Shown here piece by piece: positions 1 through 64,000 of a stretch of DNA of 64,000 nucleotides. Each line of letters begins with the position of its first letter. Position 1 is the first letter of the stretch. The notes beneath the pieces were generated by a model that was not told the origin of the DNA, made no database searches, and saw only the letters and a program-made list of their open reading frames with translations. Source of the stretch: Bacteriovoracia bacterium. GTDB lineage: Bacteria > Bdellovibrionota > UBA1018 > JBFWNL01. Location: positions 171,825 to 235,824 of the forward strand of contig JBFWNL010000001.1 in assembly GCA_050251055.1 (NCBI GenBank), in the 5' to 3' direction. The position numbers and the translations under genes were made by a program.

Positions 1-1
1 G

Positions 2-658
2 CGGCAGCGCGTTCGCCTGAATCTTTCCACCGAGCAGTTTCGCTTGAAGGAAAACGGTAAAATCTTCGGAGTCTTTGATATTTCTCGCACGGGCATGGCC
101 ATCCAGGTGGTCGAACCCCAGGATTTTGCCCACTTTCCTGTGGGCCGCCAGATCGAAGGGATTCTAAATATCCAGCGTACGAAGTACCCGGTGATCGCCA
201 TGGTGCGGCATCTGGGGGGCTCCATCGTGGGTTGCGAATTCGGTCAACTGCCGCCGAAAACGGAGAAAGCCATCCACGAGTTTCTCGATCCCAAGGTGAT
301 CGGCCCGGAGCTACGCGAAGCGCCGGTAAAGAATCGGGACGCGATTTGGTTCCATGCTGCCTCGGGTACCGAACTCGTATTCTATCGGCGCGAGGCCGAG
401 CAGGCTTTTCGCCGTTTTACCGTCCAGATTTTCGGCAGCTATGTACGTTGGGACGATCACGACGGGCTGAGCACCGGGCAAGTGCAAGCAGTCGATGACC
501 GGCGAAGTGTGCCTGGCATCATTCGGCTGGAGACGATGATTCTCTCTCCGGACGGGCAGGTGGACTCAGGCAAGCTTGATATCGCCAAGCAGCTGATCCT
601 AAGCTCGAACATACCCCAGGAGTTCAAAGACTGGGCGCAGGCGAAACTCGCGCGTTAG
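2..658 (+). CDS. PilZ domain-containing protein (5'-truncated by window)
   Basis: Frame is open from base 2 (RQRVRLNLSTEQF...FDISRTGMAI): RxxxR-like and DxSxxG PilZ motifs followed by a beta-barrel-like segment ending VGCEF. Confidence 0.7.
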   Translation, partial: RQRVRLNLSTEQFRLKENGKIFGVFDISRTGMAIQVVEPQDFAHFPVGRQIEGILNIQRTKYPVIAMVRHLGGSIVGCEFGQLPPKTEKAIHEFLDPKVIGPELREAPVKNRDAIWFHAASGTELVFYRREAEQAFRRFTVQIFGSYVRWDDHDGLSTGQVQAVDDRRSVPGIIRLETMILSPDGQVDSGKLDIAKQLILSSNIPQEFKDWAQAKLAR

Positions 659-667
659 CGCCCGCGT

Positions 668-1423
668 CTATTCGACCAAATAGCCACGCGAGCGGAAGTC
701 GGCTTTCGCCGCCTCATATTTTTCCGGCGTAGAATAAAGCTTCCACACTCCCAGGTAATCCCGCGGCGTGGGTTTGTAGACATAGTAAGAGGAGTTAGGC
801 TGGCCGCGCACCGTGATGATCGGCTTACTCCCATCCACGGCGAAGCCATTGTTGGTGTAGGCGTAATTCATCACGGAAGCCGGGTCGAAGCTAGTCAGCC
901 CCTCGATCTGGGGTTGGATCTCAAAATATTTCCGGGCCTCGGGTTTTACGTTGTCGGTTTCGATCTGGATGACGGTATCCCGGTCGGGGCGTTGGTGCTC
1001 GTGCTCAAGCCCCAAAACGTGGCCGAGTTCGTGCGAAATGGTATAAACATCCGTGGCGCTATCGGGCGCGAGGATGAGCTCTTGGGCCCCGCCATCCGAG
1101 CCTATAACAGAAGTGCCGGCAAAGTGGGCTTGGATCCCTTCGGTTCTGGCTAACACCTTGAACTTCACGTAGCTGCCGCCTCCGAACAGGGTCTTTTTCT
1201 TTTCCTTGAAGCGGATGGGAGTGTGTACGGCATATTCATCCATGACCTCCTGGATGACTTTTTGTGCCTCTTCGTTCACGGAGGAATCGAATTGGAAGGA
1301 GACGACGCCGTCCTTCCAAAGTCGCGTAGTTTTTTCCCAGGCCGCGCCGAAGGAATTCACGGGCGTGACGCCTAAGAAAATCAGGGTGAATAGCGCGGCC
1401 GCGCGATGAAACGGAGTAATCAT
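668..1423 (-). CDS. Secreted astacin-like (M12A) zinc metallopeptidase
   Basis: Signal peptide; HELGHVLGLEHEHQRPDRD zinc motif; SVMNY Met-turn. Confidence 0.9.
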   Translation of the reverse strand: MITPFHRAAALFTLIFLGVTPVNSFGAAWEKTTRLWKDGVVSFQFDSSVNEEAQKVIQEVMDEYAVHTPIRFKEKKKTLFGGGSYVKFKVLARTEGIQAHFAGTSVIGSDGGAQELILAPDSATDVYTISHELGHVLGLEHEHQRPDRDTVIQIETDNVKPEARKYFEIQPQIEGLTSFDPASVMNYAYTNNGFAVDGSKPIITVRGQPNSSYYVYKPTPRDYLGVWKLYSTPEKYEAAKADFRSRGYLVE

Positions 1424-1572
1424 AAGCCCTCTACTCTGAGCTGCTCCGCGATCCTTGGCAGAGGAAGTCTCATGACGCGCTGCGTATCAGTGGGGTTTTA
1501 AGTAGTCAACTAAAAAGGTCCATATTGAATTTGCCCTGGGTTTGGAACCCATCCGAAGGTATGAGAGGGCCT

Positions 1573-2532
<960 letters not shown>

Positions 2533-2556
2533 TCAGATCTGAGTAGCGAGGGTTTC

Positions 2557-2985
2557 ATGGCACAAGCGGAAGTAGAGAAAGTCGTCGATGTCGAAATGGG
2601 AAAACTGCTCGACGTCATCACGAAGTACGAAGCCTACCCAGAGTTCGTGGATGGCGTGAGCCGCATCGAAGTTGAGCGCAAGGGCCCGGGCCAGTCGCGC
2701 GTGAAGTACTGGCTGAAGTTAATTAAGGACATCGAGTACGTAGTGAATATGCAGGAGAATCGGGAGCACGGCGAGGTGAAGTGGACGCTCGCCGAAAGCT
2801 CGTTTCTCAACAAAAACGAAGGCGGGTGGAAGCTCACTGCCGCCGGTCCCGGCCGAACGAAGGTTCATTATAGCCTGGAGGTGGAGTTCAAGGTGCCGGT
2901 GCCGGGCCTGATCCTGCGGGGGCTCATCAAGAGCACGCTGCCTTCCACGGTCGAGAGTTTCGTAAAGCGCGCGAAGCAAGGATAG
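2557..2985 (+). CDS. SRPBCC/START (RatA/Coq10 cyclase-like) family protein
   Basis: 142 aa; YEAYPEFVDGV, NEGGWKL and C-terminal helix typical of the polyketide cyclase/START fold. Confidence 0.8.
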   Translation: MAQAEVEKVVDVEMGKLLDVITKYEAYPEFVDGVSRIEVERKGPGQSRVKYWLKLIKDIEYVVNMQENREHGEVKWTLAESSFLNKNEGGWKLTAAGPGRTKVHYSLEVEFKVPVPGLILRGLIKSTLPSTVESFVKRAKQG

Positions 2986-2990
2986 AGCCC

Positions 2991-3326
2991 ATGGCCGTAG
3001 ATGACTTACAAAGCAAAGCCGCCGAGATGATCAAGAAGGTGCTGACGGTGGGAGTCGGCACTATCTTCCTGACGGAAGAGCGCCTGCGTACCCTCGTGAG
3101 CGAGTTCAAACTGCCGAAAGAGTTGATGGAAGGCCTGCTTGAGAGCGCCTCGAAAACGCGGGAGCGTTTTTTTACGGGGCTTACGCAGGAATTCCTGGCC
3201 AAGGTCAGTGAGAAAACCGACGTGCGGGAGCTGATTGACGAATTTGTGTCCCGCTACGAGCTCGATCTCAACATTAAGGTAAACTTTAGGCCCCGGTCTA
3301 AGGACAAAAAAGCGGAAGTATCATGA
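2991..3326 (+). CDS. Conserved hypothetical protein (phasin-like N-terminus)
   Basis: IKKVLTVGVGTIFLTEE resembles phasin/PhaF-like N-termini; in operon after glpX and the SRPBCC gene. Confidence 0.55.
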   Translation: MAVDDLQSKAAEMIKKVLTVGVGTIFLTEERLRTLVSEFKLPKELMEGLLESASKTRERFFTGLTQEFLAKVSEKTDVRELIDEFVSRYELDLNIKVNFRPRSKDKKAEVS

Positions 3327-3976
3327 GCGTCACGATTACCGCCTTCGAGCGCGCCCCCGATGGAGGGCGAGGACTGGTGCGGGACACGCGCGTGCGTTGG
3401 GCGCTTGAAGAAGTAGGTCAGCCCTATGATGTCCGGCTGGTGTCCTTCCAGTCACTGAAAGAGCCCGCCCACCTGGCGCTGAATCCATTTGGTCAGATCC
3501 CTACTTATGAACAAGGCGATCTTACCCTATTCGAAACGGGTGCGATCGTGTTCCACATCGCCGAGAGTCACGCGGGTTTAATGCCGGTCGAATCGCGAGC
3601 GCGAGCCCGCGCGATTACCTGGATGTTCGCCGCCCTGAATACGCTGGAGCCGCCGATATTTGAACTTTCCAACTCGCGGCTGCTGGAGGCGGATAAGCCT
3701 TGGGCCAAGGAGCGGCTGCCAATAGTGGAAGCACGCGTACGGGATCGGTTGCTTAGGCTCTCGGCCCATTTGGGTGACTCCGAATGGTTGGATGGGGCAT
3801 TCAGCGCGGGCGATTTGTTGATGGTTTCAGTACTCTTGCGGCTGCGATTGCCCGGCTTACTTCAGGAGTTCTCGAACCTAGCTGCCTATGTCGCTCGCGC
3901 GGAGGAGCGGCCCGCATACCAACGGGCATTTGCGGCGCAGTTAGCGGTCTATCGGGCCGGCCAACCTTCTGTTTAA
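3323..3976 (+). CDS. Glutathione S-transferase family protein
   Basis: RVRWALEE, NPFGQIP, LFETGAI and FSAGDLLM GST motifs; ATGA overlap with upstream gene. Confidence 0.9.
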   Translation: MSVTITAFERAPDGGRGLVRDTRVRWALEEVGQPYDVRLVSFQSLKEPAHLALNPFGQIPTYEQGDLTLFETGAIVFHIAESHAGLMPVESRARARAITWMFAALNTLEPPIFELSNSRLLEADKPWAKERLPIVEARVRDRLLRLSAHLGDSEWLDGAFSAGDLLMVSVLLRLRLPGLLQEFSNLAAYVARAEERPAYQRAFAAQLAVYRAGQPSV

Positions 3977-3999
3977 TTGCCAGCACCTAGTGGGATATC

Positions 4000-5394
<1,395 letters not shown>

Positions 5395-5434
5395 GTAATT
5401 GACGACCTGGGTAGTTCCCGCTAAATATAGCAGA

Positions 5435-6229
5435 ATGAATCACCTGTTTGAAGCGCTTTGGCGGGACTACATCGGCCTCAATCCCGACGCGGGAAAGCTC
5501 TACCAGCTGCTCCTAGGCGAAGGGCTGACGGTGGAAAACGACCATGTCGCTTTTCGTACGTTCGAGGATCCGCGAATCAACATTGATAAGCTGGCGCAAC
5601 CCTTTCTGGCGATCGGATACGTCCGTAAAGATCAATACGTTTTCCGGGAAAAAAAGCTTCGGGCTTGGCACTTTGAGCACATTAGTGGCGATGCGCCCAA
5701 AGTGTTTATTAGCGAGCTAAAAACGCGCGAGTTCAGTCCTCGCTTGCAGGAAATCGTGAAAGGGCTCGTGGATCAGCTGCCCCAGGTCTTCACGCACGAC
5801 GAATCCTTTTTATGGAGGGGTCGGCCTTGGCAGGTGAGTTCGGATCAGTATCGAGCGCTGCTGGGGGAGAGCGAGTATGCGGCTTGGATGGCGGCCTTCG
5901 GTTTTCGCGCCAATCACTTCACGGTGAGCCTGAACAAGATGGGACGTTTCAAGACGGTCGCGGAGTTCAATGCCTTCATTAAAGGAAAAGGGTTCCGCCT
6001 GAACGCGAGCGGGGGCGAAATCAAAGGCGGGCCCAGCGATTTTCTGGAGCAGTCCTCGACGCTCGCCAATGAGATTGACGTGAAATTCTCCGACGGCACG
6101 ATGAGAATCCCCGCTTGTTATTACGAGTTCGCTAAGCGGTATCCTTTACCTGACGGAAAACTTTTTCAGGGATTCGTGGAAAAGTCGGCTGATAAAATTT
6201 TTGAAAGCACCGACACCGTAAAAAGCTAA
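5435..6229 (+). CDS. DUF1338 family 2-oxoadipate dioxygenase/decarboxylase (HglS/YdcJ-like)
   Basis: NDHVAFRT, PKVFISEL, ESEYAAW, NHFTVS, LEQSST, YYEFAKR, FQGF...ADKIFEST motifs. Confidence 0.85.
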   Translation: MNHLFEALWRDYIGLNPDAGKLYQLLLGEGLTVENDHVAFRTFEDPRINIDKLAQPFLAIGYVRKDQYVFREKKLRAWHFEHISGDAPKVFISELKTREFSPRLQEIVKGLVDQLPQVFTHDESFLWRGRPWQVSSDQYRALLGESEYAAWMAAFGFRANHFTVSLNKMGRFKTVAEFNAFIKGKGFRLNASGGEIKGGPSDFLEQSSTLANEIDVKFSDGTMRIPACYYEFAKRYPLPDGKLFQGFVEKSADKIFESTDTVKS

Positions 6230-6269
6230 TTATACCAGGCAGTTGCAAAGCACCTTTAGGTCCTAAAAA

Positions 6270-6298
6270 TTGACCATTTAAGTCGTGTGATGTATGGT
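6270..6298 (+). promoter_or_regulatory. Putative sigma-70 promoter
   Basis: TTGACC-17 bp-TATGGT upstream of an AGGAG SD and the ATG at 6336. Confidence 0.5.
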
Positions 6299-6335
6299 GG
6301 CCGCGTCAGTCGACCTACCCCTTTAGGAGAACTGC

Positions 6336-7628
6336 ATGCGGCTAACCGTTTCAGCTTGGGATTTGATTCAACGTTACCTCATTGTCTTCATGCTGGTGGG
6401 GGTGCCCTTGGCCAACGCCGCACGTATGATTTATGGCGAAGACGATCGGCGCGAGGTGGAGCTTTGGGAATTCAAGCAGCAGCCCTATCAAAACATTGTC
6501 CAGATCCTCACGGAGGACTGGGTACAGGGTGAGGACGGAAAGAAAAAGCGCAAGGTTTATGGGTGCACAGGAACTTTGGTCGGCCCGAATCTGGTGCTGA
6601 CGGCGGCCCACTGCTTTTCGGACGTGCTGGAACGCAAGGCGAGCGGTAACACAGGTTTTAAGGGGGAAAAGCCGTTTATTTATACGGAGAACCTACCGGG
6701 GCACTATGACCAAGTGGTCCGGACGAAATATGTCCGCTGGGGAGGGCTCGCGCCCTGGGAGAAAGATAGTGCCACAGATTGGGCGATTCTCGTGCTGGAG
6801 CGGCCGGTGGCTAAAGCGGGTGAATGGATCCCCGTCGCTTCCCGTACCGCGACCGAAAGGGGAAGCTATCCCTCGGGGTTGGAGCTGGCGGGTTATAGCG
6901 GAGATATAAAAGACGGCGAAGCGTTGAGTACGCATAAGGGATGCCGGTTTCGCGGCGCTTTGGGTTGGAATAGCTGGATGCTACTGCATGATTGCGACTC
7001 GACTCCCGGGTCGTCGGGATCGTCGATCTTGAGTTACGAAAACGGCAAATACGAAGTAGTGGGCCTTCACGTTGCTCATCGGGTGCCGGACGAAACGCCC
7101 CCCCAAAAAGAAGGCGAAGCTGCGGAAAAGCCTAACTATAGGGTGGCGGAGTACTCGGATCGCTATGCGAATATCGCGCTCAATACCCGATTATTCTATA
7201 AGGCATGGGAGGAGCTGATTTGGGAAAATACGACGGTGCCTGGCGGCCTCTCCGCGAACTGTCGCTACGGGTTCATCGATGCCAAATATCCCAAGATGGA
7301 AGACTTCAAAGCCGTATGCCGAGATTTGGGCGTGACAGAAAACGAGTACGCTGCTGGCTGCCCGGGAGTATTGCTGCAAGCAGGTTACGAGGGCCTTCGG
7401 CCTAGTGACCTGCGTGATTGTAAATATGTGAAGACGGAGACGGCTGCGAAGGCGGTCAAAGCTTTTGCCGAACGGAAGGTGAGCCTCGCGAATTACATGC
7501 TCGAGCGCTTGGGAAAGGTGAATACCGACGAGCAATTCGAGTGCGTAAAAAAGTTCCTTCCGGCGGAGGATGCGGGAGCCGGGATAAACGTGAATTTCCG
7601 CAAAGCGGCACGAGATTGCAAACTGTAG
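6336..7628 (+). CDS. Secreted trypsin-like (S1/V8-type) serine protease with Cys-rich C-terminal domain
   Basis: Signal peptide; CTGTLVGPNLVLTAAHC, DWAIL and DCDSTPGSSGS catalytic triad motifs. Confidence 0.9.
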   Translation: MRLTVSAWDLIQRYLIVFMLVGVPLANAARMIYGEDDRREVELWEFKQQPYQNIVQILTEDWVQGEDGKKKRKVYGCTGTLVGPNLVLTAAHCFSDVLERKASGNTGFKGEKPFIYTENLPGHYDQVVRTKYVRWGGLAPWEKDSATDWAILVLERPVAKAGEWIPVASRTATERGSYPSGLELAGYSGDIKDGEALSTHKGCRFRGALGWNSWMLLHDCDSTPGSSGSSILSYENGKYEVVGLHVAHRVPDETPPQKEGEAAEKPNYRVAEYSDRYANIALNTRLFYKAWEELIWENTTVPGGLSANCRYGFIDAKYPKMEDFKAVCRDLGVTENEYAAGCPGVLLQAGYEGLRPSDLRDCKYVKTETAAKAVKAFAERKVSLANYMLERLGKVNTDEQFECVKKFLPAEDAGAGINVNFRKAARDCKL

Positions 7629-7631
7629 CGA

Positions 7632-8699
7632 TCAGCCGGTTTTAAGGTCCTTGAGCTGTCCGCCGTAGATCAGCACTAGGTAACGAAACAGTTCGTCGTC
7701 GATCTTGTGATGAATCTTTTCACGCATGAGTCGGAAGGCGTCGAAGGGCTCGCGCGCCTTGGAGTAACTGCGGTTCGTGGTGAGCGCGTTGAAGATGTCC
7801 GAGATGCACACAATCTTTGAGAATAAATGTACGTCGTTCCACTGCATGTGGCGAGGATAGCCGCCGCCGGTTTTGTCTTCGTGGTGCTCCAGGATGGCGG
7901 CTTTGGTCCGGTCTTTGATGACGGGGACATCCTTGACGATTTCGTAGCCCCACTGCGAGTGTTGGCGCATTTCATCCCACTCGGCTTCGTCTAGCGGGCC
8001 TTCTTTATTGATGATCTCTTTCTTGACCTTCACCTTGCCGATGTCGTGGAGTAGCCCGCCCAGGCCCAGCTCTTCAAGGTCTTGCGGATTCTTGATTCCG
8101 GCTTTGCGGCCCAGGATGATGGAGTTCACGGCCGTACCGACGGAGTGCTGAAGGGTGTAGTGGTCGTGACTCGAGAGCTTGGCCAGGTGTAGATAGGCTT
8201 CTGGCTCCTTCATGAGTACGTACACGAACGAGCCCACCATTTTATTGCTCTTGTTGATGTTCTCGGGCGAGGGGTTGTTGAACAAGTCTTCGACCATCAA
8301 GATAGCCGCCCGGCGTAGGGTGTCCATGCGCTGTTCTACCGGCATGGCCCCCTTTCCGACGCCGGAGACAATCTGCTGCTCCGCGAAGCGTTTGAGGTCT
8401 CCGAAGTCTTCCGTGCGCACGAGGATCTTCTCAAAGTTGCTCAGCGCGAGCGCCGAGTACGGTTGGTCGGCCTGGCGGAGGACCTCGACTTTTCCGTCTT
8501 TGTCATTGAAGAAGGCGATATCCGGCAGGGGAGCCATGCCGAGGTCGATCTTATTGACGAAAAGCACGGTAGGGACTTCGTAATAGCCCTCGACGGTTTC
8601 TTTCAGGCGCCCGGCGAAGGTTTTCTCGAGCGCATCCTGGTGCGCCTGTTCGGCGGCCGAGGCCGGAGCCGGGGAAGTAGAAGGATCGGTATCAGACAT
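7632..8699 (-). CDS. HD-GYP domain cyclic-dinucleotide phosphodiesterase
   Basis: YTLQHS, LLHDIGK, HHEDKTGGGYP and DIFNALTTNRSY motifs. Confidence 0.9.
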   Translation of the reverse strand: MSDTDPSTSPAPASAAEQAHQDALEKTFAGRLKETVEGYYEVPTVLFVNKIDLGMAPLPDIAFFNDKDGKVEVLRQADQPYSALALSNFEKILVRTEDFGDLKRFAEQQIVSGVGKGAMPVEQRMDTLRRAAILMVEDLFNNPSPENINKSNKMVGSFVYVLMKEPEAYLHLAKLSSHDHYTLQHSVGTAVNSIILGRKAGIKNPQDLEELGLGGLLHDIGKVKVKKEIINKEGPLDEAEWDEMRQHSQWGYEIVKDVPVIKDRTKAAILEHHEDKTGGGYPRHMQWNDVHLFSKIVCISDIFNALTTNRSYSKAREPFDAFRLMREKIHHKIDDELFRYLVLIYGGQLKDLKTG

Positions 8700-8878
8700 T
8701 TGGGTCCTAATGGGTTAAGCAAGCCCTGGGTACTGACTGACTTCTCTACACAAGTGTAAAACTTTTAGGCAGCAACCTCCAGCCTAAAGAGAAAAAATGG
8801 TGCCTCGATTGACATATAAGACCCAGTAATCCTTGGCAAAACGATTTGGGCCGGAATCCGGGGAGCCAGGCCGGGCGC

Positions 8879-8894
8879 TGGCATTCCCGTTGCT
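8879..8894 (+). promoter_or_regulatory. Putative sigma-54 (-24/-12) promoter
   Basis: TGGCAT-TCCCG-TTGCT matches TGGCAC-N5-TTGCW spacing; upstream of CDS 9002. Confidence 0.65.
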
Positions 8895-9001
8895 TTATAA
8901 CTCAGTATGGTTGGCCGAAGGACGCGAGTCCCGCGGCAAAGCAGAGCAGAAGTAGAGTTGCACAAAGTTGAGCTGTAAGCAGAGCAGAAGGAGCTAGTCG
9001 C

Positions 9002-9397
9002 ATGTCCGCTACCCGTGACAAGAATCAGCGTTTCACCTTTCTATATTCCAATCTTTACCAAATTTATCGCCGCGAAAAAGGGGCCGCCTCGGCTCCCGCT
9101 TCAAAACTCGCGCCCCCGAATCCCGTCAATCCCAACGCCTTGAGCGGCCAAGTGCTGAAGGTGGGGGAGCTCAAGGCCGGTGTGGAAGTCCGTCCTTACC
9201 AGCCAGCCGAGATCATTGGCCGTCGCGTCGAAAAACCCGAGTTCCTGCAAGGACGCAACGTCGCCCCGGCGGCGGCGGCGATCGCACCTGCGAATCCCAC
9301 CGTGGAGAGCCTCAAGGAAAACCTGCAGAAGCTCACCGATCTGCATTCGCGTTTAAAGTTCATGTTGCAAGAGCTGGAAGAACTCGTCGAGGAATAA
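9002..9397 (+). CDS. Hypothetical protein with C-terminal coiled coil
   Basis: GGAG SD; RFTFLYSNLYQIY N-terminal block; C-terminal heptads LKENLQKLTDLHSRLKFMLQELEEL. Confidence 0.65.
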   Translation: MSATRDKNQRFTFLYSNLYQIYRREKGAASAPASKLAPPNPVNPNALSGQVLKVGELKAGVEVRPYQPAEIIGRRVEKPEFLQGRNVAPAAAAIAPANPTVESLKENLQKLTDLHSRLKFMLQELEELVEE

Positions 9398-9408
9398 GTA
9401 AAAACTCA

Positions 9409-10677
9409 TCAAGCCGGTTCGAGCGGCTTGGAGCCCGGGTAAGGCAGGGCGGGCAGGTGAATCCCCGATTCATTCGCAGGCTCTTCCCCCTGCGCCACCC
9501 GTTCGCGCTCACTCGGGCGCGTCTCGGCTACCGGTAAATTTCCCGGAAATTTTGGCTGTTCGGCCCGTACGCGGCCTACATCCTTCTTGTGTATGGGAGC
9601 GGGAGCCCGCCCGTGCTTGGGAAGCGTCACGATCAATTGATCGCCCTCGAAGCGTTTAGAAAGTAGCTTCGGAGCGACGGCGTCCTCGAGCGGGAAGGTC
9701 TGGCTGTATGACTGGAACGCCGTGGTGGTCTTCACCTCGCCGGGGCCTACCTCCAGGCGCTCTTCATTGCGGCGCAGGCCCGTTAGCACTAGCTGATTTC
9801 CCCGAACCGATACCGAAACGTGGCCCTGCTCGTGGGAAGGGATGTTGGCTTTTAGCGTATAGGCGTCGGCGTCGCTCGTGAGATCGGCGTCTAGGTCCAC
9901 CAGACGATAAAACGGGTCGCTTTGGCGGCGGCCATACGCCGAGAGCTTGTCGGAGGTGTCCTGCCGGATTTCGCGGATTTTCTCGGCGGCCCGCGCGTTC
10001 ACGTCCTGGAGCACTTCTTGGTTTTTGGCGATGGACTGATCGTAATGCCCTTTGAAGGTGTTGAAGGCCCGCGCGTTGGCTTGGCCATAAGTAAGGCGCA
10101 TCTTCTCGTACTCGGAATCGGTGGCGGACTTGAGCTTTTGCACCCGCTGCTCGTGCAAGTCGTGGGTGTCGGCAACCTTCATGAGGCCGGCGGATTTTAC
10201 GAGTTCAATATCCTGGTTGGCTTTCTTCTCCTCCGCCGCGAGCGTATTCGCGTTTTTTCCGGTCGTTTCCCGTAACTGTTTTTCCCCGGCACTAGCGTTG
10301 CGGTCGATTTCGTCGCTATAAAACCGCTGCAGGTCGGCGTTGGCTTTCTCCCCGGTCTGTTTCGTACGGGCTAGCTCCGCCGCCTGGGCGCGTTTCAGCT
10401 CCCGCAGCCGCTCATAGCCTTCGTCTTTCTGCTTTTGCAGGGCTTCTTCCTGCTTAGCCGACTCGACGTCGCGATCGGTGGAGTAGCGGTCCCGTAGCTG
10501 ATCGACCTGCGCTTGCTCCTGCTCCTCGGTCTGGCGGATCACCTGCTGGGATTGCATGATGCGCTGGTTGGCATCCTGTTCGGCGCGCGCGGCCCGCTGC
10601 TCGGGCGTCGTTTCGCGCATGTGCATCCGTGCCCCGGCCGGCGGAGAGCCTGAGCTGGGAGGCACGATGGGTGGCAT
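9409..10677 (-). CDS. Coiled-coil protein with C-terminal Hsp20/alpha-crystallin domain
   Basis: Long Q/E/K/R-rich helical region, then YTLKANIP...VSVSVRGNQLVLTG...YSQTFPL...FEGDQLIVTLPK (ACD pattern). Confidence 0.75.
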   Translation of the reverse strand: MPPIVPPSSGSPPAGARMHMRETTPEQRAARAEQDANQRIMQSQQVIRQTEEQEQAQVDQLRDRYSTDRDVESAKQEEALQKQKDEGYERLRELKRAQAAELARTKQTGEKANADLQRFYSDEIDRNASAGEKQLRETTGKNANTLAAEEKKANQDIELVKSAGLMKVADTHDLHEQRVQKLKSATDSEYEKMRLTYGQANARAFNTFKGHYDQSIAKNQEVLQDVNARAAEKIREIRQDTSDKLSAYGRRQSDPFYRLVDLDADLTSDADAYTLKANIPSHEQGHVSVSVRGNQLVLTGLRRNEERLEVGPGEVKTTTAFQSYSQTFPLEDAVAPKLLSKRFEGDQLIVTLPKHGRAPAPIHKKDVGRVRAEQPKFPGNLPVAETRPSERERVAQGEEPANESGIHLPALPYPGSKPLEPA

Positions 10678-11000
10678 TAGTGCCGAACCTCGTCGGATTC
10701 GAAGAGGTTGTTCTCCACGATATTGAAGTAGGTGACTACGACGAGTTCATAGGTTCGGGGATCGAGCGATTCGAGATAGGCCCGTTTTTGGGAGATCGTC
10801 GGCTGAAGGATGAGCCGCTCCAAGTGATGCTCGACGGAGTAGGCATCGCCATCCGCGCACGGTGTCCGGTTCACGCTTTCAAAGGCGCGGCGGATCGTGT
10901 CGGGCTCGAAGAGCACGTGATTGCCTTGCTTAGATTGTTGAATGAGATATTCGACTTGCGCTAACTCTTTATCCGAAACGGTGATCATGCTCGCCCCCAT
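10677..11000 (-). CDS. Hypothetical protein
   Basis: 107 aa ORF coupled (TAATG) to the Hsp20-domain gene. Confidence 0.6.
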   Translation of the reverse strand: MGASMITVSDKELAQVEYLIQQSKQGNHVLFEPDTIRRAFESVNRTPCADGDAYSVEHHLERLILQPTISQKRAYLESLDPRTYELVVVTYFNIVENNLFESDEVRH

Positions 11001-11238
11001 CCTTAGGAACTACCGATCGGCCCGCCCTGGCTCCGGGTCACTCATCCATGAGATTCGGAGTTGGACATCTTAAGAACGTCACGGGCCTCGGGGCCTCACT
11101 TCACCCCGTTCAATTAGGTTAGGGAGAATTGGCGCGATTGACAAGCCCAAGAATTTGACGGTGCGCGAACCCAATCGGCCCGGGTCAGGACCGACACGCT
11201 CGATTTGACTACTCGTCGAAGCGGGGGGACAATAATAG

Positions 11239-12318
11239 GTGATGAGTCGTGCACCGGCTAAAAAGAGTCGTGATAAGGCCCCCGTGGAGCGGCGGAAACA
11301 CCCTCGTTCTTCAGGCAAATCCCGCAAAGGAAGAGCATCGGCGGGGTCTAAGACCGCGGCTCAGGCCCGTGGCAAAGGCGTGGCTGAGCGCACCGTCGAG
11401 CACTGCCAGTCCTGCGAGAAGCATATGAGTCCGGGGGATCGGGCGCTGTTCGTCGAGGAAGAGTTTGGCCGGGTTTTTTGCTCGGAGGACTGCATCGTCA
11501 CGTATTTCACGCCCGAAATCGAGCGGTTGGAACGTGAATATTACGAAAATCTTTCAAAAGAGGATCTGACCGGCGACGAGCGCGAAAGCCTTGCCGACCT
11601 GCGTTGGAAGTCTCTCGATGAACCTTCCGAAGTGTGGCGAACGAAAACGCTCTCGGGAGATTACGTCTACAGTCTCATTGGCGCTTTCAATGTCGGCGAT
11701 CGAACGGTTTGGTGCATTAACCTCTGCTTGTTCCTGTACGGAGAGCCGAGCTTTCTGTTCTTGTCGTTCCTCACGGCCGACGCGAATCTGGTCGATTTTT
11801 ATCGCCGCGGGGAGCGCTATCATATGAAGAAAGGTGGCCAGGCCGCCGCGCAAGAACGTGGGGAGGGTGCCCCTTCTTCTAGCCAAGAGGGCGAGTCGGG
11901 ACTCCCGACCGACGGACTGGCCGAGCCTTGGACGCATGACGAGCTCTTTCGTGCTCGCCTCACTCAGATGCGCTCGGACGATGACGTGCCCATCGAGGAG
12001 TTCACGCGTTACGAAGCCTGCATGGAAGAAACCCTCAACAAACCCGATGAAGTTTGGGTTGTGGAAACGGGGTCGCCCGCCGATGCGTCTGCCGGCGAAG
12101 AGGGCGTGCAGCTATTTCATTTCATGAAGCAGTACAAGGACGAGGAGCCAAACGTTTGGTACATCGTCATCGCCCGTGGAACGGAAACGGAAGATCAGCT
12201 CGAAGTGCTGGACGCCTTTCCGACGCGGGATCGCCATCTCGTCGATCACTACCGCGTGGGTCGCGAGGAGTCCGCTGCGCCTACGACGCCGCTCGGCAGC
12301 AGCCGCCTGGTGCATTAA
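11239..12318 (+). CDS. Zn-finger plus tandem PBECR2-like (BECR nuclease-fold) domain protein
   Basis: CQSC...FCSEDC; two similar modules (LDEPSEVW...DFYRRG and LNKPDEVW...DHYRVG). Confidence 0.6.
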   Translation: MMSRAPAKKSRDKAPVERRKHPRSSGKSRKGRASAGSKTAAQARGKGVAERTVEHCQSCEKHMSPGDRALFVEEEFGRVFCSEDCIVTYFTPEIERLEREYYENLSKEDLTGDERESLADLRWKSLDEPSEVWRTKTLSGDYVYSLIGAFNVGDRTVWCINLCLFLYGEPSFLFLSFLTADANLVDFYRRGERYHMKKGGQAAAQERGEGAPSSSQEGESGLPTDGLAEPWTHDELFRARLTQMRSDDDVPIEEFTRYEACMEETLNKPDEVWVVETGSPADASAGEEGVQLFHFMKQYKDEEPNVWYIVIARGTETEDQLEVLDAFPTRDRHLVDHYRVGREESAAPTTPLGSSRLVH

Positions 12319-12363
12319 TTCCAGTACGAAGTTTTTTCCAATCGAGTTGATGCGGGATTCGGC

Positions 12364-12993
12364 CTACAGCGTTCCGTACGACCAGTAGCCCGAGTTCGCC
12401 GGCTGGCCGATGATTTCGCGCGGACAGATCTGGGGGTTGCCCGTAATGAGGCAATCGTTCATCTGATTCGGAAACTGTCCGCGGCCTTCCACGATGAATA
12501 CGCCTTGTACCGACGCGCCGCTAAAATCAAACTCCGCTTCGCCGTCCCCGTTCAGCGGATGGCACTGGCGGAGCGCGTTCGTGACGCCGCCGTTGGGATT
12601 GGGCGGGCCGTCCGGGATGGGAACCAAGTATCCGCTTTCTACGAGCGCCGGATATACGCAAATCATCGTGGATGAGGACCCGGAGAAAGATGCCGGCAGC
12701 AGGTTGCCGCTGACTTTCAGACGCGAGCCGTTTTTGCAAACCTTGAACATGCCGACGAGGAAGCCTCCGCCGACGTTGGCCATCCAGTTATCGTAAGGCA
12801 TGGCGTTGTAGTATTCCGGGCATTCGTAGCCGTCGCCGCTGGATCCCGCCTGCGCGTACTGCGCTTTGTTGCCGCGGTTCGCGAGGCGCGGATTGTAGGC
12901 CGCGCAAGAGCTGGCTAAGATCACGGCTAAGCCCGCCGCTAAGAATGCGAGGGCGCGTTGGCGTTCTGCTCTACGGTGTTTGAAAGTTTTCAT
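12364..12993 (-). CDS. Cys-rich lipoprotein, hypothetical
   Basis: Basic N-terminus, hydrophobic stretch, lipobox LASSC; several Cys. Start placed downstream of the sigma-54 site. Confidence 0.7.
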   Translation of the reverse strand: MKTFKHRRAERQRALAFLAAGLAVILASSCAAYNPRLANRGNKAQYAQAGSSGDGYECPEYYNAMPYDNWMANVGGGFLVGMFKVCKNGSRLKVSGNLLPASFSGSSSTMICVYPALVESGYLVPIPDGPPNPNGGVTNALRQCHPLNGDGEAEFDFSGASVQGVFIVEGRGQFPNQMNDCLITGNPQICPREIIGQPANSGYWSYGTL

Positions 12994-13008
12994 ATTGAAT
13001 CTAGATAA

Positions 13009-13024
13009 AGCAAGTGGGGTGCCA
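13009..13024 (-). promoter_or_regulatory. Putative sigma-54 promoter
   Basis: Minus strand TGGCAC-CCCAC-TTGCT, an exact consensus match, 15 bp before the ATG at 12993. Confidence 0.7.
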
Positions 13025-13143
13025 GATGATACTGAGGTCAAAAGCACGTGAAACCCGTGGTTTACGATCCGCGCCCTGTCTAGTTTTAGAACAGGTGTGA
13101 CTACGAAAGAAATGTGTCCGCGCGGACACAAGGTACGCGGGGA

Positions 13144-14910
13144 TTACCGTGCTTTGGCCCGTCCGCGGCTGGCGGAGGGCGACGGCCAGACGAGAAAGAT
13201 CACGCCCAGAATGGCGAGCAGGAGGCAGAAGCGGCCGAACCAATCGCCCCACTTTAAGAAGAGCGTGCTGGGCGGCGGAAACGACTTCACCGTAACGTTC
13301 ACGTACGCTTTGGAGAAAACCTCGGTTGCCTGGGTGATCTCGCCGTCGGGCCTAATCAAGGTCGTGATTCCCGTATTGGTGGCTCGTAGCTGGGGCAGAT
13401 GGGTCTCGATGCTGCGGAAGGCGCTGAGCGCCAGATGCAGGTGCGGCTCGCCGAAGGGACCGAACCAGGAATCGTTGGTGATATTGAGAATGAGGCGCGA
13501 ACCCTTGCGCGCGGCCTCGCGAGAGAATTCAGGGAAGAGCGCTTCGTAGCAGATGATGGGGCTAAACTGGAGGTACCGGTCGGGAATCGGCGCGGTTTTT
13601 TTTCCTTTGTTGGCGCCGGTTTTAGGCGGAGTGCTGGTGAGGCGCACTCGGTAGACGGTGGGGCCGGGACCTTGGCCAAAGAAGCCCATTTGCGGGAAGA
13701 GCTTCTTCGCGTCGAAAAAATACTGGGCAAGGGGAATGTACTCGCCGAAAGGAAGCAGGATGTGCTTGTGGTAAATCTGCAAATCCGCTTCGCTGGCCGG
13801 ACGCTCAAGCGGGATTCCGCCCTGGGCGGAGGCCAGCAGCGCCGGGTCGGGCTCGGGCGTCAGAAAAAAGAAGGAATTGTAGTCCTGGCGGTCTTTGGTG
13901 TCGTAGCCGCCAAAGAGCAGGGGGACGCGATTTTCCCGGGAAAAAGTTTCGAGGCGCTGATCGTAGCGAAGCTCGTTGGAGGTGAGCGGCGTGCGAAAGG
14001 TCGAGGGGTAAGAGGTTTCCGGCCAGATGATGGCTTCGGGCTTGGGGGTAGAGGCTAGGGCCTTTTCGGAAAGCTCGATGTACTGGCTAATGATGCGGTC
14101 GGCGGCGGCGGCCACGCCGGTTTCGGCCGCGACTTTTTCGAAGTCCCCGATATTCGCTTGTACCGCGGCGAGTTGGGTTTGTTCGGTGGAGGCTTCCCAA
14201 AGCGCGTGAAGTTCGGTCGCGCGCGCGCGACCGTAGAGCGTGGCGAGCACGCAAAGCAAAACGGATCCCGCGAGCGCCGGAAGGTGGGCGCGCAGCGCCG
14301 GCCAGAGGCTAGGCTGCTCGCGGTGACGGATGGCGAGATAAATCTGCGCCAGCGCGTGATTGACGAGAAAGATCAGTCCGGTGAGGACACTGGCGCCGCC
14401 CAGGTCGGCGACCTGGCGAATCCAACCGCGGTTGAACTGGGAGTGGCCCAAAGTATCGAGCCAGAGCTTCGGCAAAATCCAATCGATGCCGGTGTAAAGA
14501 ACGCCCGCCGCGAGCCAGGCGACAAGCGGGGACCAGGCACGCTTACGTGGCACGCGGCGCAGGTAGTGATAGGCGAGGGAGAATACGATAAACTGCGGCT
14601 CGCAAACGAGGCTAAAGACCAAGAGCGCCAAGATGCAGAGTACCCACGGCAGCTGCCCGAACTGGTGCATCGCGTACGCCATCCAGGAAAACCCCCCGAC
14701 GGTCATGACGGCACCCGTCCAAAGCCCCGAAAAGGCCGCCTGGAGAGGCGTTTTCGCCCGTTGCAGGAGGATCAGCCAGGGGACGAGCGCGATCCAGATC
14801 AGGAACGAGAGATTCCACGGCGGGAAGGAAACCACGATGAGCGCGCCGCTGAGGACGGAAAGCCAGGAGAACGAGATTTTGAGGCGGCGTAGGGCGAGCA
14901 CGGGGTTCAT
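13144..14910 (-). CDS. lnt: Apolipoprotein N-acyltransferase
   Basis: Multiple TM helices; WPETS, YHKHILLPFGEYIP and ICYEALF (E-K-C triad); NITNDSWFG, RATNTG. Confidence 0.95.
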   Translation of the reverse strand: MNPVLALRRLKISFSWLSVLSGALIVVSFPPWNLSFLIWIALVPWLILLQRAKTPLQAAFSGLWTGAVMTVGGFSWMAYAMHQFGQLPWVLCILALLVFSLVCEPQFIVFSLAYHYLRRVPRKRAWSPLVAWLAAGVLYTGIDWILPKLWLDTLGHSQFNRGWIRQVADLGGASVLTGLIFLVNHALAQIYLAIRHREQPSLWPALRAHLPALAGSVLLCVLATLYGRARATELHALWEASTEQTQLAAVQANIGDFEKVAAETGVAAAADRIISQYIELSEKALASTPKPEAIIWPETSYPSTFRTPLTSNELRYDQRLETFSRENRVPLLFGGYDTKDRQDYNSFFFLTPEPDPALLASAQGGIPLERPASEADLQIYHKHILLPFGEYIPLAQYFFDAKKLFPQMGFFGQGPGPTVYRVRLTSTPPKTGANKGKKTAPIPDRYLQFSPIICYEALFPEFSREAARKGSRLILNITNDSWFGPFGEPHLHLALSAFRSIETHLPQLRATNTGITTLIRPDGEITQATEVFSKAYVNVTVKSFPPPSTLFLKWGDWFGRFCLLLAILGVIFLVWPSPSASRGRAKAR

Positions 14911-14961
14911 GATACCCGGGGAAACGCCGATTTTTAAAGGGAATTCTGGCCCCGGGGAGGG

Positions 14962-16221
14962 TTAAACCACACGTCGCTTGCCGCGTTTGATCGTCTTCTT
15001 GGCCGGGGCCTTCTTTTCCGGCGCGGGCGTGACGGCTGGCGCGGATGAGGGATCGAGGTTCGCTTGCAACTTGGTGAGCGCGGCGAGCGCGTTTACGCGT
15101 CCACCGGTGGCGACCTTGTTTTCGAGCTGGGGGAGCTTGTCGACTGAGTCCATGATGATGCGCTTGACCTGAGCCGGAGTGAGGCTCGGATTTTTGGACA
15201 GCAGCAGCGCCGCGATGCCCGAGACGAATGCCGTGGCTTGCGAGGTGCCGGACATGTAGCCGTAACGACCGCCCGGCAACGTGCTGTAGATGTTCTCACC
15301 GGGGGCGGCGACTTCAACCTTGGTTTTGCCCCAGTTAGATGAGGCGAGCAAGTTGTTGTTGATGTCGGTGGCGGCGACCGAGAGGATGTTGCTTAGGCCG
15401 TAGGCCGAAGGATAGTAATAGTGCTCGGGGGCGTCGGTGTTCTGGTGCTCGTTGCCGGCGGCGGCGACGAAAAGGATGCCCTGAGCTTCGGCACGTTTGA
15501 TAGCGAGGTATTCCTCGCGCGAAAATTCAGGCCCGCCGCCGCTATAGTTGATGATACGGGCGCCGTGATCGATGGCGTAATGGATCGCTCGGACGGTGTT
15601 GTTGAGATTCACCGGACCGGGGTTGGAGTCCGAGTAATACTTCACCGACATAATCGAAACTTGGTGGGCTACGCCGCTGACGCCCGTGATGGGGTTCGCC
15701 ACGGCGCCGATAATGCCCGCGACGTGGGTGCCGTGGCCGTGGTTGTCGGCGGGATTGGGCTGGTTGCGCACGAAATCCCAGCCGTAGACGTCTTTGCTGA
15801 ATTTACTGGTAAGGCCGCGACCCCGTTTGGCGTCACTGCTCCCGCTGCTGACATCCTTTTGGGCCCATACGTTTTGGCGCAGATCGGGGTGGGAGGAGTC
15901 CAGGCCCGTGTCGATCACGGCGACGAGTACGTTGCGCGAGCCTTCGGTGATTTTCCAGGCCTCGACGGCGTTGATATGCGAGCGGCCCTGATCGTTGATC
16001 AGGCCCCAGTTCTTGTAGCCCTGAGGGATGACTTTCTTGGCGCCCGGCACGACTGCGGCCAGATGGCGTGCGATGTCGCCGAAGGAGCTAGCGAAGGGTG
16101 CTGATCCTGACAGGCCGACCCAGGCGACGCCGAGGGTGGCGACCAAGCCGAAGGCGGCGAGGGTGCGGGAGAAAAATTTCTTTTCGGGGGATTTTGGTGG
16201 CGACGGCTGCATTGGGTTCAT
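14962..16221 (-). CDS. Subtilisin-like S8 serine peptidase
   Basis: VAVIDTG, HGHGTHVAG, AAAGN, SGTSQAT; N-terminal signal/TM segment. Start chosen downstream of the sigma-54 site. Confidence 0.92.
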   Translation of the reverse strand: MNPMQPSPPKSPEKKFFSRTLAAFGLVATLGVAWVGLSGSAPFASSFGDIARHLAAVVPGAKKVIPQGYKNWGLINDQGRSHINAVEAWKITEGSRNVLVAVIDTGLDSSHPDLRQNVWAQKDVSSGSSDAKRGRGLTSKFSKDVYGWDFVRNQPNPADNHGHGTHVAGIIGAVANPITGVSGVAHQVSIMSVKYYSDSNPGPVNLNNTVRAIHYAIDHGARIINYSGGGPEFSREEYLAIKRAEAQGILFVAAAGNEHQNTDAPEHYYYPSAYGLSNILSVAATDINNNLLASSNWGKTKVEVAAPGENIYSTLPGGRYGYMSGTSQATAFVSGIAALLLSKNPSLTPAQVKRIIMDSVDKLPQLENKVATGGRVNALAALTKLQANLDPSSAPAVTPAPEKKAPAKKTIKRGKRRVV

Positions 16222-16289
16222 CTCTACTTCCACGCTTTCCACTGCTACGGCTGCGGACGCGAACTCAGCGCCCTTCTCAGGGCTACTAG

Positions 16290-16305
16290 AGCAAGGGGTA
16301 TGCCG
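16290..16305 (-). promoter_or_regulatory. Putative sigma-54 promoter
   Basis: Minus strand CGGCAT-ACCCC-TTGCT upstream of the subtilase. Confidence 0.6.
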
Positions 16306-16541
16306 GGCAAGGAATGCCGAGAGGAGAACGCTCATTTATTTTAAGCCTTAAGTATCCAGCGGTTGCTGGCGGTCAGGTCGCTTTTCACGCCCCGAGAAAG
16401 GGGCGATTCTGTCTAAACATTGGTCAGCTGTGTGACTGCCAAGTAGTCGCCTAGGCAGGGCCCAATTTCGTGGGCGCCAGGGGACTGGCGATCAATCCCG
16501 ACCAATTTAGGCCTAGAGAATGACTAGCCGATGCGTAGGAC

Positions 16542-17474
16542 ATGAGGTTGTCCTGGGCGGCTTCCGCCGTCGCGCTATATGCAATCCTAGGAGTTCAGCT
16601 CGCGATGCCTTCGGCGGGGCTGGAGACCGTCTCGGCCGAGTCCCTTACCATTTCGAATGTCATCCAATACCTGCGAGCGACGCCGACGGGAACGAAGCTG
16701 CTGGCGCGCGCCCAGCGCCGCTGGAAATTGCGTTCGCTCGAGGAGCTCGTATCCCGCCTGAAATGGAGCGCGGTTTCGCGCACCGATGCCGTGCTTACCC
16801 GCCACCTGGACGCCCACACCGGCGAAGAAGTCCGCGACCGGGAGGTTACGATATACCTGAAGCGCCACCCTCAGGCCGTGGACACGATATTGGATTTGGC
16901 CCACGAGCTGACGCACGCCGTGGCGAACCCGCACTGGGATCCGTATGATCCGGAACTCACCGTGGGCAAGTACATCTGGCATGCCATCGAAGGCGAAGGC
17001 GGGGAAGTGGATGCCGTCGTGAGCGAGTGCCAGGTCGCGCTGGAGATTTCGCAGGCGAACACTCGAGGGGGGCCACGGGTTTCCGAAGAGCGCTGCGCGC
17101 GTTACCTCACCTGGGATAAGGTGGCGGGCCGCGTGGATCGCACTCGGGTGCAGCAGGACTTTTATAAAGTGGGCGGGCTGAAGTCGCGCATTACTGACAT
17201 GCTGGGAAGGGAGGCGGGGATGTTCCCGCTGCTTTCAGGCGCCCGCGCCGAGCTTTTCTCTTCGACCGGCAAATCGCCTTACCCAGCGGCCTTGGCCGAG
17301 GAGTTCCACGAAATGAACCGCATGGCTTGCGTGAATACGCGGAAACGCTTCACGCTGCTGCGCTCGCCTGCCTCCGAGATGGCGCAGCCGAATCGTTCCG
17401 ACCGCGTGCGTTCCCGGGAGTCGACCCTCCGATTTCTCTCCAAACGCTGCGGGAGTATCGATTGGAGCGGCTAA
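16542..17474 (+). CDS. Secreted hypothetical protein with HExxH motif (possible zincin)
   Basis: Signal peptide; LAHELTHA plus a downstream GEVDA Glu as possible third ligand. Confidence 0.6.
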   Translation: MRLSWAASAVALYAILGVQLAMPSAGLETVSAESLTISNVIQYLRATPTGTKLLARAQRRWKLRSLEELVSRLKWSAVSRTDAVLTRHLDAHTGEEVRDREVTIYLKRHPQAVDTILDLAHELTHAVANPHWDPYDPELTVGKYIWHAIEGEGGEVDAVVSECQVALEISQANTRGGPRVSEERCARYLTWDKVAGRVDRTRVQQDFYKVGGLKSRITDMLGREAGMFPLLSGARAELFSSTGKSPYPAALAEEFHEMNRMACVNTRKRFTLLRSPASEMAQPNRSDRVRSRESTLRFLSKRCGSIDWSG

Positions 17475-17956
17475 TCCTCATCCGGCACGCTCACCGGGAC
17501 ACCTCCGAGCGGGAAAAAGACAACGGCCTCGATAAACTAGGTAAACGGCAAGCCAAAGCGTTAGCTGGGCTCTTCCGTACGCTCGAAGGGAAGAAGTCCG
17601 AGCCTCTACTCGTCTCAAGCCCGAAGAAACGCTGCCGCGAGACGCTGGAACCGATCGCTGAACTGACCGATAGTGAAGTCGAAGCTCATCCGCTATTAGA
17701 CGAACAGCATGGGTTCGAGGACATGCGTACGTTTGAGCTGCGGATTCGCGATTTCTTCAAGTGGCTCGACGGGCAGAAAAAAAATGAAATCGTCGTGGCT
17801 TGCTCACACGGTGATTGGCTTCCCATCGCGCTCGAGATGTCGACCGGAGCGCGCGCGTTCACCGAAAAAGCCTCTTACGCTGAACTTCGCCGTCTAGGCT
17901 CCCGCTGGGTGCTCTACCAGCTGGTTCAAGATCCTACGGAATTCGACGGCAGTTAA
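17462..17956 (+). CDS. Histidine phosphatase (SixA-like) family protein
   Basis: LILIRHA, SSPKKRCRET and CSHGD motifs; probable TTG start. Confidence 0.8.
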   Translation: MERLILIRHAHRDTSEREKDNGLDKLGKRQAKALAGLFRTLEGKKSEPLLVSSPKKRCRETLEPIAELTDSEVEAHPLLDEQHGFEDMRTFELRIRDFFKWLDGQKKNEIVVACSHGDWLPIALEMSTGARAFTEKASYAELRRLGSRWVLYQLVQDPTEFDGS

Positions 17957-18407
17957 GGTAACCGTTGAAGGTTTGCGATTCGCCCTCACCCAGGGACAAT
18001 GCCACGTGAAGCGGGGTCTTGAGTTTATCGAAACCATACATAGTGGTGGGCTCGCTCGTCGTCGTCACCTTGAGCGGTTGGCTGGCGACGATGCGTACGC
18101 CTACCTCGGTATTGTCCCATTGATAGAACTCGGCCACTACGTGGGGACTTGATTTCGCCGGAAAGCGAAGCTGGAAATCGCCCGGAGGGCCGCTCTGGAG
18201 GGTGAACTCCAGTTTTTCGTTCCGGCTATAATAGGTCTTGTTTTCGTCGATCCAAATTTCGAAGCGCTGTTCGTGGCTCAGCAGCCCCTTCGTGAACTCG
18301 GTGAGCTTGCATTCGGCAAAAACGGTGAGCTGTTTCGGGGGTATGGGTTCAGCGGCCGCCCCCAGTAACAGGGGACACAAAGCCAAGAGACTTAATCTCA
18401 ACTTCAT
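17934..18407 (-). CDS. Secreted hypothetical protein
   Basis: GGAG SD and signal peptide MKLRLSLLALCPLLLGAAA. Confidence 0.65.
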   Translation of the reverse strand: MKLRLSLLALCPLLLGAAAEPIPPKQLTVFAECKLTEFTKGLLSHEQRFEIWIDENKTYYSRNEKLEFTLQSGPPGDFQLRFPAKSSPHVVAEFYQWDNTEVGVRIVASQPLKVTTTSEPTTMYGFDKLKTPLHVALSLGEGESQTFNGYLNCRRIP

Positions 18408-18489
18408 AGATGCTCCTATGGAATATTCCAGCGACCATGCCCGATCGAGGTGGGATTATAACGCTATGCATCAAAAGTCAAGATGAAGC

Positions 18490-19155
18490 CTAAGACGAAG
18501 GTTGAAACTTTTCGGGAGCGGAGCGGGAGCAGGGGGTAGTGGCAAGCGCGTTCTGGTAAGCACGAAACACGCACGGAAACGCTTCGAGTTTTAGTCCGCG
18601 GCGAAGGGCGTTGTAACATTGGGGGATGAGCGCAAGGTCCGCCATTGTTACGTGGTCCCCGACCGCGTGTTTGCCGGCAATGGGCGCGCAAAGCTTTTCG
18701 AAAGCCGCCAATCCCGCCTCGTTCCACTGCTGGGCCCACTTTCCCTGTTCCACCTCGTCGGAAGAATGCCTGCGCATGACGTTTAGATTCTGAATGGGCT
18801 GGGTGTCGGCGACGATCGTCAGCGCGAGCGCGCGCACGCGTCCCTTCAGGTAGGAATCCGTAGGGTAGAGCGGTGAGGTGGGATGGTTTTCTTCCAGCCA
18901 ATCGATGATGGCGAGAGACTGGGTGAGGAAGCGGCGGTCGGGATTGTTTTCGCCTAGGAACTCGAGCGTCGGCACGGATCCCAATGGGTTGCGCGCCAGG
19001 TTCTCGGCCGCCTTCTGCTCGCCCTTCAAAAGGTCGATGTGATTCAGCTCGGGCAGCGGCAGTCCCTTGTGGAGAAACGCCCAGCGCACACGCCAGCTGC
19101 AGGAGGAGCGCCAGTAATGATGGAGGCGCAGTCTCGGCGGTACGCCTGCGCTCAC
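18490..19155 (-). CDS. maiA: Maleylacetoacetate isomerase (GST zeta)
   Basis: YWRSSCSWRVR, NPLGSVP, TQSLAII, DTQPIQNL; GTG start overlapping the fahA-like stop. Confidence 0.9.
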   Translation of the reverse strand: MSAGVPPRLRLHHYWRSSCSWRVRWAFLHKGLPLPELNHIDLLKGEQKAAENLARNPLGSVPTLEFLGENNPDRRFLTQSLAIIDWLEENHPTSPLYPTDSYLKGRVRALALTIVADTQPIQNLNVMRRHSSDEVEQGKWAQQWNEAGLAAFEKLCAPIAGKHAVGDHVTMADLALIPQCYNALRRGLKLEAFPCVFRAYQNALATTPCSRSAPEKFQPSS

Positions 19156-20207
19156 CGCGAAACCTCTTCGGCCGTTATGGTGTTTTGTAGACGTCCGAGA
19201 CCCGTAACGAGCAGGTCGACCCGGTCGCCAGGCTTGAGCCATTGGTTATCGGTGATCTTCGAGCCGTTTAACTCCAGAAAACAGCCAGTGCCTACCGTGC
19301 CGGAGCCGATGACTTCGCCAGGCTGTAGGGTCACCCCGTAGCTCACGCGCTCAATAATCTGCGCGTAAGTCCAGGTCATATCTTTCTGATTGCCATCCGA
19401 CACCAGTTTGTCATTCACCCAGCACTGCATGCGGAGATCAAAACGCTCGCCGTTCGGTCCGGCCTGACGATAACTTGCGAGCTCGTCGCGCGTCACCAGA
19501 TAAGGCCCGAGCGAAGTCGCGAAGTCCTTACCCTTGGCGGGGCCCAGGTTGAGCTTCATTTCCTCCATCTGAAGGTGACGGGCCGACCAGTCGTTCATGA
19601 TCGTATAGCCGAAGATGTGGTCGTCGGCGTCTTTCGCGGCGATATTCCGGCCGCCCTTGCCGATGACGATCGCGGTTTCGAGTTCGAAGTCGAGCTTCTC
19701 GCGAGCAAGCGGCATGACCGGAATGGGGCCTGGGCCGGTGACGGCAAGATGGTTCGTATAATAGAAAATCGGGAAGTGATCGAATTCAGGAATCATCGGC
19801 ACGCCCCGGTTCCGGCGGGCAGCCTCCACGTGTTGGCGGAAAGCGTAGCCGTCGCGCATGGAGGGAGGATTGGGGAGTGGCGAGTGCAGGGTAGCGAGTT
19901 TTTCCGGGTAGAGCATCGACTGTGGAATCTGCTTGGCGGAAAACGCCGCGCGCACCTTTTCGCAGGCCAAGAGCGACGCGGGCGCCTGCTGGATAATCGT
20001 GAGCATCCCTTCCCGCGTGGCGGGGATGATCGTCGGCGCGGGAAGCCCGGCGGGATCGCGGCGGTAAACGAATTCATAGGCTTCGGCGAGATCTATAATG
20101 ATCCCGTTGGCGGCATCGTCTTGCTGTTCCGGGCTGGGGGAGTCCGTCACCCGGAGTCCAGGCCGTGCACCGGGCTTTCCGGGGCGAGAAAAAGTCACGA
20201 ATTTCAT
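19152..20207 (-). CDS. Fumarylacetoacetate hydrolase family protein
   Basis: RDGYAFRQH, LDFELE, NDWSAR, KGKDFATSLGP, GSGTVGTG; coupled to maiA (homogentisate pathway). Confidence 0.9.
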   Translation of the reverse strand: MKFVTFSRPGKPGARPGLRVTDSPSPEQQDDAANGIIIDLAEAYEFVYRRDPAGLPAPTIIPATREGMLTIIQQAPASLLACEKVRAAFSAKQIPQSMLYPEKLATLHSPLPNPPSMRDGYAFRQHVEAARRNRGVPMIPEFDHFPIFYYTNHLAVTGPGPIPVMPLAREKLDFELETAIVIGKGGRNIAAKDADDHIFGYTIMNDWSARHLQMEEMKLNLGPAKGKDFATSLGPYLVTRDELASYRQAGPNGERFDLRMQCWVNDKLVSDGNQKDMTWTYAQIIERVSYGVTLQPGEVIGSGTVGTGCFLELNGSKITDNQWLKPGDRVDLLVTGLGRLQNTITAEEVSR

Positions 20208-20334
20208 AGGGTAGCGACTTTACGTCGGGGGGTGAGGAGCGGCAAGAAAAATGGTTGCGCATCCGATGCGGAACGTCATAAGTCTGCGCTAAATCAGGGA
20301 TTCAAGATTGTTTTGAGGATAGGAGAGGGCGCGT

Positions 20335-21696
20335 ATGGATAGGGATCACACGGTTCGGTTGGCGAAGCTAGCAGTGGCGTCGTTCGTGCTGACGGCGGCG
20401 GGGACGGCACAAGCCGGATATTTCGGGAGCCGGGGCTTGGACGGGTTTAATGGCACGAGCGGCATGAATGGTCGTGACGGGCAGAGTGCGGCGGTTTTCG
20501 CCGACGGACGTTCGCTTACGCTGGATCTGCGTGGAACCGATGGCGGCGACGGTACGGATGGCCGCCCGGGTGGGGATGCAAGCTTTTGCTTTCAGCCCTA
20601 TAACGCGATGGAAGATCTCTGGGGCGCGGAAGGCGGAGACGGCGGCAATGGCGGATGGGGTGGCAATGGCGGCAACGGTGGGGAGCTCACGGTCTTTGTC
20701 GAGGACTTAACGAACTTAGGCAAGATCCGCGTGGATCAAACGCCAGGCCGTGGCGGCAAGGGCGGCAATGAATTCCGTCGAGTCGAAGGCGGTGACGGCT
20801 GTCGCTGCTCGCAGTGGTCTTGGACGGTACGCGTTTGCGATAACTACAATCCTCCGAACTGTGTCTACCGCACGTACTATTGCCGCGAAGGCGCGCGGGG
20901 GCGGGACGGATCGCGGGGCGTGATGGGTAGCCCCGGACAGTACGGCAACATCGTGCTGGTGCCCGGTCGCGCGGACATTCCTCCGCAGGCGCCGGAAACC
21001 ACGCTGCCCGTGGACGACACCCTGACCAAAAAAGAAGTGATATTGACCCGTAACCGCTTCAGTCGTCAGGGTGGCGCGCTGGAGCTCTTCGCGCCAGGAT
21101 CGCAAATTCGCGACGACTACTACCGCTTTGAAAAGCTCGAGACCCGTACGGTGACTTTCCTCTGGAATTCCCCGCGCCCGATCACGGACTTCGCCAACCA
21201 GCGCCTCACCCTCGCCTTCTCGCGAGAGTACACGGTAGGGCTGCAGGTGCCATCGGCGCTTTGGTGGGATATCCAGCGCACGGATGCTTCCGAGCGCGTG
21301 CTCTACGACGTGAAGCAAGCGGTGTTTCGCACCGAAGCCATGGGGTTGCGGCTGGGCGCGCTCAAGGGAAGCGGCAAGGACCTGGAGCTCGCGGTGGACG
21401 ACCCGGCCGGCGTATCTGACGTGGTGGCGACGGAGTACGAGCTGGAATTCGAAACTTGGGAAATTTTGAAGTACAAGAGCCGGTTCAACGCCAAGCTCGA
21501 CGCGAACCTGGTGCAGGTCGGTAAGAATCAGTCGGTGATTTACCTGGGCAAGCTGATCGACGTGGCTAAGATACCGGATAAGTATTTCAAGGCGAAGAAA
21601 AAGATCCGCATCACCTTGCGCGCCAAACGGTCGCTCGGCCGTCATGCCGAGACTTGGCAGCAGACGGAAGTAAAGCTCGAGATCCCGAAGTCCTGA
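20335..21696 (+). CDS. Secreted protein with interrupted Gly-X-Y repeats (collagen-like)
   Basis: Signal peptide ending AQA; several short G-X-Y runs separated by Cys-containing loops; beta-rich C-terminus. Confidence 0.75.
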   Translation: MDRDHTVRLAKLAVASFVLTAAGTAQAGYFGSRGLDGFNGTSGMNGRDGQSAAVFADGRSLTLDLRGTDGGDGTDGRPGGDASFCFQPYNAMEDLWGAEGGDGGNGGWGGNGGNGGELTVFVEDLTNLGKIRVDQTPGRGGKGGNEFRRVEGGDGCRCSQWSWTVRVCDNYNPPNCVYRTYYCREGARGRDGSRGVMGSPGQYGNIVLVPGRADIPPQAPETTLPVDDTLTKKEVILTRNRFSRQGGALELFAPGSQIRDDYYRFEKLETRTVTFLWNSPRPITDFANQRLTLAFSREYTVGLQVPSALWWDIQRTDASERVLYDVKQAVFRTEAMGLRLGALKGSGKDLELAVDDPAGVSDVVATEYELEFETWEILKYKSRFNAKLDANLVQVGKNQSVIYLGKLIDVAKIPDKYFKAKKKIRITLRAKRSLGRHAETWQQTEVKLEIPKS

Positions 21697-21726
21697 CGGG
21701 TAGCGAATCGGGATTCCTAAAAAGAC

Positions 21727-21760
21727 AAAGGCCACTTACTCGCGAGAGTAAGTGGCCTTT
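21727..21760. terminator. Bidirectional intrinsic terminator hairpin
   Basis: Perfect 15-bp stem AAAGGCCACTTACTC / GAGTAAGTGGCCTTT with a GCGA loop, between convergent genes. Confidence 0.85.
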
Positions 21761-21781
21761 ATACTTTCTAAAACTAAGCGA

Positions 21782-22135
21782 TTACCAGAAGCGCTTGTTC
21801 GCGAAGGTGTCCTTCAGGGTGCGAGGGAAGGACCAGCGGGGCTTCTTGGTGGCCGGACGAGCCTTGATGGTCATCGGTTCGCCAGTGAAGGGGTTCACGC
21901 CCTTGCCGGACTTGCGAGCCTTGACGTCCTTACGCACGAGCGCGCCGATTACGGGGAAACGAACGCGTTCGCCCGAGGCAGCGATCTTGGCGCCGTTTTC
22001 GAAAGCGGATTCGATGACCTGACGGAGGTCAGCGCGCTTGATGCGGGTCGTGCCGGAGCGGGTAACGGTAGCGTGCTTCATGACGCCTTCGAATACTTCG
22101 TTCACGAACGACCATTTCTTTTTGCTTTTAGCCAT
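21782..22135 (-). CDS. Atypical HU/IHF-family DNA-binding protein
   Basis: GERVRFPVIGALVRKDVKARK.GVNPFTGEPMTIKA beta-arm; AGGAG SD. Confidence 0.8.
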   Translation of the reverse strand: MAKSKKKWSFVNEVFEGVMKHATVTRSGTTRIKRADLRQVIESAFENGAKIAASGERVRFPVIGALVRKDVKARKSGKGVNPFTGEPMTIKARPATKKPRWSFPRTLKDTFANKRFW

Positions 22136-22268
22136 TTTCAAATTCTCCTAATTTACGAGTTTCAACTGCTTCAAAAGTTGTAGTGACGTTTAGCGGAGGT
22201 TTCAAGGGGTTTTTTGCAAATAATGAAAATATTCCCATTCGGACCCCTAATGCGAATCGGCCCGGGTC

Positions 22269-22411
22269 AAAAAAACGTGCAAAAATCCCGGAAAAAACGC
22301 CTTTTTTGCAAGGTTTAAAAATAGACGCAAAAATGGCGTTTTTTCCCTGAAAAAGCGCACATGCGGGGGATTTGGTGGTTTTGCCCGGTTTTTTTGGCGG
22401 CTTTCTTGAAA
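22269..22411. other. Helically phased A/T tracts (intrinsically curved DNA)
   Basis: A/T runs starting at about 22269, 22281, 22292, 22302, 22314, 22329, 22339, 22350, 22379 and 22389, mostly 10-12 bp apart. Confidence 0.6.
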
Positions 22412-22469
22412 TCCGGGGAGATTCCGCTTTTGCGTCGCGATGGCCAAAGATCGGTGCTAGGCTCCCCGC

Positions 22470-23150
22470 GTGGCATCTCCCTTGATCAAGGCAGTAATCT
22501 TCGACCTAGACGGCACGATTGTCGATACCGAACCGTTGGCGGCACGCATCGTAAAGGCGTACTACGCCGAAAAAGGCGTGGCGCTATCGCCCGAGGACGC
22601 CCAGTACACGAATGGGAAGAAGTGGGAAGTCGCGCTAGAGTACCTTTTCAAGAAACATCCCATCGAAGTCGCGATGGAACAAATCAGCCACGAAATTTTG
22701 ACGCGGTATCAAGCGGCCCTCGCGGGCGGCGTCCCGGTGGTGCCGGGCGTGGCAGCGGCGATTCGTAACTTCGCTCAAACCTACCCGCTGGCGCTCGTTT
22801 CGGGCTCACACCGCCGCGATATCCTTTTCCTGCTCGAACAAGTCCAGGTCCGCGAGTGTTTCCAGGTCGTGCTCGGCGCCGAAGACTACCCTCGGAGCAA
22901 ACCCGCTCCGGACGGTTATCTGAAGGCCATGTCGATACTGGGGATTGGCCCGGGGGAGGCAGTCGTGTTCGAAGACTCCCAGGTTGGATTAGCCTCGGCA
23001 AAAGCGGCGGGTTTGGTCGCGGTGGCGATCACGAGCACGAATCATTTCAACCAGAGCTACGCCCAGGCCGACGTGCGCATTCCCGACTTCCAAGGCGTGG
23101 ACCGCGATTGGCTGGCTAAACTTCAATCTGAACGGCATTCGATTCCTTGA
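22470..23150 (+). CDS. HAD-family phosphatase (beta-PGM/CbbY-like)
   Basis: IFDLDGTIVDTE, LVSGS, KPAPDGY and FEDSQVG motifs. Confidence 0.9.
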   Translation: MASPLIKAVIFDLDGTIVDTEPLAARIVKAYYAEKGVALSPEDAQYTNGKKWEVALEYLFKKHPIEVAMEQISHEILTRYQAALAGGVPVVPGVAAAIRNFAQTYPLALVSGSHRRDILFLLEQVQVRECFQVVLGAEDYPRSKPAPDGYLKAMSILGIGPGEAVVFEDSQVGLASAKAAGLVAVAITSTNHFNQSYAQADVRIPDFQGVDRDWLAKLQSERHSIP

Positions 23151-23856
23151 TGCGGACAAGGATATCGCGCAGCAGCTCAAGGAAGGCGTTCTTGTTGTCT
23201 TCGTCCACCTTCGTGAAGCGGATGCCGAAGTAACGGATGACGTTGCCGTTGCCGGGGTTGATTTCCTCCAGAACGCGGCATACGAGCCCTTGGACGGAAA
23301 TTTGAATCGAAAAATCCCCGCGAGGTTCCAGGTGCAACGTAAGCTTGGAGCCCGGCACGATGGTCACCGCGAATGGGCTCTCGCTCGCCACGAGCACCCC
23401 GCCCAGGCTTAAGTTCCGAACGGCGAAGATGATGGGCGGGGATTCCCGGTCGTTGGCGTGGTTTCCGAGAATCTGCAAGGGATAGGTTTGGATCCGGTTG
23501 GAAGAAGGGATGCGTGGATACTTGCGGATGTAATTCGTGGGGAACAGCCCATGCTTGAGGATGAGATCGCCCAAGGTTTTGCGGGACTGGTCATCCAGGA
23601 TAAAACGCAACCCCATGTATTCTCCGTAGGCCGTCTGCTCCCGGGTGATGTAGGCGCCGGCTTGGAGGATCATCGCCTTGGGCTGCTCGATCGTGATTTT
23701 CACCTGTACCCGGGTGGCGAAGTGTTTCTGCGGATTGAGGGGCGTCCACGGTAGCCCCGTCACCCCAAATACGGAGACGTACTTGTTCTTGAAGTGCATC
23801 GTGATTTCGCCCACCTTGAACTCGAGGTGGCCGCGGATGAAAATGGGCGGATTCAT
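23116..23856 (-). CDS. PilZ domain-containing protein
   Basis: RKYPR and NLSLGG motifs; FGIRF terminal strand. Confidence 0.8.
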   Translation of the reverse strand: MNPPIFIRGHLEFKVGEITMHFKNKYVSVFGVTGLPWTPLNPQKHFATRVQVKITIEQPKAMILQAGAYITREQTAYGEYMGLRFILDDQSRKTLGDLILKHGLFPTNYIRKYPRIPSSNRIQTYPLQILGNHANDRESPPIIFAVRNLSLGGVLVASESPFAVTIVPGSKLTLHLEPRGDFSIQISVQGLVCRVLEEINPGNGNVIRYFGIRFTKVDEDNKNAFLELLRDILVRIKESNAVQIEV

Positions 23857-23907
23857 AGGTTCACCGGTAATTCTAGCCCTCTCGGCGCGCCTTCGCCAAA
23901 TATTTCT

Positions 23908-24873
23908 TTAGGGCGAAGCAGGGGAGGGAGCGGCGAGGAGATGCTTCCAAAGTGTCTCGTCCATCCAGAACCCGATGTCGCCGCGGTCGGTCGCGCTGGC
24001 CCAAAGCCCCTCTCCCGGGACTCGGCGGTATCTCAGCGAGGTAGTCTTTCCCTGTCGGTCGGCTAGGACGAGTTCGATCTCGGGTTCTTTTGGCGAGCGC
24101 CGGCCGCGTAGGCGTCGGTTCGTGGGAGCGTCGTCGACGAAGGTCTTGATCTGCGCCCCCAGGGTTCTCTCCAGCCACCCATAGGTGGATTCCGGCAAGG
24201 GCATTCCGTGACGGTCGGCCCAGCCACCGCTTTGTCTCTGGGCATAATAGCGAGGATGATTCGGCCGCCGCAGCTGAAACTCCACGATGTCGTCCAGCGG
24301 CCAAGCACTGAGGCGTTTTAGACGCCAATCGATCTCGCGGACGTGGTCGAGCAGCATGCGTGGGGCGACCCCCCGGATCTTCACGAGCACGGGCGTGCCC
24401 TTTTCCGGGTGATTCACCCGCGCGTAGCTTTCGCCGTCCGGGCCGGGCGCGGAAACTTCCAGATCGTAGCGTCTATCCATGCTTTCGGCCGAAAGGCGCA
24501 CGGCCGGAGGATTCAGTCCGGACGGCGGAGCGGCGCCTTCGGCGAGCACTTCCGTCACGGCTAGATCCTTGAGCACGTCCAAGAGATGTTCGACGAAAAT
24601 CGAGTCGGCCGCGGAGTCCAAGCCCGAGTGGATGCGCCAACCCTTTTCCCCGCGCGTGAGGGTGAGCGTCAAGGCGGCTTCCTGCGGTAGGAGGTATTCG
24701 ACCTTGAGCGCACGGATCTGCGCCGGCTGAAAGAAGAGCGGTTTTTCGCCGACCCGAAACGCCGGGGGCGCGGGGCGCGTGCAGCTCGCGGCCATTCCAA
24801 TCGTGGCCACAAAAAGCGCCGAACGGAGTGGCCAAAGAAGGGGACGAAAGACGGGAAAAAGCCGGGTTTTCAC
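23908..24873 (-). CDS. Lipoprotein, DUF4340-like
   Basis: Lipobox MAASC; LTRGEKGWRI...ADSIFVEHLLDVL...GLNPP pattern resembles DUF4340. Confidence 0.55.
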   Translation of the reverse strand: MKTRLFPVFRPLLWPLRSALFVATIGMAASCTRPAPPAFRVGEKPLFFQPAQIRALKVEYLLPQEAALTLTLTRGEKGWRIHSGLDSAADSIFVEHLLDVLKDLAVTEVLAEGAAPPSGLNPPAVRLSAESMDRRYDLEVSAPGPDGESYARVNHPEKGTPVLVKIRGVAPRMLLDHVREIDWRLKRLSAWPLDDIVEFQLRRPNHPRYYAQRQSGGWADRHGMPLPESTYGWLERTLGAQIKTFVDDAPTNRRLRGRRSPKEPEIELVLADRQGKTTSLRYRRVPGEGLWASATDRGDIGFWMDETLWKHLLAAPSPASP

Positions 24874-24877
24874 AAGA

Positions 24878-24906
24878 TTGACATCCTATGTACCGCCGAT
24901 TACGGT
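24878..24906 (+). promoter_or_regulatory. Putative sigma-70 promoter
   Basis: TTGACA-17 bp-TACGGT, 10 bp upstream of the ATG at 24917. Confidence 0.6.
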
Positions 24907-24916
24907 GGCAAGGCAA

Positions 24917-25558
24917 ATGGAGATCTGGACTCTTTTAAAAAGCGGTGGCTTCGTCATGGCGCCCTTGGTCGCGTGCTCGCTCGCGCTCTGGTGGGTGGTC
25001 TTCGAGCGCTTCTTTCGGATGCGGCGGATGCGCGAGGCTTTGCGCGGTTTTCAGGCGGACGCCACGCAGGTCTTGCTCACGGGAGACGCTCAGAGCGTCC
25101 GCGCACTTTGCCTGAAAGCGGGAGTCTTACCTACGGCGCAGCTCGTGACGGTGGCGATGGATCGCTTGAGCGCGAAGGATGACCAGTTGCGTACCACTTG
25201 GCGAGCGGCCGTCGAGCGGCGGCGTCAGGTCGTGAACCAGGATCTGCGCCAAAACCTTTGGGTATTGGGCACGATCGCCAGTTCGGCGCCGTTTATTGGC
25301 CTCTTTGGGACCGTGGTCGGGATCCTGCGCTCGTTCAAGGACATCGCCGAGACGGGCAAGGGCGGTTTCGCGATCGTCGCCTCCGGCATTTCCGAAGCGT
25401 TGATCGCCACGGCGGCCGGGATCTTGGTCGCCGTCATCGCGCTCATCGCTTTCAACGCCTTTCAGACGCGATGGTCCTCGCTGGTATTCGTGATCCGCAT
25501 CCAGACCGAAGAGCTTCTCGAGCTCATCGAGAGGGCGAAATGGCATTCGGAGGCCTAA
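24917..25558 (+). CDS. MotA/TolQ/ExbB proton channel family protein
   Basis: LGTIASSAPFIGLFGTVVGI and GISEALIATAAG motifs. Confidence 0.93.
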   Translation: MEIWTLLKSGGFVMAPLVACSLALWWVVFERFFRMRRMREALRGFQADATQVLLTGDAQSVRALCLKAGVLPTAQLVTVAMDRLSAKDDQLRTTWRAAVERRRQVVNQDLRQNLWVLGTIASSAPFIGLFGTVVGILRSFKDIAETGKGGFAIVASGISEALIATAAGILVAVIALIAFNAFQTRWSSLVFVIRIQTEELLELIERAKWHSEA

Positions 25559-26004
25559 GCCCACGTCCGGGGGACGCCGATCTGGGAGATGACGATGCCC
25601 CGATCATGGCGGAGATCAACATCACGCCGCTCACGGACATTTTTCTGGTGCTTCTGATTATTTTCATGGTGACGAGTTCCGTGATGTCCCAGACGGGCGT
25701 CGACGTCGACTTGCCGAAAGCGAGTGAGGCTACGAGCGCGGCGCAGCCCGAGGGCACGATCGTGACTCTGCTCGCCGACGGAGGGCTACTGGTGAATGGC
25801 CAGCGCGTGCCTAGCGCGGGTGGCGCGGTGGACTGGGCCGCGTTCCGCGCCGATTTGAAGCGCGCGTTTAGCGGCGCCAAGTCCCGCTCCGTGATCCTGG
25901 AAGGGGACCGCAAGGCGTTCCTGGGAGCGGCGGTCGAGCTAATGGACGAAGCGCGCCAGGCGGGCGCGGAAGGGTTTGCGATCGCCACCGCGGCCGGAAA
26001 ATAG
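25540..26004 (+). CDS. ExbD/TolR family biopolymer transporter
   Basis: EINITPLTDIFLVLLIIFMV and VDLPKA motifs. Confidence 0.93.
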   Translation: MAFGGLSPRPGDADLGDDDAPIMAEINITPLTDIFLVLLIIFMVTSSVMSQTGVDVDLPKASEATSAAQPEGTIVTLLADGGLLVNGQRVPSAGGAVDWAAFRADLKRAFSGAKSRSVILEGDRKAFLGAAVELMDEARQAGAEGFAIATAAGK

Positions 26005-26033
26005 GCGGTCCGCCGCTTGCTGACACCGGGCTC

Positions 26034-26438
26034 ATGCGAGAGCTCCCGCCCCCCTCGATTCCTAAGCGTGTTTTCGGCCATCAAATCGAAACTCAAGCCC
26101 TCGCTTTTCTGGTGGAACGCGCGGAGGGGAGCTGGAAGCTTCTGGCCAGAAACTACTTTTCCCACCGCGGGGAAATTGACCTGGTGCTTGAGGAAGCCCG
26201 GCCAAATGGCCGGATTGAATTGGTTTTCGTGGAGGTCCGGATGCGCGCGCGCGCAGGATGGGTGAGCGCCCTCGAGAGCGTGGGGGCCGAGAAGCGCAGG
26301 CGCTTGCAATGGACGGCCCGGCGCTTTCTCGCGGCTTACCGCGGCCCGGCCACTAGCTTACGCTTCGATATCTTGGGGTGGGATGGAAAGCAGTGGCTCC
26401 ACGTCCCGAACGCTTGGTCGGTCGACGGTCCGTCGTAA
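26034..26438 (+). CDS. yraN: YraN family (UPF0102) endonuclease-like protein
   Basis: LLARNY...GEIDLV...LVFVEVR...RFDI. Confidence 0.88.
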   Translation: MRELPPPSIPKRVFGHQIETQALAFLVERAEGSWKLLARNYFSHRGEIDLVLEEARPNGRIELVFVEVRMRARAGWVSALESVGAEKRRRLQWTARRFLAAYRGPATSLRFDILGWDGKQWLHVPNAWSVDGPS

Positions 26439-26457
26439 TCCAGGTACAATAGTACTC

Positions 26458-26931
26458 ATGAAACGATGGCCTAGAAGCCTGCGGTCGATTTCGCTCGTGA
26501 GTCTTATGGTTTGCGCCCTGGTCTGGCCGTCCACGCCCGCGCGGGCCGAGAAGTCGGACGCGACGATCCTACTCACCACGACACTCTACGGGACCTTGGC
26601 GGGCACGGCCCTGGGACTGGTGACCTATCCCTTCACGCAGACGCATCAGTCGATTCTCATCGGCGCGGGCGTCGGGCTGGTCCTGGGAATCATCGTGGGC
26701 ATCTACCACGTCAACCACCGCGAAGATCCAAACAACCCGCTACGGGGAGAGTTGCGATTGGCGCCGAAAGAGGCGCTGACTTATGCGGCCGCCGCAGCGG
26801 CGGCCGGACCGGAGCTGACGCCTCCGGCGCTTATTCTGGCACAGGAGCCGACCTTCGCGCGCGCGCGCGAGCGTGCCAGGTTGGATTCCGGCGTCCATTT
26901 GATGGTTGCGTATCCGGTCTTTCGCTTTTAG
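26458..26931 (+). CDS. Hypothetical membrane protein (glycine-zipper TM helices)
   Basis: Signal peptide followed by two Gly-rich hydrophobic helices. Confidence 0.65.
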   Translation: MKRWPRSLRSISLVSLMVCALVWPSTPARAEKSDATILLTTTLYGTLAGTALGLVTYPFTQTHQSILIGAGVGLVLGIIVGIYHVNHREDPNNPLRGELRLAPKEALTYAAAAAAAGPELTPPALILAQEPTFARARERARLDSGVHLMVAYPVFRF

Positions 26932-26941
26932 CTTAAGGGAA

Positions 26942-27859
26942 ATGAGGAGCGTCGTCGCATTTCTCCCTCCACTGATCTGGGCATTTGTCATGGGGTGTGC
27001 TCAGGCACCGGTGCAATCGGATCTATCCCTGGACGGGGCCAGCTCTCATATCTCCCGCGATTACTTCGATGGGGTGGATGGTTGTTTCCTGCTCTATGAC
27101 CTGGCCGCCAACGAGTATATCAAAATCATCAACGAGCCCCAGTGCCGGAAACGGCAGACGGCTTGCTCGACCTTCAAGATTCCCCTGGCTGCCATGGCCT
27201 TCGATGCCAAGGTAATTGAAAGCGAGGACGCGGTTTTCAAATGGGACGGCAAGGATAAGGGGCTGCCTCACTGGAACAAGGACCAAACGGTTGCTAGCTG
27301 GATAGGAGATTCCGTCGTCTGGGTCTCCCAGGCCATCACGCCGAAGCTCGGCATGACCCGCATCAAGCAATATCTCAAGCAGTTTCGTTACGGGAACGAG
27401 GATTTTTCGGGGGGGCTGCAGTCGGCCTGGTTGACGCCAGCCCCGTTCATGAAGAAGCGCCCCGGGAACACGCTGAAGATTTCCGCCTTTGAGCAGGTCG
27501 AGTTCATGAAGAAGCTCTGGAGCGGGAAACTGGGAATATCGCCGCAGGCCACGGCGTGGACGAAGCAAGTCCTCTACGCTGGGATCTCGCCCTATGGGTC
27601 GGCCTTGAGCGGGAAGACGGGGTCGGGTTTTTTTGGCTCGGGGGATCGTAAGGCTCCCGCCGACGGTTCTCAGGACCTGCTGCGCATTGGCTGGTACGTC
27701 GCGCATGTGAACGTGCGCGCGGACCGCATCGGCAAGCCGCGGAACCTGATCGCGGTGGCGATGTTCGAAGATCGCGCGCCTTTGCCGGAGAAGAATTTCG
27801 GCGGCATCTACGCGCGTGAGATCTTGAAGAAAATTCTCGCGGACGAAGGATTTTGGTAG
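26942..27859 (+). CDS. Class D (OXA-like) serine beta-lactamase family lipoprotein
   Basis: STFK, SVVW, YGN and KTG motifs; lipobox VMGC. Confidence 0.85.
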   Translation: MRSVVAFLPPLIWAFVMGCAQAPVQSDLSLDGASSHISRDYFDGVDGCFLLYDLAANEYIKIINEPQCRKRQTACSTFKIPLAAMAFDAKVIESEDAVFKWDGKDKGLPHWNKDQTVASWIGDSVVWVSQAITPKLGMTRIKQYLKQFRYGNEDFSGGLQSAWLTPAPFMKKRPGNTLKISAFEQVEFMKKLWSGKLGISPQATAWTKQVLYAGISPYGSALSGKTGSGFFGSGDRKAPADGSQDLLRIGWYVAHVNVRADRIGKPRNLIAVAMFEDRAPLPEKNFGGIYAREILKKILADEGFW

Positions 27860-27878
27860 GGCCGGACTAGGGGCTCGC

Positions 27879-28247
27879 CTAGTTGTCGAAGCTCTTGCGT
27901 GCGCGGTCGGAGTTCTCGAAAAACTCAAACGAGTTTTGTTCGTCGAAAGCCTTGATTAGGCGCTGGAACTCGCTTTTGACGTTGCAGTAGCGGGGACGAA
28001 TGCCGGTGGATTGGTCGGCGCGGTGGTTGATGTCCTTCAGGGTCTGAATGAAGGAATAGATGCCGCTGGAGCCCACGAAGTTCAGGTCGCTGAAGTCGAA
28101 GATGATTTTTTTAGGGATGGAGTCGGACTTGGTGCTGTCGACGAGTCTTTCCAAGTGGTCGCGAAGGGGAGCCTGCGCCTCGAAGTCAATCGTGCCTTGC
28201 ACTTCCACCACCACCGTGTCACCTGCTTTTTTCATCGTCGTCTTCAT
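27879..28247 (-). CDS. STAS domain anti-sigma factor antagonist
   Basis: VVVEVQGTIDF...IIFDFSDLNFVGSSGI (phosphorylatable Ser motif). Confidence 0.85.
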   Translation of the reverse strand: MKTTMKKAGDTVVVEVQGTIDFEAQAPLRDHLERLVDSTKSDSIPKKIIFDFSDLNFVGSSGIYSFIQTLKDINHRADQSTGIRPRYCNVKSEFQRLIKAFDEQNSFEFFENSDRARKSFDN

Positions 28248-28350
28248 CGTATGTGCGCCTCCCGCTTTTCCATGATGGCGTAATCCCACCCGCTCTCCAA
28301 TCGGCATTATTTTCCTGGCCGGGTTCCTGGTCCCGGCATAGGATCGGGCC

Positions 28351-29268
28351 ATGCTCTCGGTCGTGGCCACCCCCATCGGAAACCTCGCGGATATAAGCCC
28401 GCGCGCGCTCGATACCTTGCGGCAGGCCGACGAGATCCTGTGTGAAGACACCCGTCGCACGCTTGCCCTGTTGAATCACTTCGGGATCAGTAAGCCCTTG
28501 CGGCGCCTGGACGAGCACGCCACGGAGGCCCAGTTGGCGAGCGCGGTTCGGGACCTTTCGACCGGCAAGAAGCTGGCGGTGGTGACCGACGCCGGTACCC
28601 CGGGTATCAGCGACCCGGCGGCTAAGCTCGTGGCTTTGGCGCACGAAAATGGCGTGCGGGTGACTCCGGTGCCGGGGCCTTCCGCCTTGACCGCGCTCGT
28701 GAGCGCGAGCGGATTGTCCGCGCCGGAGCTTCGCTTCCGCGGTTTCTTTCCTCGCGGTTCCGCGACCTCCAAGGGGGTCCAGGAAGAACTCGCCGAAGCC
28801 GGCCGGACGCATGCGGTGGTAGCCTGGTTTGAAAGCCCGCACCGCGTGCTCGAGGCGCTTCAGATTTTAGCGGAGAAGTTCCCGCGCGCGCGGGGGCTGG
28901 CAGCCAAAGAACTGACCAAGGTTTTTGAGCGCTTTTTCGTCGGCGAGCTGACGTCGGTGGCTAGCCTCGTGCAGCAGGAGATTGAGCGGGAGGGGGCAGT
29001 GGGAGAGTGGTGCATTGCGCTTGAAAATCAGCCTCCAGAGCGTGTTTCGACCGAAGCGTTTTCGTCCGATTGGAAGGCGATGGTCGACTACTGCCGTGAG
29101 CTGGGGGCGCCGGCCGCCGAAGTAGCCAAAAAAGCAGGACAAATTTTTGGCATCCCGCGCAGCGATGCGTACGCGTACGCGAGTGCCCAAAAGGGGAGTC
29201 AAAAAAGCTCGCAAAAAATAATGTCGAAATCGGAAAAAAAATCGAAAAAAACTTCCGGGGGGGCTTGA
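28351..29268 (+). CDS. rsmI: 16S rRNA (cytidine1402-2'-O)-methyltransferase
   Basis: VVATPIGNLADIS, CEDTR, DAGTPGISDP, PGPSA, FESPHR, ELTK. Confidence 0.95.
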   Translation: MLSVVATPIGNLADISPRALDTLRQADEILCEDTRRTLALLNHFGISKPLRRLDEHATEAQLASAVRDLSTGKKLAVVTDAGTPGISDPAAKLVALAHENGVRVTPVPGPSALTALVSASGLSAPELRFRGFFPRGSATSKGVQEELAEAGRTHAVVAWFESPHRVLEALQILAEKFPRARGLAAKELTKVFERFFVGELTSVASLVQQEIEREGAVGEWCIALENQPPERVSTEAFSSDWKAMVDYCRELGAPAAEVAKKAGQIFGIPRSDAYAYASAQKGSQKSSQKIMSKSEKKSKKTSGGA

Positions 29269-29292
29269 CCCAAATCTAGTCTCCCTTAGACT
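29265..29292 (+). promoter_or_regulatory. Putative strong sigma-70 promoter with upstream phased A tracts
   Basis: TTGACC-16 bp-TAGACT; A tracts at ~10-bp spacing in the rsmI 3' end (about 29189-29251). Confidence 0.6.
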
Positions 29293-29297
29293 GAAAG

Positions 29298-29407
29298 TGT
29301 GTGGTTGTGGTGAATCCATGGACGGATTCGTGGGAGAAGATTCCAAAACTCTCAAGACTAGGGCCTCAGTGAAGTTAGGATGACTTTTCACTGAGGCATT
29401 TTTTTTT
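29298..29407 (+). ncRNA. Candidate small RNA / attenuator leader
   Basis: Bounded by a promoter match and a strong terminator; GAATCC-ATGGAC-GGATTC hairpin with GGA in the loop. Confidence 0.5.
29363..29407 (+). terminator. Intrinsic terminator
   Basis: GCCTCAGTGAA / TTCACTGAGGC 11-bp stem followed by A and T9. Confidence 0.85.
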
Positions 29408-29450
29408 CTTGAGAGCGAGGTGGCCCAAGGAAGGGACCGGCAGTTGAGGC

Positions 29451-30779
29451 ATGAAGCCCCGCCAAAGAGCTAACCAGAGAGCTAAGAAGTTCTCCAATAA
29501 ATCCATTCGGAACACTTCGCTGGCCGAAGCGGCGCTGCCTATTTCCGCCGCCAATCAGCAAATTCAACAGATTCAAGGACTCCAGGACGAAATCGCCAGC
29601 GTGATCCGTCTCATGGAAGAGAAGGTCCGCCAGCTCGAGTGCCTGACTCAGTTTTCGTCGCTGCTGAACTCGACGCTCGATACTTCGGTGGTTCGGGAAA
29701 AGGCGCTCCAAGCCACCTGTCAGCTGCTCGAGTGTGAAACGGCGTCGCTCTTTCTCGTGGACGCCGCCGCCGGCGATCTTTACTTCGAAACGGCGCTTGG
29801 GGACACGGGCAAGGAACTGCAAAAGACGATTCGCCTACCGATCAATGACCGCTCGATCGCGGGTTTTGTGGCCATGAGCGCCGAATCCCTGCTTATCAAC
29901 GACGTCGAGCAGGATCCTCGTTACAATAAGAAAGCCACCTCCAAGACGGCCTTCCAAACGCGCAATATGGTTTGCGTTCCGCTCTTAGCCAAAGGCAAAA
30001 CGATCGGCGTCCTGCAGGCGATCAACAAACTTCCGCACGTGCCCCCACGCCCCTCCACCCACGCCTGGCCGGACTTCGGCGCCGAAGACCTGAAGCTTTT
30101 GCATACGCTCAGTCACCAGGTCGCCATCGCCGTCGAAAACGCCCAGCTCTATCGCCAGGTGAAAAAGAACTTCTACGACACGGTTGAAGCGCTTTCCGAG
30201 GCGATCGAGAAGAAGGATCGATACACGGGGGGCCATACCAAACGCGTGGTGCACTATTCGGTTTGCATCGCCAAGCACATCGGCATGAGCACCGACGAAA
30301 TGGACATACTGCGGCTGGGGGCGATCCTCCACGACGTGGGCAAGATCGGGATCGAGGACAAGATCCTCAAGAAGGCCGCTCCCCTCGATGAGTACGAATG
30401 GCCCGTGATGAAGACCCACCCGGAGCTGGGGTTTCAGATCATGAAGCGCCTAGAGAGCATGAAGGACGTGATCGGCGCCATGCGTTTCCATCATGAGCGC
30501 TGGGACGGAAAGGGCTACCCGCTGGGGCTGAAAGGGGACGAGATCCCATTGCACGCCCGGATCGTCGCCGTGGCCGATACATTCGATGCCATGGTGAGCA
30601 CGCGTCCGTACCGTAAGGGTCTGGACCCAAAGATTGCCTACGACGAGATCGTGAAGCATCGAGGCACCCAGTTTTGTCCTCGAGTGGTGGACGCCTTCGT
30701 AAAGGCCTTCCAGGTCGAAAAAATGGGCCGAGGCTCGGGAAACGGGGCCAAGCCTGAGCCGGAATCCGAGTCCGCCTAA
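29451..30779 (+). CDS. GAF plus HD-GYP domain phosphodiesterase
   Basis: GAF (SIAGFVA...INDVEQDPRY...NMVCVPL...IGVLQAINK); YTGGHTKRV, LHDVGK, HHERWDGKGYP. Confidence 0.92.
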   Translation: MKPRQRANQRAKKFSNKSIRNTSLAEAALPISAANQQIQQIQGLQDEIASVIRLMEEKVRQLECLTQFSSLLNSTLDTSVVREKALQATCQLLECETASLFLVDAAAGDLYFETALGDTGKELQKTIRLPINDRSIAGFVAMSAESLLINDVEQDPRYNKKATSKTAFQTRNMVCVPLLAKGKTIGVLQAINKLPHVPPRPSTHAWPDFGAEDLKLLHTLSHQVAIAVENAQLYRQVKKNFYDTVEALSEAIEKKDRYTGGHTKRVVHYSVCIAKHIGMSTDEMDILRLGAILHDVGKIGIEDKILKKAAPLDEYEWPVMKTHPELGFQIMKRLESMKDVIGAMRFHHERWDGKGYPLGLKGDEIPLHARIVAVADTFDAMVSTRPYRKGLDPKIAYDEIVKHRGTQFCPRVVDAFVKAFQVEKMGRGSGNGAKPEPESESA

Positions 30780-30829
30780 CCTTCGGCTAATCCATTGCTA
30801 AATCCATTTCACGCTGTTAATTTCATGAC

Positions 30830-31702
30830 ATGTCGTGGTTTGACGATCTTAAGACGCCTCGCATCAAAACGCAGGTGGCGCAACGCACGTCCAAGGTGCC
30901 GGAAGGTCTTTGGACGAAGTGCACCAAGTGCGGAGAGATTCTCCAATCGAAAGTCTTGAAAGACAGCCTCCGGGTTTGTCCGGAGTGCTCCTTCCATTTT
31001 CGCATGACGGCGGCCGAGCGGATTGCCATGCTCTCGGAAAGCTTCGAAGAGTACGGCCATAACCTGGTTTCCACGGATCCCCTTGAATTTGACGACTCCA
31101 AGCCTTATCGGGAGCGCCTGCGCGCTTCGGCGGAGAAAACCTCGCTCGGTGACGCGTTTGTCGCGGGTAAGGCTACCTTAGGCGGTTTGCCCTACCACCT
31201 GGGAGTGTTTGAATTCAAGTTCATGGGCGGTAGCATGGGCGTGGTGGTGGGTGAGAAGGCCTGCCAGGTGTTTGAGCGCGCCATGACCGATCGGCTGCCC
31301 GCCGTGATCGTTTCCGCCTCCGGCGGTGCCCGTATGCAAGAGGGGATTCTATCGCTCATGCAGATGGCGAAGACGAGCGCGCTGATCCACCGCATGCGCG
31401 AGGAGGGGCTTCCCTATATTTCGATTCTCACCGATCCCACGACCGGTGGGGTGGCCGCGTCGTTTGCGACCTTGGGCGACGTGATTTTTGCCGAGCCCGA
31501 AGCCCTCATTGGCTTCGCCGGGCCGCGCGTGATCCAACAGACGATCCGCCAAAGCCTGCCCGAGGGCTTCCAGACGAGCGAGTTTCTCTTACAACATGGA
31601 TTTGTTGACCGCATTGTCTCAAGGAAGGACTTGGCCAAAGAACTTCGGGAATGGATGCTCCGTCTCGGACGCAACACCTGCCGCTTCTCGAAGGGAATCT
31701 GA
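30830..31702 (+). CDS. accD: Acetyl-CoA carboxylase carboxyltransferase beta subunit
   Basis: GLWTKCTKC...VCPEC zinc ribbon; FMGGSMG, SGGARMQEG, DPTTGGV, GFAGPRVI. Confidence 0.97.
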   Translation: MSWFDDLKTPRIKTQVAQRTSKVPEGLWTKCTKCGEILQSKVLKDSLRVCPECSFHFRMTAAERIAMLSESFEEYGHNLVSTDPLEFDDSKPYRERLRASAEKTSLGDAFVAGKATLGGLPYHLGVFEFKFMGGSMGVVVGEKACQVFERAMTDRLPAVIVSASGGARMQEGILSLMQMAKTSALIHRMREEGLPYISILTDPTTGGVAASFATLGDVIFAEPEALIGFAGPRVIQQTIRQSLPEGFQTSEFLLQHGFVDRIVSRKDLAKELREWMLRLGRNTCRFSKGI

Positions 31703-34106
31703 ACCCAGCTCCGCAAGATTTAGCCGAGGGTTTTTTCGGCCAGTGGCACGCGCCACCTGGGCGTGGTTTGTCTTTTTCGTGGGTTGCCTCACGTTAGGCG
31801 GGGCGTTTGCTAACGCGGTCGTTGATCGCGGGCCTTTGCATCTTTCCGGGGACAAAACGAAGTGGGACCGCAAACGCGACCGCTACGAGCTGTGGGGGTT
31901 CGCGACCGTCAATAAACCCGGAGAGAGCATTACCGCCGACTACGTGGTCGTTGATCTCACCAACCGGACGCTCAACGCCTACGGAAACTGTATTTACACG
32001 GCCTCACAGACCATCATCTTGGCCGAGGAGATCCATTTCAACCTGGATACGAGCGCGGGAACCATTGTCGGTGGCAAGGTCACGAACGGACAATTCCTGC
32101 TTGTAGGGGAACGAATCAACAAGCTAGGCCAAGGGCGGTACCAGACGCATAAGGCCGAATACACCACGTGCCGTGACTGCCCCGGCAGCTGGTCGTTCAT
32201 GGGCGATGACGTGGATATCGAGTTCGAAGGCTACATGCACATGAGCAATGTCTCGGCGAAGGTGAAGGATACGCCAATGCTCTGGTTTCCCTATCTGATC
32301 ATTCCCGTGAAGACGAAGCGCCAGTCGGGCTTGCTTTTTCCCAAGCTGCGCTTCAGTAAATCTTATTTTCGCTACGTGCAGCCTTTCTTCTGGGCCACGA
32401 GCCGCAGTACGGACATGACCATTGGGCTTGGAGGCTACTCCGACCGCGGATTTCGCGCGGAGTGGGAGGGGCGTTACGCCCTCTCGCCGACAAGCAGCGG
32501 GGTGGCGCGGGTGTTTTACCTGAGGGATCGGGAAACCGCGGACGACTTCAATGCCCAGCAGCTGGGCCACGCGAATAATCGGTGGGCAATCGACTTCACC
32601 CAGAAGCAGGATCTGCCGCTGGATGTACGCCTGAAGTTTCGGTTTCTCGACATCAGTGATCGCAACTACCTGTTGGAGTTTTCGGATGACGTGCCCGGGC
32701 GTGGGGAGTCGGTGCTGGCCTCCGATCTCATCCTCTCGCACGCGACGCCGACGGTAAGCACGAACGTGGCGTTCCGCCGGTTTCGGAGTCTGCTTAATTT
32801 CGAGCAAAACCCCACGACCTTCGACGATCGGACCGTGCAGCTCTATCCGAAGGTGGATGTCTCGACGAATAACCGCTTTCTTTTTGGCACGCCTATCGCG
32901 GCGGGCCTGTCGGTGGGGCTGTATAACTTCATGCGCTCGGGAGACGCGAACTACGGCTCTTTCGATGGCGCATACGATTTTGACCCCGATCGACCGACCC
33001 AAACGGGTATCCCGACCGCGATCCCGGGGCTGGATCCCTTGCGACGGGCGGTGCGCTTCTCCGTTTTCCCAACCGTTTACACCACGCTCCGGCCCGGCGA
33101 CGTGTTTTCACTCGTCCCCTCGGTGCAGTACCGGGGTTATTTTTATTCGTTTAACGGCGCGGAAGAGCCGCTGGGCCGCGGCTACCTGCTTTTTCAGACG
33201 GAGCTCTCCACCCAGTTCGAGCGCATCTATGACATGGACGATCCGGATATCCCCAAGCTCAAGCATCTGGTTCGGCCATTCGTTCGCTATTCCCGTATCG
33301 GCGCGCGATGGGAAGACGAAAGCCACCCCTTTATTCAGCAGATCGCTCGCCGGGACGGATACAAATTCGACAATAACGATATCGTCCCCTATGGCGGCAA
33401 CGTAAGCTTGGTAAACTACTTCACCCCCTTGGGGAACTCTCTGACCTATGGCTTCACCACCCAGTGGATTCGCCGCAAGGGCGCGCTGAATGCCACGGAT
33501 CCGTCTTATCAACGCATCGTGGAGTTTCGTGCCGGCCAGACCTTGGACTTGGTAGAGCTCGACAAGCCGGACGAGAACAAACGCATCCCGTTTACCCGCC
33601 TGGAAACCGGCTTGGGCCTGAATTTTGACCGGTGGACTTCTTCCACCCAGTACAATTTCTATCCTTTTTTGAGTCGGCTGTTTCCGGTCACGGGCGGCCC
33701 GAGCCTGCAGTCACCCCATGAGTTCTCCACTCACTTTTCCTATTCGCTTATTCAGGAGATGCACCAAGAGATCCTGCTTTTCCAACGTAGCTTGTGGGCC
33801 GCTTATTCTTTTCAGCGTATCAGCGGCAATACCTCAAACCTACGCGCCGGCATCACGTACTCGCTTAGTGATTACGTCATGCCATCGCTCTCCGGATCCT
33901 ATGATTTTACCCAGCACTATTTCAACAGCGCGACGTTAGAAGTGAAGTTCCAAAGCCCGTCGCGTTGTTGGGCCTTTAGCATCAAAGCGGATTTTCGTAT
34001 CGACCGCATCGGTTCGGAGTGGGAGTTTCCGCCCGATTTGTCGCTCAATCTCGTAGGTACGGGATTCGACGGCGTGAGCGGCGTCACCAATCGCGTGATT
34101 CGGTAG
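31596..34106 (+). CDS. lptD: LPS-assembly protein LptD (true start probably later, near 31745)
   Basis: N-terminal beta-jellyroll, YTTCRDC, PMLWFPY...KRQSGLLFP, long beta-barrel with CWAF near the C-terminus. Confidence 0.85.
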   Translation: MDLLTALSQGRTWPKNFGNGCSVSDATPAASRRESEPSSARFSRGFFRPVARATWAWFVFFVGCLTLGGAFANAVVDRGPLHLSGDKTKWDRKRDRYELWGFATVNKPGESITADYVVVDLTNRTLNAYGNCIYTASQTIILAEEIHFNLDTSAGTIVGGKVTNGQFLLVGERINKLGQGRYQTHKAEYTTCRDCPGSWSFMGDDVDIEFEGYMHMSNVSAKVKDTPMLWFPYLIIPVKTKRQSGLLFPKLRFSKSYFRYVQPFFWATSRSTDMTIGLGGYSDRGFRAEWEGRYALSPTSSGVARVFYLRDRETADDFNAQQLGHANNRWAIDFTQKQDLPLDVRLKFRFLDISDRNYLLEFSDDVPGRGESVLASDLILSHATPTVSTNVAFRRFRSLLNFEQNPTTFDDRTVQLYPKVDVSTNNRFLFGTPIAAGLSVGLYNFMRSGDANYGSFDGAYDFDPDRPTQTGIPTAIPGLDPLRRAVRFSVFPTVYTTLRPGDVFSLVPSVQYRGYFYSFNGAEEPLGRGYLLFQTELSTQFERIYDMDDPDIPKLKHLVRPFVRYSRIGARWEDESHPFIQQIARRDGYKFDNNDIVPYGGNVSLVNYFTPLGNSLTYGFTTQWIRRKGALNATDPSYQRIVEFRAGQTLDLVELDKPDENKRIPFTRLETGLGLNFDRWTSSTQYNFYPFLSRLFPVTGGPSLQSPHEFSTHFSYSLIQEMHQEILLFQRSLWAAYSFQRISGNTSNLRAGITYSLSDYVMPSLSGSYDFTQHYFNSATLEVKFQSPSRCWAFSIKADFRIDRIGSEWEFPPDLSLNLVGTGFDGVSGVTNRVIR

Positions 34107-34175
34107 TATTTTGACGGCAAGGGCGGCAAGGTCGTCCGCTTTGATTCGCTTTGGTGCGGGGTGTATTCTATTACC

Positions 34176-34973
34176 ATGCGCATCCTGATCTCCAATGACG
34201 ATGGTGTTTACGCTCCCGGAATCCAAGCCTTGCAGCGCGCTTTCGCGAAGCTGGGAGAGACCTGGGTAGTGGCGCCGCTGGAGGAAAAAAGCACCACTGG
34301 TCATTCGCTCACGCTTCATAAACCTCTGCGCGTGCTGAACCTGGAGCGCGAGCTCGGCAAGCGTTACTTCGGCGTGAGCGGATCGCCCGCCGATTGCATT
34401 TACCTGGCCACACGCCACCTATTACGGGCAAAACCCGATCTCGTGGTTTCGGGGATCAACCGGGGCGCAAATTTGGGCCAGGACATCTATTACTCGGGCA
34501 CGGTTTCCGCCGCCCGTGAAGCCGCCATGCTCGAGATTCCGGCGCTAGCGGTGAGCCTGGTGATCAATTTCAAACGCCAGCAGAAGCGCGGTCAAGATTT
34601 TCATTATGCGACGGCCGCGCGCTACGCCGTGGAACTGGCGCGCCGCTGGAAAACGCTCGCCGTGCCGAATCACACGCTCTTGAACCTCAACGTGCCGGAC
34701 GCGCCCTACGCGAAGGTAAGGGGGCTCAAGAGCGGTCACCAGGGGTTTCGCTACTACGAGGGCACGGTGCTTAAGCGTCGCGATCATCGGGGGCGCGATT
34801 ACTACTGGGTGGGCGGGATGTACCAGGGGCATGATCGACGAGACGAGACCGATTGTGATTGGGTGGAGCGGGGCTACGCCGCCGTGACGCCGATCAAGAT
34901 CGACGCGACCGATACGCTGTGTTTGGCGCGGCTGCAGGAAAGAATCGCGGCGAAACCCGGGGGGCGAAGGTGA
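34176..34973 (+). CDS. surE: 5'/3'-nucleotidase SurE
   Basis: MRILISNDDG, GSPADC, SGINRGANLG, YSGTVSAA. Confidence 0.96.
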   Translation: MRILISNDDGVYAPGIQALQRAFAKLGETWVVAPLEEKSTTGHSLTLHKPLRVLNLERELGKRYFGVSGSPADCIYLATRHLLRAKPDLVVSGINRGANLGQDIYYSGTVSAAREAAMLEIPALAVSLVINFKRQQKRGQDFHYATAARYAVELARRWKTLAVPNHTLLNLNVPDAPYAKVRGLKSGHQGFRYYEGTVLKRRDHRGRDYYWVGGMYQGHDRRDETDCDWVERGYAAVTPIKIDATDTLCLARLQERIAAKPGGRR

Positions 34974-35596
34974 GCCGGGGGTGGTCACGGGCGGTTTCCG
35001 TCGTGCTCGTCGGCTTGGCGCTTGCGTCGGGCTGTGCCACGCGCGGGGGACAAAACAGGCGCGGGTGGATGGATCACTGGTCTCGGAACTCAGAGCCTTC
35101 GATCAGTTCGCGTGACCTTCGCGAAATTCGGGCCGAAGCGGCGACTTGGCAGTGGCCGGTGGCGCGCCCGCAGGTGACCTCGATTTTTGGGCCGCGCAAC
35201 GGGACCGCCCACGAGGGCATTGACTTGAGGGCGAAGATGAAGACGAAGGTGTTAGCGGCCGATGCCGGCACGGTCGTCTATTCCGATTCTCGCATCGGCG
35301 GTTACGGACGCATGGTCGTCATTAAGCATGACCGCGAGTTATTCACGGTGTACGCGCATCACTCGCGCAACTTGGTGAAAGCGGGGCAAAAGGTGAAGCG
35401 AGGCCAGCAAATCGCGCTTTCGGGTAAGTCCGGCAACGCGAGCGGTCCGCACCTGCACTTCGAAATCCGCCGCGGAACCGTGGCCATTGACCCCATCGCC
35501 GTGCTGCCCGATCCGCTGCCTCGTCCGGCGCGCACGAAACGCGGGGGCGCCAAGCGGGATCGGCTGCTCGCGGACAGCCAGAAAAACCAAGGGTAA
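34970..35596 (+). CDS. M23 family metallopeptidase lipoprotein (NlpD-like)
   Basis: Lipobox LASGC; HEGID, YAH and GPHLHFEIR motifs; GTGA overlap with surE (surE-nlpD synteny). Confidence 0.9.
   Translation: MSRGWSRAVSVVLVGLALASGCATRGGQNRRGWMDHWSRNSEPSISSRDLREIRAEAATWQWPVARPQVTSIFGPRNGTAHEGIDLRAKMKTKVLAADAGTVVYSDSRIGGYGRMVVIKHDRELFTVYAHHSRNLVKAGQKVKRGQQIALSGKSGNASGPHLHFEIRRGTVAIDPIAVLPDPLPRPARTKRGGAKRDRLLADSQKNQG
35447..35498 (+). repeat. Direct repeat A (second copy at 41398-41449)
   Basis: 52 bp of the M23 gene (ccgcacctgcacttcgaaatcc...ccccatcg), 51/52 identical to 41398-41449. Confidence 0.9.
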
Positions 35597-35608
35597 GCGC
35601 TAGCCGGG

Positions 35609-36295
35609 TCAGTTAGTATTAAGCAGGATTTTTGCTTTCTGTTCGGTGATTCGGCAAGCGTGCTCGCGGACGATCGAATTGTAGTCCCACATTTTAGCGG
35701 TGCAGCCAAACCTCGACACGGGCGAGGTCTCCTGCAGCTCGAAAAAGTCTTCGTGGTCGTACTCGTACATTTCCGCGCCGAAGAATCCTGTGCCTTTTCC
35801 AAGCAGTCGTTTGCCGTGGTGCGATCTTTCGATGGCGAATCTGCCATTGATGACTCGGGAGCGTTCCGAGACATCCCTCAATTGCAAGAAGCAAACTCCC
35901 AGGTCGCGGTAGGCGGTTTGGTAGGCATCAAACGCTTGCGGATTCACCCCACTATTGCCCGGCTGCACGTGCAACAAACCGTAGATGATTTGCGTCTTCG
36001 CATTTTTCAGCTCATGCCAAGTTGGGTTCGGATCAATTTTGGGATTCAGCATCGCTTCGCAATAGCGTTTATTGGTTAGCTCCTGCGGCCTCCCCTTGTC
36101 GCCGACAAAGAGGATGGCGCAAGCGCCCGGGCCCACCGTGAGGTTGTCTAGGCTCACGGAAGACTCCGCGCCAATGCCGCTGAGGGGCGTCTGGTCGCAG
36201 CCTCCATTGTCTTCGGATGCGTTCGCCTGGAAGGAGGTACCCCTAGCCAGGATGCTCAAGGTCAGCAGGACGGTAGAAAATCGTAGAATCGGCAT
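35609..36295 (-). CDS. Secreted hypothetical protein
   Basis: AAAGGAG SD, signal peptide, several Cys. Confidence 0.7.
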   Translation of the reverse strand: MPILRFSTVLLTLSILARGTSFQANASEDNGGCDQTPLSGIGAESSVSLDNLTVGPGACAILFVGDKGRPQELTNKRYCEAMLNPKIDPNPTWHELKNAKTQIIYGLLHVQPGNSGVNPQAFDAYQTAYRDLGVCFLQLRDVSERSRVINGRFAIERSHHGKRLLGKGTGFFGAEMYEYDHEDFFELQETSPVSRFGCTAKMWDYNSIVREHACRITEQKAKILLNTN

Positions 36296-36470
36296 AATTG
36301 CTCCTTTGTGAAGCGGGGAGAATGTGACTCATTGCGTTATAGCTGTCCACCTCTTCTCACGGCAGCAGGAAAAGAGCTTACTCATCCGCGCGGAAGGCGA
36401 ACGGGATGCGCACGTCGGGATCGTTTGCTATAGTCCAGCTATCCCGCCGGTATCGTTGTAGTTGTCGAGG

Positions 36471-36545
36471 GGAGCCGTAGTTAAATGGATATAACGGGTG
36501 TTTCCTAAACATCTATTACAGGTTCGATTCCTGTCGGTTCCACCA
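36471..36545 (+). tRNA. tRNA-Arg (anticodon CCT)
   Basis: Acceptor GGAGCCG/CGGTTCC, D stem GTTA/TAAC, anticodon stem GGTGT/ACATC with loop TT-CCT-AA, T stem ACAGG-TTCGATT-CCTGT, encoded ACCA; 75 nt. Confidence 0.95.
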
Positions 36546-36612
36546 TCTTTCCACAAAAACAAAAGACGCGTCCCCCTCAAGACGCGCCTTTTGTTTTTGT
36601 GGAAAGATGGTG
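36541..36612. repeat. 32-bp inverted repeat overlapping the tRNA 3' end
   Basis: CACCATCTTTCCACAAAAACAAAAGACGCGTC-8 nt-GACGCGCCTTTTGTTTTTGTGGAAAGATGGTG; one mismatch. Confidence 0.9.
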
Positions 36613-36657
36613 AATGCGACGAACAAATCGCGGAGCGAGCGGTACGCCTCTCCGGTA

Positions 36658-37737
36658 TTATTGAGCGATCGAGATCGACCGGCGGAGGCCGAATAAGTTT
36701 ATCGCCGCGGCGCTGAGGGCGAGCGTCGGGTCAAGAAAGGTAAAACCGGTAGCTCGATCCCAGCGAGCCAAGCGGAGCGTATTGCCGACGCCGATCACGG
36801 CGTAGCGATCACTTCGGCTTAGGAAGAGGGCGGCTCCGCTTCCAGCCAAATTGAGGGTGTGAAGAGGACTGCTTGCCAGGCCGGAGGATGAAACTGCGAA
36901 TACGGAAAGCGTTTGCCCTGATTTGTGAGAGACGAAAAGGAGGCTTCCGTCTTCGGAGAGCGCCAAAAAATTCGGCTGAGCCGCTGAGCTTACCTGATTT
37001 AGGAGGGTTAGAGCGCCCTCTTGAATGAGATAGGTGAGGACTACGCCGGCGTTATAACCCGCACCGTAGATGCGATCCCCCGTGGCGTCGAAGACAATGT
37101 CCTGCATGAACGCCGCATTCGTCGTCGACGCATAGACTGTGAGGGCACCAGAACTAGAGTCTAGATCATAGACCGTGAGCTGAGCTGGAACGGAGTCGAG
37201 TATGGCGATTCGCCGGGAATCCGGAGACACCGCGAACTTCCAACATGGAACGTGTCCGGTCGACAATGGGGTAGCGGCGCCGTTAATGAGTCCGTCGGAT
37301 AAGGGAAAGCGGACAATCTCTCCGGCGGTATTGGTGCAGGCAAACAGCCACTTCCCGTCGGGAGTAATCACCGCTTGCGTGGGGTTGTCGGGGAGGGAAA
37401 TGCTTTGGCGTTGTTCGAAGCTTGCGTCGGCCTCCTTGCCGATCGCAAGTCGCGTAATTGTGTCAGTGGCCGAGGACAGGAGGTAGATGTCTTGGTTGTG
37501 CACGGCGGCAGAAGTTAGGGCGGCCGTATAGCTTGCCAATTCAATTAATTCTCCCGATGCATAATTCACCGAGATTTTTCGCACGCGCGCGCTGGTGGTC
37601 ACCGCGACATCCTGCCAATACAAACTGGGTTGATGAAAATGGGCAGTGCAACCGGGGGTCGTCATGAGTACGAGAAGTGTAGTCAGGACTTTTTTGTATC
37701 GCGAGCCCATGGCGGACATTGTATCCAATGTGCCCAC
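36658..37737 (-). CDS. Lactonase-family beta-propeller lipoprotein
   Basis: Lipobox-like TPGC; repeated blades (TPDGKWLFA, SPDSRRIAI, DATGDRIYG, SEDGSLLFVS). Confidence 0.75.
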   Translation of the reverse strand: MGTLDTMSAMGSRYKKVLTTLLVLMTTPGCTAHFHQPSLYWQDVAVTTSARVRKISVNYASGELIELASYTAALTSAAVHNQDIYLLSSATDTITRLAIGKEADASFEQRQSISLPDNPTQAVITPDGKWLFACTNTAGEIVRFPLSDGLINGAATPLSTGHVPCWKFAVSPDSRRIAILDSVPAQLTVYDLDSSSGALTVYASTTNAAFMQDIVFDATGDRIYGAGYNAGVVLTYLIQEGALTLLNQVSSAAQPNFLALSEDGSLLFVSHKSGQTLSVFAVSSSGLASSPLHTLNLAGSGAALFLSRSDRYAVIGVGNTLRLARWDRATGFTFLDPTLALSAAAINLFGLRRSISIAQ

Positions 37738-39182
37738 TACGGGCCAGGGGCATCACTGATCCCCGTGCCGGAATGTGTTCCGGCGCCGCCGTCGTCCACG
37801 GTGGTGGGTTCGACGTAGACGCCGTCGCCTGAATCCGTCACCGCGAAGCGGATGCGCTGGCAGATAGTGTGAAGCGAGTAAGTAACGGCGGCGAAATAGT
37901 CATCACCCGAGTGGGGCGTACCCCAATTCGGCATCACGCAATATAGATCTCCGCTCGCGGGATCGCGTCCAACCGTCGGGTCGGTTACATGGGCCCCCCC
38001 GCCGGTGACCGTGCAGGAGCTGAGCACCCATCCGTTAGCGGCGTTACAAGCCATGCCCGCGTAGCCAGGTTTGTCTGGAATGAAATATGCGCGAAAGATG
38101 GAGTTGGCTGCGATTCCCTTGGGAGTGTCGATGGGGGTGATCCCGCATCGGCCTTCTTCGCCCATGTGGTTTTGATTACCGAAATTTTTATGCAGTAATG
38201 GCCATTGGGGGCGGTGATTCTCGTGGTAGCTGGGCAAAAGGTACAAGCGATAGTCAGGATCGCCGCTCGAAGCATCGGGGGGGATTGTGGTAATTCCGGG
38301 AGGCAGAGAGCCACCAGGATTCGCGCCGGGCACCGGGGCGGGATCGATGCTGCCGTCAGGGGCGATGAGATGCAGCCCGTCCGGCCAGATCACGTATTTG
38401 GTTTTGCTGCCGTCGGACATGACGCCGGTGACTTTCGTGCCGTATGCCGGCTTGTATCGACGGGCTAGGTCGAGATCCGCATCATCCACTCGTCGGTCAC
38501 AGCCCACCTTGTGTAACGCGAGCGCCTTTCGTTTGGCGATGGCGACTTCGTTGATGAGTTGCGGTCCCAAGAAAGCGTTGGGATCCGCGCAACTCACGAC
38601 TTCGCCGCCCTGGCTGGGGTCGGTCAGCAGGGCGACCGGAAGATGTCTTTCCCATGCCTGGGTTCCCAAAGAATTTCCGGCCGCCGCCTTCACGGAAAAT
38701 AGCGCGAGGTGTCGTTTCAGAAGCCGATTGATGCCGGGGGCTCCGCTCGGATCGGGAACCTGCACGGTGTCTGGCCGCAGCCCGATCCGGGAGTTAAGCG
38801 TCATCGAGACCACGCTTTGGTGGGAGCCCACGACCGAACCGAGTTTGAGAACGGCTTGCTCGCCTGCCCTCACTTCTTCAACTGCGGTCGTATAGACGTT
38901 ACTGGGGTTGCGGGGGTTGAACCGGACGTAGGTGCCGTCGGCGGCGCGAAATGCGCGCCCACAAGCTTCGGGTGTCGAGAAGATTTGCTGCAAGGAAGCG
39001 GTTACATTGTTTAGATCGGTTTTTCCGGTAACGCTTTGGCTAAACCTAGCGCTGTGAACCAGGCCATCCGCGAGAGCGAGTAGGACTATGGAAATACACG
39101 CCATCGCGAGCAGGACGGTGACCAAGGAAAATCCCCGTCTCGTGTAAAACAAGCGCAAACCCGGTATTGGACTAGGGGCCAT
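37737..39182 (-). CDS. Type IV pilin / pseudopilin-like protein with large C-terminal domain
   Basis: Class III signal RRG|FSLVTVLLAMACISIVLL (Glu5 replaced by Thr); Cys-rich C-terminal region. Confidence 0.7.
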   Translation of the reverse strand: MAPSPIPGLRLFYTRRGFSLVTVLLAMACISIVLLALADGLVHSARFSQSVTGKTDLNNVTASLQQIFSTPEACGRAFRAADGTYVRFNPRNPSNVYTTAVEEVRAGEQAVLKLGSVVGSHQSVVSMTLNSRIGLRPDTVQVPDPSGAPGINRLLKRHLALFSVKAAAGNSLGTQAWERHLPVALLTDPSQGGEVVSCADPNAFLGPQLINEVAIAKRKALALHKVGCDRRVDDADLDLARRYKPAYGTKVTGVMSDGSKTKYVIWPDGLHLIAPDGSIDPAPVPGANPGGSLPPGITTIPPDASSGDPDYRLYLLPSYHENHRPQWPLLHKNFGNQNHMGEEGRCGITPIDTPKGIAANSIFRAYFIPDKPGYAGMACNAANGWVLSSCTVTGGGAHVTDPTVGRDPASGDLYCVMPNWGTPHSGDDYFAAVTYSLHTICQRIRFAVTDSGDGVYVEPTTVDDGGAGTHSGTGISDAPGP

Positions 39183-39296
39183 GACATTGGGGGCCGGGTT
39201 TGCGCTTGTTGCTTGCCATCCCGAATGGGGCTTATTTCGAGAACTTTGTTTTTTTTCCGTCCCGCGCTCCGTCATGCAGAAACAATAACGCACAGA

Positions 39297-39589
39297 GTTA
39301 TATTAATCAACAAAAATATGAAAAATAAATATCCTCTATTTTTATTATAATTATCTGTAATTATTTATTATTTTTATTAATTTTATTTTTATATAAAAAT
39401 ATTTAAATAAAATATGAAAAATAAATTTCAGATTAAGTGAAAAAGTGGGTTTCATTTTGATTTAAGAGGATAAATTTTCATTTTTTTATTGATTTAATTT
39501 GTATGAAAGCAAAATGTAATCATAACTATTTAATAATAATAATTATTTTAATATTATAGTTTTTCATTATTATAATATATAATTAGTGT
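39297..39589. other. Extremely AT-rich intergenic region with an 18-bp direct repeat
   Basis: About 290 bp almost devoid of G/C; AAAATATGAAAAATAAAT at 39313-39330 and 39409-39426; TATAAT 6 nt before the ATG at 39590. Confidence 0.85.
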
Positions 39590-40468
39590 ATGGATTCGAT
39601 TCCCTCGTTGCGTGGAGCGCCGGACATTTATCAGTTCGATCGTTATACGCAGTACCTAAACGCTTGGGTGGAGTTTTTGCGAAGCTCAGGAGCAGCCACG
39701 CCGAAGGCGGAACTCGCAAAGATCGCCCGGATTTCGCTCCCTTATTTTTCTTTAATCCTCTCCGGGAAACGAAAGCTCAATTCGCAGGTGAGGGATGCCT
39801 TGAGTGAAAACTTGCGCTTGGACGAGCGGGAGGTCCGGTTTTTTCAGGCCCTCGTTCGTTTGAATACCGAAAAAGACATCGACGCACGGGTGCAGGCGTT
39901 GGATGAAATGCGCTCCCAATGGCGCTTTCGGAGCCAAAAACCAGCGGAAAGCGAGGCTTTTGGATATTTGTCGAAGTCTTATATCCCCACTATTCGGGAG
40001 ATGGCGGCTTTCGATGATTTTCGGCTCGACGCGGATTGGATTCGCTCCCGATTGGTCGAAGACGTGCCGAAGTCGGAAATCGAAAAGGCCGTGAAGTTTC
40101 TGCTGAAACATCAGCTTATCGAGCGTGTCCCGGGAGGAAGAATACGGCCGTCAAAGAAGGTGATTCGCTGTGATCCTGAGCTATATCGGGTTTCGTTGGC
40201 GGCTTACCACAAAAAGATGTTAGGGCGCGCATCCGAAGCCATTTTCCAGACTCCGCGGCGCGAGCGTAATATCACCGGACTGACCGTGGCGATCAATGAG
40301 GAGGCATTCGACGAGGTGCGGGATATCATTGATACGGCTGTCGCCCAAATCGTAGAGGTAGCGCGCCGCCAAGAGACTCGCAACGCCGTCTATCACGTGA
40401 ATTTGGTTCTGTTTCCCACCGCAACGTCAAAGCCGAGTAAGGCCGACGACGGCTCCCAGGAGGTTTAA
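39590..40468 (+). CDS. TIGR02147 family protein (HTH plus DUF4423)
   Basis: IYQFDRYTQYL, HTH with LILSGKRKL, IPTIREM...WIRSRL, YHKKML...RERNITGLT, VYHVNLVLFP. Confidence 0.85.
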   Translation: MDSIPSLRGAPDIYQFDRYTQYLNAWVEFLRSSGAATPKAELAKIARISLPYFSLILSGKRKLNSQVRDALSENLRLDEREVRFFQALVRLNTEKDIDARVQALDEMRSQWRFRSQKPAESEAFGYLSKSYIPTIREMAAFDDFRLDADWIRSRLVEDVPKSEIEKAVKFLLKHQLIERVPGGRIRPSKKVIRCDPELYRVSLAAYHKKMLGRASEAIFQTPRRERNITGLTVAINEEAFDEVRDIIDTAVAQIVEVARRQETRNAVYHVNLVLFPTATSKPSKADDGSQEV

Positions 40469-40581
40469 CTATTTATAAAATAAGGATTTTATCCGTTATT
40501 GATGCGCGTCTTAATATCATAGTAAAATGGTACACTAATAATGGGGGGCGCTTTCTGATTCGTCGATTTTGCTTCATCGGA

Positions 40582-41226
40582 ATGCTTACTTTATTATCCA
40601 CTGGCTGTCTGCCTCGGGGCGACGGAGCTACCGTGTTCCCCAATCCTCAATACCCCGATCTTCAGCTATTGGTCGGTGAGTTCGCAAAGGTGGATGGAGC
40701 GGGGTCCGGCCTGGGGGGATTCGTGGACTTCGGGGTTTGTGTGCAGGGGATTCGCTTTACTTACTCCACCGCCGGGCTTTTAGCCCCCGAGACCTACACG
40801 CAGGAGTTTGAGGCGACTTGGATCCAGCTGAAAGCGGAAGGACAGACCCGCGATGCCGTGGCCGTGGCTCGAGTGCCCTGGAAATTGGGAGATGCCGACA
40901 TCCTTGGCACCGAGCTGTTGCTGGGGAGTTGTCAGTCGCGAAGCATCGCGTTCACTCAGACGCAAGGTTCGTTTCAGTGGGAAAGCGCCGGTCTTTCTGT
41001 TTATTCCCCCGTCCACTATGAATTCTTGGGCGACGGGGGAGCGCTTGCCGCGGATACGAGGGCGTCTCGGGAGCTGGGTTTCGGGTTGCGGGATCTCATT
41101 AGCCGAGCAGTTAAAGTTCAATCCGATCAGGAGATTGCCCCTTTGCTGGAGCGCGTGCGCGAAGGAGTTTTCGTGAACGGTGGATTTCAGTTTCCGCTTG
41201 GCAAGCAGATCCACCCCCTGCAGTAG
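40582..41226 (+). CDS. Hypothetical lipoprotein downstream of TIGR02147
   Basis: LLSTGC lipobox followed by GDGATVFPNP; start codon uncertain. Confidence 0.55.
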   Translation: MLTLLSTGCLPRGDGATVFPNPQYPDLQLLVGEFAKVDGAGSGLGGFVDFGVCVQGIRFTYSTAGLLAPETYTQEFEATWIQLKAEGQTRDAVAVARVPWKLGDADILGTELLLGSCQSRSIAFTQTQGSFQWESAGLSVYSPVHYEFLGDGGALAADTRASRELGFGLRDLISRAVKVQSDQEIAPLLERVREGVFVNGGFQFPLGKQIHPLQ

Positions 41227-41326
41227 CAAACGTCTGCGCTTCTTGCCGAGTGACCGCCCGGCTTGTCGATTGTCGGAAGTAGCAAAGCCCCTTATACTGC
41301 TGGAGTACGATGCCTACGGATGACGA

Positions 41327-41449
41327 TCACGAAAGGTCTTCAAAAAAAGTACCGAAACGGCGCTGCGGGTCATTCACCTGCAGATCCAACACCCAAACCG
41401 CACCTGCGCTTCGAAATCCGCCGCGGAACCGTGGCCATTGACCCCATCG
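41327..41449. repeat. Chimeric junction: copy of the M24 gene 3' end fused to a copy of an M23 gene segment
   Basis: 41327-41401 matches 42862-42936 (69/75); 41398-41449 matches 35447-35498 (51/52); joined at a shared CCGC. Confidence 0.9.
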
Positions 41450-41588
41450 TCAGATATCGGCGGTTTGCCCAGATTTCGTTTTAAATTTCAGGCGGCCGGA
41501 GTGGGCGAGGTGGCCTATGCCACTCCGGTTTGCGATGCTGGCGGGAAGTAGTCTTTCTGGTTGCGTCCGTGTCCCTGGAGTTCAGTCC

Positions 41589-41978
41589 CTACTGGATTCG
41601 GCACGTGGCCATTTTGATGATGTGCGGATCCAAATTGGTGGTGAGTGTAAAACCAAACGCGTCTGCTTCTGGACCGTAGAAGTACGCTACCCACTCGCTC
41701 ATGCTGGGCTCGGTCATGTTGGAGGCTTCTTTTTCGCTTAGTCCGAAATGTTTACAAATGAGCCAGGGATATTTCGGATTTGCCCAGAGAGGAAAGTTCG
41801 TTCCGAACCCCATATCTCGATCGAGTGAGATCGAGATGTCGGTGATGTACGCGATGTTCTGCTCAGGGGATTTAAAGATCTTCGCTATCAGGGTTGCCTG
41901 AACGCTTTCGGCTTGAACGTGCCCGGCAAGGCCCAGGAGCATAAGGATTGGAATCAAGAATGTTTGGGGGATTTTCAT
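41589..41978 (-). CDS. Small secreted hypothetical protein
   Basis: AAGGAG SD; signal peptide ending VQA. Confidence 0.7.
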   Translation of the reverse strand: MKIPQTFLIPILMLLGLAGHVQAESVQATLIAKIFKSPEQNIAYITDISISLDRDMGFGTNFPLWANPKYPWLICKHFGLSEKEASNMTEPSMSEWVAYFYGPEADAFGFTLTTNLDPHIIKMATCRIQ

Positions 41979-41989
41979 GTGGATACTCC

Positions 41990-42430
41990 TTAGAAACCCA
42001 TTTGTACGACGCAGCTTAGATCTTCGCGCAGGGACGGATTTGGTGGTCCTTTGAAGGTCAACTGCAGCTCAAGTTTGCCCTGGGCATAGCCGTTGCCGGC
42101 GGAGAGTGTGACCTTGAGCTTCTTGGTGGGAGCGCCGAATTGCCAGTCCATCGATTGCCCGTTCAAGACGATATCCCGGGAAGCGGGATCGACGTTCTTA
42201 GAGGTGACTACGAACCTTTCAAGGCCGAAGAGCTCATTGATCGCGTAGGTGCGAAGCTCAATCTGCTGCGGAGAGGTTTCGGGAATTGATTTCAGTGCAT
42301 AATGGAAGTTCGGCGCCAAGGTTTGGCAGTCGAGGATAGTCTCATTTCGGGGATGAGCTTGGGCGGGCGTGGTTGCCAGGTATGTGGCGATCACGCCGCT
42401 CAGGATCGAGGATAGGTAACGGGTACTCAT
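41990..42430 (-). CDS. Small secreted hypothetical protein
   Basis: AAGGAG SD; signal peptide ending AQA; N- and C-terminal Cys. Confidence 0.7.
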   Translation of the reverse strand: MSTRYLSSILSGVIATYLATTPAQAHPRNETILDCQTLAPNFHYALKSIPETSPQQIELRTYAINELFGLERFVVTSKNVDPASRDIVLNGQSMDWQFGAPTKKLKVTLSAGNGYAQGKLELQLTFKGPPNPSLREDLSCVVQMGF

Positions 42431-42861
42431 GACTTCAGTCTCCTTACGGGTTTGAGTTCTACTCCGCCTGGGTGGAGCGGGCACAGCCATATAGTGCGAT
42501 ACGGTCGATCGCAAAGAAATGGCTCCTTGATCGCGGTATACCGTATTCTAGCGTATTCTGATTTTAGGGCTAAACTGTCAGATGAGTAGGAATGTTCAAG
42601 GTGGAGAGGTACCGCTCGCCCGTGGCTAGCGCAGGCGGTTTTATTATAGTTCGAACGGCATTCCTGCCGGTTGGAGCCGCAGTTAAATGGCCTTTGCCTA
42701 ATAGCCTTACCTAAGTATTCGCCTAAGGCCAGTGGCGTAGAATCTACGGATTCGACGACGGCGGCATCGCCAAGTGCCGACGAGGCTTCGATCTCCCCCA
42801 AAAAAAACACGAAGAAGAAGCGGGTTAATTCTAAACGTTCTTCCGCCCAGAGACGGTGACC

Positions 42862-43569
42862 TCACAAAAGGTCTTCAAAAAAAGCGCCGAATCGGCGCTG
42901 CGGGTCATTCAGCTGCAGCTCCAACACCCAAACCGCGGCCGAAGGAAAAAACGGCACGGTCGCTAACTGCGCTTTGGAATAGCGATGATGCGGGAAATCG
43001 GCAACCCGGTGGCCTTCGACCCCATCCACCAGCAAGTACCCCATTTCGTGCGAGCGTCGTCTTAAAAACTCATAAAGTCCTTGCCCCGAAAGACTTTGGG
43101 ACCGCCACGCGGACTTCGCTTCTCCAAACAATTGTCGGGCGGTTGCGGCGCACTTTTCGGCTTCGGCGTTTTCTCCGAAGACAAAGGTGTCGCCGTAGTC
43201 GCCCTCGTACTCGAGGCCCAGCTCGGGGTCGCTCCATACGGGGCCGAGGTCGATGTAGTAGGGATCGCCCGTCTGAAGCCGGTAGTCGGGTTGCAGCGGA
43301 TCGTTGAAGGTGAGGGTCGTACCCGCGCCGAAGCGAATATAGGGTTTGTGCCAATGTTTGGTAACCCCCTGTTCGCGAAATACCCGCAAGGCAAGTTTGC
43401 GGGCTTCGTCTTCCGTCATGCCCTCCTTCAGCTCCCCGCGGAGGGTGGCCAAACCCGCGATCGTCTTTTCACGCGCACGAAGCAGGCCTTCGGTCACGAA
43501 CTTTGGATCGACGGCTTCCATTGCCTCTCGCGAGGGCGCTAAAATCCCTACCGGGTGGGGTTCATTCAT
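42862..43569 (-). CDS. M24 family metallopeptidase
   Basis: YYIDLGP, EGDYGDT, GHRV and VLELQ metal-ligand pattern of the pita-bread fold. Confidence 0.8.
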   Translation of the reverse strand: MNEPHPVGILAPSREAMEAVDPKFVTEGLLRAREKTIAGLATLRGELKEGMTEDEARKLALRVFREQGVTKHWHKPYIRFGAGTTLTFNDPLQPDYRLQTGDPYYIDLGPVWSDPELGLEYEGDYGDTFVFGENAEAEKCAATARQLFGEAKSAWRSQSLSGQGLYEFLRRRSHEMGYLLVDGVEGHRVADFPHHRYSKAQLATVPFFPSAAVWVLELQLNDPQRRFGAFFEDLL

Positions 43570-43621
43570 GCGGGGACCATAGACGAACTCGAGGAACTTG
43601 GCAAAAGGTGTCGGGGACTGA

Positions 43622-45394
43622 TCACCTTAGGCGTTCATCGGTAATCTGAAGGGCGGCAGCCGGGTTTTTAGCGGCAAGCGGCGCGAGGTGGAAGCGTAAC
43701 TCGTCGAGGTGTATCGTCCCGGCGGTGGTGCCATTGAAAATGAAGCGCAGTCCGCGCACGCGCTTTAGGGAGATACTCCCGAAGAATTCCAGGGGTATCA
43801 TCACGGTATTGAGGACGGGGTGAGGCCAGCCGTAACCCCCCACGGGATCAAGAACCTGCGCGAAATCTCCGATTCGACGCTCGCTGGAGAGATGCCCTCC
43901 GGCGTCGACGAGCCTAATTCCGATGTCTAAGGGCTCGCCGCTCGGGGCGTTCACGGCGGCTCGCGAGATTCGGAAGCTGATATATCCGCCGCTTCTCATG
44001 TCGATCCCGCCGCCTGGTTCGGCCCACTCGGTTTGAAAATAGACGTTCTCACCTGGAGTCTCCCACCCAATGATGCCGGCCTCTAGCTCCGACCAGTATT
44101 GGGGCACCCGTCCGTAGCTCACGGTGACGTTTTCATGTACGTGGGCGGGCCCGTATAAATTAAATCCCGGCGGTCCCTGGAAGTTCTCGAGTACCGGATG
44201 GTAGCGCGTATCGGGGGTGGAAAGGTAGGCCCGCTCGATTTTAGTGAGCGCGCTCAGCGCGGGAGGAATCGCGTAGCGCGGATCAAATAGCTGGTTGAAG
44301 CGCACGTCGGCGTTGGCTCCCAGATTGGCGCGAAATAGCGCGAGTACGGCGCTCGAAGCGATTTGACGTTGAGCCGGCGATCCATTCAACGAGGGTTGAT
44401 CGATGGGAAACAACGGTGCATGACCGAAACAGCCAAACCCATCGGCGACGTGCCATTCCGTATTGAAGTAGTTATGGTTCGCGCCCCACACGTACAGCAG
44501 TGATTTGAGTTGAGGCGAGCTTTCACGATGAATGTTCATCGCCCGGTCAAACGGACGAACCCCCAGCAGCAGGGCGTTGTCGTCGTCGCAAGCGGGAAGA
44601 ATCTGGGCCCACGCTAAGCCATCGACGTTAAACAAACGGGTATATCGGCTGTCCATGCCGGCGATTTCGAATACGGCCCGCACTCGCAGGGGGTCGGGGA
44701 TAACGCCGGGCCAGATGCTGCCCGGATCCCGGTACAAGGTGGGCACGGCCCGCATCGCCTCGCCGCCGCGAGAGTGGCCTAGGAGCCCGACTTGCTGGAA
44801 GTCGATCCGACCGCGCAAGTCGATCCCGAAGTCGGCGGGAGTGGGGGCGTCTCCCCGATTCCAATGGCTAAGATACGCCAAGTGTTTGAGTACGAGGCGA
44901 GCCCGAGCCTGGACAAGTCCTTCGTCATCCTCAGGCGATTCCATGCAGTTGATGCCGCGGTTGGAGTTCACCGACACAACGAAGTATCCCCACGAAGCAA
45001 GCTGGTTGGCCAGATAGTCGAAGCCACGATGGCTCGGGATGACGACTTCACCGGGGCCGCAGGTGCCAGTGCTTGCGTACTGACAGGAACCTGGCTGCCG
45101 ATACGCGGTTCCCTGCCAGATTCCGCAGGTCGGGTGATTCCCATGTAGGAAGACAACCAGCGGTAAGGGCGCCGGGGGGGCTTGCTTGGGCCAGTAGAAC
45201 TCACCCCAGATTTCCGTAATCCGGTTGGGGAGGACCTGCGGGTCGAGTGCGGGAGGGAGCCGGTATTCAGCGTGGCGTGCCGTGTAGGGGCCGAATCCCG
45301 CGGCGTCAGGCGCCAGGGGCGGAGCCGACCAGGCCAGCGGGAGCGAAAGCCAAGTCAACGCCACTAAAGAAATGAATGGATGCTGCCCCCACAC
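43622..45394 (-). CDS. Secreted alpha/beta hydrolase with C-terminal beta-sandwich domain
   Basis: Signal peptide; LVVFLHGNH, GHSRGG nucleophile elbow, GANHNYFNTEW. Confidence 0.8.
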   Translation of the reverse strand: MWGQHPFISLVALTWLSLPLAWSAPPLAPDAAGFGPYTARHAEYRLPPALDPQVLPNRITEIWGEFYWPKQAPPAPLPLVVFLHGNHPTCGIWQGTAYRQPGSCQYASTGTCGPGEVVIPSHRGFDYLANQLASWGYFVVSVNSNRGINCMESPEDDEGLVQARARLVLKHLAYLSHWNRGDAPTPADFGIDLRGRIDFQQVGLLGHSRGGEAMRAVPTLYRDPGSIWPGVIPDPLRVRAVFEIAGMDSRYTRLFNVDGLAWAQILPACDDDNALLLGVRPFDRAMNIHRESSPQLKSLLYVWGANHNYFNTEWHVADGFGCFGHAPLFPIDQPSLNGSPAQRQIASSAVLALFRANLGANADVRFNQLFDPRYAIPPALSALTKIERAYLSTPDTRYHPVLENFQGPPGFNLYGPAHVHENVTVSYGRVPQYWSELEAGIIGWETPGENVYFQTEWAEPGGGIDMRSGGYISFRISRAAVNAPSGEPLDIGIRLVDAGGHLSSERRIGDFAQVLDPVGGYGWPHPVLNTVMIPLEFFGSISLKRVRGLRFIFNGTTAGTIHLDELRFHLAPLAAKNPAAALQITDERLR

Positions 45395-45514
45395 GCGAGA
45401 ATGCCTTTCACGATCCGACCCGAAAAGGGGGCACCACTCCGGGCGGATCTATTTCTTCTAAGGTACCAGTCCCCGGCGTCGCGGAGAATGTGTCAAATAT
45501 TACTGGACGGGTTG

Positions 45515-46876
45515 CTACTTTGTGCGTCCGCCCCGCCGACCACGCCCTCCCCGGCGCCGCTTCCGACGGCCATTGCCGGACGGAGCATCTCTTCCCGGCG
45601 CCGCGGCCGAGCCGCTTCGTGCGTCCGCCAGGTTCCGAACGGACTGGCGGTTGCCGCCGCTGCGTTGTTTACCCCGCCGAGTTTGTACGGCGAGGCCCGG
45701 TGGCGTGGCGATCACGCTGAGTTTTCGGCGGATCGTGCGCTCGATGTTGGCGAGATTCGTTTTCTCGTCGGGCGCGCAGAACGCGACCGCGATTCCGCTA
45801 TGGCCCGCGCGCGCGGTGCGGCCAATGCGATGGACGTAGTTTTCGGCCACGTCCGGGATGTCGTAGTTATAGACGTGCGTGACTTGGTCGATGTCGATGC
45901 CGCGCGAGGCGATGTCCGTCGCCACCAACACTTGCACGTCGCCCGACTTCAAGCTGTCGAGCGCCCGTTCGCGCGCGCCCTGGGACTTGTTGCCGTGGAT
46001 CGCCGCCGCTCCGAAGCCCGCAGCCTCCAGTCCTTCGGCCACCCGGTTGGCATCTCGTTTGGTCCGCGTGAAGACCAGGGTGCGTTTCGCCGTCGGATCC
46101 TTGAGGAGATGGATCAAGAGCGAGAGCTTCTGGTTTTCGTTAACGAAGAAGATCGCCTGGGCGATTTTTTCCGCGGTCGTTGCCGCGGGCGTGACTTCCA
46201 CTTTCAAGGGGTCCGTCAGGATCTGGTGCGCGAGCTTGCCGATCTCGGGTGGCATCGTCGCCGAGAAAAATAGCGTCTGGCGTTTCGTGGGGAGCATCGC
46301 GATCACGCGTTTCACGTCATGGATAAAGCCCATGTCGAGCATTCGGTCGGCTTCGTCCAGCACGAAAATCTCCAGGTACTGGAAGTTCAGCGCGCGCTGC
46401 TGGAGCAGGTCGAGCAGGCGCCCCGGCGTGGCGATCAAGATATCCACGCCTTTTCGTAGTACGGCAACCTGGGGGTTTTGGCCCACGCCCCCGAAGATGA
46501 CGGTATTACGAAGGTGTAGCCCGCGGCCGTAATTGGAGAAACTGTCGCCAATCTGGGTCGCCAGCTCGCGCGTTGGGGTGAGGATCAGGGCCCGAATGCG
46601 GGGGCGTCCGTCGCGTGTCTGCTTGTGGTTCTGGTCGAGTAACTGAAGAATGGGCAGTGCGAATGCCGCCGTCTTGCCGGTCCCCGTTTGGGCGCAGCCC
46701 AAGAGATCGCGCCCCGACAGCACGATAGGGATAGCCTTTTGCTGGATTGGGGTGGGGGTGGCATACCCCTCCGCCTTTACCGCGTGAAGGATCGGGGCAA
46801 TGAGCTTGAGCTCATCGAAACTGGTGGGGCTCGGGGATGTCACTTCAGAAGGTGTTTGCATTCTCTTTAGATTCAA
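45515..46876 (-). CDS. rhlE: DEAD-box RNA helicase (RhlE-like)
   Basis: Q motif, AQTGTGKT, PTRELA, DEAD, SAT, HRIGRTARAG; basic C-terminal tail. Confidence 0.9.
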   Translation of the reverse strand: MNLKRMQTPSEVTSPSPTSFDELKLIAPILHAVKAEGYATPTPIQQKAIPIVLSGRDLLGCAQTGTGKTAAFALPILQLLDQNHKQTRDGRPRIRALILTPTRELATQIGDSFSNYGRGLHLRNTVIFGGVGQNPQVAVLRKGVDILIATPGRLLDLLQQRALNFQYLEIFVLDEADRMLDMGFIHDVKRVIAMLPTKRQTLFFSATMPPEIGKLAHQILTDPLKVEVTPAATTAEKIAQAIFFVNENQKLSLLIHLLKDPTAKRTLVFTRTKRDANRVAEGLEAAGFGAAAIHGNKSQGARERALDSLKSGDVQVLVATDIASRGIDIDQVTHVYNYDIPDVAENYVHRIGRTARAGHSGIAVAFCAPDEKTNLANIERTIRRKLSVIATPPGLAVQTRRGKQRSGGNRQSVRNLADARSGSAAAPGRDAPSGNGRRKRRRGGRGRRGGRTK

Positions 46877-46893
46877 GTCAGTAACACACTTGT

Positions 46894-48084
46894 ATGCAGG
46901 ATGTCATTATATTGGGCGCGGGGGGCGCCGGCATGATGTGCGCGATTGAGGCCGGCCGCCGCGGCCGGCGGGTCCTGCTGATGGATCATTATAAGAAGTT
47001 AGGAGGCAAAATCCTCATTTCCGGAGGGGGCCGCTGCAATTTCACGAATTTAGGCGCTAGCCCAGTCAATTACGTGTCCGAAAACCCCCATTTCATGAAA
47101 TCGGCGTTGTCGCGCTACCCGTCTTCTCAATTCATCAAAATGGTCGAATCCTATGGGATCGCCTATCACGAGAAGAAGCTCGGGCAGCTTTTCTGCGATG
47201 AATCGGCCCAGTCCATCGTCGACATGCTCAAGGCGGGATGTGACGGGGTGGGCGCCCAGTTTCGGCTAGAGTGCCGGATTGACCGAGTAGAGACTCGCGA
47301 CGGTGGGGGCTTCCGAGTGGAGACGAGCCAGGGCCCGTTTGAAGCGGAGTCCTTGGTGGTGGCCACCGGCGGCCTGTCCATCCCGAAAATCGGCGCTACC
47401 GACTTGGGCTATCGTCTAGCGGCTCAGTTTGGGTTGCGGGTGACCGAGCGGGCGCCGGCGCTCGATGGGTTCGTTTTTTCCTCGGCGGACCAGCCCGTCT
47501 TCGCCGACTTGGCAGGGATCTCCATCGACTGCGTAATGAGCTGCAAGGGGATGGGGTTCCGGGAAAACCTGCTTTTCACTCATACAGGATTAAGCGGCCC
47601 CGCGGCCCTGCAAGCCTCTTTGCATTGGTATCCCGGGGATGAGGTCAGCGTGAATCTGCTCCCGGAGCTGTCGGCGGGGGACTGGCTGATCGAAAAGAAG
47701 AAGGCCGGATCGCGTTCGCTCACTCGTAACTTGCTCGCCGAGAAGTTGCCCGCGCGCTTCGCGGAGCGTTTTGTCGAACGCCTAAACCTGACCCAGTTTC
47801 CCGCGGAGCTTTCGATGGATCGGGTCCCGGATAAGGCCTTGCAGGACCTTGGTCGCCGCTTGAATGCATGGACGTTCGTTCCTTCGGGAACGGTGGGGTA
47901 CCAAAAGGCCGAGGTCACACGAGGGGGCGTGGATACCCGTGATCTATCTTCCAAGACGATGCAGGCGAATCAGGTGCCAGGTCTGTACTTCGTCGGAGAG
48001 GTTGTAGACGTTACCGGCTGGCTCGGGGGTTACAACTTCCAGTGGGCGTGGGCGTCGGGCTGGGCGGCCGGCCAGGTTGTGTAG
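46894..48084 (+). CDS. HI0933/YhiN family NAD(P)/FAD-dependent oxidoreductase
   Basis: GAGGAG, KILISGGGRCNFTN, ATGGLSIP, LFTHTGLSGP, GGYNFQWAW. Confidence 0.93.
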   Translation: MQDVIILGAGGAGMMCAIEAGRRGRRVLLMDHYKKLGGKILISGGGRCNFTNLGASPVNYVSENPHFMKSALSRYPSSQFIKMVESYGIAYHEKKLGQLFCDESAQSIVDMLKAGCDGVGAQFRLECRIDRVETRDGGGFRVETSQGPFEAESLVVATGGLSIPKIGATDLGYRLAAQFGLRVTERAPALDGFVFSSADQPVFADLAGISIDCVMSCKGMGFRENLLFTHTGLSGPAALQASLHWYPGDEVSVNLLPELSAGDWLIEKKKAGSRSLTRNLLAEKLPARFAERFVERLNLTQFPAELSMDRVPDKALQDLGRRLNAWTFVPSGTVGYQKAEVTRGGVDTRDLSSKTMQANQVPGLYFVGEVVDVTGWLGGYNFQWAWASGWAAGQVV

Positions 48085-48122
48085 GCTTGCAAACTCAAGT
48101 TAAAGGTGTAGCTTATTAAGGA

Positions 48123-48818
48123 ATGGGCACCCTAGACGTACACGCAGACCTGGGCCAGCTGCTGGCCTTTTTCGCCCCCAAGATTTTTTGGGGACTGATT
48201 TGCGGCGGAATTATCGGCCTCGAGCGCGAGCTCAAGCACAAATCCGCCGGCATCAAAACGAACATGTTGATCTGCGTGGGCGCTGTGATCTATTCCGCGA
48301 TTTCCGTGCTCATCTCCGAAGTGCATGCCAAGCAAAGCGGCGCCTTCAGCGATCCTGGCCGCGTGGCCGCGCAGATCGTATCGGGTATCGGCTTTCTAGG
48401 CGGCGGCGCAATTATTCAGTCCCGCGGAACCGTCCACGGTCTGACCACCGCGGCTACGATCTGGGTAGTGGCGGCACTGGGGACCTGCATCGGCTTAGGT
48501 TACTCCATGATCGCCGTATGCGTGGCTTTGCTGGTAGTCGTGGTGTTGACCCTGATTACCTTCATCGAAGGTCGTTTCATGGGGCGCTCCCACCTTTATC
48601 ATTGTGAGATTACGGTCGATGACCCGGCCGGCACCATTCGCAAGAGCGTCAACGACGCCATAGAAGAGAATAATCTTCACCTGAGCGACTTTGACTTCGG
48701 CATGAACGGCGATGACTCCACCATGGTCATTAAGTATCGTGGGTTTGTCACGGACCATAAGAAGTTCCTCATGGATCTCTGGTGCATCTCCGGCATCAAA
48801 GAAGTGAAGCAGCGCTAG
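48123..48818 (+). CDS. MgtC/SapB family protein
   Basis: IGLERE...AGIKT, RVAAQIVSGIGFLGGG, GLTTAATIW. Confidence 0.92.
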   Translation: MGTLDVHADLGQLLAFFAPKIFWGLICGGIIGLERELKHKSAGIKTNMLICVGAVIYSAISVLISEVHAKQSGAFSDPGRVAAQIVSGIGFLGGGAIIQSRGTVHGLTTAATIWVVAALGTCIGLGYSMIAVCVALLVVVVLTLITFIEGRFMGRSHLYHCEITVDDPAGTIRKSVNDAIEENNLHLSDFDFGMNGDDSTMVIKYRGFVTDHKKFLMDLWCISGIKEVKQR

Positions 48819-48928
48819 CTGCTTATTTAATAAATATATAACAATCATAGCTATTATATATTTTCCAAATAGTGGATGCTCGCCTACTTTCCGCTTCGAC
48901 GTAACGATTTAACTCGAAGGGGAAGTAT

Positions 48929-49492
48929 ATGAAGCCAGGATTCATCGGAAAAACGGCGAAACTGACGGCAGCTTTGGGGCTATTGACCTTGGGCTCGGCG
49001 GTAGGCGCTTTCGCGAACGATAGTTATCGCCGGGTGCGGCTGGCAGGGGACACGAAGCAAGCGCTGGAGCGCTGCGTGGAAGGCGTAGAAGCCGGAATGG
49101 CTACGGACGTGGTGGCCTGCCCGGTGGTGAAGCGTTACGAGGTGAAAAATCTCAAGCGAGCGCTCAAAGTGCTACTCGCGGACGAGGGCGTTTCCGACGC
49201 GGTTTTGCTACCGTCCCACTTCGCTTTGGCCAAGCTCATCGATAGCATCAACGCCCAGCAAGCGCAGGTGGAAGAGTCCTGTGAAGGCCATATGGAACCT
49301 GCTCGCGAGGCCCTGGTGAACGTGAAGAAAGAGCTTCGTCAATTGGTTTCTCTGAACGCGCGTGCCGGTGGGTATGCGCTTTTTGAAGCGGATACGTATT
49401 GGGCTCCGAGCGTGAACGCCCGCGCCCTCGTGCTGGTGAATCCAAAGGACCTGACGGTTACCATCGTGATGCATGGAGATACCGACGGCTGA
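48929..49492 (+). CDS. Secreted hypothetical protein
   Basis: Signal peptide ending AFA; AT-rich upstream region. Confidence 0.7.
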   Translation: MKPGFIGKTAKLTAALGLLTLGSAVGAFANDSYRRVRLAGDTKQALERCVEGVEAGMATDVVACPVVKRYEVKNLKRALKVLLADEGVSDAVLLPSHFALAKLIDSINAQQAQVEESCEGHMEPAREALVNVKKELRQLVSLNARAGGYALFEADTYWAPSVNARALVLVNPKDLTVTIVMHGDTDG

Positions 49493-49629
49493 GCGAAGGC
49501 CCGGCCGGGTTTAGGGGCCGAGTAAATGCTCGGTAGGGGACCTGCTCCCGGCATCTCCAAAAATCACGCATGCGCGCCCGCCTCGGATCGCTACTAGCGA
49601 ATCGAGGCGGGCGCGGTTATTTTGTCCTG

Positions 49630-49923
49630 ATGGTGACAATGCAAATTTATATTTCCGGACGAGTTCAGGGCGTGGGTTTTCGTGCATTTACGCGGCGACA
49701 GGCGGAGCGTTATCCCTCGCTTCGCGGTTACGTTCGAAACCTTTCCGACGGCCGGGTGGAGGTTCTCGTCAGCGGGTTAGCCGCCGATTTGGAAGCGTTG
49801 GTCCGGGCCTGTCGACAGGGGCCGCCCCACTCCCGGGTGGACGGAGTAGAGGAACGGGAGCTAACGGAGGCTTCGCCGGGCTGGATTTCCCACGCGGAGC
49901 TGCCGAAATTCACGGTCCGCTAA
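49630..49923 (+). CDS. acyP: Acylphosphatase
   Basis: ISGRVQGVGFR, GYVRNLSDGRVEV, GPPHSRV. Confidence 0.92.
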   Translation: MVTMQIYISGRVQGVGFRAFTRRQAERYPSLRGYVRNLSDGRVEVLVSGLAADLEALVRACRQGPPHSRVDGVEERELTEASPGWISHAELPKFTVR

Positions 49924-49944
49924 CTGCCGGACGCCGTATGCGTT

Positions 49945-50217
49945 CTATTGAACGATGACTTTGAATTCTTTGCCGGGGCGGAAACGTGGCACGGTCATGG
50001 ACGGAATTTCCATTTCCTTGCCCGTTTGCGGATTGCGGCCGACGCGGGCCTTGCGGCGCAGGCGCGTGAAGGTGCCGAAGCCGGAAAGGGTGACGTCGTC
50101 GCCCTTCTTCACGCTCTTTTTGATGATATCGATGGCGGCATTGAGGGTGGCCTCGATGCTCGTTTTGGTTTGTTGGGTGTCTTTGGCAATTCGTTCAACC
50201 AGATCCGCTTTGTTCAT
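49945..50217 (-). CDS. hup: DNA-binding protein HU
   Basis: MNKADL...GFGTF...RVGRNPQTG...PRFRPGK. Confidence 0.92.
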   Translation of the reverse strand: MNKADLVERIAKDTQQTKTSIEATLNAAIDIIKKSVKKGDDVTLSGFGTFTRLRRKARVGRNPQTGKEMEIPSMTVPRFRPGKEFKVIVQ

Positions 50218-50438
50218 CTTCTGCGCTCAGCCTCCGAGATAGAAAACCTGTAATGGGTTGAAATGGAATGGGGCGAAGATAGTTTTTCTAGGTGCGTTAG
50301 TCAATCGGGTTTCCTGTCAAGCTAAATAATCCGAATTCGTCTCGGCGCTTTTTTTGCCGATTTCTCCTTGCCAAAGCCAAGGGCGGTCTTTAGCTTTAAT
50401 ATAAATAGGGCATTGAATTGACAGGGAGAAATCTAGTC

Positions 50439-50729
50439 ATGACCAAAGCTGATCTGATCGCGGTGGTTTCCGAAAAAGCACATCTTCAACACAAGCAAGC
50501 GGAGATGGTCGTTAACATGGTTTTCGATATGATGGCCGACGCTTTAAAGAAAGATGACCGCATCGAAATTCGTGGCTTCGGCTCCTTCGTCAACCGCAGC
50601 TACGGCAGCTACCAAGGTCGTAACCCTAAAACCGGCCAAGTTGTGAATGTTCCACCCAAGCGCGTGCCTTTCTTTAAGGTTGGCAAGGAGCTTAAGGAAA
50701 TGGTGGACTACCCGGAAGGCAAGAAGTAA
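50439..50729 (+). CDS. ihfB: Integration host factor beta subunit
   Basis: MTKADLI...RIEIRGFGSF...GRNPKTG...PFFKVGKELKE; upstream TTGCCA-17-TAGCTT. Confidence 0.88.
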   Translation: MTKADLIAVVSEKAHLQHKQAEMVVNMVFDMMADALKKDDRIEIRGFGSFVNRSYGSYQGRNPKTGQVVNVPPKRVPFFKVGKELKEMVDYPEGKK

Positions 50730-50768
50730 GGGCCGTTCGGGCCCGGCTCCATCCGAAATCGCTATCGC

Positions 50769-51590
50769 TTAGCGATTCTTCATCCAGAACCAGCCTAAGA
50801 TCACCGCCGCAAAAAGGCAGCGGTAGAAAAGCGCGCCGGCGAGCCCCTTGTTTTGAATCTGCTTCATGAGGCTACCGATCGCCATCAGCCCACAGAGAAA
50901 GCTCACCGCCACCGCCATGGAAAAAGTCAAGGTGCTGATCCCGCTGACGGACGTCGAACGCAGCTCCAGCAGGGTTTGTACCAAGAGCACCGGCCCGAAC
51001 GTCAGAAACGTGAACTTCGCGCAGGATTCGCGGCTATAGTTACGGAACAGACCTCCCGCAAAAGCCCCGATTTGACGGCCGCCTCCGGGTAGGAGGGACA
51101 CGCACTGGGCGAATCCCACCACGAGCGCGTCCACCCAGTTCCAGCTCAGCATGTTCTTCGTTCGGCGGTTAAGGCGATCGGCCAACCAGACGGGCACGCA
51201 GAGCAAGGCGAGGGAGCCAGCGACCCAGAACGGGGACCAGTTTTCTGGGCTGGGAAGCTCGATCTGCATTTGCCGGATGGTCAGCAGCAGCACGATCATG
51301 GGTAGATTGGCCAGGAGGAGAAAAAGAGGCATGCGCTCGTCGAGCGTCATGGGTTTTTTCCAAAGCAGGGTCACGCGCAGGCAGGATGACACGATGCTCG
51401 CCCAGTCATGCCGAAAATAGATCAGCACGGCGAGGCAAGCGCCTAGGGATAGGGGGCCCATCAGCCCGTCCTGGACGGTCGGCCACTCCAGCAGGGTCGA
51501 GATCGCCCACATATGCGCGGTTTCCCCGACTGGGATGAAGAGGGAGAATCCATAAACGGCGGCATATACGATGGCTTGAAAAGTGGTCAA
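50769..51590 (-). CDS. Undecaprenyl-diphosphate phosphatase (BacA/UppP)-like protein with degenerate motifs
   Basis: UppP topology (QAIV, LAVLIYFRHDW, DALVVGFAQCVSLLPG), but motif I reads YGFSLFIPVGETAH. Confidence 0.75.
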   Translation of the reverse strand: MTTFQAIVYAAVYGFSLFIPVGETAHMWAISTLLEWPTVQDGLMGPLSLGACLAVLIYFRHDWASIVSSCLRVTLLWKKPMTLDERMPLFLLLANLPMIVLLLTIRQMQIELPSPENWSPFWVAGSLALLCVPVWLADRLNRRTKNMLSWNWVDALVVGFAQCVSLLPGGGRQIGAFAGGLFRNYSRESCAKFTFLTFGPVLLVQTLLELRSTSVSGISTLTFSMAVAVSFLCGLMAIGSLMKQIQNKGLAGALFYRCLFAAVILGWFWMKNR

Positions 51591-51609
51591 ACGGGGGCTC
51601 CTCCCTGGC

Positions 51610-52014
51610 TTAGCCTTTCACGGCTTCGAAGAAGGCCAGGATGTCGTCCTGGCGCGAGGAAAAAGTCTTCTGTAGCCTTTCCCAATGCTCTTCCTCGTAC
51701 TGAATCAGGGTTAGGGAGAGTTGGGCGCGCTCGGCATTTAAATTTTCCAGTTCGTCGATCTTGGCGGTCGCTTCAAAAACGAGGTTCGGGGTGGCGCCTT
51801 CGGTTTCGACCTTCAGCAAGACGTGGTGCCCGCGGGCCCCCGTGTTCACCGGAACTTCGACGGAAAGACCCTGCTCCAAGAACTCCACCAGCTGAACATC
51901 ACGCTTCTTGGGGTCCTTAAGATGTCCGCCGACCTCGGTGTTGGTGGTGATGTTCTTTAGCCCGATCTTAAGCGTGATCGATTTGAAGTCGTCGGGATTC
52001 AGGAGGTCTTCCAT
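51610..52014 (-). CDS. Hypothetical protein, degenerate PilZ-like barrel
   Basis: Beta-strand pattern (LVEFLEQGLSVEV...FEATAKI...LSLTL) without RxxxR/DxSxxG. Confidence 0.45.
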   Translation of the reverse strand: MEDLLNPDDFKSITLKIGLKNITTNTEVGGHLKDPKKRDVQLVEFLEQGLSVEVPVNTGARGHHVLLKVETEGATPNLVFEATAKIDELENLNAERAQLSLTLIQYEEEHWERLQKTFSSRQDDILAFFEAVKG

Positions 52015-52073
52015 ATCCTCGATATTCTATGCTCCGGCCCTCGGGCCGGGCAACCTCAAAGACGAGGATCAGC

Positions 52074-53606
52074 TTAGCGGTTGCTGATTTCCTGCGCGTA
52101 GGCGTCTTTACCGGCCTGCAAAAGCTTCAGGTAGAGATCCTGGTCGACCACGACGCCGCTCTTCTCGTATTCAAGATAAAGCATGCGAATCAGCGAATAA
52201 GGATGCGCGCAGCCGGAGAGGGTCTGCAAAACCTGGCGGTAGGCTTCCACCACGTCTAGATCCCTGAGTTCTGGGGTGGCCATCCGGATCCGATGGAAGC
52301 GCGCGCCCGGGGTGGCGGAGCGCTCCATTGCTTTCAGTGCCGCGAGCAACGGCTCCATGGCCTTGGCTGTGCATTGGCTAGCCATGCCCGTGAGGTGGGT
52401 GTAAACGCGGTCGGATCCGCCTAGCTTGACGAACTCGATCTCGGCCTTGAGCGCGGGATCGCGCGACGGCTCGACCATGGCCTCCGCATCGTCCAGTGCC
52501 GGGAAAAATGCAAATTCGGTGGAGGGCGCTACATCCTTGGGTAAGAGTTTACGGATGGCCTTGAACTGGCGCGCGATTGCGCGCGCGGTGGAGTCCCGGC
52601 TGCTGTCCAATGCTTTCAAGAACGAGTCGAGCACGAGTTTCGTGTTCGTGGCGGTCAGGTTGGCCGCGGATGGACCGGTGAGGAAGTTCATGTACATCTT
52701 GAACCACAGGGCCAACGTCTGCTTTTGCACCTTCTCCCCGTAGCCTTTGGGCCAAAACTCGTCCGGGTCGATATAGTAGCCGCGAAGGTGATCGGGGATC
52801 GCCTTCCAGTTCAGCAGCCCTTGGGGGAGGGGGTATTTGGAGGTGCCGCCGAAGCGGCAGCCAGTCATCTTAAATCCAAGGCCCGATTTCTTAACGCGGT
52901 AATCACCTAGGCAGATCTGCTCGAAGAAAAAGTCGCGAACGTCGGGTTCGAGTTCCACTGCAAATTTGCCGACCTCGCCCAAGGCGTCGAGCTTTCCCGG
53001 GCACGCGTTCAAGGTGTCTTTTATGGTTTTCTCATTGAAGAAATATTTTTCGAGAAAAGTAAGCCAGGTCGTGGCGTAGTCTTCCGGGGTCGAGAGGTCC
53101 GGCCACGTAAATCCCGTGAAGTTAAAGAGTCCGGCTCGGCTGTTCTGAAAGATGTCGGTTACGCAAACCTGGCCTCGTAAGCAGCCTTCCTTTCGGTAGC
53201 CGACCTTGGCTTCGGCTTCGGTGGCCGCCGGTGAGTTCTTGATCTTCTCGACTGGGCATCCCTGAAACTGCTTTGCTTGCTGGGCTCGCAGGGTATCTTC
53301 GTGCTGGGTGAGTCTTGAACACACCTCGGCGTCGCAACCATTGGTAATTGTCACGGTCTGCATGCGGTGGCACGCCGCCACGAATTCCCGGCATTTTAAG
53401 TCGTCGGGACCTTTGCCATCAAGATCAGTCCAAAGGCGCAAACAATAGTCCCGCGCGGTACTGCCGTAAGACTCGACGCCCGCGTAGTACTGGAAAAAAC
53501 CGTGAAAGTAGATGCCGTCAAAGTCGCAATCAGCGGACGCGGAAACCGGAGTTCCGAGGAGCCCCCAAGCCAAACCGATGGTCATAAGCGTGCCAGATAG
53601 CTTCAT
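52074..53606 (-). CDS. Secreted Cys-rich hypothetical protein (last gene of the AAA+ operon)
   Basis: Signal peptide MKLSGTL...ASA; ATGA overlap; N-terminal FF...C...C-x6-C...D-x3-C pattern like the sibling genes. Confidence 0.75.
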   Translation of the reverse strand: MKLSGTLMTIGLAWGLLGTPVSASADCDFDGIYFHGFFQYYAGVESYGSTARDYCLRLWTDLDGKGPDDLKCREFVAACHRMQTVTITNGCDAEVCSRLTQHEDTLRAQQAKQFQGCPVEKIKNSPAATEAEAKVGYRKEGCLRGQVCVTDIFQNSRAGLFNFTGFTWPDLSTPEDYATTWLTFLEKYFFNEKTIKDTLNACPGKLDALGEVGKFAVELEPDVRDFFFEQICLGDYRVKKSGLGFKMTGCRFGGTSKYPLPQGLLNWKAIPDHLRGYYIDPDEFWPKGYGEKVQKQTLALWFKMYMNFLTGPSAANLTATNTKLVLDSFLKALDSSRDSTARAIARQFKAIRKLLPKDVAPSTEFAFFPALDDAEAMVEPSRDPALKAEIEFVKLGGSDRVYTHLTGMASQCTAKAMEPLLAALKAMERSATPGARFHRIRMATPELRDLDVVEAYRQVLQTLSGCAHPYSLIRMLYLEYEKSGVVVDQDLYLKLLQAGKDAYAQEISNR

Positions 53607-54999
53607 GGTGCGCCGATCTCCGTTTGGAGTTGATCCAGATAGGTTTTTGCTCGGGCGGTCGTATCTTGATACAGAGAAAACCAGCGTACCCGCTCGCCGA
53701 TGACGGGGCGATCGAGCTGTAAAAATTTCGCCAGTGCTTCCGCCGAGAATAGACGCTGTAGGCGCCTCGCCGGGCTCTCTGTGCGGTCGGTGATCACCGC
53801 CTCCATCGTAGCGATATAAACATAGGCGGCAACCGCCTGCCTTTGGGAGGCAATCGCGACCGGCCACCGGGAAGGCTCGCTATCTAAGGTGGACGCAATA
53901 CGAACCAGCGCCGGCAAAATAGCCGGGTTTTCACGCACAGCGGTCTGGATTTTTTCTCCGGCCAGTGGGAGCGAGTCCTTCGTGCGGAAGTTTTCGATCA
54001 CCGCGTGATGCGGAGCGGTTTTAATCTCCGGAAATGTCAATTCCGCAGGCGTGTCCGCGGCGCTGAGCCCTCGGCGTATGGCTTCGTCAACGTAAAGCTG
54101 GGCCAAGGGTTGATAGAGGCGCGCGCGGCTCATGCCTTTGGGGTATCTTTCGCCACTGACATGGGCCAAGAAGTCACGAAGGTCGCGCACAAGTCCGGAG
54201 TCGGATTGGTCACCCGCGGTCACAAGCCGCTCGTGGAGGGTGCGTAGATAAGCTTGCAAAAAGCGATCGTGGTAGAGGTGGGCGTATAATTCGACTTCGA
54301 ATGTGCCCAGCTTAATTTTCTCCGTTCTCCCGAAGAAATTGATTTTTTGAACGATCGGCTTATCGGATTTGGGGTACATGCCGAGAATCACCCGCTCGTA
54401 GTCAGCGAACGAAATTTTTGGATCAAGTCTAGGGATGACGGTGGTCGGGTAAGCATCCCACGGGCGCTGGCCGCCAATAGATGATCCGAAATGGGGATGC
54501 ACGGTGGTGATGAGTTCCTGCCACGCTTCTTGAGCCTCTTTCACCGAAGCCGTGGGCAAGGTACCGCCCACCGACAGCACGGGTGCGCCGCGGTCGGTGT
54601 ATTCCACCCCGCAAGCGTGCCATTCGGGAGGCCCATTTCTGCGTCCCCCGCTCGCGCGGAGAATGGTTCGCAGTATTCTAATGTTTCCTGCCATTCTTTT
54701 GTCCCGAAGTCGACCTTGGGAGCAGGCGGCGTGGGGGGAAGAATCGTCTGGCAAAGCGCGCGATCCTGCTCGTCGTGCGGATAAGGACCGCCGGGCTCTC
54801 CCGGTTTAGTCCTCAGTAGCTGACGGCACACGCGTCGGTAGAGCGCGCATTCGTCCGAAGCCTTCTCCTGGGTTCCTGGACATTGACGTTGCAAATCGGC
54901 TCGGATGAGTTCGGATGCGAAAAATTCATGGGCCTGCGCTGACGTCACGCCACCGAGGAGCACGATCGACGTTAAGGAAAAGAGTCCAAGACGGTTCAC
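53603..54999 (-). pseudogene. Secreted paralog-family protein split by a frameshift (ORFs 54541-54999 and 53603-54754)
   Basis: Signal peptide and Cys N-domain lie in one frame and the family C-domain in the -1 frame; one extra G in the G5 tract at 54645-54649 would fuse them into about 465 aa. Confidence 0.7.
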
Positions 55000-55988
55000 T
55001 TTTTCTTCTCCTTACCGTTTTTCTTAGGGGTTTCCACGACGCTTTTTCCTTCGAGTTTGGGCCAGAGTTGCTCAATGTGTCCGACGCTAGTGAAGTTTTT
55101 CGCGGCCCCTTCCGTATCAATGCGGATATCCGCAAGCAGCCGGCGGTGGGACTCGGCGACGGCGTCGAGGCTCTTGCCCAAGAAGGCAGCGGGGGTTCCG
55201 CAGACAGCCGATACCTTGCCCACCACATACTCGGTGCCACTGACGACCATGGGCGGGAGTTCTTGGTATATCGACTTGAGGATTCCGATTACTTCGCCAG
55301 AGTTATTGAGCAGGGGGCTGCCGGAATTTCCGGGGCGCGCGGTACAGCCTTTCATATCGACGTTTAGCTTTTCGAAGCCGGTGGTAGAGCACATCTCGAT
55401 GTCGAGCGTGGCGAGATACCCGATGCGGGGTTCGGAAATATAGCGAGCATCGAAAGTGGATGAAATCTTCCAGGGATGCTTCGGAAAGGAATCGGACTTC
55501 GCCGCAATCGGAAGCGGTTCCACGCCTCGGATGGAAACCGGCTCCTCAAGCTCCAAGATCGCGATGTCCTGTTCAGTGCTGTCATAGGTGATCGCGGTCA
55601 TTTGGTACGTTTGGATCTTGCTTACCGCCGCTACGGCGTTTGAGGCGAGATTTGCATCTTGGGGAAACTCACGAAAGATCGCCTGGACGCGGACAAATTG
55701 CTCCGGCCGCCGCGCGATGCAATGGTGGTTCGTCATTACGAACTGTGAGCCGATGAGGAAGCCCGTACACGCGCTGATGTCGTCCATCTTTTCGCCAGCC
55801 GGTGTTTTCATGAGCTTTTCGACGACGAGGGTGGCCACGGCGGCGCGTGCGCGCGCGACGCCCTCGGGCATCACGGTGCTTAAATCGCTCGAGTCCGCGA
55901 GGGCGGCACTCGATGTGAACCCGAGCGCAAGGGCTAGCGGCAGCGCCAGTCCCGCGGGGGAGAAGCCGTCAGTGGATCTCGATCGCAT
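54996..55988 (-). CDS. Secreted trypsin-like serine protease
   Basis: Signal peptide; CTGFLIGSQFVMTNHHC, DIAIL, PGNSGSPLLN. Confidence 0.9.
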   Translation of the reverse strand: MRSRSTDGFSPAGLALPLALALGFTSSAALADSSDLSTVMPEGVARARAAVATLVVEKLMKTPAGEKMDDISACTGFLIGSQFVMTNHHCIARRPEQFVRVQAIFREFPQDANLASNAVAAVSKIQTYQMTAITYDSTEQDIAILELEEPVSIRGVEPLPIAAKSDSFPKHPWKISSTFDARYISEPRIGYLATLDIEMCSTTGFEKLNVDMKGCTARPGNSGSPLLNNSGEVIGILKSIYQELPPMVVSGTEYVVGKVSAVCGTPAAFLGKSLDAVAESHRRLLADIRIDTEGAAKNFTSVGHIEQLWPKLEGKSVVETPKKNGKEKKK

Positions 55989-58900
55989 ACCCTTCGTCCT
56001 TCGTGCCTTGCCCCTCTACGACCACGCGCAAAGTTTTTCCGGCCAAGTCGTTTAGCGTCAGCGTAGGCTTGCCAGTCGCCGGGTCCTTGTGCTCAAGCAT
56101 TGCGCCAAGGAGGTCATAAAAGAGCGTATTGAGGAGGTAATCCAATCCGGTTTCCAGGGGACGCGCGCCCGTACTGTCGCGCCCGTAGTTATCCCGTACA
56201 AGCTTCTCGTAAACCGGCTCGGAGAACTCGATCTTGTAAGTCGCCTTGGGGCGCTTGGCGAGCGCGTCCTTGGCCATGAGCTTCGCTAGCGCCAAGCCTT
56301 CTTCTTGATTGAGGTTGGTGTAAACTAGCCAGTTTTCGAGCGGGATACGCCCGATCGTCCAGTCGGGCATCGCGTTCTTGGCCCGCATCTCCCCTTGAAT
56401 TTCTTTAATCAAAGCGTTCTGGGAGACCATCAGCTGTTGTTTATTGTAGTTCCGCCAGTCGGGGTTAGCCTCTTCCCAGGCCTTGATTTTCCCGATACCA
56501 AAGTTCGACGTCATGAAGATCACCCCGCGGTTGAACACGGCTTTGGCGCCGCTCGTGCTTTTGATCCAGCCTTCATCGAAGAGCACGTCAAACGCCGTGA
56601 TGATTTCTCGATTCGCCTTGTCCACTTCGTCAAACAGCACGAGGCCCGTTTTGTTCTGGTTCATGAAGTCGATGAGCGGCGCGCTGCCGTACCCGACATA
56701 CCCATGCGGCGGACCGAGCAGGCCGTCGACCTTGTGCTCTTCCTTGAACTGCTCCATTTGCCAGGACTCCATCTTGACGCCGAAGTAGCCGGAAAGGGTC
56801 TTGCCGGTGAAAGTTTTGCCGGTCCCCGAGCCGCCGAGAGCCAAGAATAGGCAAACGGGTTTGTTGGGCACGATGCCGCCCTGATAAACACGCCGGCGAA
56901 AGCAGTCGACTACCCGGTCCTTCATGCCGCGTTGACCGATGATCTTGGCGTCTAGTGCGGCGCGGAGGGCCATCACTTTTTCCTCGTCCACGTAAGGAAC
57001 GGGGATCGTCATTTTCTTCGTGGCGGCGAGCAGGTCCGGCAGTTCCACTTGCGCGGATCCCGCGACCCCTTGCAGTGACATCTTTTCGGCAAGCGCCGTG
57101 ACCGCTTCTTCCAGAATGACCATGTCCGAGGCGGGGTGTGGCGTTTCCGGGAGCTGAGTGCCGGCGATTTCAATAAGCTTGCTTTCGAGTCCTGCCGCTA
57201 AGCCGACGCCGCGTTCGGCCGCGAAGGCGTCCGCCCGCATGCGGATGAATTGGGGGAGTTCACGCTTCATGTCGTAGTCGGGAAAAGCGTGGTCGTGCAA
57301 GGTAATCCGTAGCGCTTGCTTTTGATTGAGTTCGCTCGTCTGCTCGTTATTGCCCGAGGTGCTGGCGATCACGATTACCTGGCCCGACTGGGCAGCGGTG
57401 AGAAGGTCGTCGATGAGATCCCCGCCGTTACCGCCCATGCCGATCATCCGCTCGAGATTACGGAAAAAGAGGATAACGCGCTTGTAGCGGGCGGCCGCGA
57501 TGATGTTGGACATCTTTTCCTTCGAGAGGTCGGCTTTGCCCTGGGTGCCCAGGCTCGCGATGTCGATTTCGAAGATGTCCCAGGCGGCGGCAGAATCCTC
57601 GGGCGCTTTGGCGAGCTCTTGGGCGAGGCGGATGACGAGATCGGATGCATCCATGGCTTCGCCCGCTCGAATCATAATATTGCGTGGCTTCTCGAAGTTC
57701 ACCCGTTTACGAAACTCTTCGTAACGCACGGGCAGAAGGGGGCCGGGGCCGACCCGTCCTTGGCGCACGCCGGTAACGAGCGAGCGGCCAAATTTCTCGA
57801 TGGAAGCCGAGGCGGTCTCATCGAACGGCGCACGTACGGCCACGATTTCGGCGGCGGCTGCGGGCTTGCCATTCGGCCCGGCGGCTCGCGGACGCGTAAA
57901 GGTTTGCGAGAGGTTTTCCTGACGATTCACCATCTGGATGCCGTTGATATCGAGCACGAACTGATATTTTCGCGCGTAGTCGTTCCAGTCGAGCTTAAGC
58001 TTGTCGTTCAGAACCGTCTGCTGGCCGTCTTTACCCCAGAACTCCAGCGAAATGAGCCCTTCCCGTTGAAGTACGACATAGACACCATCGGCATTGGGAT
58101 AGGCTTGGGCCGGACAGCTGCCGAACGAGCGCGACTCCGTCGCGGATGACCACACGAGGTTGCCCGTAAGAAAGAACATCTTCGATTTGCCGGGTTCGTA
58201 AAGCTCGATTTTATACTGACCGCTCGGATCGAGGATGCGGGAGTTTGGCTCCGGCCAAATTGAGGCCGGCGTCTGTCCGGGAGGAGATACCTGCGGCTGC
58301 GCGGCGAGAGTGCGCGAAGCCGTGGTGGGAAGGGAAGTCGTGGGGCCTCCCTGTTTTCTTTCCTTCTTCTCCTTGGCTTCCGCTTCGGCTTCTTCTTCCT
58401 TGTCTTTTTCGGCGGGCGGCGCGTCGGGCTTTTTGCCGCCGGCAGCTTCCGGCGTTTTCTTCGGACCAGTGGCGTTACCGCCACCGCTGGCAGCCTTGAG
58501 CTCGGTTTGGACGGCCTCCGATTCAACGCTAAAAATTTCCCCGAGAGCCGAGCGTAGATCTTGCGCCTTGGTCTCCGGATTTAAGAAGAAGGTTTTGCCT
58601 TCGTTATCGGCCGTGATCTTATCGAGCTGGTCGGCGTACATTTTGTCCTGGCCGACGTGCACGACGCTGAATCCATTTTTGCAGGCGGACTTATGTTTAG
58701 GCAAGGTGGCCATGAGCCGCTCGGGGCCGGCTCCACCACAGCTATGCTCACCGTCGGTGAGCAGCACGACTTGCAGGCAGCCTCCACCCGCATAGGCGTC
58801 CATTTCCTTGTTCGCCAAGGTCAACGCGCCCGTGATGTCGGTGGCCCCCCCACAGACGATCGAGTTCATGGCCGCCATGAATTCTCCACCGTTGTATTCC

Positions 58901-59226
58901 TTGCCCACTCGAATGAGCACGTTGGCGGTGCCGGGCCCGCATCCGTTAAACGTAATAAGCCCGAGGGAGTACGGGTTTTTTTTCTTATCGAGCTTTGCCA
59001 CGATATCCGCCGCCGTAAGCTGCACCTGGTGCAGCATTCCTTCCGGAGGAGTCATCGAACCCGAGATGTCGAGCACGAACAGGAAATCTTTGCGGGCACC
59101 GCGGACGATTCCGGCGTCGCCTCCGACCGGAGGGTCAGCCAGGGCGTTCAAGTAGGTGAGTCCCAGGAGAAGCGTCGTCACCCAAAAGGATCGAACCAAG
59201 AATGGCAAGTAACGGGCGCGGCTCAT
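55969..59226 (-). CDS. Signal peptide + vWA + ClpA/B-type AAA+ ATPase (degenerate D1, intact D2)
   Basis: MIDAS DISGS/T/TDG; D2 GGSGTGKT, GPPHGYVGYG pore loop, LFDEVDKA, MTSN, GRI, GARPL. Confidence 0.88.
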   Translation of the reverse strand: MSRARYLPFLVRSFWVTTLLLGLTYLNALADPPVGGDAGIVRGARKDFLFVLDISGSMTPPEGMLHQVQLTAADIVAKLDKKKNPYSLGLITFNGCGPGTANVLIRVGKEYNGGEFMAAMNSIVCGGATDITGALTLANKEMDAYAGGGCLQVVLLTDGEHSCGGAGPERLMATLPKHKSACKNGFSVVHVGQDKMYADQLDKITADNEGKTFFLNPETKAQDLRSALGEIFSVESEAVQTELKAASGGGNATGPKKTPEAAGGKKPDAPPAEKDKEEEAEAEAKEKKERKQGGPTTSLPTTASRTLAAQPQVSPPGQTPASIWPEPNSRILDPSGQYKIELYEPGKSKMFFLTGNLVWSSATESRSFGSCPAQAYPNADGVYVVLQREGLISLEFWGKDGQQTVLNDKLKLDWNDYARKYQFVLDINGIQMVNRQENLSQTFTRPRAAGPNGKPAAAAEIVAVRAPFDETASASIEKFGRSLVTGVRQGRVGPGPLLPVRYEEFRKRVNFEKPRNIMIRAGEAMDASDLVIRLAQELAKAPEDSAAAWDIFEIDIASLGTQGKADLSKEKMSNIIAAARYKRVILFFRNLERMIGMGGNGGDLIDDLLTAAQSGQVIVIASTSGNNEQTSELNQKQALRITLHDHAFPDYDMKRELPQFIRMRADAFAAERGVGLAAGLESKLIEIAGTQLPETPHPASDMVILEEAVTALAEKMSLQGVAGSAQVELPDLLAATKKMTIPVPYVDEEKVMALRAALDAKIIGQRGMKDRVVDCFRRRVYQGGIVPNKPVCLFLALGGSGTGKTFTGKTLSGYFGVKMESWQMEQFKEEHKVDGLLGPPHGYVGYGSAPLIDFMNQNKTGLVLFDEVDKANREIITAFDVLFDEGWIKSTSGAKAVFNRGVIFMTSNFGIGKIKAWEEANPDWRNYNKQQLMVSQNALIKEIQGEMRAKNAMPDWTIGRIPLENWLVYTNLNQEEGLALAKLMAKDALAKRPKATYKIEFSEPVYEKLVRDNYGRDSTGARPLETGLDYLLNTLFYDLLGAMLEHKDPATGKPTLTLNDLAGKTLRVVVEGQGTKDEGYAIEIH

Positions 59227-62200
59227 TTTTCACCTCCGGCGACGAAGTCCGACGTGATTAGGTTTTTCCGGTCGAGCTGCTTCTGGATTTCGGGATCTTC
59301 GAGGTTGGTGATGACTTCGAGTTTTCCGTTTGGCATCAGCACAATGTAAAAGTCATGGAGATCCGCAAGCGAGTCTTCCGTCAGGGTTTCCTGGATTTGG
59401 TTGAATTTTTCCGCGACCTTGGTGAAGACTTCATTGTCGAGCGTGTTCTTGATCGTGTGTCCGTTGCCGGCGTTCGCGTTGCGGTTCTTGTCGCTGGCGG
59501 CCATGCCTTGGCGGACGACTTTAAGCGCGTAGCCGCGAGAAAGGTGGATCTTCACGGGGCGATTCCAGTTGTCTTTTAGGCGCGTTTCCAGGCGCTTGAG
59601 CTGAAGCGCGAGCACGCCCAAACCTTGATCTTCGGTAAATGGGGTGAAGATGCAAACCTTGCTCGAAATCCGGCTCCAGATGAAGTCGGGGATCTGCCCG
59701 CGCTCGAGATTCTCCTCGTTCGTGCGCACCAGCCCGCCTTGGGCGATGCGGTCGATAAAGAGCGCCTCGTTGTCGGCGTTGACTTCGGCCATGCCGGATT
59801 CGAGTGAAATCGCCTGAATGTCCTTCGCCGCGTAATTGGCGGTGAGGATTACGAGGGTGCTGCGGAAGTCGAGGTAGTCATCGTCGTTCTCGCCGGATAA
59901 GGGGTAGCGTCCTTCCTCGAGAATGGGGTGCAGGGCCTTAATGACGTCGGGCTCGGCCTTGTCGATTTCGTCAAACAACACAATCCGGGGCTTGCTGCCC
60001 ATTTCCTTGAGCTTGGCGGCATCTTTGGACGAGATGAGCTGCGAAGGACCGGCGGCCAAGTTGATTGTATAGAGGGGGAACTTGAGCACATCGGCGAGCG
60101 CGCGAGCGCTTTCGGTTTTGCCCACTCCTTTGGGGCCGATGAAGAGAAACGTCCCGTAGCCGCGCGTCTTGTCGTACATGCGGGTCCGGATCATAGAAGC
60201 CGCCTGGGCGAGGCGCTCGATCGCGCGATCGTGGCCGACGATGCGCTGGTGCATTGCCGCTTTGAAGGAGTCGTCGTCGTGGGAAATTAATTTGACCTGG
60301 TAGGTCGCCTCCGCGAACTGTCCCAGAACCTCGGTGTTTACGAGGGTCGGCTGATTGCCGGAAACGGCGGCTTGCTGGGTGCGGGCGTAAGCGCCAATTT
60401 CCGCGAGCGTGGTGAGGGTCCGCTCAGGTTCGGCGAGTTCCGGGTGAAATTGCGCGGACATTTCGAAGACGCGAGCCAGGACGTCGTCGCGGAATTGGAC
60501 GGCGTGACGCATCTGGATCTGGTAGAGCTGGGATCGGACGATGGCGCGGAGTACGTCGCCCTGGGGTGGCTGTACGTAAATGGTGCGGGCCAGGGTGTCG
60601 AGCACCGGGTTGTTCTTCTTGGCTTGTTCCCAGTGCTTATCTTCCGTAATGGTGACGATGAGCATGGAGCGGCTTTCGAGGTCGCTTACGTCGTTGCCGT
60701 TCGCCAAGCTGTTGAATGCGCCCATGAGCAAAGTCAGCTGTTCGCTCGCTCCCATGTTTCCTTGCTGTTTAAGGAAATTGTCGATCACGAGCGCGGCGCG
60801 CTTGCGCCAGAATACCTTACGCAGCTCGCCCCACGGGTTCGGCGCGGTCTTCGCCGCGTCGTTCGGCCCTGCGCTTGCCCGGGCGTTTTCGATTTTGATC
60901 CCGGCTTCCCAAGTGGATTGGATTTTTTCGGGGGGAATTCCGATCAATTTAAAACTCTCGATCTCGCGCGGCAGGGTCAGCTTGTTAGCCCACGCCAGCT
61001 GGTTCGCTAGGTCTTGGACCACGTCGGCGGCATTCACCCCGCGAGGAGCCACGATATTGATCCAGCCCGTGGAGCCGTAGACGAGGTTGCCTAACAGGGC
61101 CTGTGAGTATTCGGGGCGGTGGACGACATTCATGCTCTCGCCGAGCTCCGCGCGCTGGGTATAGTCGGTGAATTTGTGCTCGCGCAGGACTTTGTGGTCT
61201 TCGTCGCTCAGGCGGTTACGGAGGCTGTAGTTCGCGGTTTCGAGCTCGGACCCGTCGTAGAGCACCAGATAGCGCTCCCATTGCCCGTTGGCATTGCGAT
61301 TCTGCACCGTGGCTTGGTTATTGATGATTGAAAACTTCTTGCTTGCGTTGCCGGGACGGGAAAAGGAAACGCGGACGGATTGGGTGCGCGTGTCGTACTT
61401 CAGGAAAGAGAGCTTCTGCGAGGCGGATTCGCTCAGATCGCCCTCCAGAAAAAAGATGCCTTCGCGGATGATCGAGACGCGCATCGCGAGCTGGGAAAGA
61501 TCGAAGTTCGCGGGGGCGAGTTCGGTTAGCGCTCCCTCTTGGGTGGCATAGTATAAAGCGGCTCGCTTACTCTGCGGGGATTGGCCTACGAAGTAAAAGC
61601 CGGACGAAGATACGTCGCTCGTCACGATCTGGCTAAACGGGGTTACGGGAAAATCCTTCACTTGTTTTCCGTCGTTGCTGGCGTAGGTCAGGATTTTCTG
61701 GCCATTTACCTTGCGGGTGACGAGCACGCCGCCGGCGATGGGGTAGAGATCTCCCGCGGAGGGCGGCGTTCCTGGCAAGATGAGGCGCTTCTCATCGATT
61801 TCGAAGCGTAGTTTGGCGTTCTGGCGAAGTACCCAAGGGAGGGCATTGGGGTTGCCGACTTGAATGCTCACGAAGCCGATTTGGTAGCTGCCGTTTCCGC
61901 TATTTTGCGCTACTTGCGGGATCGCGGGCTTTGGTTCACCGGGGCCCGCGATTTTCACGTCGCGCGTCAGTGTGCCGGGCTGATCGGGGTTGTCGATGAC
62001 ACAAGAAGCGACGTTGTATTGCGCGACGATCCCGCCGTTTCCGCGCTCCAGGGTCAAGGAGGTCTGGTCTTGATAGTAAAGGCCGGGCTTAATCGTCGCC
62101 TTGTATCCGTCTTTTCTGAGTCGCGCCTGAAGGAGCGTGGCCTCGTCTTCGGGGAGCGCGAAGTAATGGTAAGAAGGAGCGGTGCCTTTGGCTGCCTGGG

Positions 62201-62264
62201 CAAGCGTGGCGGAAAAAAGCATGAGACCGCTGATGGCTAAAAAGGAACTCACCTGTGATTTCAT
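59223..62264 (-). CDS. Signal peptide + beta-rich domain + ClpA/B-type AAA+ ATPase (degenerate D1)
   Basis: AQA signal; FTDYTQRAELG D1 remnant; D2 GPKGVGKT, LFDEIDKA, LEEGR, DFRSTLVILTAN; no GYVG loop. Confidence 0.85.
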   Translation of the reverse strand: MKSQVSSFLAISGLMLFSATLAQAAKGTAPSYHYFALPEDEATLLQARLRKDGYKATIKPGLYYQDQTSLTLERGNGGIVAQYNVASCVIDNPDQPGTLTRDVKIAGPGEPKPAIPQVAQNSGNGSYQIGFVSIQVGNPNALPWVLRQNAKLRFEIDEKRLILPGTPPSAGDLYPIAGGVLVTRKVNGQKILTYASNDGKQVKDFPVTPFSQIVTSDVSSSGFYFVGQSPQSKRAALYYATQEGALTELAPANFDLSQLAMRVSIIREGIFFLEGDLSESASQKLSFLKYDTRTQSVRVSFSRPGNASKKFSIINNQATVQNRNANGQWERYLVLYDGSELETANYSLRNRLSDEDHKVLREHKFTDYTQRAELGESMNVVHRPEYSQALLGNLVYGSTGWINIVAPRGVNAADVVQDLANQLAWANKLTLPREIESFKLIGIPPEKIQSTWEAGIKIENARASAGPNDAAKTAPNPWGELRKVFWRKRAALVIDNFLKQQGNMGASEQLTLLMGAFNSLANGNDVSDLESRSMLIVTITEDKHWEQAKKNNPVLDTLARTIYVQPPQGDVLRAIVRSQLYQIQMRHAVQFRDDVLARVFEMSAQFHPELAEPERTLTTLAEIGAYARTQQAAVSGNQPTLVNTEVLGQFAEATYQVKLISHDDDSFKAAMHQRIVGHDRAIERLAQAASMIRTRMYDKTRGYGTFLFIGPKGVGKTESARALADVLKFPLYTINLAAGPSQLISSKDAAKLKEMGSKPRIVLFDEIDKAEPDVIKALHPILEEGRYPLSGENDDDYLDFRSTLVILTANYAAKDIQAISLESGMAEVNADNEALFIDRIAQGGLVRTNEENLERGQIPDFIWSRISSKVCIFTPFTEDQGLGVLALQLKRLETRLKDNWNRPVKIHLSRGYALKVVRQGMAASDKNRNANAGNGHTIKNTLDNEVFTKVAEKFNQIQETLTEDSLADLHDFYIVLMPNGKLEVITNLEDPEIQKQLDRKNLITSDFVAGGEK

Positions 62265-62347
62265 TCCAGTCCTTTCCCGTTTTGACGCACCGTATTATAT
62301 TTGCGGCGGTTTCGCAAGTTGGTATTGGATGAAAAAAGTCGGTTTAT

Positions 62348-63640
62348 TTAGGGGCTTACCGTTGATTCGAGGCTGTCGGTAAGCGCCTTGGGCAGCAGGG
62401 CGAGGGCCCGTTCCGAGGCATCCAGATATTCGTTTCTCCAGCGGGGTTGGCCACCGGAGGGCGGTTGATCGAGCTCCAAGCACCCGGATAAGCGCCGAAG
62501 CAGGAAGAGGTACTCTAGGCGCTCGGGGGCCCGGCCCGTGAGGGAGGTGGCTAGCGCGTCAACCGAGCCAATATAGATATGAGCGCCGAGCGCCTGTACG
62601 CTCGCGAAGGAATCCTCTTGGAACGACGCGGGGTCGAGTTTCCGACGCATCTCCAGCGTCTGGATCGCGTAGTTTAATAAGGAACCCCCCGGAGGGTTGG
62701 CGAGCAGATTTCGACTGGCCTCCTCTTGCACCCTCCAGGCGGATGGAGAGACCTCGTTGTCGGCGACCAGTCCCGCGAGGATCTGCCGCTGTACTTCCGT
62801 CTTTCCCCAGTTGGCGATCTGGGCTTTGAGCTGGGCTTGGTTTTCCACCAGCTTGGCCCGCCGATCGAGATACGATTCGATTTCACCGCGAATTCGCATG
62901 ACTTCGGCCAGTAGCCCGGCCGCGCTCGGCATATCCGCATTTTCTTCCAGAGCGGTTTGAAGCTCACGAAGATCCCGTAGAAACTCTTCCGGCTTCGTGT
63001 AGTCTCGTTCGGTGTAACGCCGCTGCGTGAGCTTCACGTAGTGGGTAAAGAGCGCCAGCTCCATCTGGTGCTGGTAGGCATCGAGCTGGTTTTTTGGAAT
63101 CGTCGCTTCGAAGAGATCGAATCCAAGGCGGAATCTATGGCGGTAGTTAGCGGGAAAGCGCACGGCTTCCAAGAGCCGTGAAAAGTCCTTGAACTGCGTC
63201 GCGGTATTGAGGCCGGGTAGCCAACCCCGCAACCGATCGGCCCATTGCATAGGCTGGAGTTCATAATCTTTTTTAAGGGAGCTGAATTTTTTTAAGAGCG
63301 AGGTCACGGTTTCCTCGCCCGTGGGGAGGCGAGGGGACGGGACGCCGATGCTTCCCTTAGGCGCGGGGGCGGGCTCCAAGTAGCCCAATCCTCGCTCCCT
63401 TCGGCTTTTTCGGAGCTGCTCGCAAAGCGCCTGGTCCTCGCTATCGAGCTCCTTGGAGGTTTCGCAGGCGAATGCCAAGCTGTCACAGAGGGCGGCGTCC
63501 CGGCCCGATAGGGTCGGCAAGTGAATGCAAGTATTGATGGTAAAACTCACCAGCCGGGGATCGGAAAAAAACTGATACGCCTCCGCTGGCCTAGGCACTA
63601 GGCTGCCGAGGAGCAGAATCAGGGCGCCCGTTCGTCTCAT
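62348..63640 (-). CDS. Secreted paralog-family hypothetical protein
   Basis: Signal MRRTGALILLL...AEA; YQFF...C...C-x6-C...DQALC; C-domain HIYIG...LELDQPPSGGQPRWRNEYLD. Confidence 0.8.
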   Translation of the reverse strand: MRRTGALILLLGSLVPRPAEAYQFFSDPRLVSFTINTCIHLPTLSGRDAALCDSLAFACETSKELDSEDQALCEQLRKSRRERGLGYLEPAPAPKGSIGVPSPRLPTGEETVTSLLKKFSSLKKDYELQPMQWADRLRGWLPGLNTATQFKDFSRLLEAVRFPANYRHRFRLGFDLFEATIPKNQLDAYQHQMELALFTHYVKLTQRRYTERDYTKPEEFLRDLRELQTALEENADMPSAAGLLAEVMRIRGEIESYLDRRAKLVENQAQLKAQIANWGKTEVQRQILAGLVADNEVSPSAWRVQEEASRNLLANPPGGSLLNYAIQTLEMRRKLDPASFQEDSFASVQALGAHIYIGSVDALATSLTGRAPERLEYLFLLRRLSGCLELDQPPSGGQPRWRNEYLDASERALALLPKALTDSLESTVSP

Positions 63641-63999
63641 GGCTTGGCCGCCTCCTGGGAGAGCAATGGCATGAGCGTTTGCAGCTGGGACGAACGATCT
63701 TGATAGTCCGTCCACCAGCGGACTTGCTCGCCTTGAACGGGCTGATCGAGGTTTAACCGGGCCCGAAGCTCCGTGAGCAGGGCAGCGACCTGGATCTTTG
63801 CTTCCGCCGACTCCGCCGGCATCTGCAGAAGCGCGCTTACGGCGCCGATGTACGCGTTGGCGGCCACGCTTTGCAGTCCTCCGAAATCAGGGGAGGTCCG
63901 CAAGTCGGGATCCTGCAGGGTGCGGAGTTCGTAGATGGCCAGCAGGCGCGCGGGGAAAGTATTTTGCGGTTCGCGAATCGAAAGCGTGGTTTGCGCGAA
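63637..63999 (-). CDS. Paralog-family protein, C-terminal part (5'-truncated by window)
   Basis: Frame open to the window edge; NAYIG...LNLDQPVQGEQVRWWTDYQD; ATGA overlap with the next gene. Confidence 0.75.
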   Translation of the reverse strand, partial: FAQTTLSIREPQNTFPARLLAIYELRTLQDPDLRTSPDFGGLQSVAANAYIGAVSALLQMPAESAEAKIQVAALLTELRARLNLDQPVQGEQVRWWTDYQDRSSQLQTLMPLLSQEAAKP

Positions 64000-64000
64000 G

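Follow-up and report, generated by a model that had tools for sequence, protein, structure and literature searches.

The window, a stretch of 64,000 nt, contains towards its end a run of genes whose ORFs all lie on the minus strand and whose stop and start codons overlap by 4–20 nt (Table 1). The five overlaps named in the initial annotation are all real. One, at 55969-88, is 20 nt long; the others read ATGA (63637-40, 59223-26 and 53603-06) or GTGA (54996-99). A perfect TATAAT and a putative GGAAAGGA ribosome-binding-like site were found in the gap between paralog B and AAA1, 5' of AAA1. The co-orientation of what had been counted as at least seven genes was borne out, and so was the continuation of the operon past the window edge, where another ~3.3 kb bring the total to nine genes. 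This upstream part supplies the whole of paralog up1 (G000:C1:235461-236825, 454 aa; G000 is the genome of the window, that of an uncultured bacterium related to predatory ones), a protein similar to G (gene C1:236822-238249; E 4e-42, 23% identity to G over 470 aa) and a second trypsin-like protease. The AAA+ genes of the window and their partners, referred to below as the module, are bordered by two cassettes, specific to this lineage, that combine a protease with a Cys-rich protein.

Table 1. Genes and domains of the operon that lie in the window
Feature	Position	Strand	Basis or remark
up1, type-1 Cys-rich paralog, 3' end	63637..63999	-	gene cut by window edge
Paralog B, type-1 Cys-rich, 430 aa	62348..63640	-	signal peptide, 4-Cys N-terminal motif, Pro-rich linker, helical body
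Intergenic gap B/AAA1, 83 nt	62265..62347	-	sole gap of the operon; sequence reading
AAA1 (AAA+ #1, protein C), 1013 aa	59223..62264	-	Pfam AAA_2, motif alignment
AAA1 signal peptide	62193-62264	-	predicted
AAA1 beta-rich N-domain	61074-62192	-	propeller-like
AAA1 D2, AAA_2 match	59799-60155	-	Pfam AAA_2 E 1e-16; Walker A + B
vWA-AAA2 fusion (vWA-AAA+ #2, protein D), 1085 aa	55969..59226	-	Pfam VWA + AAA_2
vWA-AAA2 signal peptide	59137-59226	-	predicted
vWA with MIDAS	58555-59088	-	Pfam VWA E 4e-11
Charged linker of vWA-AAA2	58327-58509	-	sequence
AAA2 N-domain	57802-58326	-	alignment
AAA2 degenerate D1	about 57007-57801	-	alignment
AAA2 complete D2 motor, AAA_2 match	56392-56859	-	Pfam AAA_2 E 3e-21
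Protease E, trypsin-fold serine protease, 330 aa	54996..55988	-	Pfam Trypsin
Protease domain of E	55266-55772	-	His/Asp/Ser triad intact
Paralog F, type-1, first frame	54541..54999	-	signal peptide, Cys motif, linker; stop after 152 codons
Paralog F, type-1, second (-1) frame	53603..54754	-	helical body of type-1 family
Protein G, type-2 Cys-rich, 510 aa, 14 Cys	52074..53606	-	ORF reading

Every gene of the operon whose 5' end is visible in the window was predicted to encode a Sec-type signal peptide, as had been proposed, so that the products look exported. The calls were made with a crude home-made rule test of n-, h- and c-regions, run with control proteins, and not with SignalP. All nine proteins of the operon were positive, as were 30 of the 32 proteins from the six module loci described below and the paralog loci (for AAA1 family members, 9/9), compared with 1/119 ordinary Clp proteins and 6/119 RhlE helicases among the controls. 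The two misses, AAA2 of G291 C30 and the protease of G406, also have hydrophobic N-termini. Further membrane segments are not indicated, since none of the 16 G000 proteins tested has a 19-residue window of mean hydropathy >1.6 past residue 45.

The second ATPase carries the motor. The D2 domain of AAA2 keeps Walker A, Walker B (DE), the sensor-1 Asn, the Arg finger, the sensor-2 GAR and the YVG pore-loop tyrosine, and these motifs are complete in 5/5 aligned members, the window copy included; every residue required to hydrolyse ATP and to thread substrates is thus kept, in support of the initial reading. D1 of the window copy reads RAGEAMDAS at the Walker A position and RN at the Walker B position, and the D1 Walker motifs are complete in the other four aligned AAA2 proteins. 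At five loci vWA and AAA2 are separate genes; in the window they are fused through the charged C-terminal tail that vWA proteins possess, which is joined to the AAA2 N-terminus. The MIDAS motif (DxSxS...T...D) is intact in all five aligned vWA proteins. These proteins share four invariant Cys, and the N-domains of the five unfused AAA2 copies share four conserved Cys, which fits an oxidising compartment. AAA1 is built differently, with a beta-rich N-domain followed by a double AAA region that has no pore loop and of which D1 is degenerate in the window copy. In the family alignment Walker A of D2 is kept in 11/11 members, and the domain is predicted to keep nucleotide binding, while the pore-loop Tyr and the sensor-2 Arg are absent (GYVG loop 0/11, GAR motif 0/11). 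The catalytic Glu of the D2 Walker B is replaced by Asp in 5 of the 11, a feature that counts against an exported ATP-driven machine, and the D1 Walker A Lys is kept in six members and lost in the window protein. Protease E matches Pfam Trypsin well above the cut-off (E 2e-16, 61.3 versus 20.6 bits), and the His-Asp-Ser triad is conserved in 7/7 proteases.

The best Pfam family of the module ATPases is AAA_2, AAA_5 being weaker; they are of the Clp/Hsp100 D2 type and the initial comparison with MoxR-type proteins was wrong. The best PDB sequence matches of AAA2 are ClpE, Hsp104, ClpB, ClpC and ClpA (E 4e-25 to 1e-22). However, NCBIfam scores are far below the Clp cut-offs: 118 versus 993 bits for ClpA, 112 versus 885 for ClpV and 99 versus 1232 for ClpB in the window fusion, 88–90 bits for window AAA1, and 257 versus 993 bits (ClpA) for AAA2 of G000 C10. 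No Clp_N domain (PF02861) was matched in AAA1, the fusion or their relatives. In a tree of D2 domains (11 AAA1 rows, 7 AAA2 rows, with ClpA, ClpB and ClpC for comparison) AAA1 and AAA2 each formed one group (support 99/98 and 100/97, respectively), both apart from the Clp proteins, with the window copies on very long branches (2.4 for AAA1 and 2.5 for AAA2).

The initial reading depended on the cluster occurring in some other genome, and for its core this was found: six loci, from four genomes or contigs, show the order AAA1-vWA-AAA2-protease (G000 C1, which is the window, and G000 C10; G291 C11 and C30; G406 C4; metagenome contig L124), all from Bdellovibrionota where the phylum is known. Identity between the G000 copies and the others is just 22–38%, and the window holds a fast-evolving second copy of the module in its genome. 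The nearest named relatives of a housekeeping helicase are from Oligoflexia, Bdellovibrionales and Bdellovibrionota MAGs (67–74% identity). Carriers are few, 2 of the 401 sampled genomes of the phylum (G000 counted) and 2 of 151 in the order of G291; the module is therefore not a general predation tool.

The Cys-rich paralogs have a different distribution. G000 itself is the sole carrier among the 401 genomes of the phylum, and a further search gave matches from its own genome only. Type-1 paralogs and G matched no Pfam family, and paralog B had neither a PDB match nor an Atlas look-alike. The paralog that the initial annotation lists after protease E, here gene F, is broken over two frames. 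In profile searches its frame 0 matches positions 15–113 of the type-1 profile (E 3e-10) and its -1 frame positions 147–442 (E 3e-28), the switch point lying somewhere within the linker. The frameshift recurs in another sample taken in the same study, of which a contig spans 54314-58819 without a single difference or gap. No listed run that contains the locus is an RNA run. The paralogs had been proposed as adaptors, substrates or delivery subunits of the machine; since they were found in the G000 genome only, they are not core parts, and one of them is broken. The Cys-rich proteins probably serve the cassette proteases as clients or regulators. The window copy itself could be decaying, because both D1 sites are degenerate, the branches are very long and one gene is frameshifted.

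Genes resembling TLC/NTT nucleotide exchangers were found beside the module at three loci. In G406 two of them, 11 and 84 nt apart, directly follow the protease at its 3' side; a 441-aa product matches Pfam TLC (PF03219) with 37.6 versus 21 bits, over profile positions 162–371 of 491 only, and on the TIGR00769 NTP/NDP exchanger model it scores 33.5 versus 387 bits (E 2e-8). One such gene lies 138 nt after the protease in G291 C11, and in L124 one is found on the same strand two genes further along. G406 and G291 belong to the same genus, so these represent only two independent adjacencies. G000 has a single member, unlinked to the module on contig C7 (21.9 bits over 47 positions), and members of the family are common, occurring in 111 of the 401 phylum genomes.

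The reading that we prefer, at a probability of about 0.5 judged from sequence, is that AAA1, vWA, AAA2 and the protease make up a Sec-exported, ATP-dependent machine that pulls on, unfolds and cuts proteins. The look of export, the motor residues and the conservation of the core all speak for the unfolding and proteolysis machine first proposed, from which the paralogs as parts and the likeness to MoxR must be removed. A client would be captured by the MIDAS domain, threaded and unfolded by AAA2 and then cut by the trypsin-fold protease, with AAA1 perhaps acting as a non-threading partner or regulator. The machine would be active outside the cytoplasm, either in the periplasm or beyond it by way of a genome-encoded type II secretion system (G000, G291 and G406 each have a GspD secretin that passes the cut-off of its family). 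Clp/Hsp100 motors are normally confined to the cell interior, where ATP is, and the bacterial periplasm is not known to contain ATP, which counts against an exported machine. Its energy may instead be external ATP from permeabilised prey or lysate, a source that the phylum and the adjoining exchanger genes of two lineages fit. Those genes would, however, fit prey ATP and a self-supplied periplasmic pool equally well.

On the latter supposition the exported machine is the same and the ATP is the cell's own, delivered to the periplasm by an inner-membrane TLC/NTT-type ATP/ADP exchanger that runs outward, much as carriers feed the ER lumen and a mitochondrial carrier exports ATP. We consider this clearly less probable than the preferred reading as a whole, although the exchanger genes next to the proteases of G406 and G291 C11, the nearby gene of L124 and the family member encoded by G000 agree with it. 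According to passages of PMC5381601, NTT genes are widespread among free-living bacteria, and functional characterisation is linked there only to parasites. Yet no exchanger is linked to the module at three of its six loci (G000 C1, G000 C10 and G291 C30), the independent adjacencies number only two, most of the genomes that have the family carry no module, the TLC matches are partial and weak, and the direction of transport is unreadable from sequence. Porins, too, should let periplasmic ATP leak out, an objection that applies to the preferred reading as well.

ATP would not be needed on site if the AAA+ rings acted without nucleotide, or with nucleotide loaded beforehand, as scaffolds or holdases of secreted proteases and their clients. 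AAA1, with neither pore loop nor sensor 2 in 11/11 members and with its Walker B substitution, would suit such a role, as would the degenerate D1 sites of the window copies and the conjectural status of the ATP source. Against this, the AAA2 D2 motifs are all kept in the five members at 25–38% pairwise identity, a pattern hardly to be expected unless hydrolysis and threading were under selection, and the D1 Walker motifs are intact in the four AAA2 proteins from outside the window; we regard a passive scaffold as unlikely. More doubtful still is that the proteins stay inside the cell, their N-termini being membrane anchors or artefacts of start choice and the set a cytoplasmic AAA+/vWA/protease system for conflict or quality control. 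Sets of vWA, AAA+ and protease are known in cytoplasmic conflict systems, and the AAA domains weakly match PADLOC DolB and PDC-M37B (E 1e-13 to 1e-28), but these matches extend over the generic AAA core only, and none was obtained with the vWA protein or the paralogs. Moreover, the h-regions are short, with Lys or Arg before most of them and small residues after them at -3 and -1; the gene starts are fixed by the stop/start overlaps; the N-termini are kept as a feature, not as a sequence, across loci that are 22–38% identical; and Cys pairs are conserved.

The initial annotation knew of no described system with this architecture, and our literature searches likewise turned up no description of such an exported Clp-like ATPase/protease system. 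Closest in build are ClpA, ClpB and ClpC, which share with AAA2 two tandem AAA modules, an AAA_2-type D2, the GYVG pore loop, the Arg finger and the GAR sensor 2; the ClpB_D2-small domain likewise occurs in the relatives. AAA2 differs from them in its signal peptide, its new Cys-bearing N-domain in place of Clp_N, its scores below every NCBIfam Clp cut-off and its separate group in the D2 tree. In comparison with ClpA, a long, different insertion occupies the place of the ClpP-docking IGF/IGL loop, and the neighbouring protease is of the trypsin fold, unlike ClpP. HSP101 of the Plasmodium PTEX (structures 6e10 and 6e11) likewise belongs to the Clp/Hsp100 ATPases and carries a signal peptide, and it acts outside the cytoplasm of the cell that makes it; its match to AAA2 (E 3e-17 over D2) reflects generic D2 likeness, not a specific relationship. 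It is eukaryotic, forms a membrane translocon together with EXP2 and PTEX150 and, unlike the module, lacks partners of the protease or vWA kind. The torsins of the ER lumen are exported AAA+ proteins related to the Clp D2 and, like AAA1, lack a threading pore loop; they have a single AAA module with an Arg finger supplied by LAP1 or LULL1, whereas the module ATPases are tandem. Pfam Torsin scores are below cut-off (17.6 versus 27 bits in the window fusion, 24.2 versus 27 in the C10 AAA2), and the literature searched held no mention of a bacterial or prokaryotic torsin. Protease E, if periplasmic as supposed, resembles DegP/HtrA as a trypsin-fold serine protease of that compartment, with weak matches to Deg1/DegP chains (E 7e-6 to 8e-5), but neither it nor its relatives have a PDZ domain in Pfam, it scores 24.9 bits against a TIGR02037 cut-off of 416, and its context suggests that it is not ATP-independent. 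Finally, in RavA-ViaA, NorQ-NorD, the Mg-chelatase BchI/BchD and midasin the client is bound by a MIDAS domain, which a charged linker couples to an AAA+ ring, and the module shares with them the pairing of AAA+ and MIDAS, of which fused and split forms both exist; those MoxR, Mg-chelatase and dynein-like ATPases are cytoplasmic single modules, whereas the motor here is of the Clp D2 type, apparently exported and paired with a protease.

The initial annotation had described at least seven co-oriented genes at the end of the window, most of them joined by overlapping stop and start codons. ORF and junction sequences on the minus strand confirm every overlap it listed: ATGA at A/B, C/D and F/G, GTGA at E/F and 20 nt at D/E (gene letters as in the Table; coordinates refer to the window unless a contig is named). 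It had also held that the operon runs on beyond the window, and in the host genome (G000; 21 contigs, 93.5% complete; the window is C1:171825–235824) three further co-oriented genes do lie upstream, namely the remainder of the paralog up1, a 475-aa G-like protein and a second trypsin-like protease of 308 aa. With T1 for the B-like Cys-rich paralogs and T2 for the G-like Cys-rich proteins, the nine genes read protease–T2–T1–T1–AAA1–vWA-AAA2–protease–T1 (broken)–T2. The only separated pair is B and AAA1, where the 83-nt gap (62265–62347) contains, ahead of AAA1, a perfect TATAAT together with a site resembling a ribosome-binding site, and may be an internal promoter; this TATAAT was absent from the output of a consensus promoter scan. 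After the operon, on the same strand, comes a 134-aa ORF that belongs to no known family (51610–52014) with a promoter-like site directly upstream of it (52024–52053). Elsewhere in the window (14962–16335) there is a 457-aa subtilisin-type protease, unrelated to the operon finding, for which the best NCBIfam match is a mycosin model below its cut-off (207 versus 279 bits).

Table. Operon genes of the window and TLC/NTT-like transporter genes (G291 and G406, congeneric genomes; L124, metagenome contig)
Feature	Location	Strand	Description
A, 3' end of paralog up1	63637–63999	-	ORF; rest upstream of the window
B, paralog	62348–63640	-	430 aa
C, AAA1	59223–62264	-	1013 aa; Pfam AAA_2
D, vWA-AAA2 fusion	55969–59226	-	1085 aa; Pfam VWA (residues 47–224) and AAA_2
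E, trypsin-like protease	54996–55988	-	330 aa; Pfam Trypsin
F, paralog in two frames	54541–54999 and 53603–54754	-	paralog-family profile
G, Cys-rich protein	52074–53606	-	510 aa
TLC/NTT-like genes, G406	L128 (G406:C4) 4479–7142		two tandem transporters
TLC/NTT-like gene, G291	L130 (G291:C11) 1459–2733
TLC/NTT-like gene, L124	14367–14969		same strand as the module, two genes further on
TLC/NTT-like gene, G000	C7:151107–152366		sole copy; unlinked to the module

The closest named relatives of the RhlE helicase encoded in the window are from Oligoflexia, Bdellovibrionales and Bdellovibrionota MAGs (67–74% identity), and the presence of LptD and Lnt in the window indicates a diderm cell. Two landfill metagenome runs, both from one study, contain the DNA of the window; no RNA run with the locus was listed. 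Signal peptides were scored with a home-made, crude test of n-, h- and c-regions, not with a trained predictor. By this test all nine operon proteins are positive, which upholds the earlier statement that a Sec-type signal peptide is encoded at every visible 5' end. Across all loci considered, 30 of 32 proteins were positive (29 of 32 with an earlier variant of the test), and the two misses, one AAA2 (G291 C30) and the G406 protease, have hydrophobic N-termini too. A genome-wide background with any start allowed gave 49% positives and was uninformative; protein control sets were used instead, in which 1 of 119 ordinary Clp proteins and 6 of 119 RhlE helicases were positive, as against 9/9 for the AAA1 family. 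No second hydrophobic segment was found in the proteins tested, nor a lipobox at the predicted cleavage sites of the N-termini read at module loci. Most n-regions contain Lys or Arg; since a positively charged n-region places the bulk of a protein outside (the positive-inside rule), the bulk of each of these proteins is predicted to be outside. A route across the outer membrane also exists, as a GspD secretin scores above the family cut-off in G000, G291 and G406.

The core of the operon, hereafter the module, comprises AAA1, vWA, AAA2 and the trypsin-fold protease. When 1.84 billion cluster representatives were searched exhaustively by HMMER with AAA1 as query, 11481 matches were obtained at E ≤ 0.001; besides the query, only 8 of them align upstream of the AAA part (P0124, P0125, P0126, P0127, P0128, P0130, P0132 and P0134). 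These eight are 21–26% identical to the query and all begin with signal peptides by the crude test; P0128 is the second AAA1 copy of G000 itself, and a cluster mate of P0130 carries the source label of a Bacteriovoracaceae MAG. A profile of the AAA1 N-domain matched in 23 of 401 genomes of the phylum (E ≤ 0.001), at full length only in G000 and G291, the remaining 21 matches being short tails on ClpB-sized frames; in the order of G291 (151 genomes), matches were confined to G291 and its congener G406. A metagenome scan with a four-row alignment of the same domain found one contig (L124). At every readable locus the neighbours are the same, i.e. AAA1, a vWA protein of 271–288 aa, an AAA2 of 784–1156 aa and a trypsin-like protease of 248–312 aa, each with its own signal peptide. 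The core gene set is thus kept at five loci outside the window (G000 C10, G291 C11, G291 C30, G406 C4 and L124). P0134 and the G291 C30 protein have the same sequence, P0130 shares 99.8% identity with L124, and P0124 shares 76% with the G406 protein, so that these loci amount to three independent lineages with context (G000, genus g181 and L124); four further lineages are known as single proteins only. A word-indexed search with vWA-AAA2 returned, among the matches listed, only the query itself and ordinary Clp proteins, a contig scan on the AAA1 Walker A pattern yielded at least 80 ordinary Clp loci, none with an N-domain match, and PADLOC gave generic AAA and protease matches only.

The second copy in G000 (C10, 19351–31793) has plus-strand orientation and is flanked by two minus-strand genes, the N-termini of which resemble RpoD and DnaG; if the flanking genes are these two, the cassette was inserted into the dnaG–rpoD region. 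The AAA1 of this copy (G000:C10:21852–25478; L019 1853–5479) and P0126 have an extra N-terminal domain of about 280 aa before the usual N-domain, FGE-sulfatase-like by its match to PF03781 (E = 2e-8).

The Cys-rich paralogs had been proposed as adaptors, substrates or delivery subunits of an exported machine. They occur in 1 of 401 phylum genomes, that of G000 itself, and a word-indexed search with the paralog alignment gave, among the matches listed, two proteins, both from G000; they are a lineage-specific addition and not a conserved component. G and the upstream T2 protein are true paralogs (E = 4e-42), and T1 and T2 have in common only an N-terminal four-cysteine motif. Pfam recognized no family in the paralogs or in G, and the Atlas gave no usable structural match for paralog B. 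Secreted proteins encoded downstream of the G291 module were compared with the paralogs and are unrelated. In G000 the paralogs lie beside both operon proteases, on C8 beside a third protease belonging to the same subtype, and in one case by themselves on C9; this repeated proximity points to them as clients or regulators of the subtype.

The gene reported as a paralog between the protease and the Cys-rich protein (F) does belong to the family, but its ORF is not intact: the signal peptide and Cys motif are in one frame (paralog-family profile, E = 3e-10) and the body is in the -1 frame (E = 3e-28). A contig from another sample of that landfill study spans 54314–58819 with 0 differences and 0 gaps, so that the frameshift is not a one-off assembly error. 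Programmed frameshifting was considered and rejected because no canonical slippery heptamer was seen in the frame overlap; we therefore read the frameshift as a mutation, probably an inactivating one, although translation of the first 152 codons, which encode both the signal peptide and the Cys motif, would still be possible.

Motifs of AAA2 were read from an alignment with the ClpA and ClpB of G000. In D2, all five AAA2 proteins keep Walker A, the DE of Walker B, the sensor-1 Asn, the Arg finger (GR[IV]), the sensor-2 GAR and the pore-loop tyrosine of YVG. Walker A and B of D1 are kept in the four AAA2 proteins from outside the window and are both lost in that of the window. After the signal peptide, the N-domain has four conserved cysteines in the five unfused proteins. 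AAA1 differs in these motifs: its D2 keeps Walker A and the sensor-1 Asn in 11/11 members and the Arg finger in 9/11, Walker B reads DE in 6/11 and DD in the other 5, the D1 Walker A Lys is present in 6/11, and neither the YVG pore loop nor the sensor-2 Arg is found in any (0/11). With such counts AAA1 seems to be a partner that binds nucleotide and does not translocate. The two AAA1 sites are also complementary, as the 5 members without the D1 lysine all keep the Walker B Glu of D2, and an Asp replaces it in 5 of the 6 with the lysine intact. The N-domain of AAA1 (P0130 version) was modelled as all-beta (pLDDT 77, pTM 0.66); Foldseek returned beta-propellers only, but at TM 0.2–0.3, and a search independent of Foldseek placed a bacterial DPP4 propeller at the top (Z = 7.7) with other peptidase propellers near, so that a propeller-like fold is a lead and not an assignment. 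The vWA proteins have the MIDAS residues in 5/5, four invariant cysteines and a C-terminal tail rich in Lys, Glu, Asp and Pro, which in the window is the linker joining vWA to AAA2; this fusion argues that vWA would work on AAA2. His, Asp and Ser are kept in 7/7 proteases.

By sequence, the closest solved structures are ClpE, Hsp104, ClpB, ClpC and ClpA (E = 4e-25 to 1e-22), and every match to NCBIfam Clp models is far below the cut-off. A maximum-likelihood tree was computed for 37 D2 domains, its Clp rows being a hand-picked handful of the matches to vWA-AAA2; all rows extracted were kept. AAA1 (99/98) and AAA2 (100/97) each form one group apart from ClpA and ClpB/C, both window ATPases being on very long branches; the two groups define new Clp/Hsp100 subfamilies, several members of which carry the label 'ClpA' in one source. 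In the AAA2 of G291 C30 (L123 4086–7556) D2 is duplicated, giving three AAA modules, and the tree joins the two copies as sisters (90/92). Six other metagenome proteins matched in the AAA1 search (P0138, P0141, P0159, P0171, P0192 and P0146, the last with ankyrin repeats too) combine signal-peptide-like N-termini with two to three tandem AAA_2 modules, five of them forming a tree group of their own (99/99); the export of Clp-like ATPases may thus be more widespread, and so far undescribed.

ATP is not known to occur in the periplasm, and despite this the motor residues of AAA2 are under clear constraint. Foreign ATP had been proposed as the fuel, and prey or lysate is also the source that we favour, on account of the phylum and of the leakiness of porins, through which periplasmic ATP would be lost. 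The main rival explanation is that the cell exports its own ATP to the periplasm via a neighbouring exchanger. It draws on the TLC/NTT-like genes which adjoin the module in two independent lineages (Table): in G406 a tandem pair starts 11 nt after the protease, at G291 C11, in the same genus, the orthologue of the second transporter lies 138 nt after the protease there, and L124 has a family member two genes further on. One G406 transporter matches Pfam TLC with 37.6 bits against a cut-off of 21, with partial coverage, and the NTP/NDP-exchanger model with E = 2e-8. The divergent TLC/NTT-like family, found with a protein query where Pfam TLC largely failed, is common in the phylum (111/401 genomes), and the mere occurrence of a member is of little weight; adjacency to the module in two independent lineages is unlikely to have arisen by chance. 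Leaky porins count against own-ATP export, and transport in either direction would mean nucleotides in the periplasm while these genes are on. Classical TLC translocases were also sought in G000 and G291 and set aside, Pfam TLC giving a 47-position match in the former and none in the latter. PMC5381601 describes NTT genes as widespread among free-living bacteria and their functional characterization as centred on parasites.

The observation of the initial annotation is real and more than chance. Its core appears to be an exported Clp/Hsp100-like system, both rare and conserved, that includes a MIDAS adaptor and a trypsin-fold protease; the window copy is a divergent, expanded and possibly partly decaying version of it. 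Mechanism and energy source are inferred. In the most far-reaching reading, some Gram-negative bacteria would run an extracytoplasmic ATP economy in which a TLC/NTT-type exchanger delivers ATP to the periplasm, or draws on prey ATP there, for a Sec-exported Hsp100-type unfoldase with its own MIDAS adaptor, a second AAA+ partner and a trypsin-fold protease; we regard this as unlikely but worth stating, with a probability of about one in five. If true, bacterial cell envelopes would have their first ATP-dependent machine for unfolding proteins. In the textbook view, proteins beyond the inner membrane are quality-controlled and remodelled without ATP (e.g. by DegP, SurA, Skp and BAM). A conserved, signal-peptide-bearing Hsp100-type motor with all catalytic and threading residues challenges this rule and makes it testable. 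A machine acting on prey would be a new kind of predatory weapon, in which an unfoldase and protease, injected or co-located, run on the ATP of the victim; an exchanger-fed one would reveal a periplasmic energy supply. The system adds two new Hsp100 subfamilies, in an unexpected compartment.

The earlier statement that no system of this architecture has been described agrees with the non-subscription literature searched: it mentions no periplasmic, secreted, extracytoplasmic or exported AAA+ protein, 'periplasmic ATPase' led, among the papers listed, mostly to ESX/type VII or mycobacterial contexts, and among the titles and abstract openings listed on Bdellovibrio with AAA+, von Willebrand or ClpB none described such a system. 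Nor is a bacterial or prokaryotic torsin mentioned in this literature. Among known machines, ClpA differs in its ClpP-docking loop, at the place of which the AAA2 family has a longer insertion. The ER lumen has an ATP carrier and lumenal AAA+ proteins, to which the proposed system would be a bacterial counterpart, as it would be to the motor of the Plasmodium PTEX; the structure of Plasmodium HSP101 matches AAA2 in sequence at E = 3e-17.

Follow-up and report, generated by a model that had tools for sequence, protein, structure and literature searches.

A putative exported pair of unlike Hsp100/Clp-type ATPases encoded with a vWA domain and a trypsin-like protease in Bdellovibrionota

Gene content and domain architecture of the locus

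The window analyzed here, the whole stretch of 64,000 nucleotides from a Bacteriovoracia bacterium (contig JBFWNL010000001.1), carries an operon that encodes, in this order, an Hsp100/Clp-type ATPase (A), a vWA domain fused to a second ATPase of the same type (B), and a trypsin-like protease (Table 1). The A and B open reading frames share 4 bp, and the end of B and the start of the protease gene have 20 bp in common. Both ATPases begin with a predicted Sec-like signal peptide, which in A stops directly ahead of the conserved domain. In A, it is followed by a beta-rich N-domain, a dead D1 and a D2 devoid of the GYVG loop and sensor-2; in B, by the vWA domain, a charged, Pro-rich linker, a small beta N-domain, a dead D1 and a complete D2. 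The start of the protease resembles a signal peptide, and its His, Asp and Ser motifs (TNHHC, DIAIL, GNSGSP) are intact. The signal peptides, the operon membership and the protease had gone unnoticed in the original prediction; what sets the locus apart most are its export signals and its protease.

Table 1. Features of the A–B–protease operon in the window
Feature	Position	Strand	Remarks and basis
Gene A, Hsp100/Clp-type double-ring ATPase	59223..62264	minus	1013 aa; ORF and motif alignment
A Sec signal peptide, predicted	62193..62264	minus	aa 1 to ~24; in-house heuristic, not SignalP
A N-domain, all-beta, propeller-like blades, family-specific	61230..62186	minus	model and structure comparison
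A D1, degenerate	60360..61187	minus	motif alignment
A D1 Walker A	61026-61049	minus	APRGVNAA, aa 406; alignment
A D1 Walker B	60771-60788	minus	VIDNFL, aa 493; alignment
A D2	59310..60272	minus	motif alignment
A D2 Walker A	60114-60137	minus	GPKGVGKT, aa 710; alignment
A D2 deleted pore-loop region	about 60009-60062	minus	alignment
A D2 Walker B	59958-59972	minus	DEIDK, aa 765; alignment
A D2 Arg finger	59667-59678	minus	WSRI, aa 863; alignment
A D2 sensor-2, lost	59454-59468	minus	GNGHT, aa 933, in place of GARP; alignment
Gene B, Hsp100/Clp-type double-ring ATPase	55969..59226	minus	1085 aa; ORF and motif alignment
B Sec signal peptide, predicted	59137..59226	minus	aa 1 to ~30; by eye, unflagged by heuristic
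B vWA domain with MIDAS (DISGS, T, D) and four invariant Cys	58522..59088	minus	domain match, alignment
B MIDAS	59056-59070	minus	DISGS, aa 53; sequence
B linker, charged, low-complexity	58252..58509	minus	in-frame fusion
B N-domain, small, beta-rich	57817..58239	minus	alignment/model
B D1, degenerate, Clp D1 fold kept	57052..57801	minus	alignment and model
B D1 Walker A	57643-57669	minus	RAGEAMDAS, aa 520; alignment
B D1 Walker B	57451-57468	minus	FFRNLE, aa 587; alignment
B D2, complete	56077..56979	minus	alignment
B D2 Walker A	56812-56835	minus	GGSGTGKT, aa 798; alignment
B D2 pore loop	56689-56709	minus	PHGYVGY, aa 840; alignment
B D2 Walker B	56617-56631	minus	DEVDK, aa 866; alignment
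B D2 Arg finger	56344-56352	minus	GRI, aa 959; alignment
B D2 sensor-2	56155-56169	minus	GARPL, aa 1020; alignment
Trypsin-like serine protease gene	54996..55988	minus	ORF, domain match, catalytic motifs

The stretch is identical to contigs from two public runs, both of which are possibly the source of this very DNA. An assembly error was considered as the cause of the vWA–B fusion; the contigs show no differences and no alternative start was found in the other frames. The first part of the linker resembles the C-terminal tail of stand-alone vWA proteins. PADLOC matches to DolB, PDC-M37B and RT-Protease_XI are limited to the D2 or trypsin domain, and a defense-system reading was therefore dropped.

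The N-domain of A had been described as beta-rich and possibly propeller-like; the model is indeed all-beta and its top structural matches are propeller proteins, but the resemblance goes no further than propeller-like (Z up to 9.2, rmsd 5.1 over 165 residues, TM 0.3–0.36), and the structure comparison yielded no clear match to any named fold. The B N-domain, modeled with low confidence (pLDDT below 60 across most of the domain), bears four Cys in some orthologues, and in two orthologues Cys are confined to it. There is only a hint of homology between the two N-domains (hhalign probability 8%, E 0.004), and atlas searches with either one returned no match above threshold. The D1 of B, as originally suggested, keeps its fold despite degeneration, given that its model, built from an alignment that took in canonical Clps, matches the D1 of ClpA, ClpC and ClpB (Foldseek E 3e-12).

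Motif conservation and joint inheritance of the two ATPases

We aligned the motifs of the window proteins with those of ClpA and ClpB from the same genome and of intact paralogues. The strings occupy the columns that hold Walker A and Walker B, the pore loop, the Arg finger and sensor-2 in both Clps and therefore are not chance look-alikes. Every motif originally reported for A and B was found at its position and in the right column, so that the alignment to Clp ATPases, which the original prediction had proposed as a check, bears these motifs out. By its motifs, the window copy of B has a complete D2 site with an aromatic loop and A has a D2 with Walker A but without the loop, both D1 domains being dead.

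Across the family, the D2 Walker A is intact in all 21 A and all 14 B proteins despite overall identity of about 20%. The GYVG-type D2 loop is absent from every A, whereas an aromatic loop is present in every B; the D2 catalytic Glu is retained in 6 of the 21 A (replaced in 15) versus 14 of 14 B. The division of labor between the D2 domains proposed for the window pair is thus family-wide and sharper than claimed. All cis and trans D2 motifs occur in 12–14 of the 14 B: the Arg finger is kept throughout, sensor-2 is missing in two, and the pore loop is eroded (GPPGGF or GPPAGY) in three (clade L223/L239/L251). The loss of both the pore loop and sensor-2, noted for the window A, extends to all A for the loop but not for sensor-2, which 7 of 19 A keep. 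An invariant Trp directly precedes the Arg-finger position in A; the finger itself is missing in 5 of 20 A, among them those of two complete loci (L217 and L221), so the proposed role of A as a constant Arg-finger donor in a strict 3:3 ring fits poorly. Intact D1 Walker A and Walker B motifs are found in 5 of 14 B, and a complete D1 site in none of the 21 A. Accordingly, inactivity of both D1 rings, correct for the window, is not a rule: it holds in 6 of the 9 complete pairs, and the B encoded by a second operon in the same genome has intact D1 motifs.

The gene order A–vWA–B is intact on nine contigs from seven genomes, including the second copy in the same genome. In 8 of the 9 complete loci, the vWA domain has a gene of its own; it is fused to B only in the window, and therefore is not in general the recognition domain of B, as had been proposed; B has its own small beta N-domain. 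The trypsin-like gene lies 3' of B in 8 of the 9 loci and is fused to the N-terminus of A in the ninth, with trypsin–A fusions found in three genomes (L220–L222). In three of the nine loci (L218, L223, L239), the trypsin-like gene beside B lacks the catalytic His motif, judged for L223 and L239 from the N-terminal part of the protease only.

Full-length profiles ranked a true member (G181) at the level of ClpA and failed to single out four members found later, and we therefore switched to an N-domain profile. A was detected in 12 of the 401 genomes of the phylum and B in 10 (E<1e-187), both counts being lower bounds. All 10 genomes with B also hold A, in matching copy numbers. The sole A found without B (L241) also lacks the vWA gene and has lost D2. 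In quick and FastTree trees, where the window proteins are long branches of unsure placement, the A proteins fall into one group and the B proteins into another (98% SH-aLRT), and the subclades of the two mirror each other; the first tree excluded the truncated A_L240, and the second also four near-duplicates and seven reference rows. Pairwise identities within A and within B correlate over nine pairs (rho 0.69; 2 of 20,000 permutations). Joint inheritance supports the pairing originally predicted, but mirrored trees and co-inheritance are expected for any operon. Other searches added little: a word-indexed search with the D1–D2 of B yielded generic Clps only among 8000 candidates, none of the 160 loci listed by two related-locus scans was better than E 7e-35, ClpA-level matches swamped a class search that used the C10 B protein, and the one that used A hit no genome but this (1 of 127).

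Predicted export and possible function

Signal peptides were called with an in-house heuristic, which was positive for 20 of 21 A and 8 of 11 B and, among 147 canonical Clps, for 3; it is also positive for 751 of the 2128 long ORFs of the genome and misses the window B, which was judged by eye. In most members, the hydrophobic segment ends in a small-x-small motif just ahead of the conserved domain, and nearly all operon genes have a signal-peptide-like start. Four Cys are invariant in the vWA alignment and, with the Cys confined to the B N-domain, fit an oxidizing compartment.

The export signals and the recurrent association, in relatives of predatory bacteria, with a vWA domain and a trypsin-like protease suggest, therefore, a two-subunit unfolding machine. 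With a confidence just short of even, we propose that the A and B subunits, predicted to be exported, assemble as one mixed ring that unfolds proteins outside the cytoplasm together with the vWA and trypsin proteins. All four parts would be exported via Sec, and A and B would co-assemble. In this complex, B would hydrolyze ATP and grip the substrate, and A would be a scaffold that binds nucleotide, in many cases supplies an Arg finger and bears a beta-rich domain for docking. A substrate captured by the vWA MIDAS site would be threaded by the D2 ring and cut by the trypsin. The ATP would come from a source other than the cytoplasm of the producer, the attacked prey being the most plausible one. 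To our knowledge, the bacterial periplasm is held to be devoid of ATP and bacterial ATP-driven unfoldases are cytoplasmic homo-hexamers; we know of no such motor outside the cytoplasm in bacteria. Neither an exported ClpP nor an exported Hsp70 was found in this genome, its single ClpP having no signal peptide. A predatory lifestyle is suggested by homologue names only; Bdellovibrio has been described to secrete proteins into prey and to use a MIDAS protein in invasion (PMC11003981). That some Bdellovibrionota export a hetero-oligomeric Hsp100 unfoldase with a MIDAS catcher and a trypsin, run on prey ATP and dismantling prey proteins, is a possible but rather doubtful extension of the proposal.

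B could also form a ring alone because it carries every D2 motif and 5 of 14 B have an intact D1 Walker A and B; strict alternation with A would silence B at L217 and L221, where A lacks the Arg finger. B would then be an active homo-hexamer, and A, with a finger lost in 5 of 20 and a uniformly incomplete D1, a separate, mostly inactive ring or adaptor, stacked or beside it in the same exported pathway. We regard this as somewhat unlikely: B was found without A in none of the 10 B genomes among the 401, D2 is gone from the one A seen without B, and a conserved ring interface is suggested by the retention in A of the D2 Walker A (21 of 21) and the invariant Trp.

The dead D1 in most pairs, the replaced catalytic Glu of most A, the eroded loops of the L223/L239/L251 clade and the similar lack of D1 activity and loop in the exported CUB-Clp family (see below) would suit an exported scaffold or sensor that binds nucleotide without acting as a motor, with prey ATP triggering assembly or switching on a tethered protease. 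However, none of the 14 B has lost the catalytic Glu, the Arg finger or a pore aromatic, all needed for hydrolysis-driven threading, which makes this reading improbable. By analogy with Plasmodium HSP101, the ring might instead be a translocation motor, with the vWA, the trypsin and neighboring secreted proteins as cargo threaded by charged C-terminal tails. Stand-alone vWA proteins and several trypsins do end in charged, low-complexity tails, and variable secreted proteins flank the operons; but no conserved pore or membrane protein was found in the operon loci, and the N-terminal fusion of trypsin or vWA to the ATPases at some loci suits cofactors more than cargo, so that we give this possibility little credence. 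Finally, non-functional export signals, with the proteins acting in or at the cytoplasm on the cell's own ATP, would remove the ATP problem and accord with the high genome-wide rate of heuristic calls, but are very unlikely considering the small-x-small ends, the rarity of calls among canonical Clps, the signal-like starts across the operon and the invariant vWA Cys.

A mixed, exported ring, if real, would set two precedents for bacterial Clp motors: action outside the cytoplasm and a heteromeric composition. An exported Clp operon with D2 residues under selection would mean ATP-dependent remodeling outside the producer's cytoplasm, most simply in prey. Furthermore, the family is a natural mutant series in which D1 is either alive or dead, sensor-2 is kept or lost, and vWA and trypsin are free or fused. 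It thus offers a ready way to determine the number of catalytic and of gripping subunits that an Hsp100 ring needs.

Comparison with known systems

A literature search, mostly at the level of abstracts and covering few subscription journals, returned no description of the operon, nor of any bacterial Clp that is exported or heteromeric. A and B share with class I Hsp100/Clp proteins the tandem Clp-clade D1–D2 modules, their D2 domains are 24–28% identical to those of ClpA and ClpB from the same genome, and their PDB matches are all of the ClpA/B/C/E/Hsp104 types. B also shares GYVG and GARP, whereas A has neither. Unlike these proteins, the window A and B lack a catalytic D1 (Walker A Lys, Walker B Glu, Arg fingers) and an M-domain; the ClpN repeats are replaced by a signal peptide and a beta-rich N-domain (no Clp_N Pfam match was found in A or B, and the A N-domain model is almost all beta), and two unlike paralogues share one operon. 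Their scores are 54–118 bits against family cut-offs of 885–1900, with a best score of 118 bits against a cut-off of 993 for the NCBIfam equivalogs ClpA, ClpB, ClpG and ClpK. The same genome also encodes ordinary ClpA and ClpB. The IGF/IGL loop that follows the D2 sensor-1 in the ClpP partners ClpA and ClpC is absent from the window A and B; near its position, LGI or LGL occurs in a few of the B orthologues. For ClpV/TssH, the TIGR03345 scores are 85 and 112 bits against a cut-off of 885, and no T6SS families were found among the operon neighbors scanned.

The CUB-Clp family of Bdellovibrionota (P0126–P0197), of which this genome has one copy, likewise combines an export signal (67 of 72, heuristic) and a dead D1 with live D2 Walker A and B, but is encoded by a single gene, has a CUB insert and no GYVG loop, and forms a separate tree branch; no description of it was found in the literature searched. 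In MoxR/vWA and chelatase motors (NorQ/NorD, CbbQ/CbbO, CobS/CobT), an AAA+ gene is also coupled to a MIDAS vWA, and at the window locus a vWA with intact MIDAS is encoded beside the ATPase. Trypsin-like peptidases are associated with MoxR–vWA ternary systems (PMC7159879), in the main text of which 'signal peptide', 'secreted' and 'Bdellovibrio' give 0 matches. However, A and B are paired Clp-clade double rings with export signals and do not belong to the single-ring MoxR clade because all their structure and family matches are Clp-type.

Among eukaryotic ATPases, Torsin with LAP1/LULL1 similarly joins an AAA+ ATPase outside the cytosol to a degenerate AAA+ partner, and it has been proposed that LAP1 provides Torsin with an Arg finger (PMC4358337); a weak Pfam Torsin match covers the B D2 (E 0.004). 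Torsin, however, is a single ring of the ER lumen, LAP1 lacks the nucleotide motifs whereas A has a Walker A, and B has its own Arg finger. Pex1/Pex6, of the classical AAA clade, resemble A and B in pairing double-ring subunits that differ from each other, with an inactive D1 and a motif-complete D2 in at least one subunit, but are eukaryotic and cytosolic and have D2 pore loops in both subunits. Inactive D1 and active D2 rings with unequal D2 roles are described there for a proven heterohexamer (PMC9265785), the type of assembly that we infer here for A and B.

Operon architecture and distribution

Genes A and B belong to a conserved operon that encodes a pair of Hsp100/Clp-type ATPases, a vWA protein and a trypsin-like protease, and whose products are apparently exported. 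In the window, the A and B ORFs overlap by 4 bp, and B, which carries the vWA domain at its N-terminus, is followed by a trypsin-like gene (330 aa, overlapping B by 20 bp). All the motifs named in the original prediction are present in A and B and, aligned with ClpA and ClpB of the same genome, occupy the expected columns; the observation is confirmed, and its interpretation as a hetero-hexamer with division of labour is partly supported. Solved-structure matches of both proteins were exclusively Hsp100/Clp proteins, and the model of the B D1 ring, built on an alignment containing canonical Clps, resembled D1 of ClpA/C/B (E 3e-12). A and B share 17 % identity in D1 and 20 % in D2. The stretch shows 0 differences from contigs of two public runs, both of which may be its source.

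Coordinates of the ATPase genes, related loci and neighbouring features
Feature	Location	Strand	Product
Gene A	window 59223-62264	minus	1013 aa
Gene B	window 55969-59226	minus	1085 aa
Flanking cassette, first part	window 52074-55988
Flanking cassette, second part	window 62348-63999, on to G000:C1:239172
Overlapping ORFs	window 53603-54999		152 aa and 383 aa
Third cassette copy	G000:C8:120086-123498
Second operon	G000:C10:21852-29785 (L001:7853-15786)
Trypsin-A fusion	L220:7949-11722
Trypsin-A fusion	L221:8152-11922
Trypsin-A fusion	L222:8364-12077
B-type with duplicated D2	L217:4586-8224
Orphan A	L241:7251-9659
Classical AAA ATPase and second signal-peptide gene	G000:C3:92876-95731		453 aa (ATPase)
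Lone signal-peptide Clp	G000:C2:127601-129904 (L002:7602-9905)

A duplicated cassette encoding secreted-looking proteins lies on either side of the pair: the upstream and downstream trypsins are 48 % identical and a 475-aa protein is similar to a 597-aa one, with 454- and 455-aa paralogues in between. A third copy, on contig C8, has a trypsin fused to a 475-aa-like protein. Two ORFs in different frames, overlapping by 214 bp, the shorter with a signal-like start, may represent a single frameshifted gene of the 454-aa family.

Besides ordinary ClpA and ClpB, this genome encodes a second operon on contig C10, ordered A-type, vWA, B-type, trypsin and located between what we take to be genes for a sigma-70 factor and a DNA primase. 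Its A protein has an FGE-sulfatase-like domain at the N-terminus and an intact D1 Walker A motif, the vWA protein has its own gene, and the D1 motifs of B are intact.

Among 401 genomes sampled from the phylum, the A N-domain was detected in 12 (14 loci) and B in 10 (E<1e-187; two matches near 1e-96, with part-profile coverage and in ClpA-sized frames, are not counted). All 10 genomes with B contain A, and the genome of the window (G000) and G347 each have both genes in duplicate. A without B was seen in two genomes: G284 (73 % complete, with A on a 2.6-kb contig) and G242, where A has lost D2 and neither vWA nor B lies beside it. This orphan A (L241), which lacks the D2 Walker A motif, is followed by other secreted-looking genes. 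The order A-vWA-B occurs on nine contigs from seven genomes (the window, C10, L216, L217, L218, L219, L221, L223 and L239). In eight of these complete loci vWA is a separate gene, the fusion to B being confined to the window, and eight have a trypsin-like gene 3' of B; in the ninth, as in L220 and L222, a trypsin with intact His and Ser motifs is joined to the A N-terminus through a Pro/Ala linker. In G290, G167 and G293, parts of the operon lie at the ends of separate contigs. A search for A at E<=1e-30 in 127 same-class genomes gave a match in this genome alone, which makes the distribution of the system patchy. Of 1.84 billion representatives searched by profile, seven stood out clearly from the Clp background as additional A-type proteins, and several others were weaker; one shares a 90 % cluster with a protein from a Bacteriovoracaceae bacterium.

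Divergence of the two ATPases

The D2 Walker A motif is intact in all A (21/21) and B (14/14) proteins. Every B also retains the D2 catalytic Glu (14/14), the Arg finger (14/14) and an aromatic pore loop (GY[VI]G type in 11, eroded in 3), and 12 of the 14 keep sensor-2. In A, the GYVG loop is deleted throughout (21/21), most members having a short F-x-G-F stretch at this site that window A lacks; the catalytic Glu is found in 6/21, window A included, the Arg finger in 15/20 and sensor-2 in 7/19. Given these counts, the predicted D2 asymmetry holds family-wide and is old and general, whereas the absence of the sensor-2 Arg, true of window A, is patchy across the family. The D1 Walker A Lys and Walker B Glu occur together in 0/21 A and 5/14 B, and D1 is dead in both partners in six of nine complete pairs; degeneracy of both D1 rings, as originally proposed, thus describes the window pair but is not a family rule.

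In L223 and L239 the window pattern is inverted: B lacks sensor-2, and A carries an Arg there. Two B-type proteins (in L217, and P0237) have a duplicated D2 (D1-D2-D2) with GY[VI]G and GAR in both copies. P0243, a signal-peptide Clp with an A-type N-domain and intact D1 Walker A, takes a position between A and the remaining Clps in the tree and may be similar to the ancestral form.

In quick trees, where the window proteins sit on long branches, A and B each formed one group (98 % support each) with mirrored subclades, and pairwise identities of A and B were correlated across nine pairs (rho 0.69; 2/20000 permutations). These patterns show co-inheritance, as expected of any operon, not contact.

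The modelled A N-domain is almost all-beta (pLDDT 75), and its best matches are propeller proteins, all weak (Z 9.2, rmsd 5.1 over 165 residues, TM 0.3-0.36); 'propeller-like' is a fair label, but no named family can be assigned. Some relatives have a trypsin or FGE-sulfatase-like domain tethered N-terminal of this domain.

Predicted export

A, B and trypsin each start with a short stretch of hydrophobic residues closed by a small-x-small motif, an export-like feature that the original prediction, correct on the motifs, overlooked. By a simple rule of our own, signal peptides were called in 20/21 A-type and 8/11 B-type proteins versus 3/147 canonical Clps. The rule is only a rough test because it flagged 751 of the 2128 long ORFs in this genome and missed window B, whose signal peptide was judged by eye. 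In A-type proteins the hydrophobic segment usually ends directly before the conserved domain. The vWA protein combines a MIDAS motif with four invariant Cys, and two B orthologues have four Cys in the small N-domain and one or none in the ATPase part; these residues fit the predicted export.

Elsewhere in the genome, on contig C3, a gene for a classical AAA ATPase whose N-terminus resembles a signal peptide precedes another signal-peptide gene. In the lone signal-peptide Clp on contig C2, which has about 70 homologues (43-56 % identity), D1 is dead, the GYVG loop is missing and there is a CUB insert. Its relatives carry names from Bdellovibrionales, Oligoflexales and Bacteriovoracaceae; from names of homologues we infer that the phylum is Bdellovibrionota and that the carriers have a predatory lifestyle.

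Possible mechanism and known systems

We tentatively favor a model in which all four parts would be exported and A and B would co-assemble: B would hydrolyze ATP and grip the substrate through D2, A would bind nucleotide and act as a scaffold, vWA would capture the substrate, trypsin would cleave it once unfolded, and the prey would supply ATP. Of this model, only the gene order, the fusions and the motif pattern are directly supported. We know of no ATP source outside the cytoplasm, a point against the model. Precedents come from Pex1/Pex6, where the D2 ring alone is active and the Pex6 site is more important than that of Pex1 (PMC9265785); from LAP1, whose degenerate AAA+ fold has been proposed to provide Torsin with an arginine (PMC4358337); and from Bdellovibrio, which secretes proteins into prey and depends on a MIDAS protein to invade efficiently (PMC11003981). 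The Arg finger is missing from A in two complete loci, which makes strict A/B alternation doubtful, and the adjacent trypsin-like gene without the His motif in 3/9 loci also counts against the model.

With all D2 motifs present on B itself, B is motif-complete and could form a ring alone, a further point against the model. The alternative to co-assembly, in which B makes up a homo-hexamer by itself and A a ring of its own, is less likely. It is unlikely that the pair is a nucleotide sensor or scaffold, and quite unlikely that it is a translocase with vWA and trypsin as cargo; that the proteins are cytoplasmic seems very improbable.

A literature search at the level of titles and abstracts returned no description of the operon. 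The main text of a survey of MoxR-vWA conflict systems (PMC7159879) mentions neither signal peptides nor Bdellovibrio, and its supplements could bear on the point. MoxR systems show a similar AAA+/vWA pairing, but the ATPases described here are not MoxR. A and B fell outside ClpA, ClpB, ClpV, ClpG and ClpK in the respective family tests; both descend from class I Hsp100/Clp.
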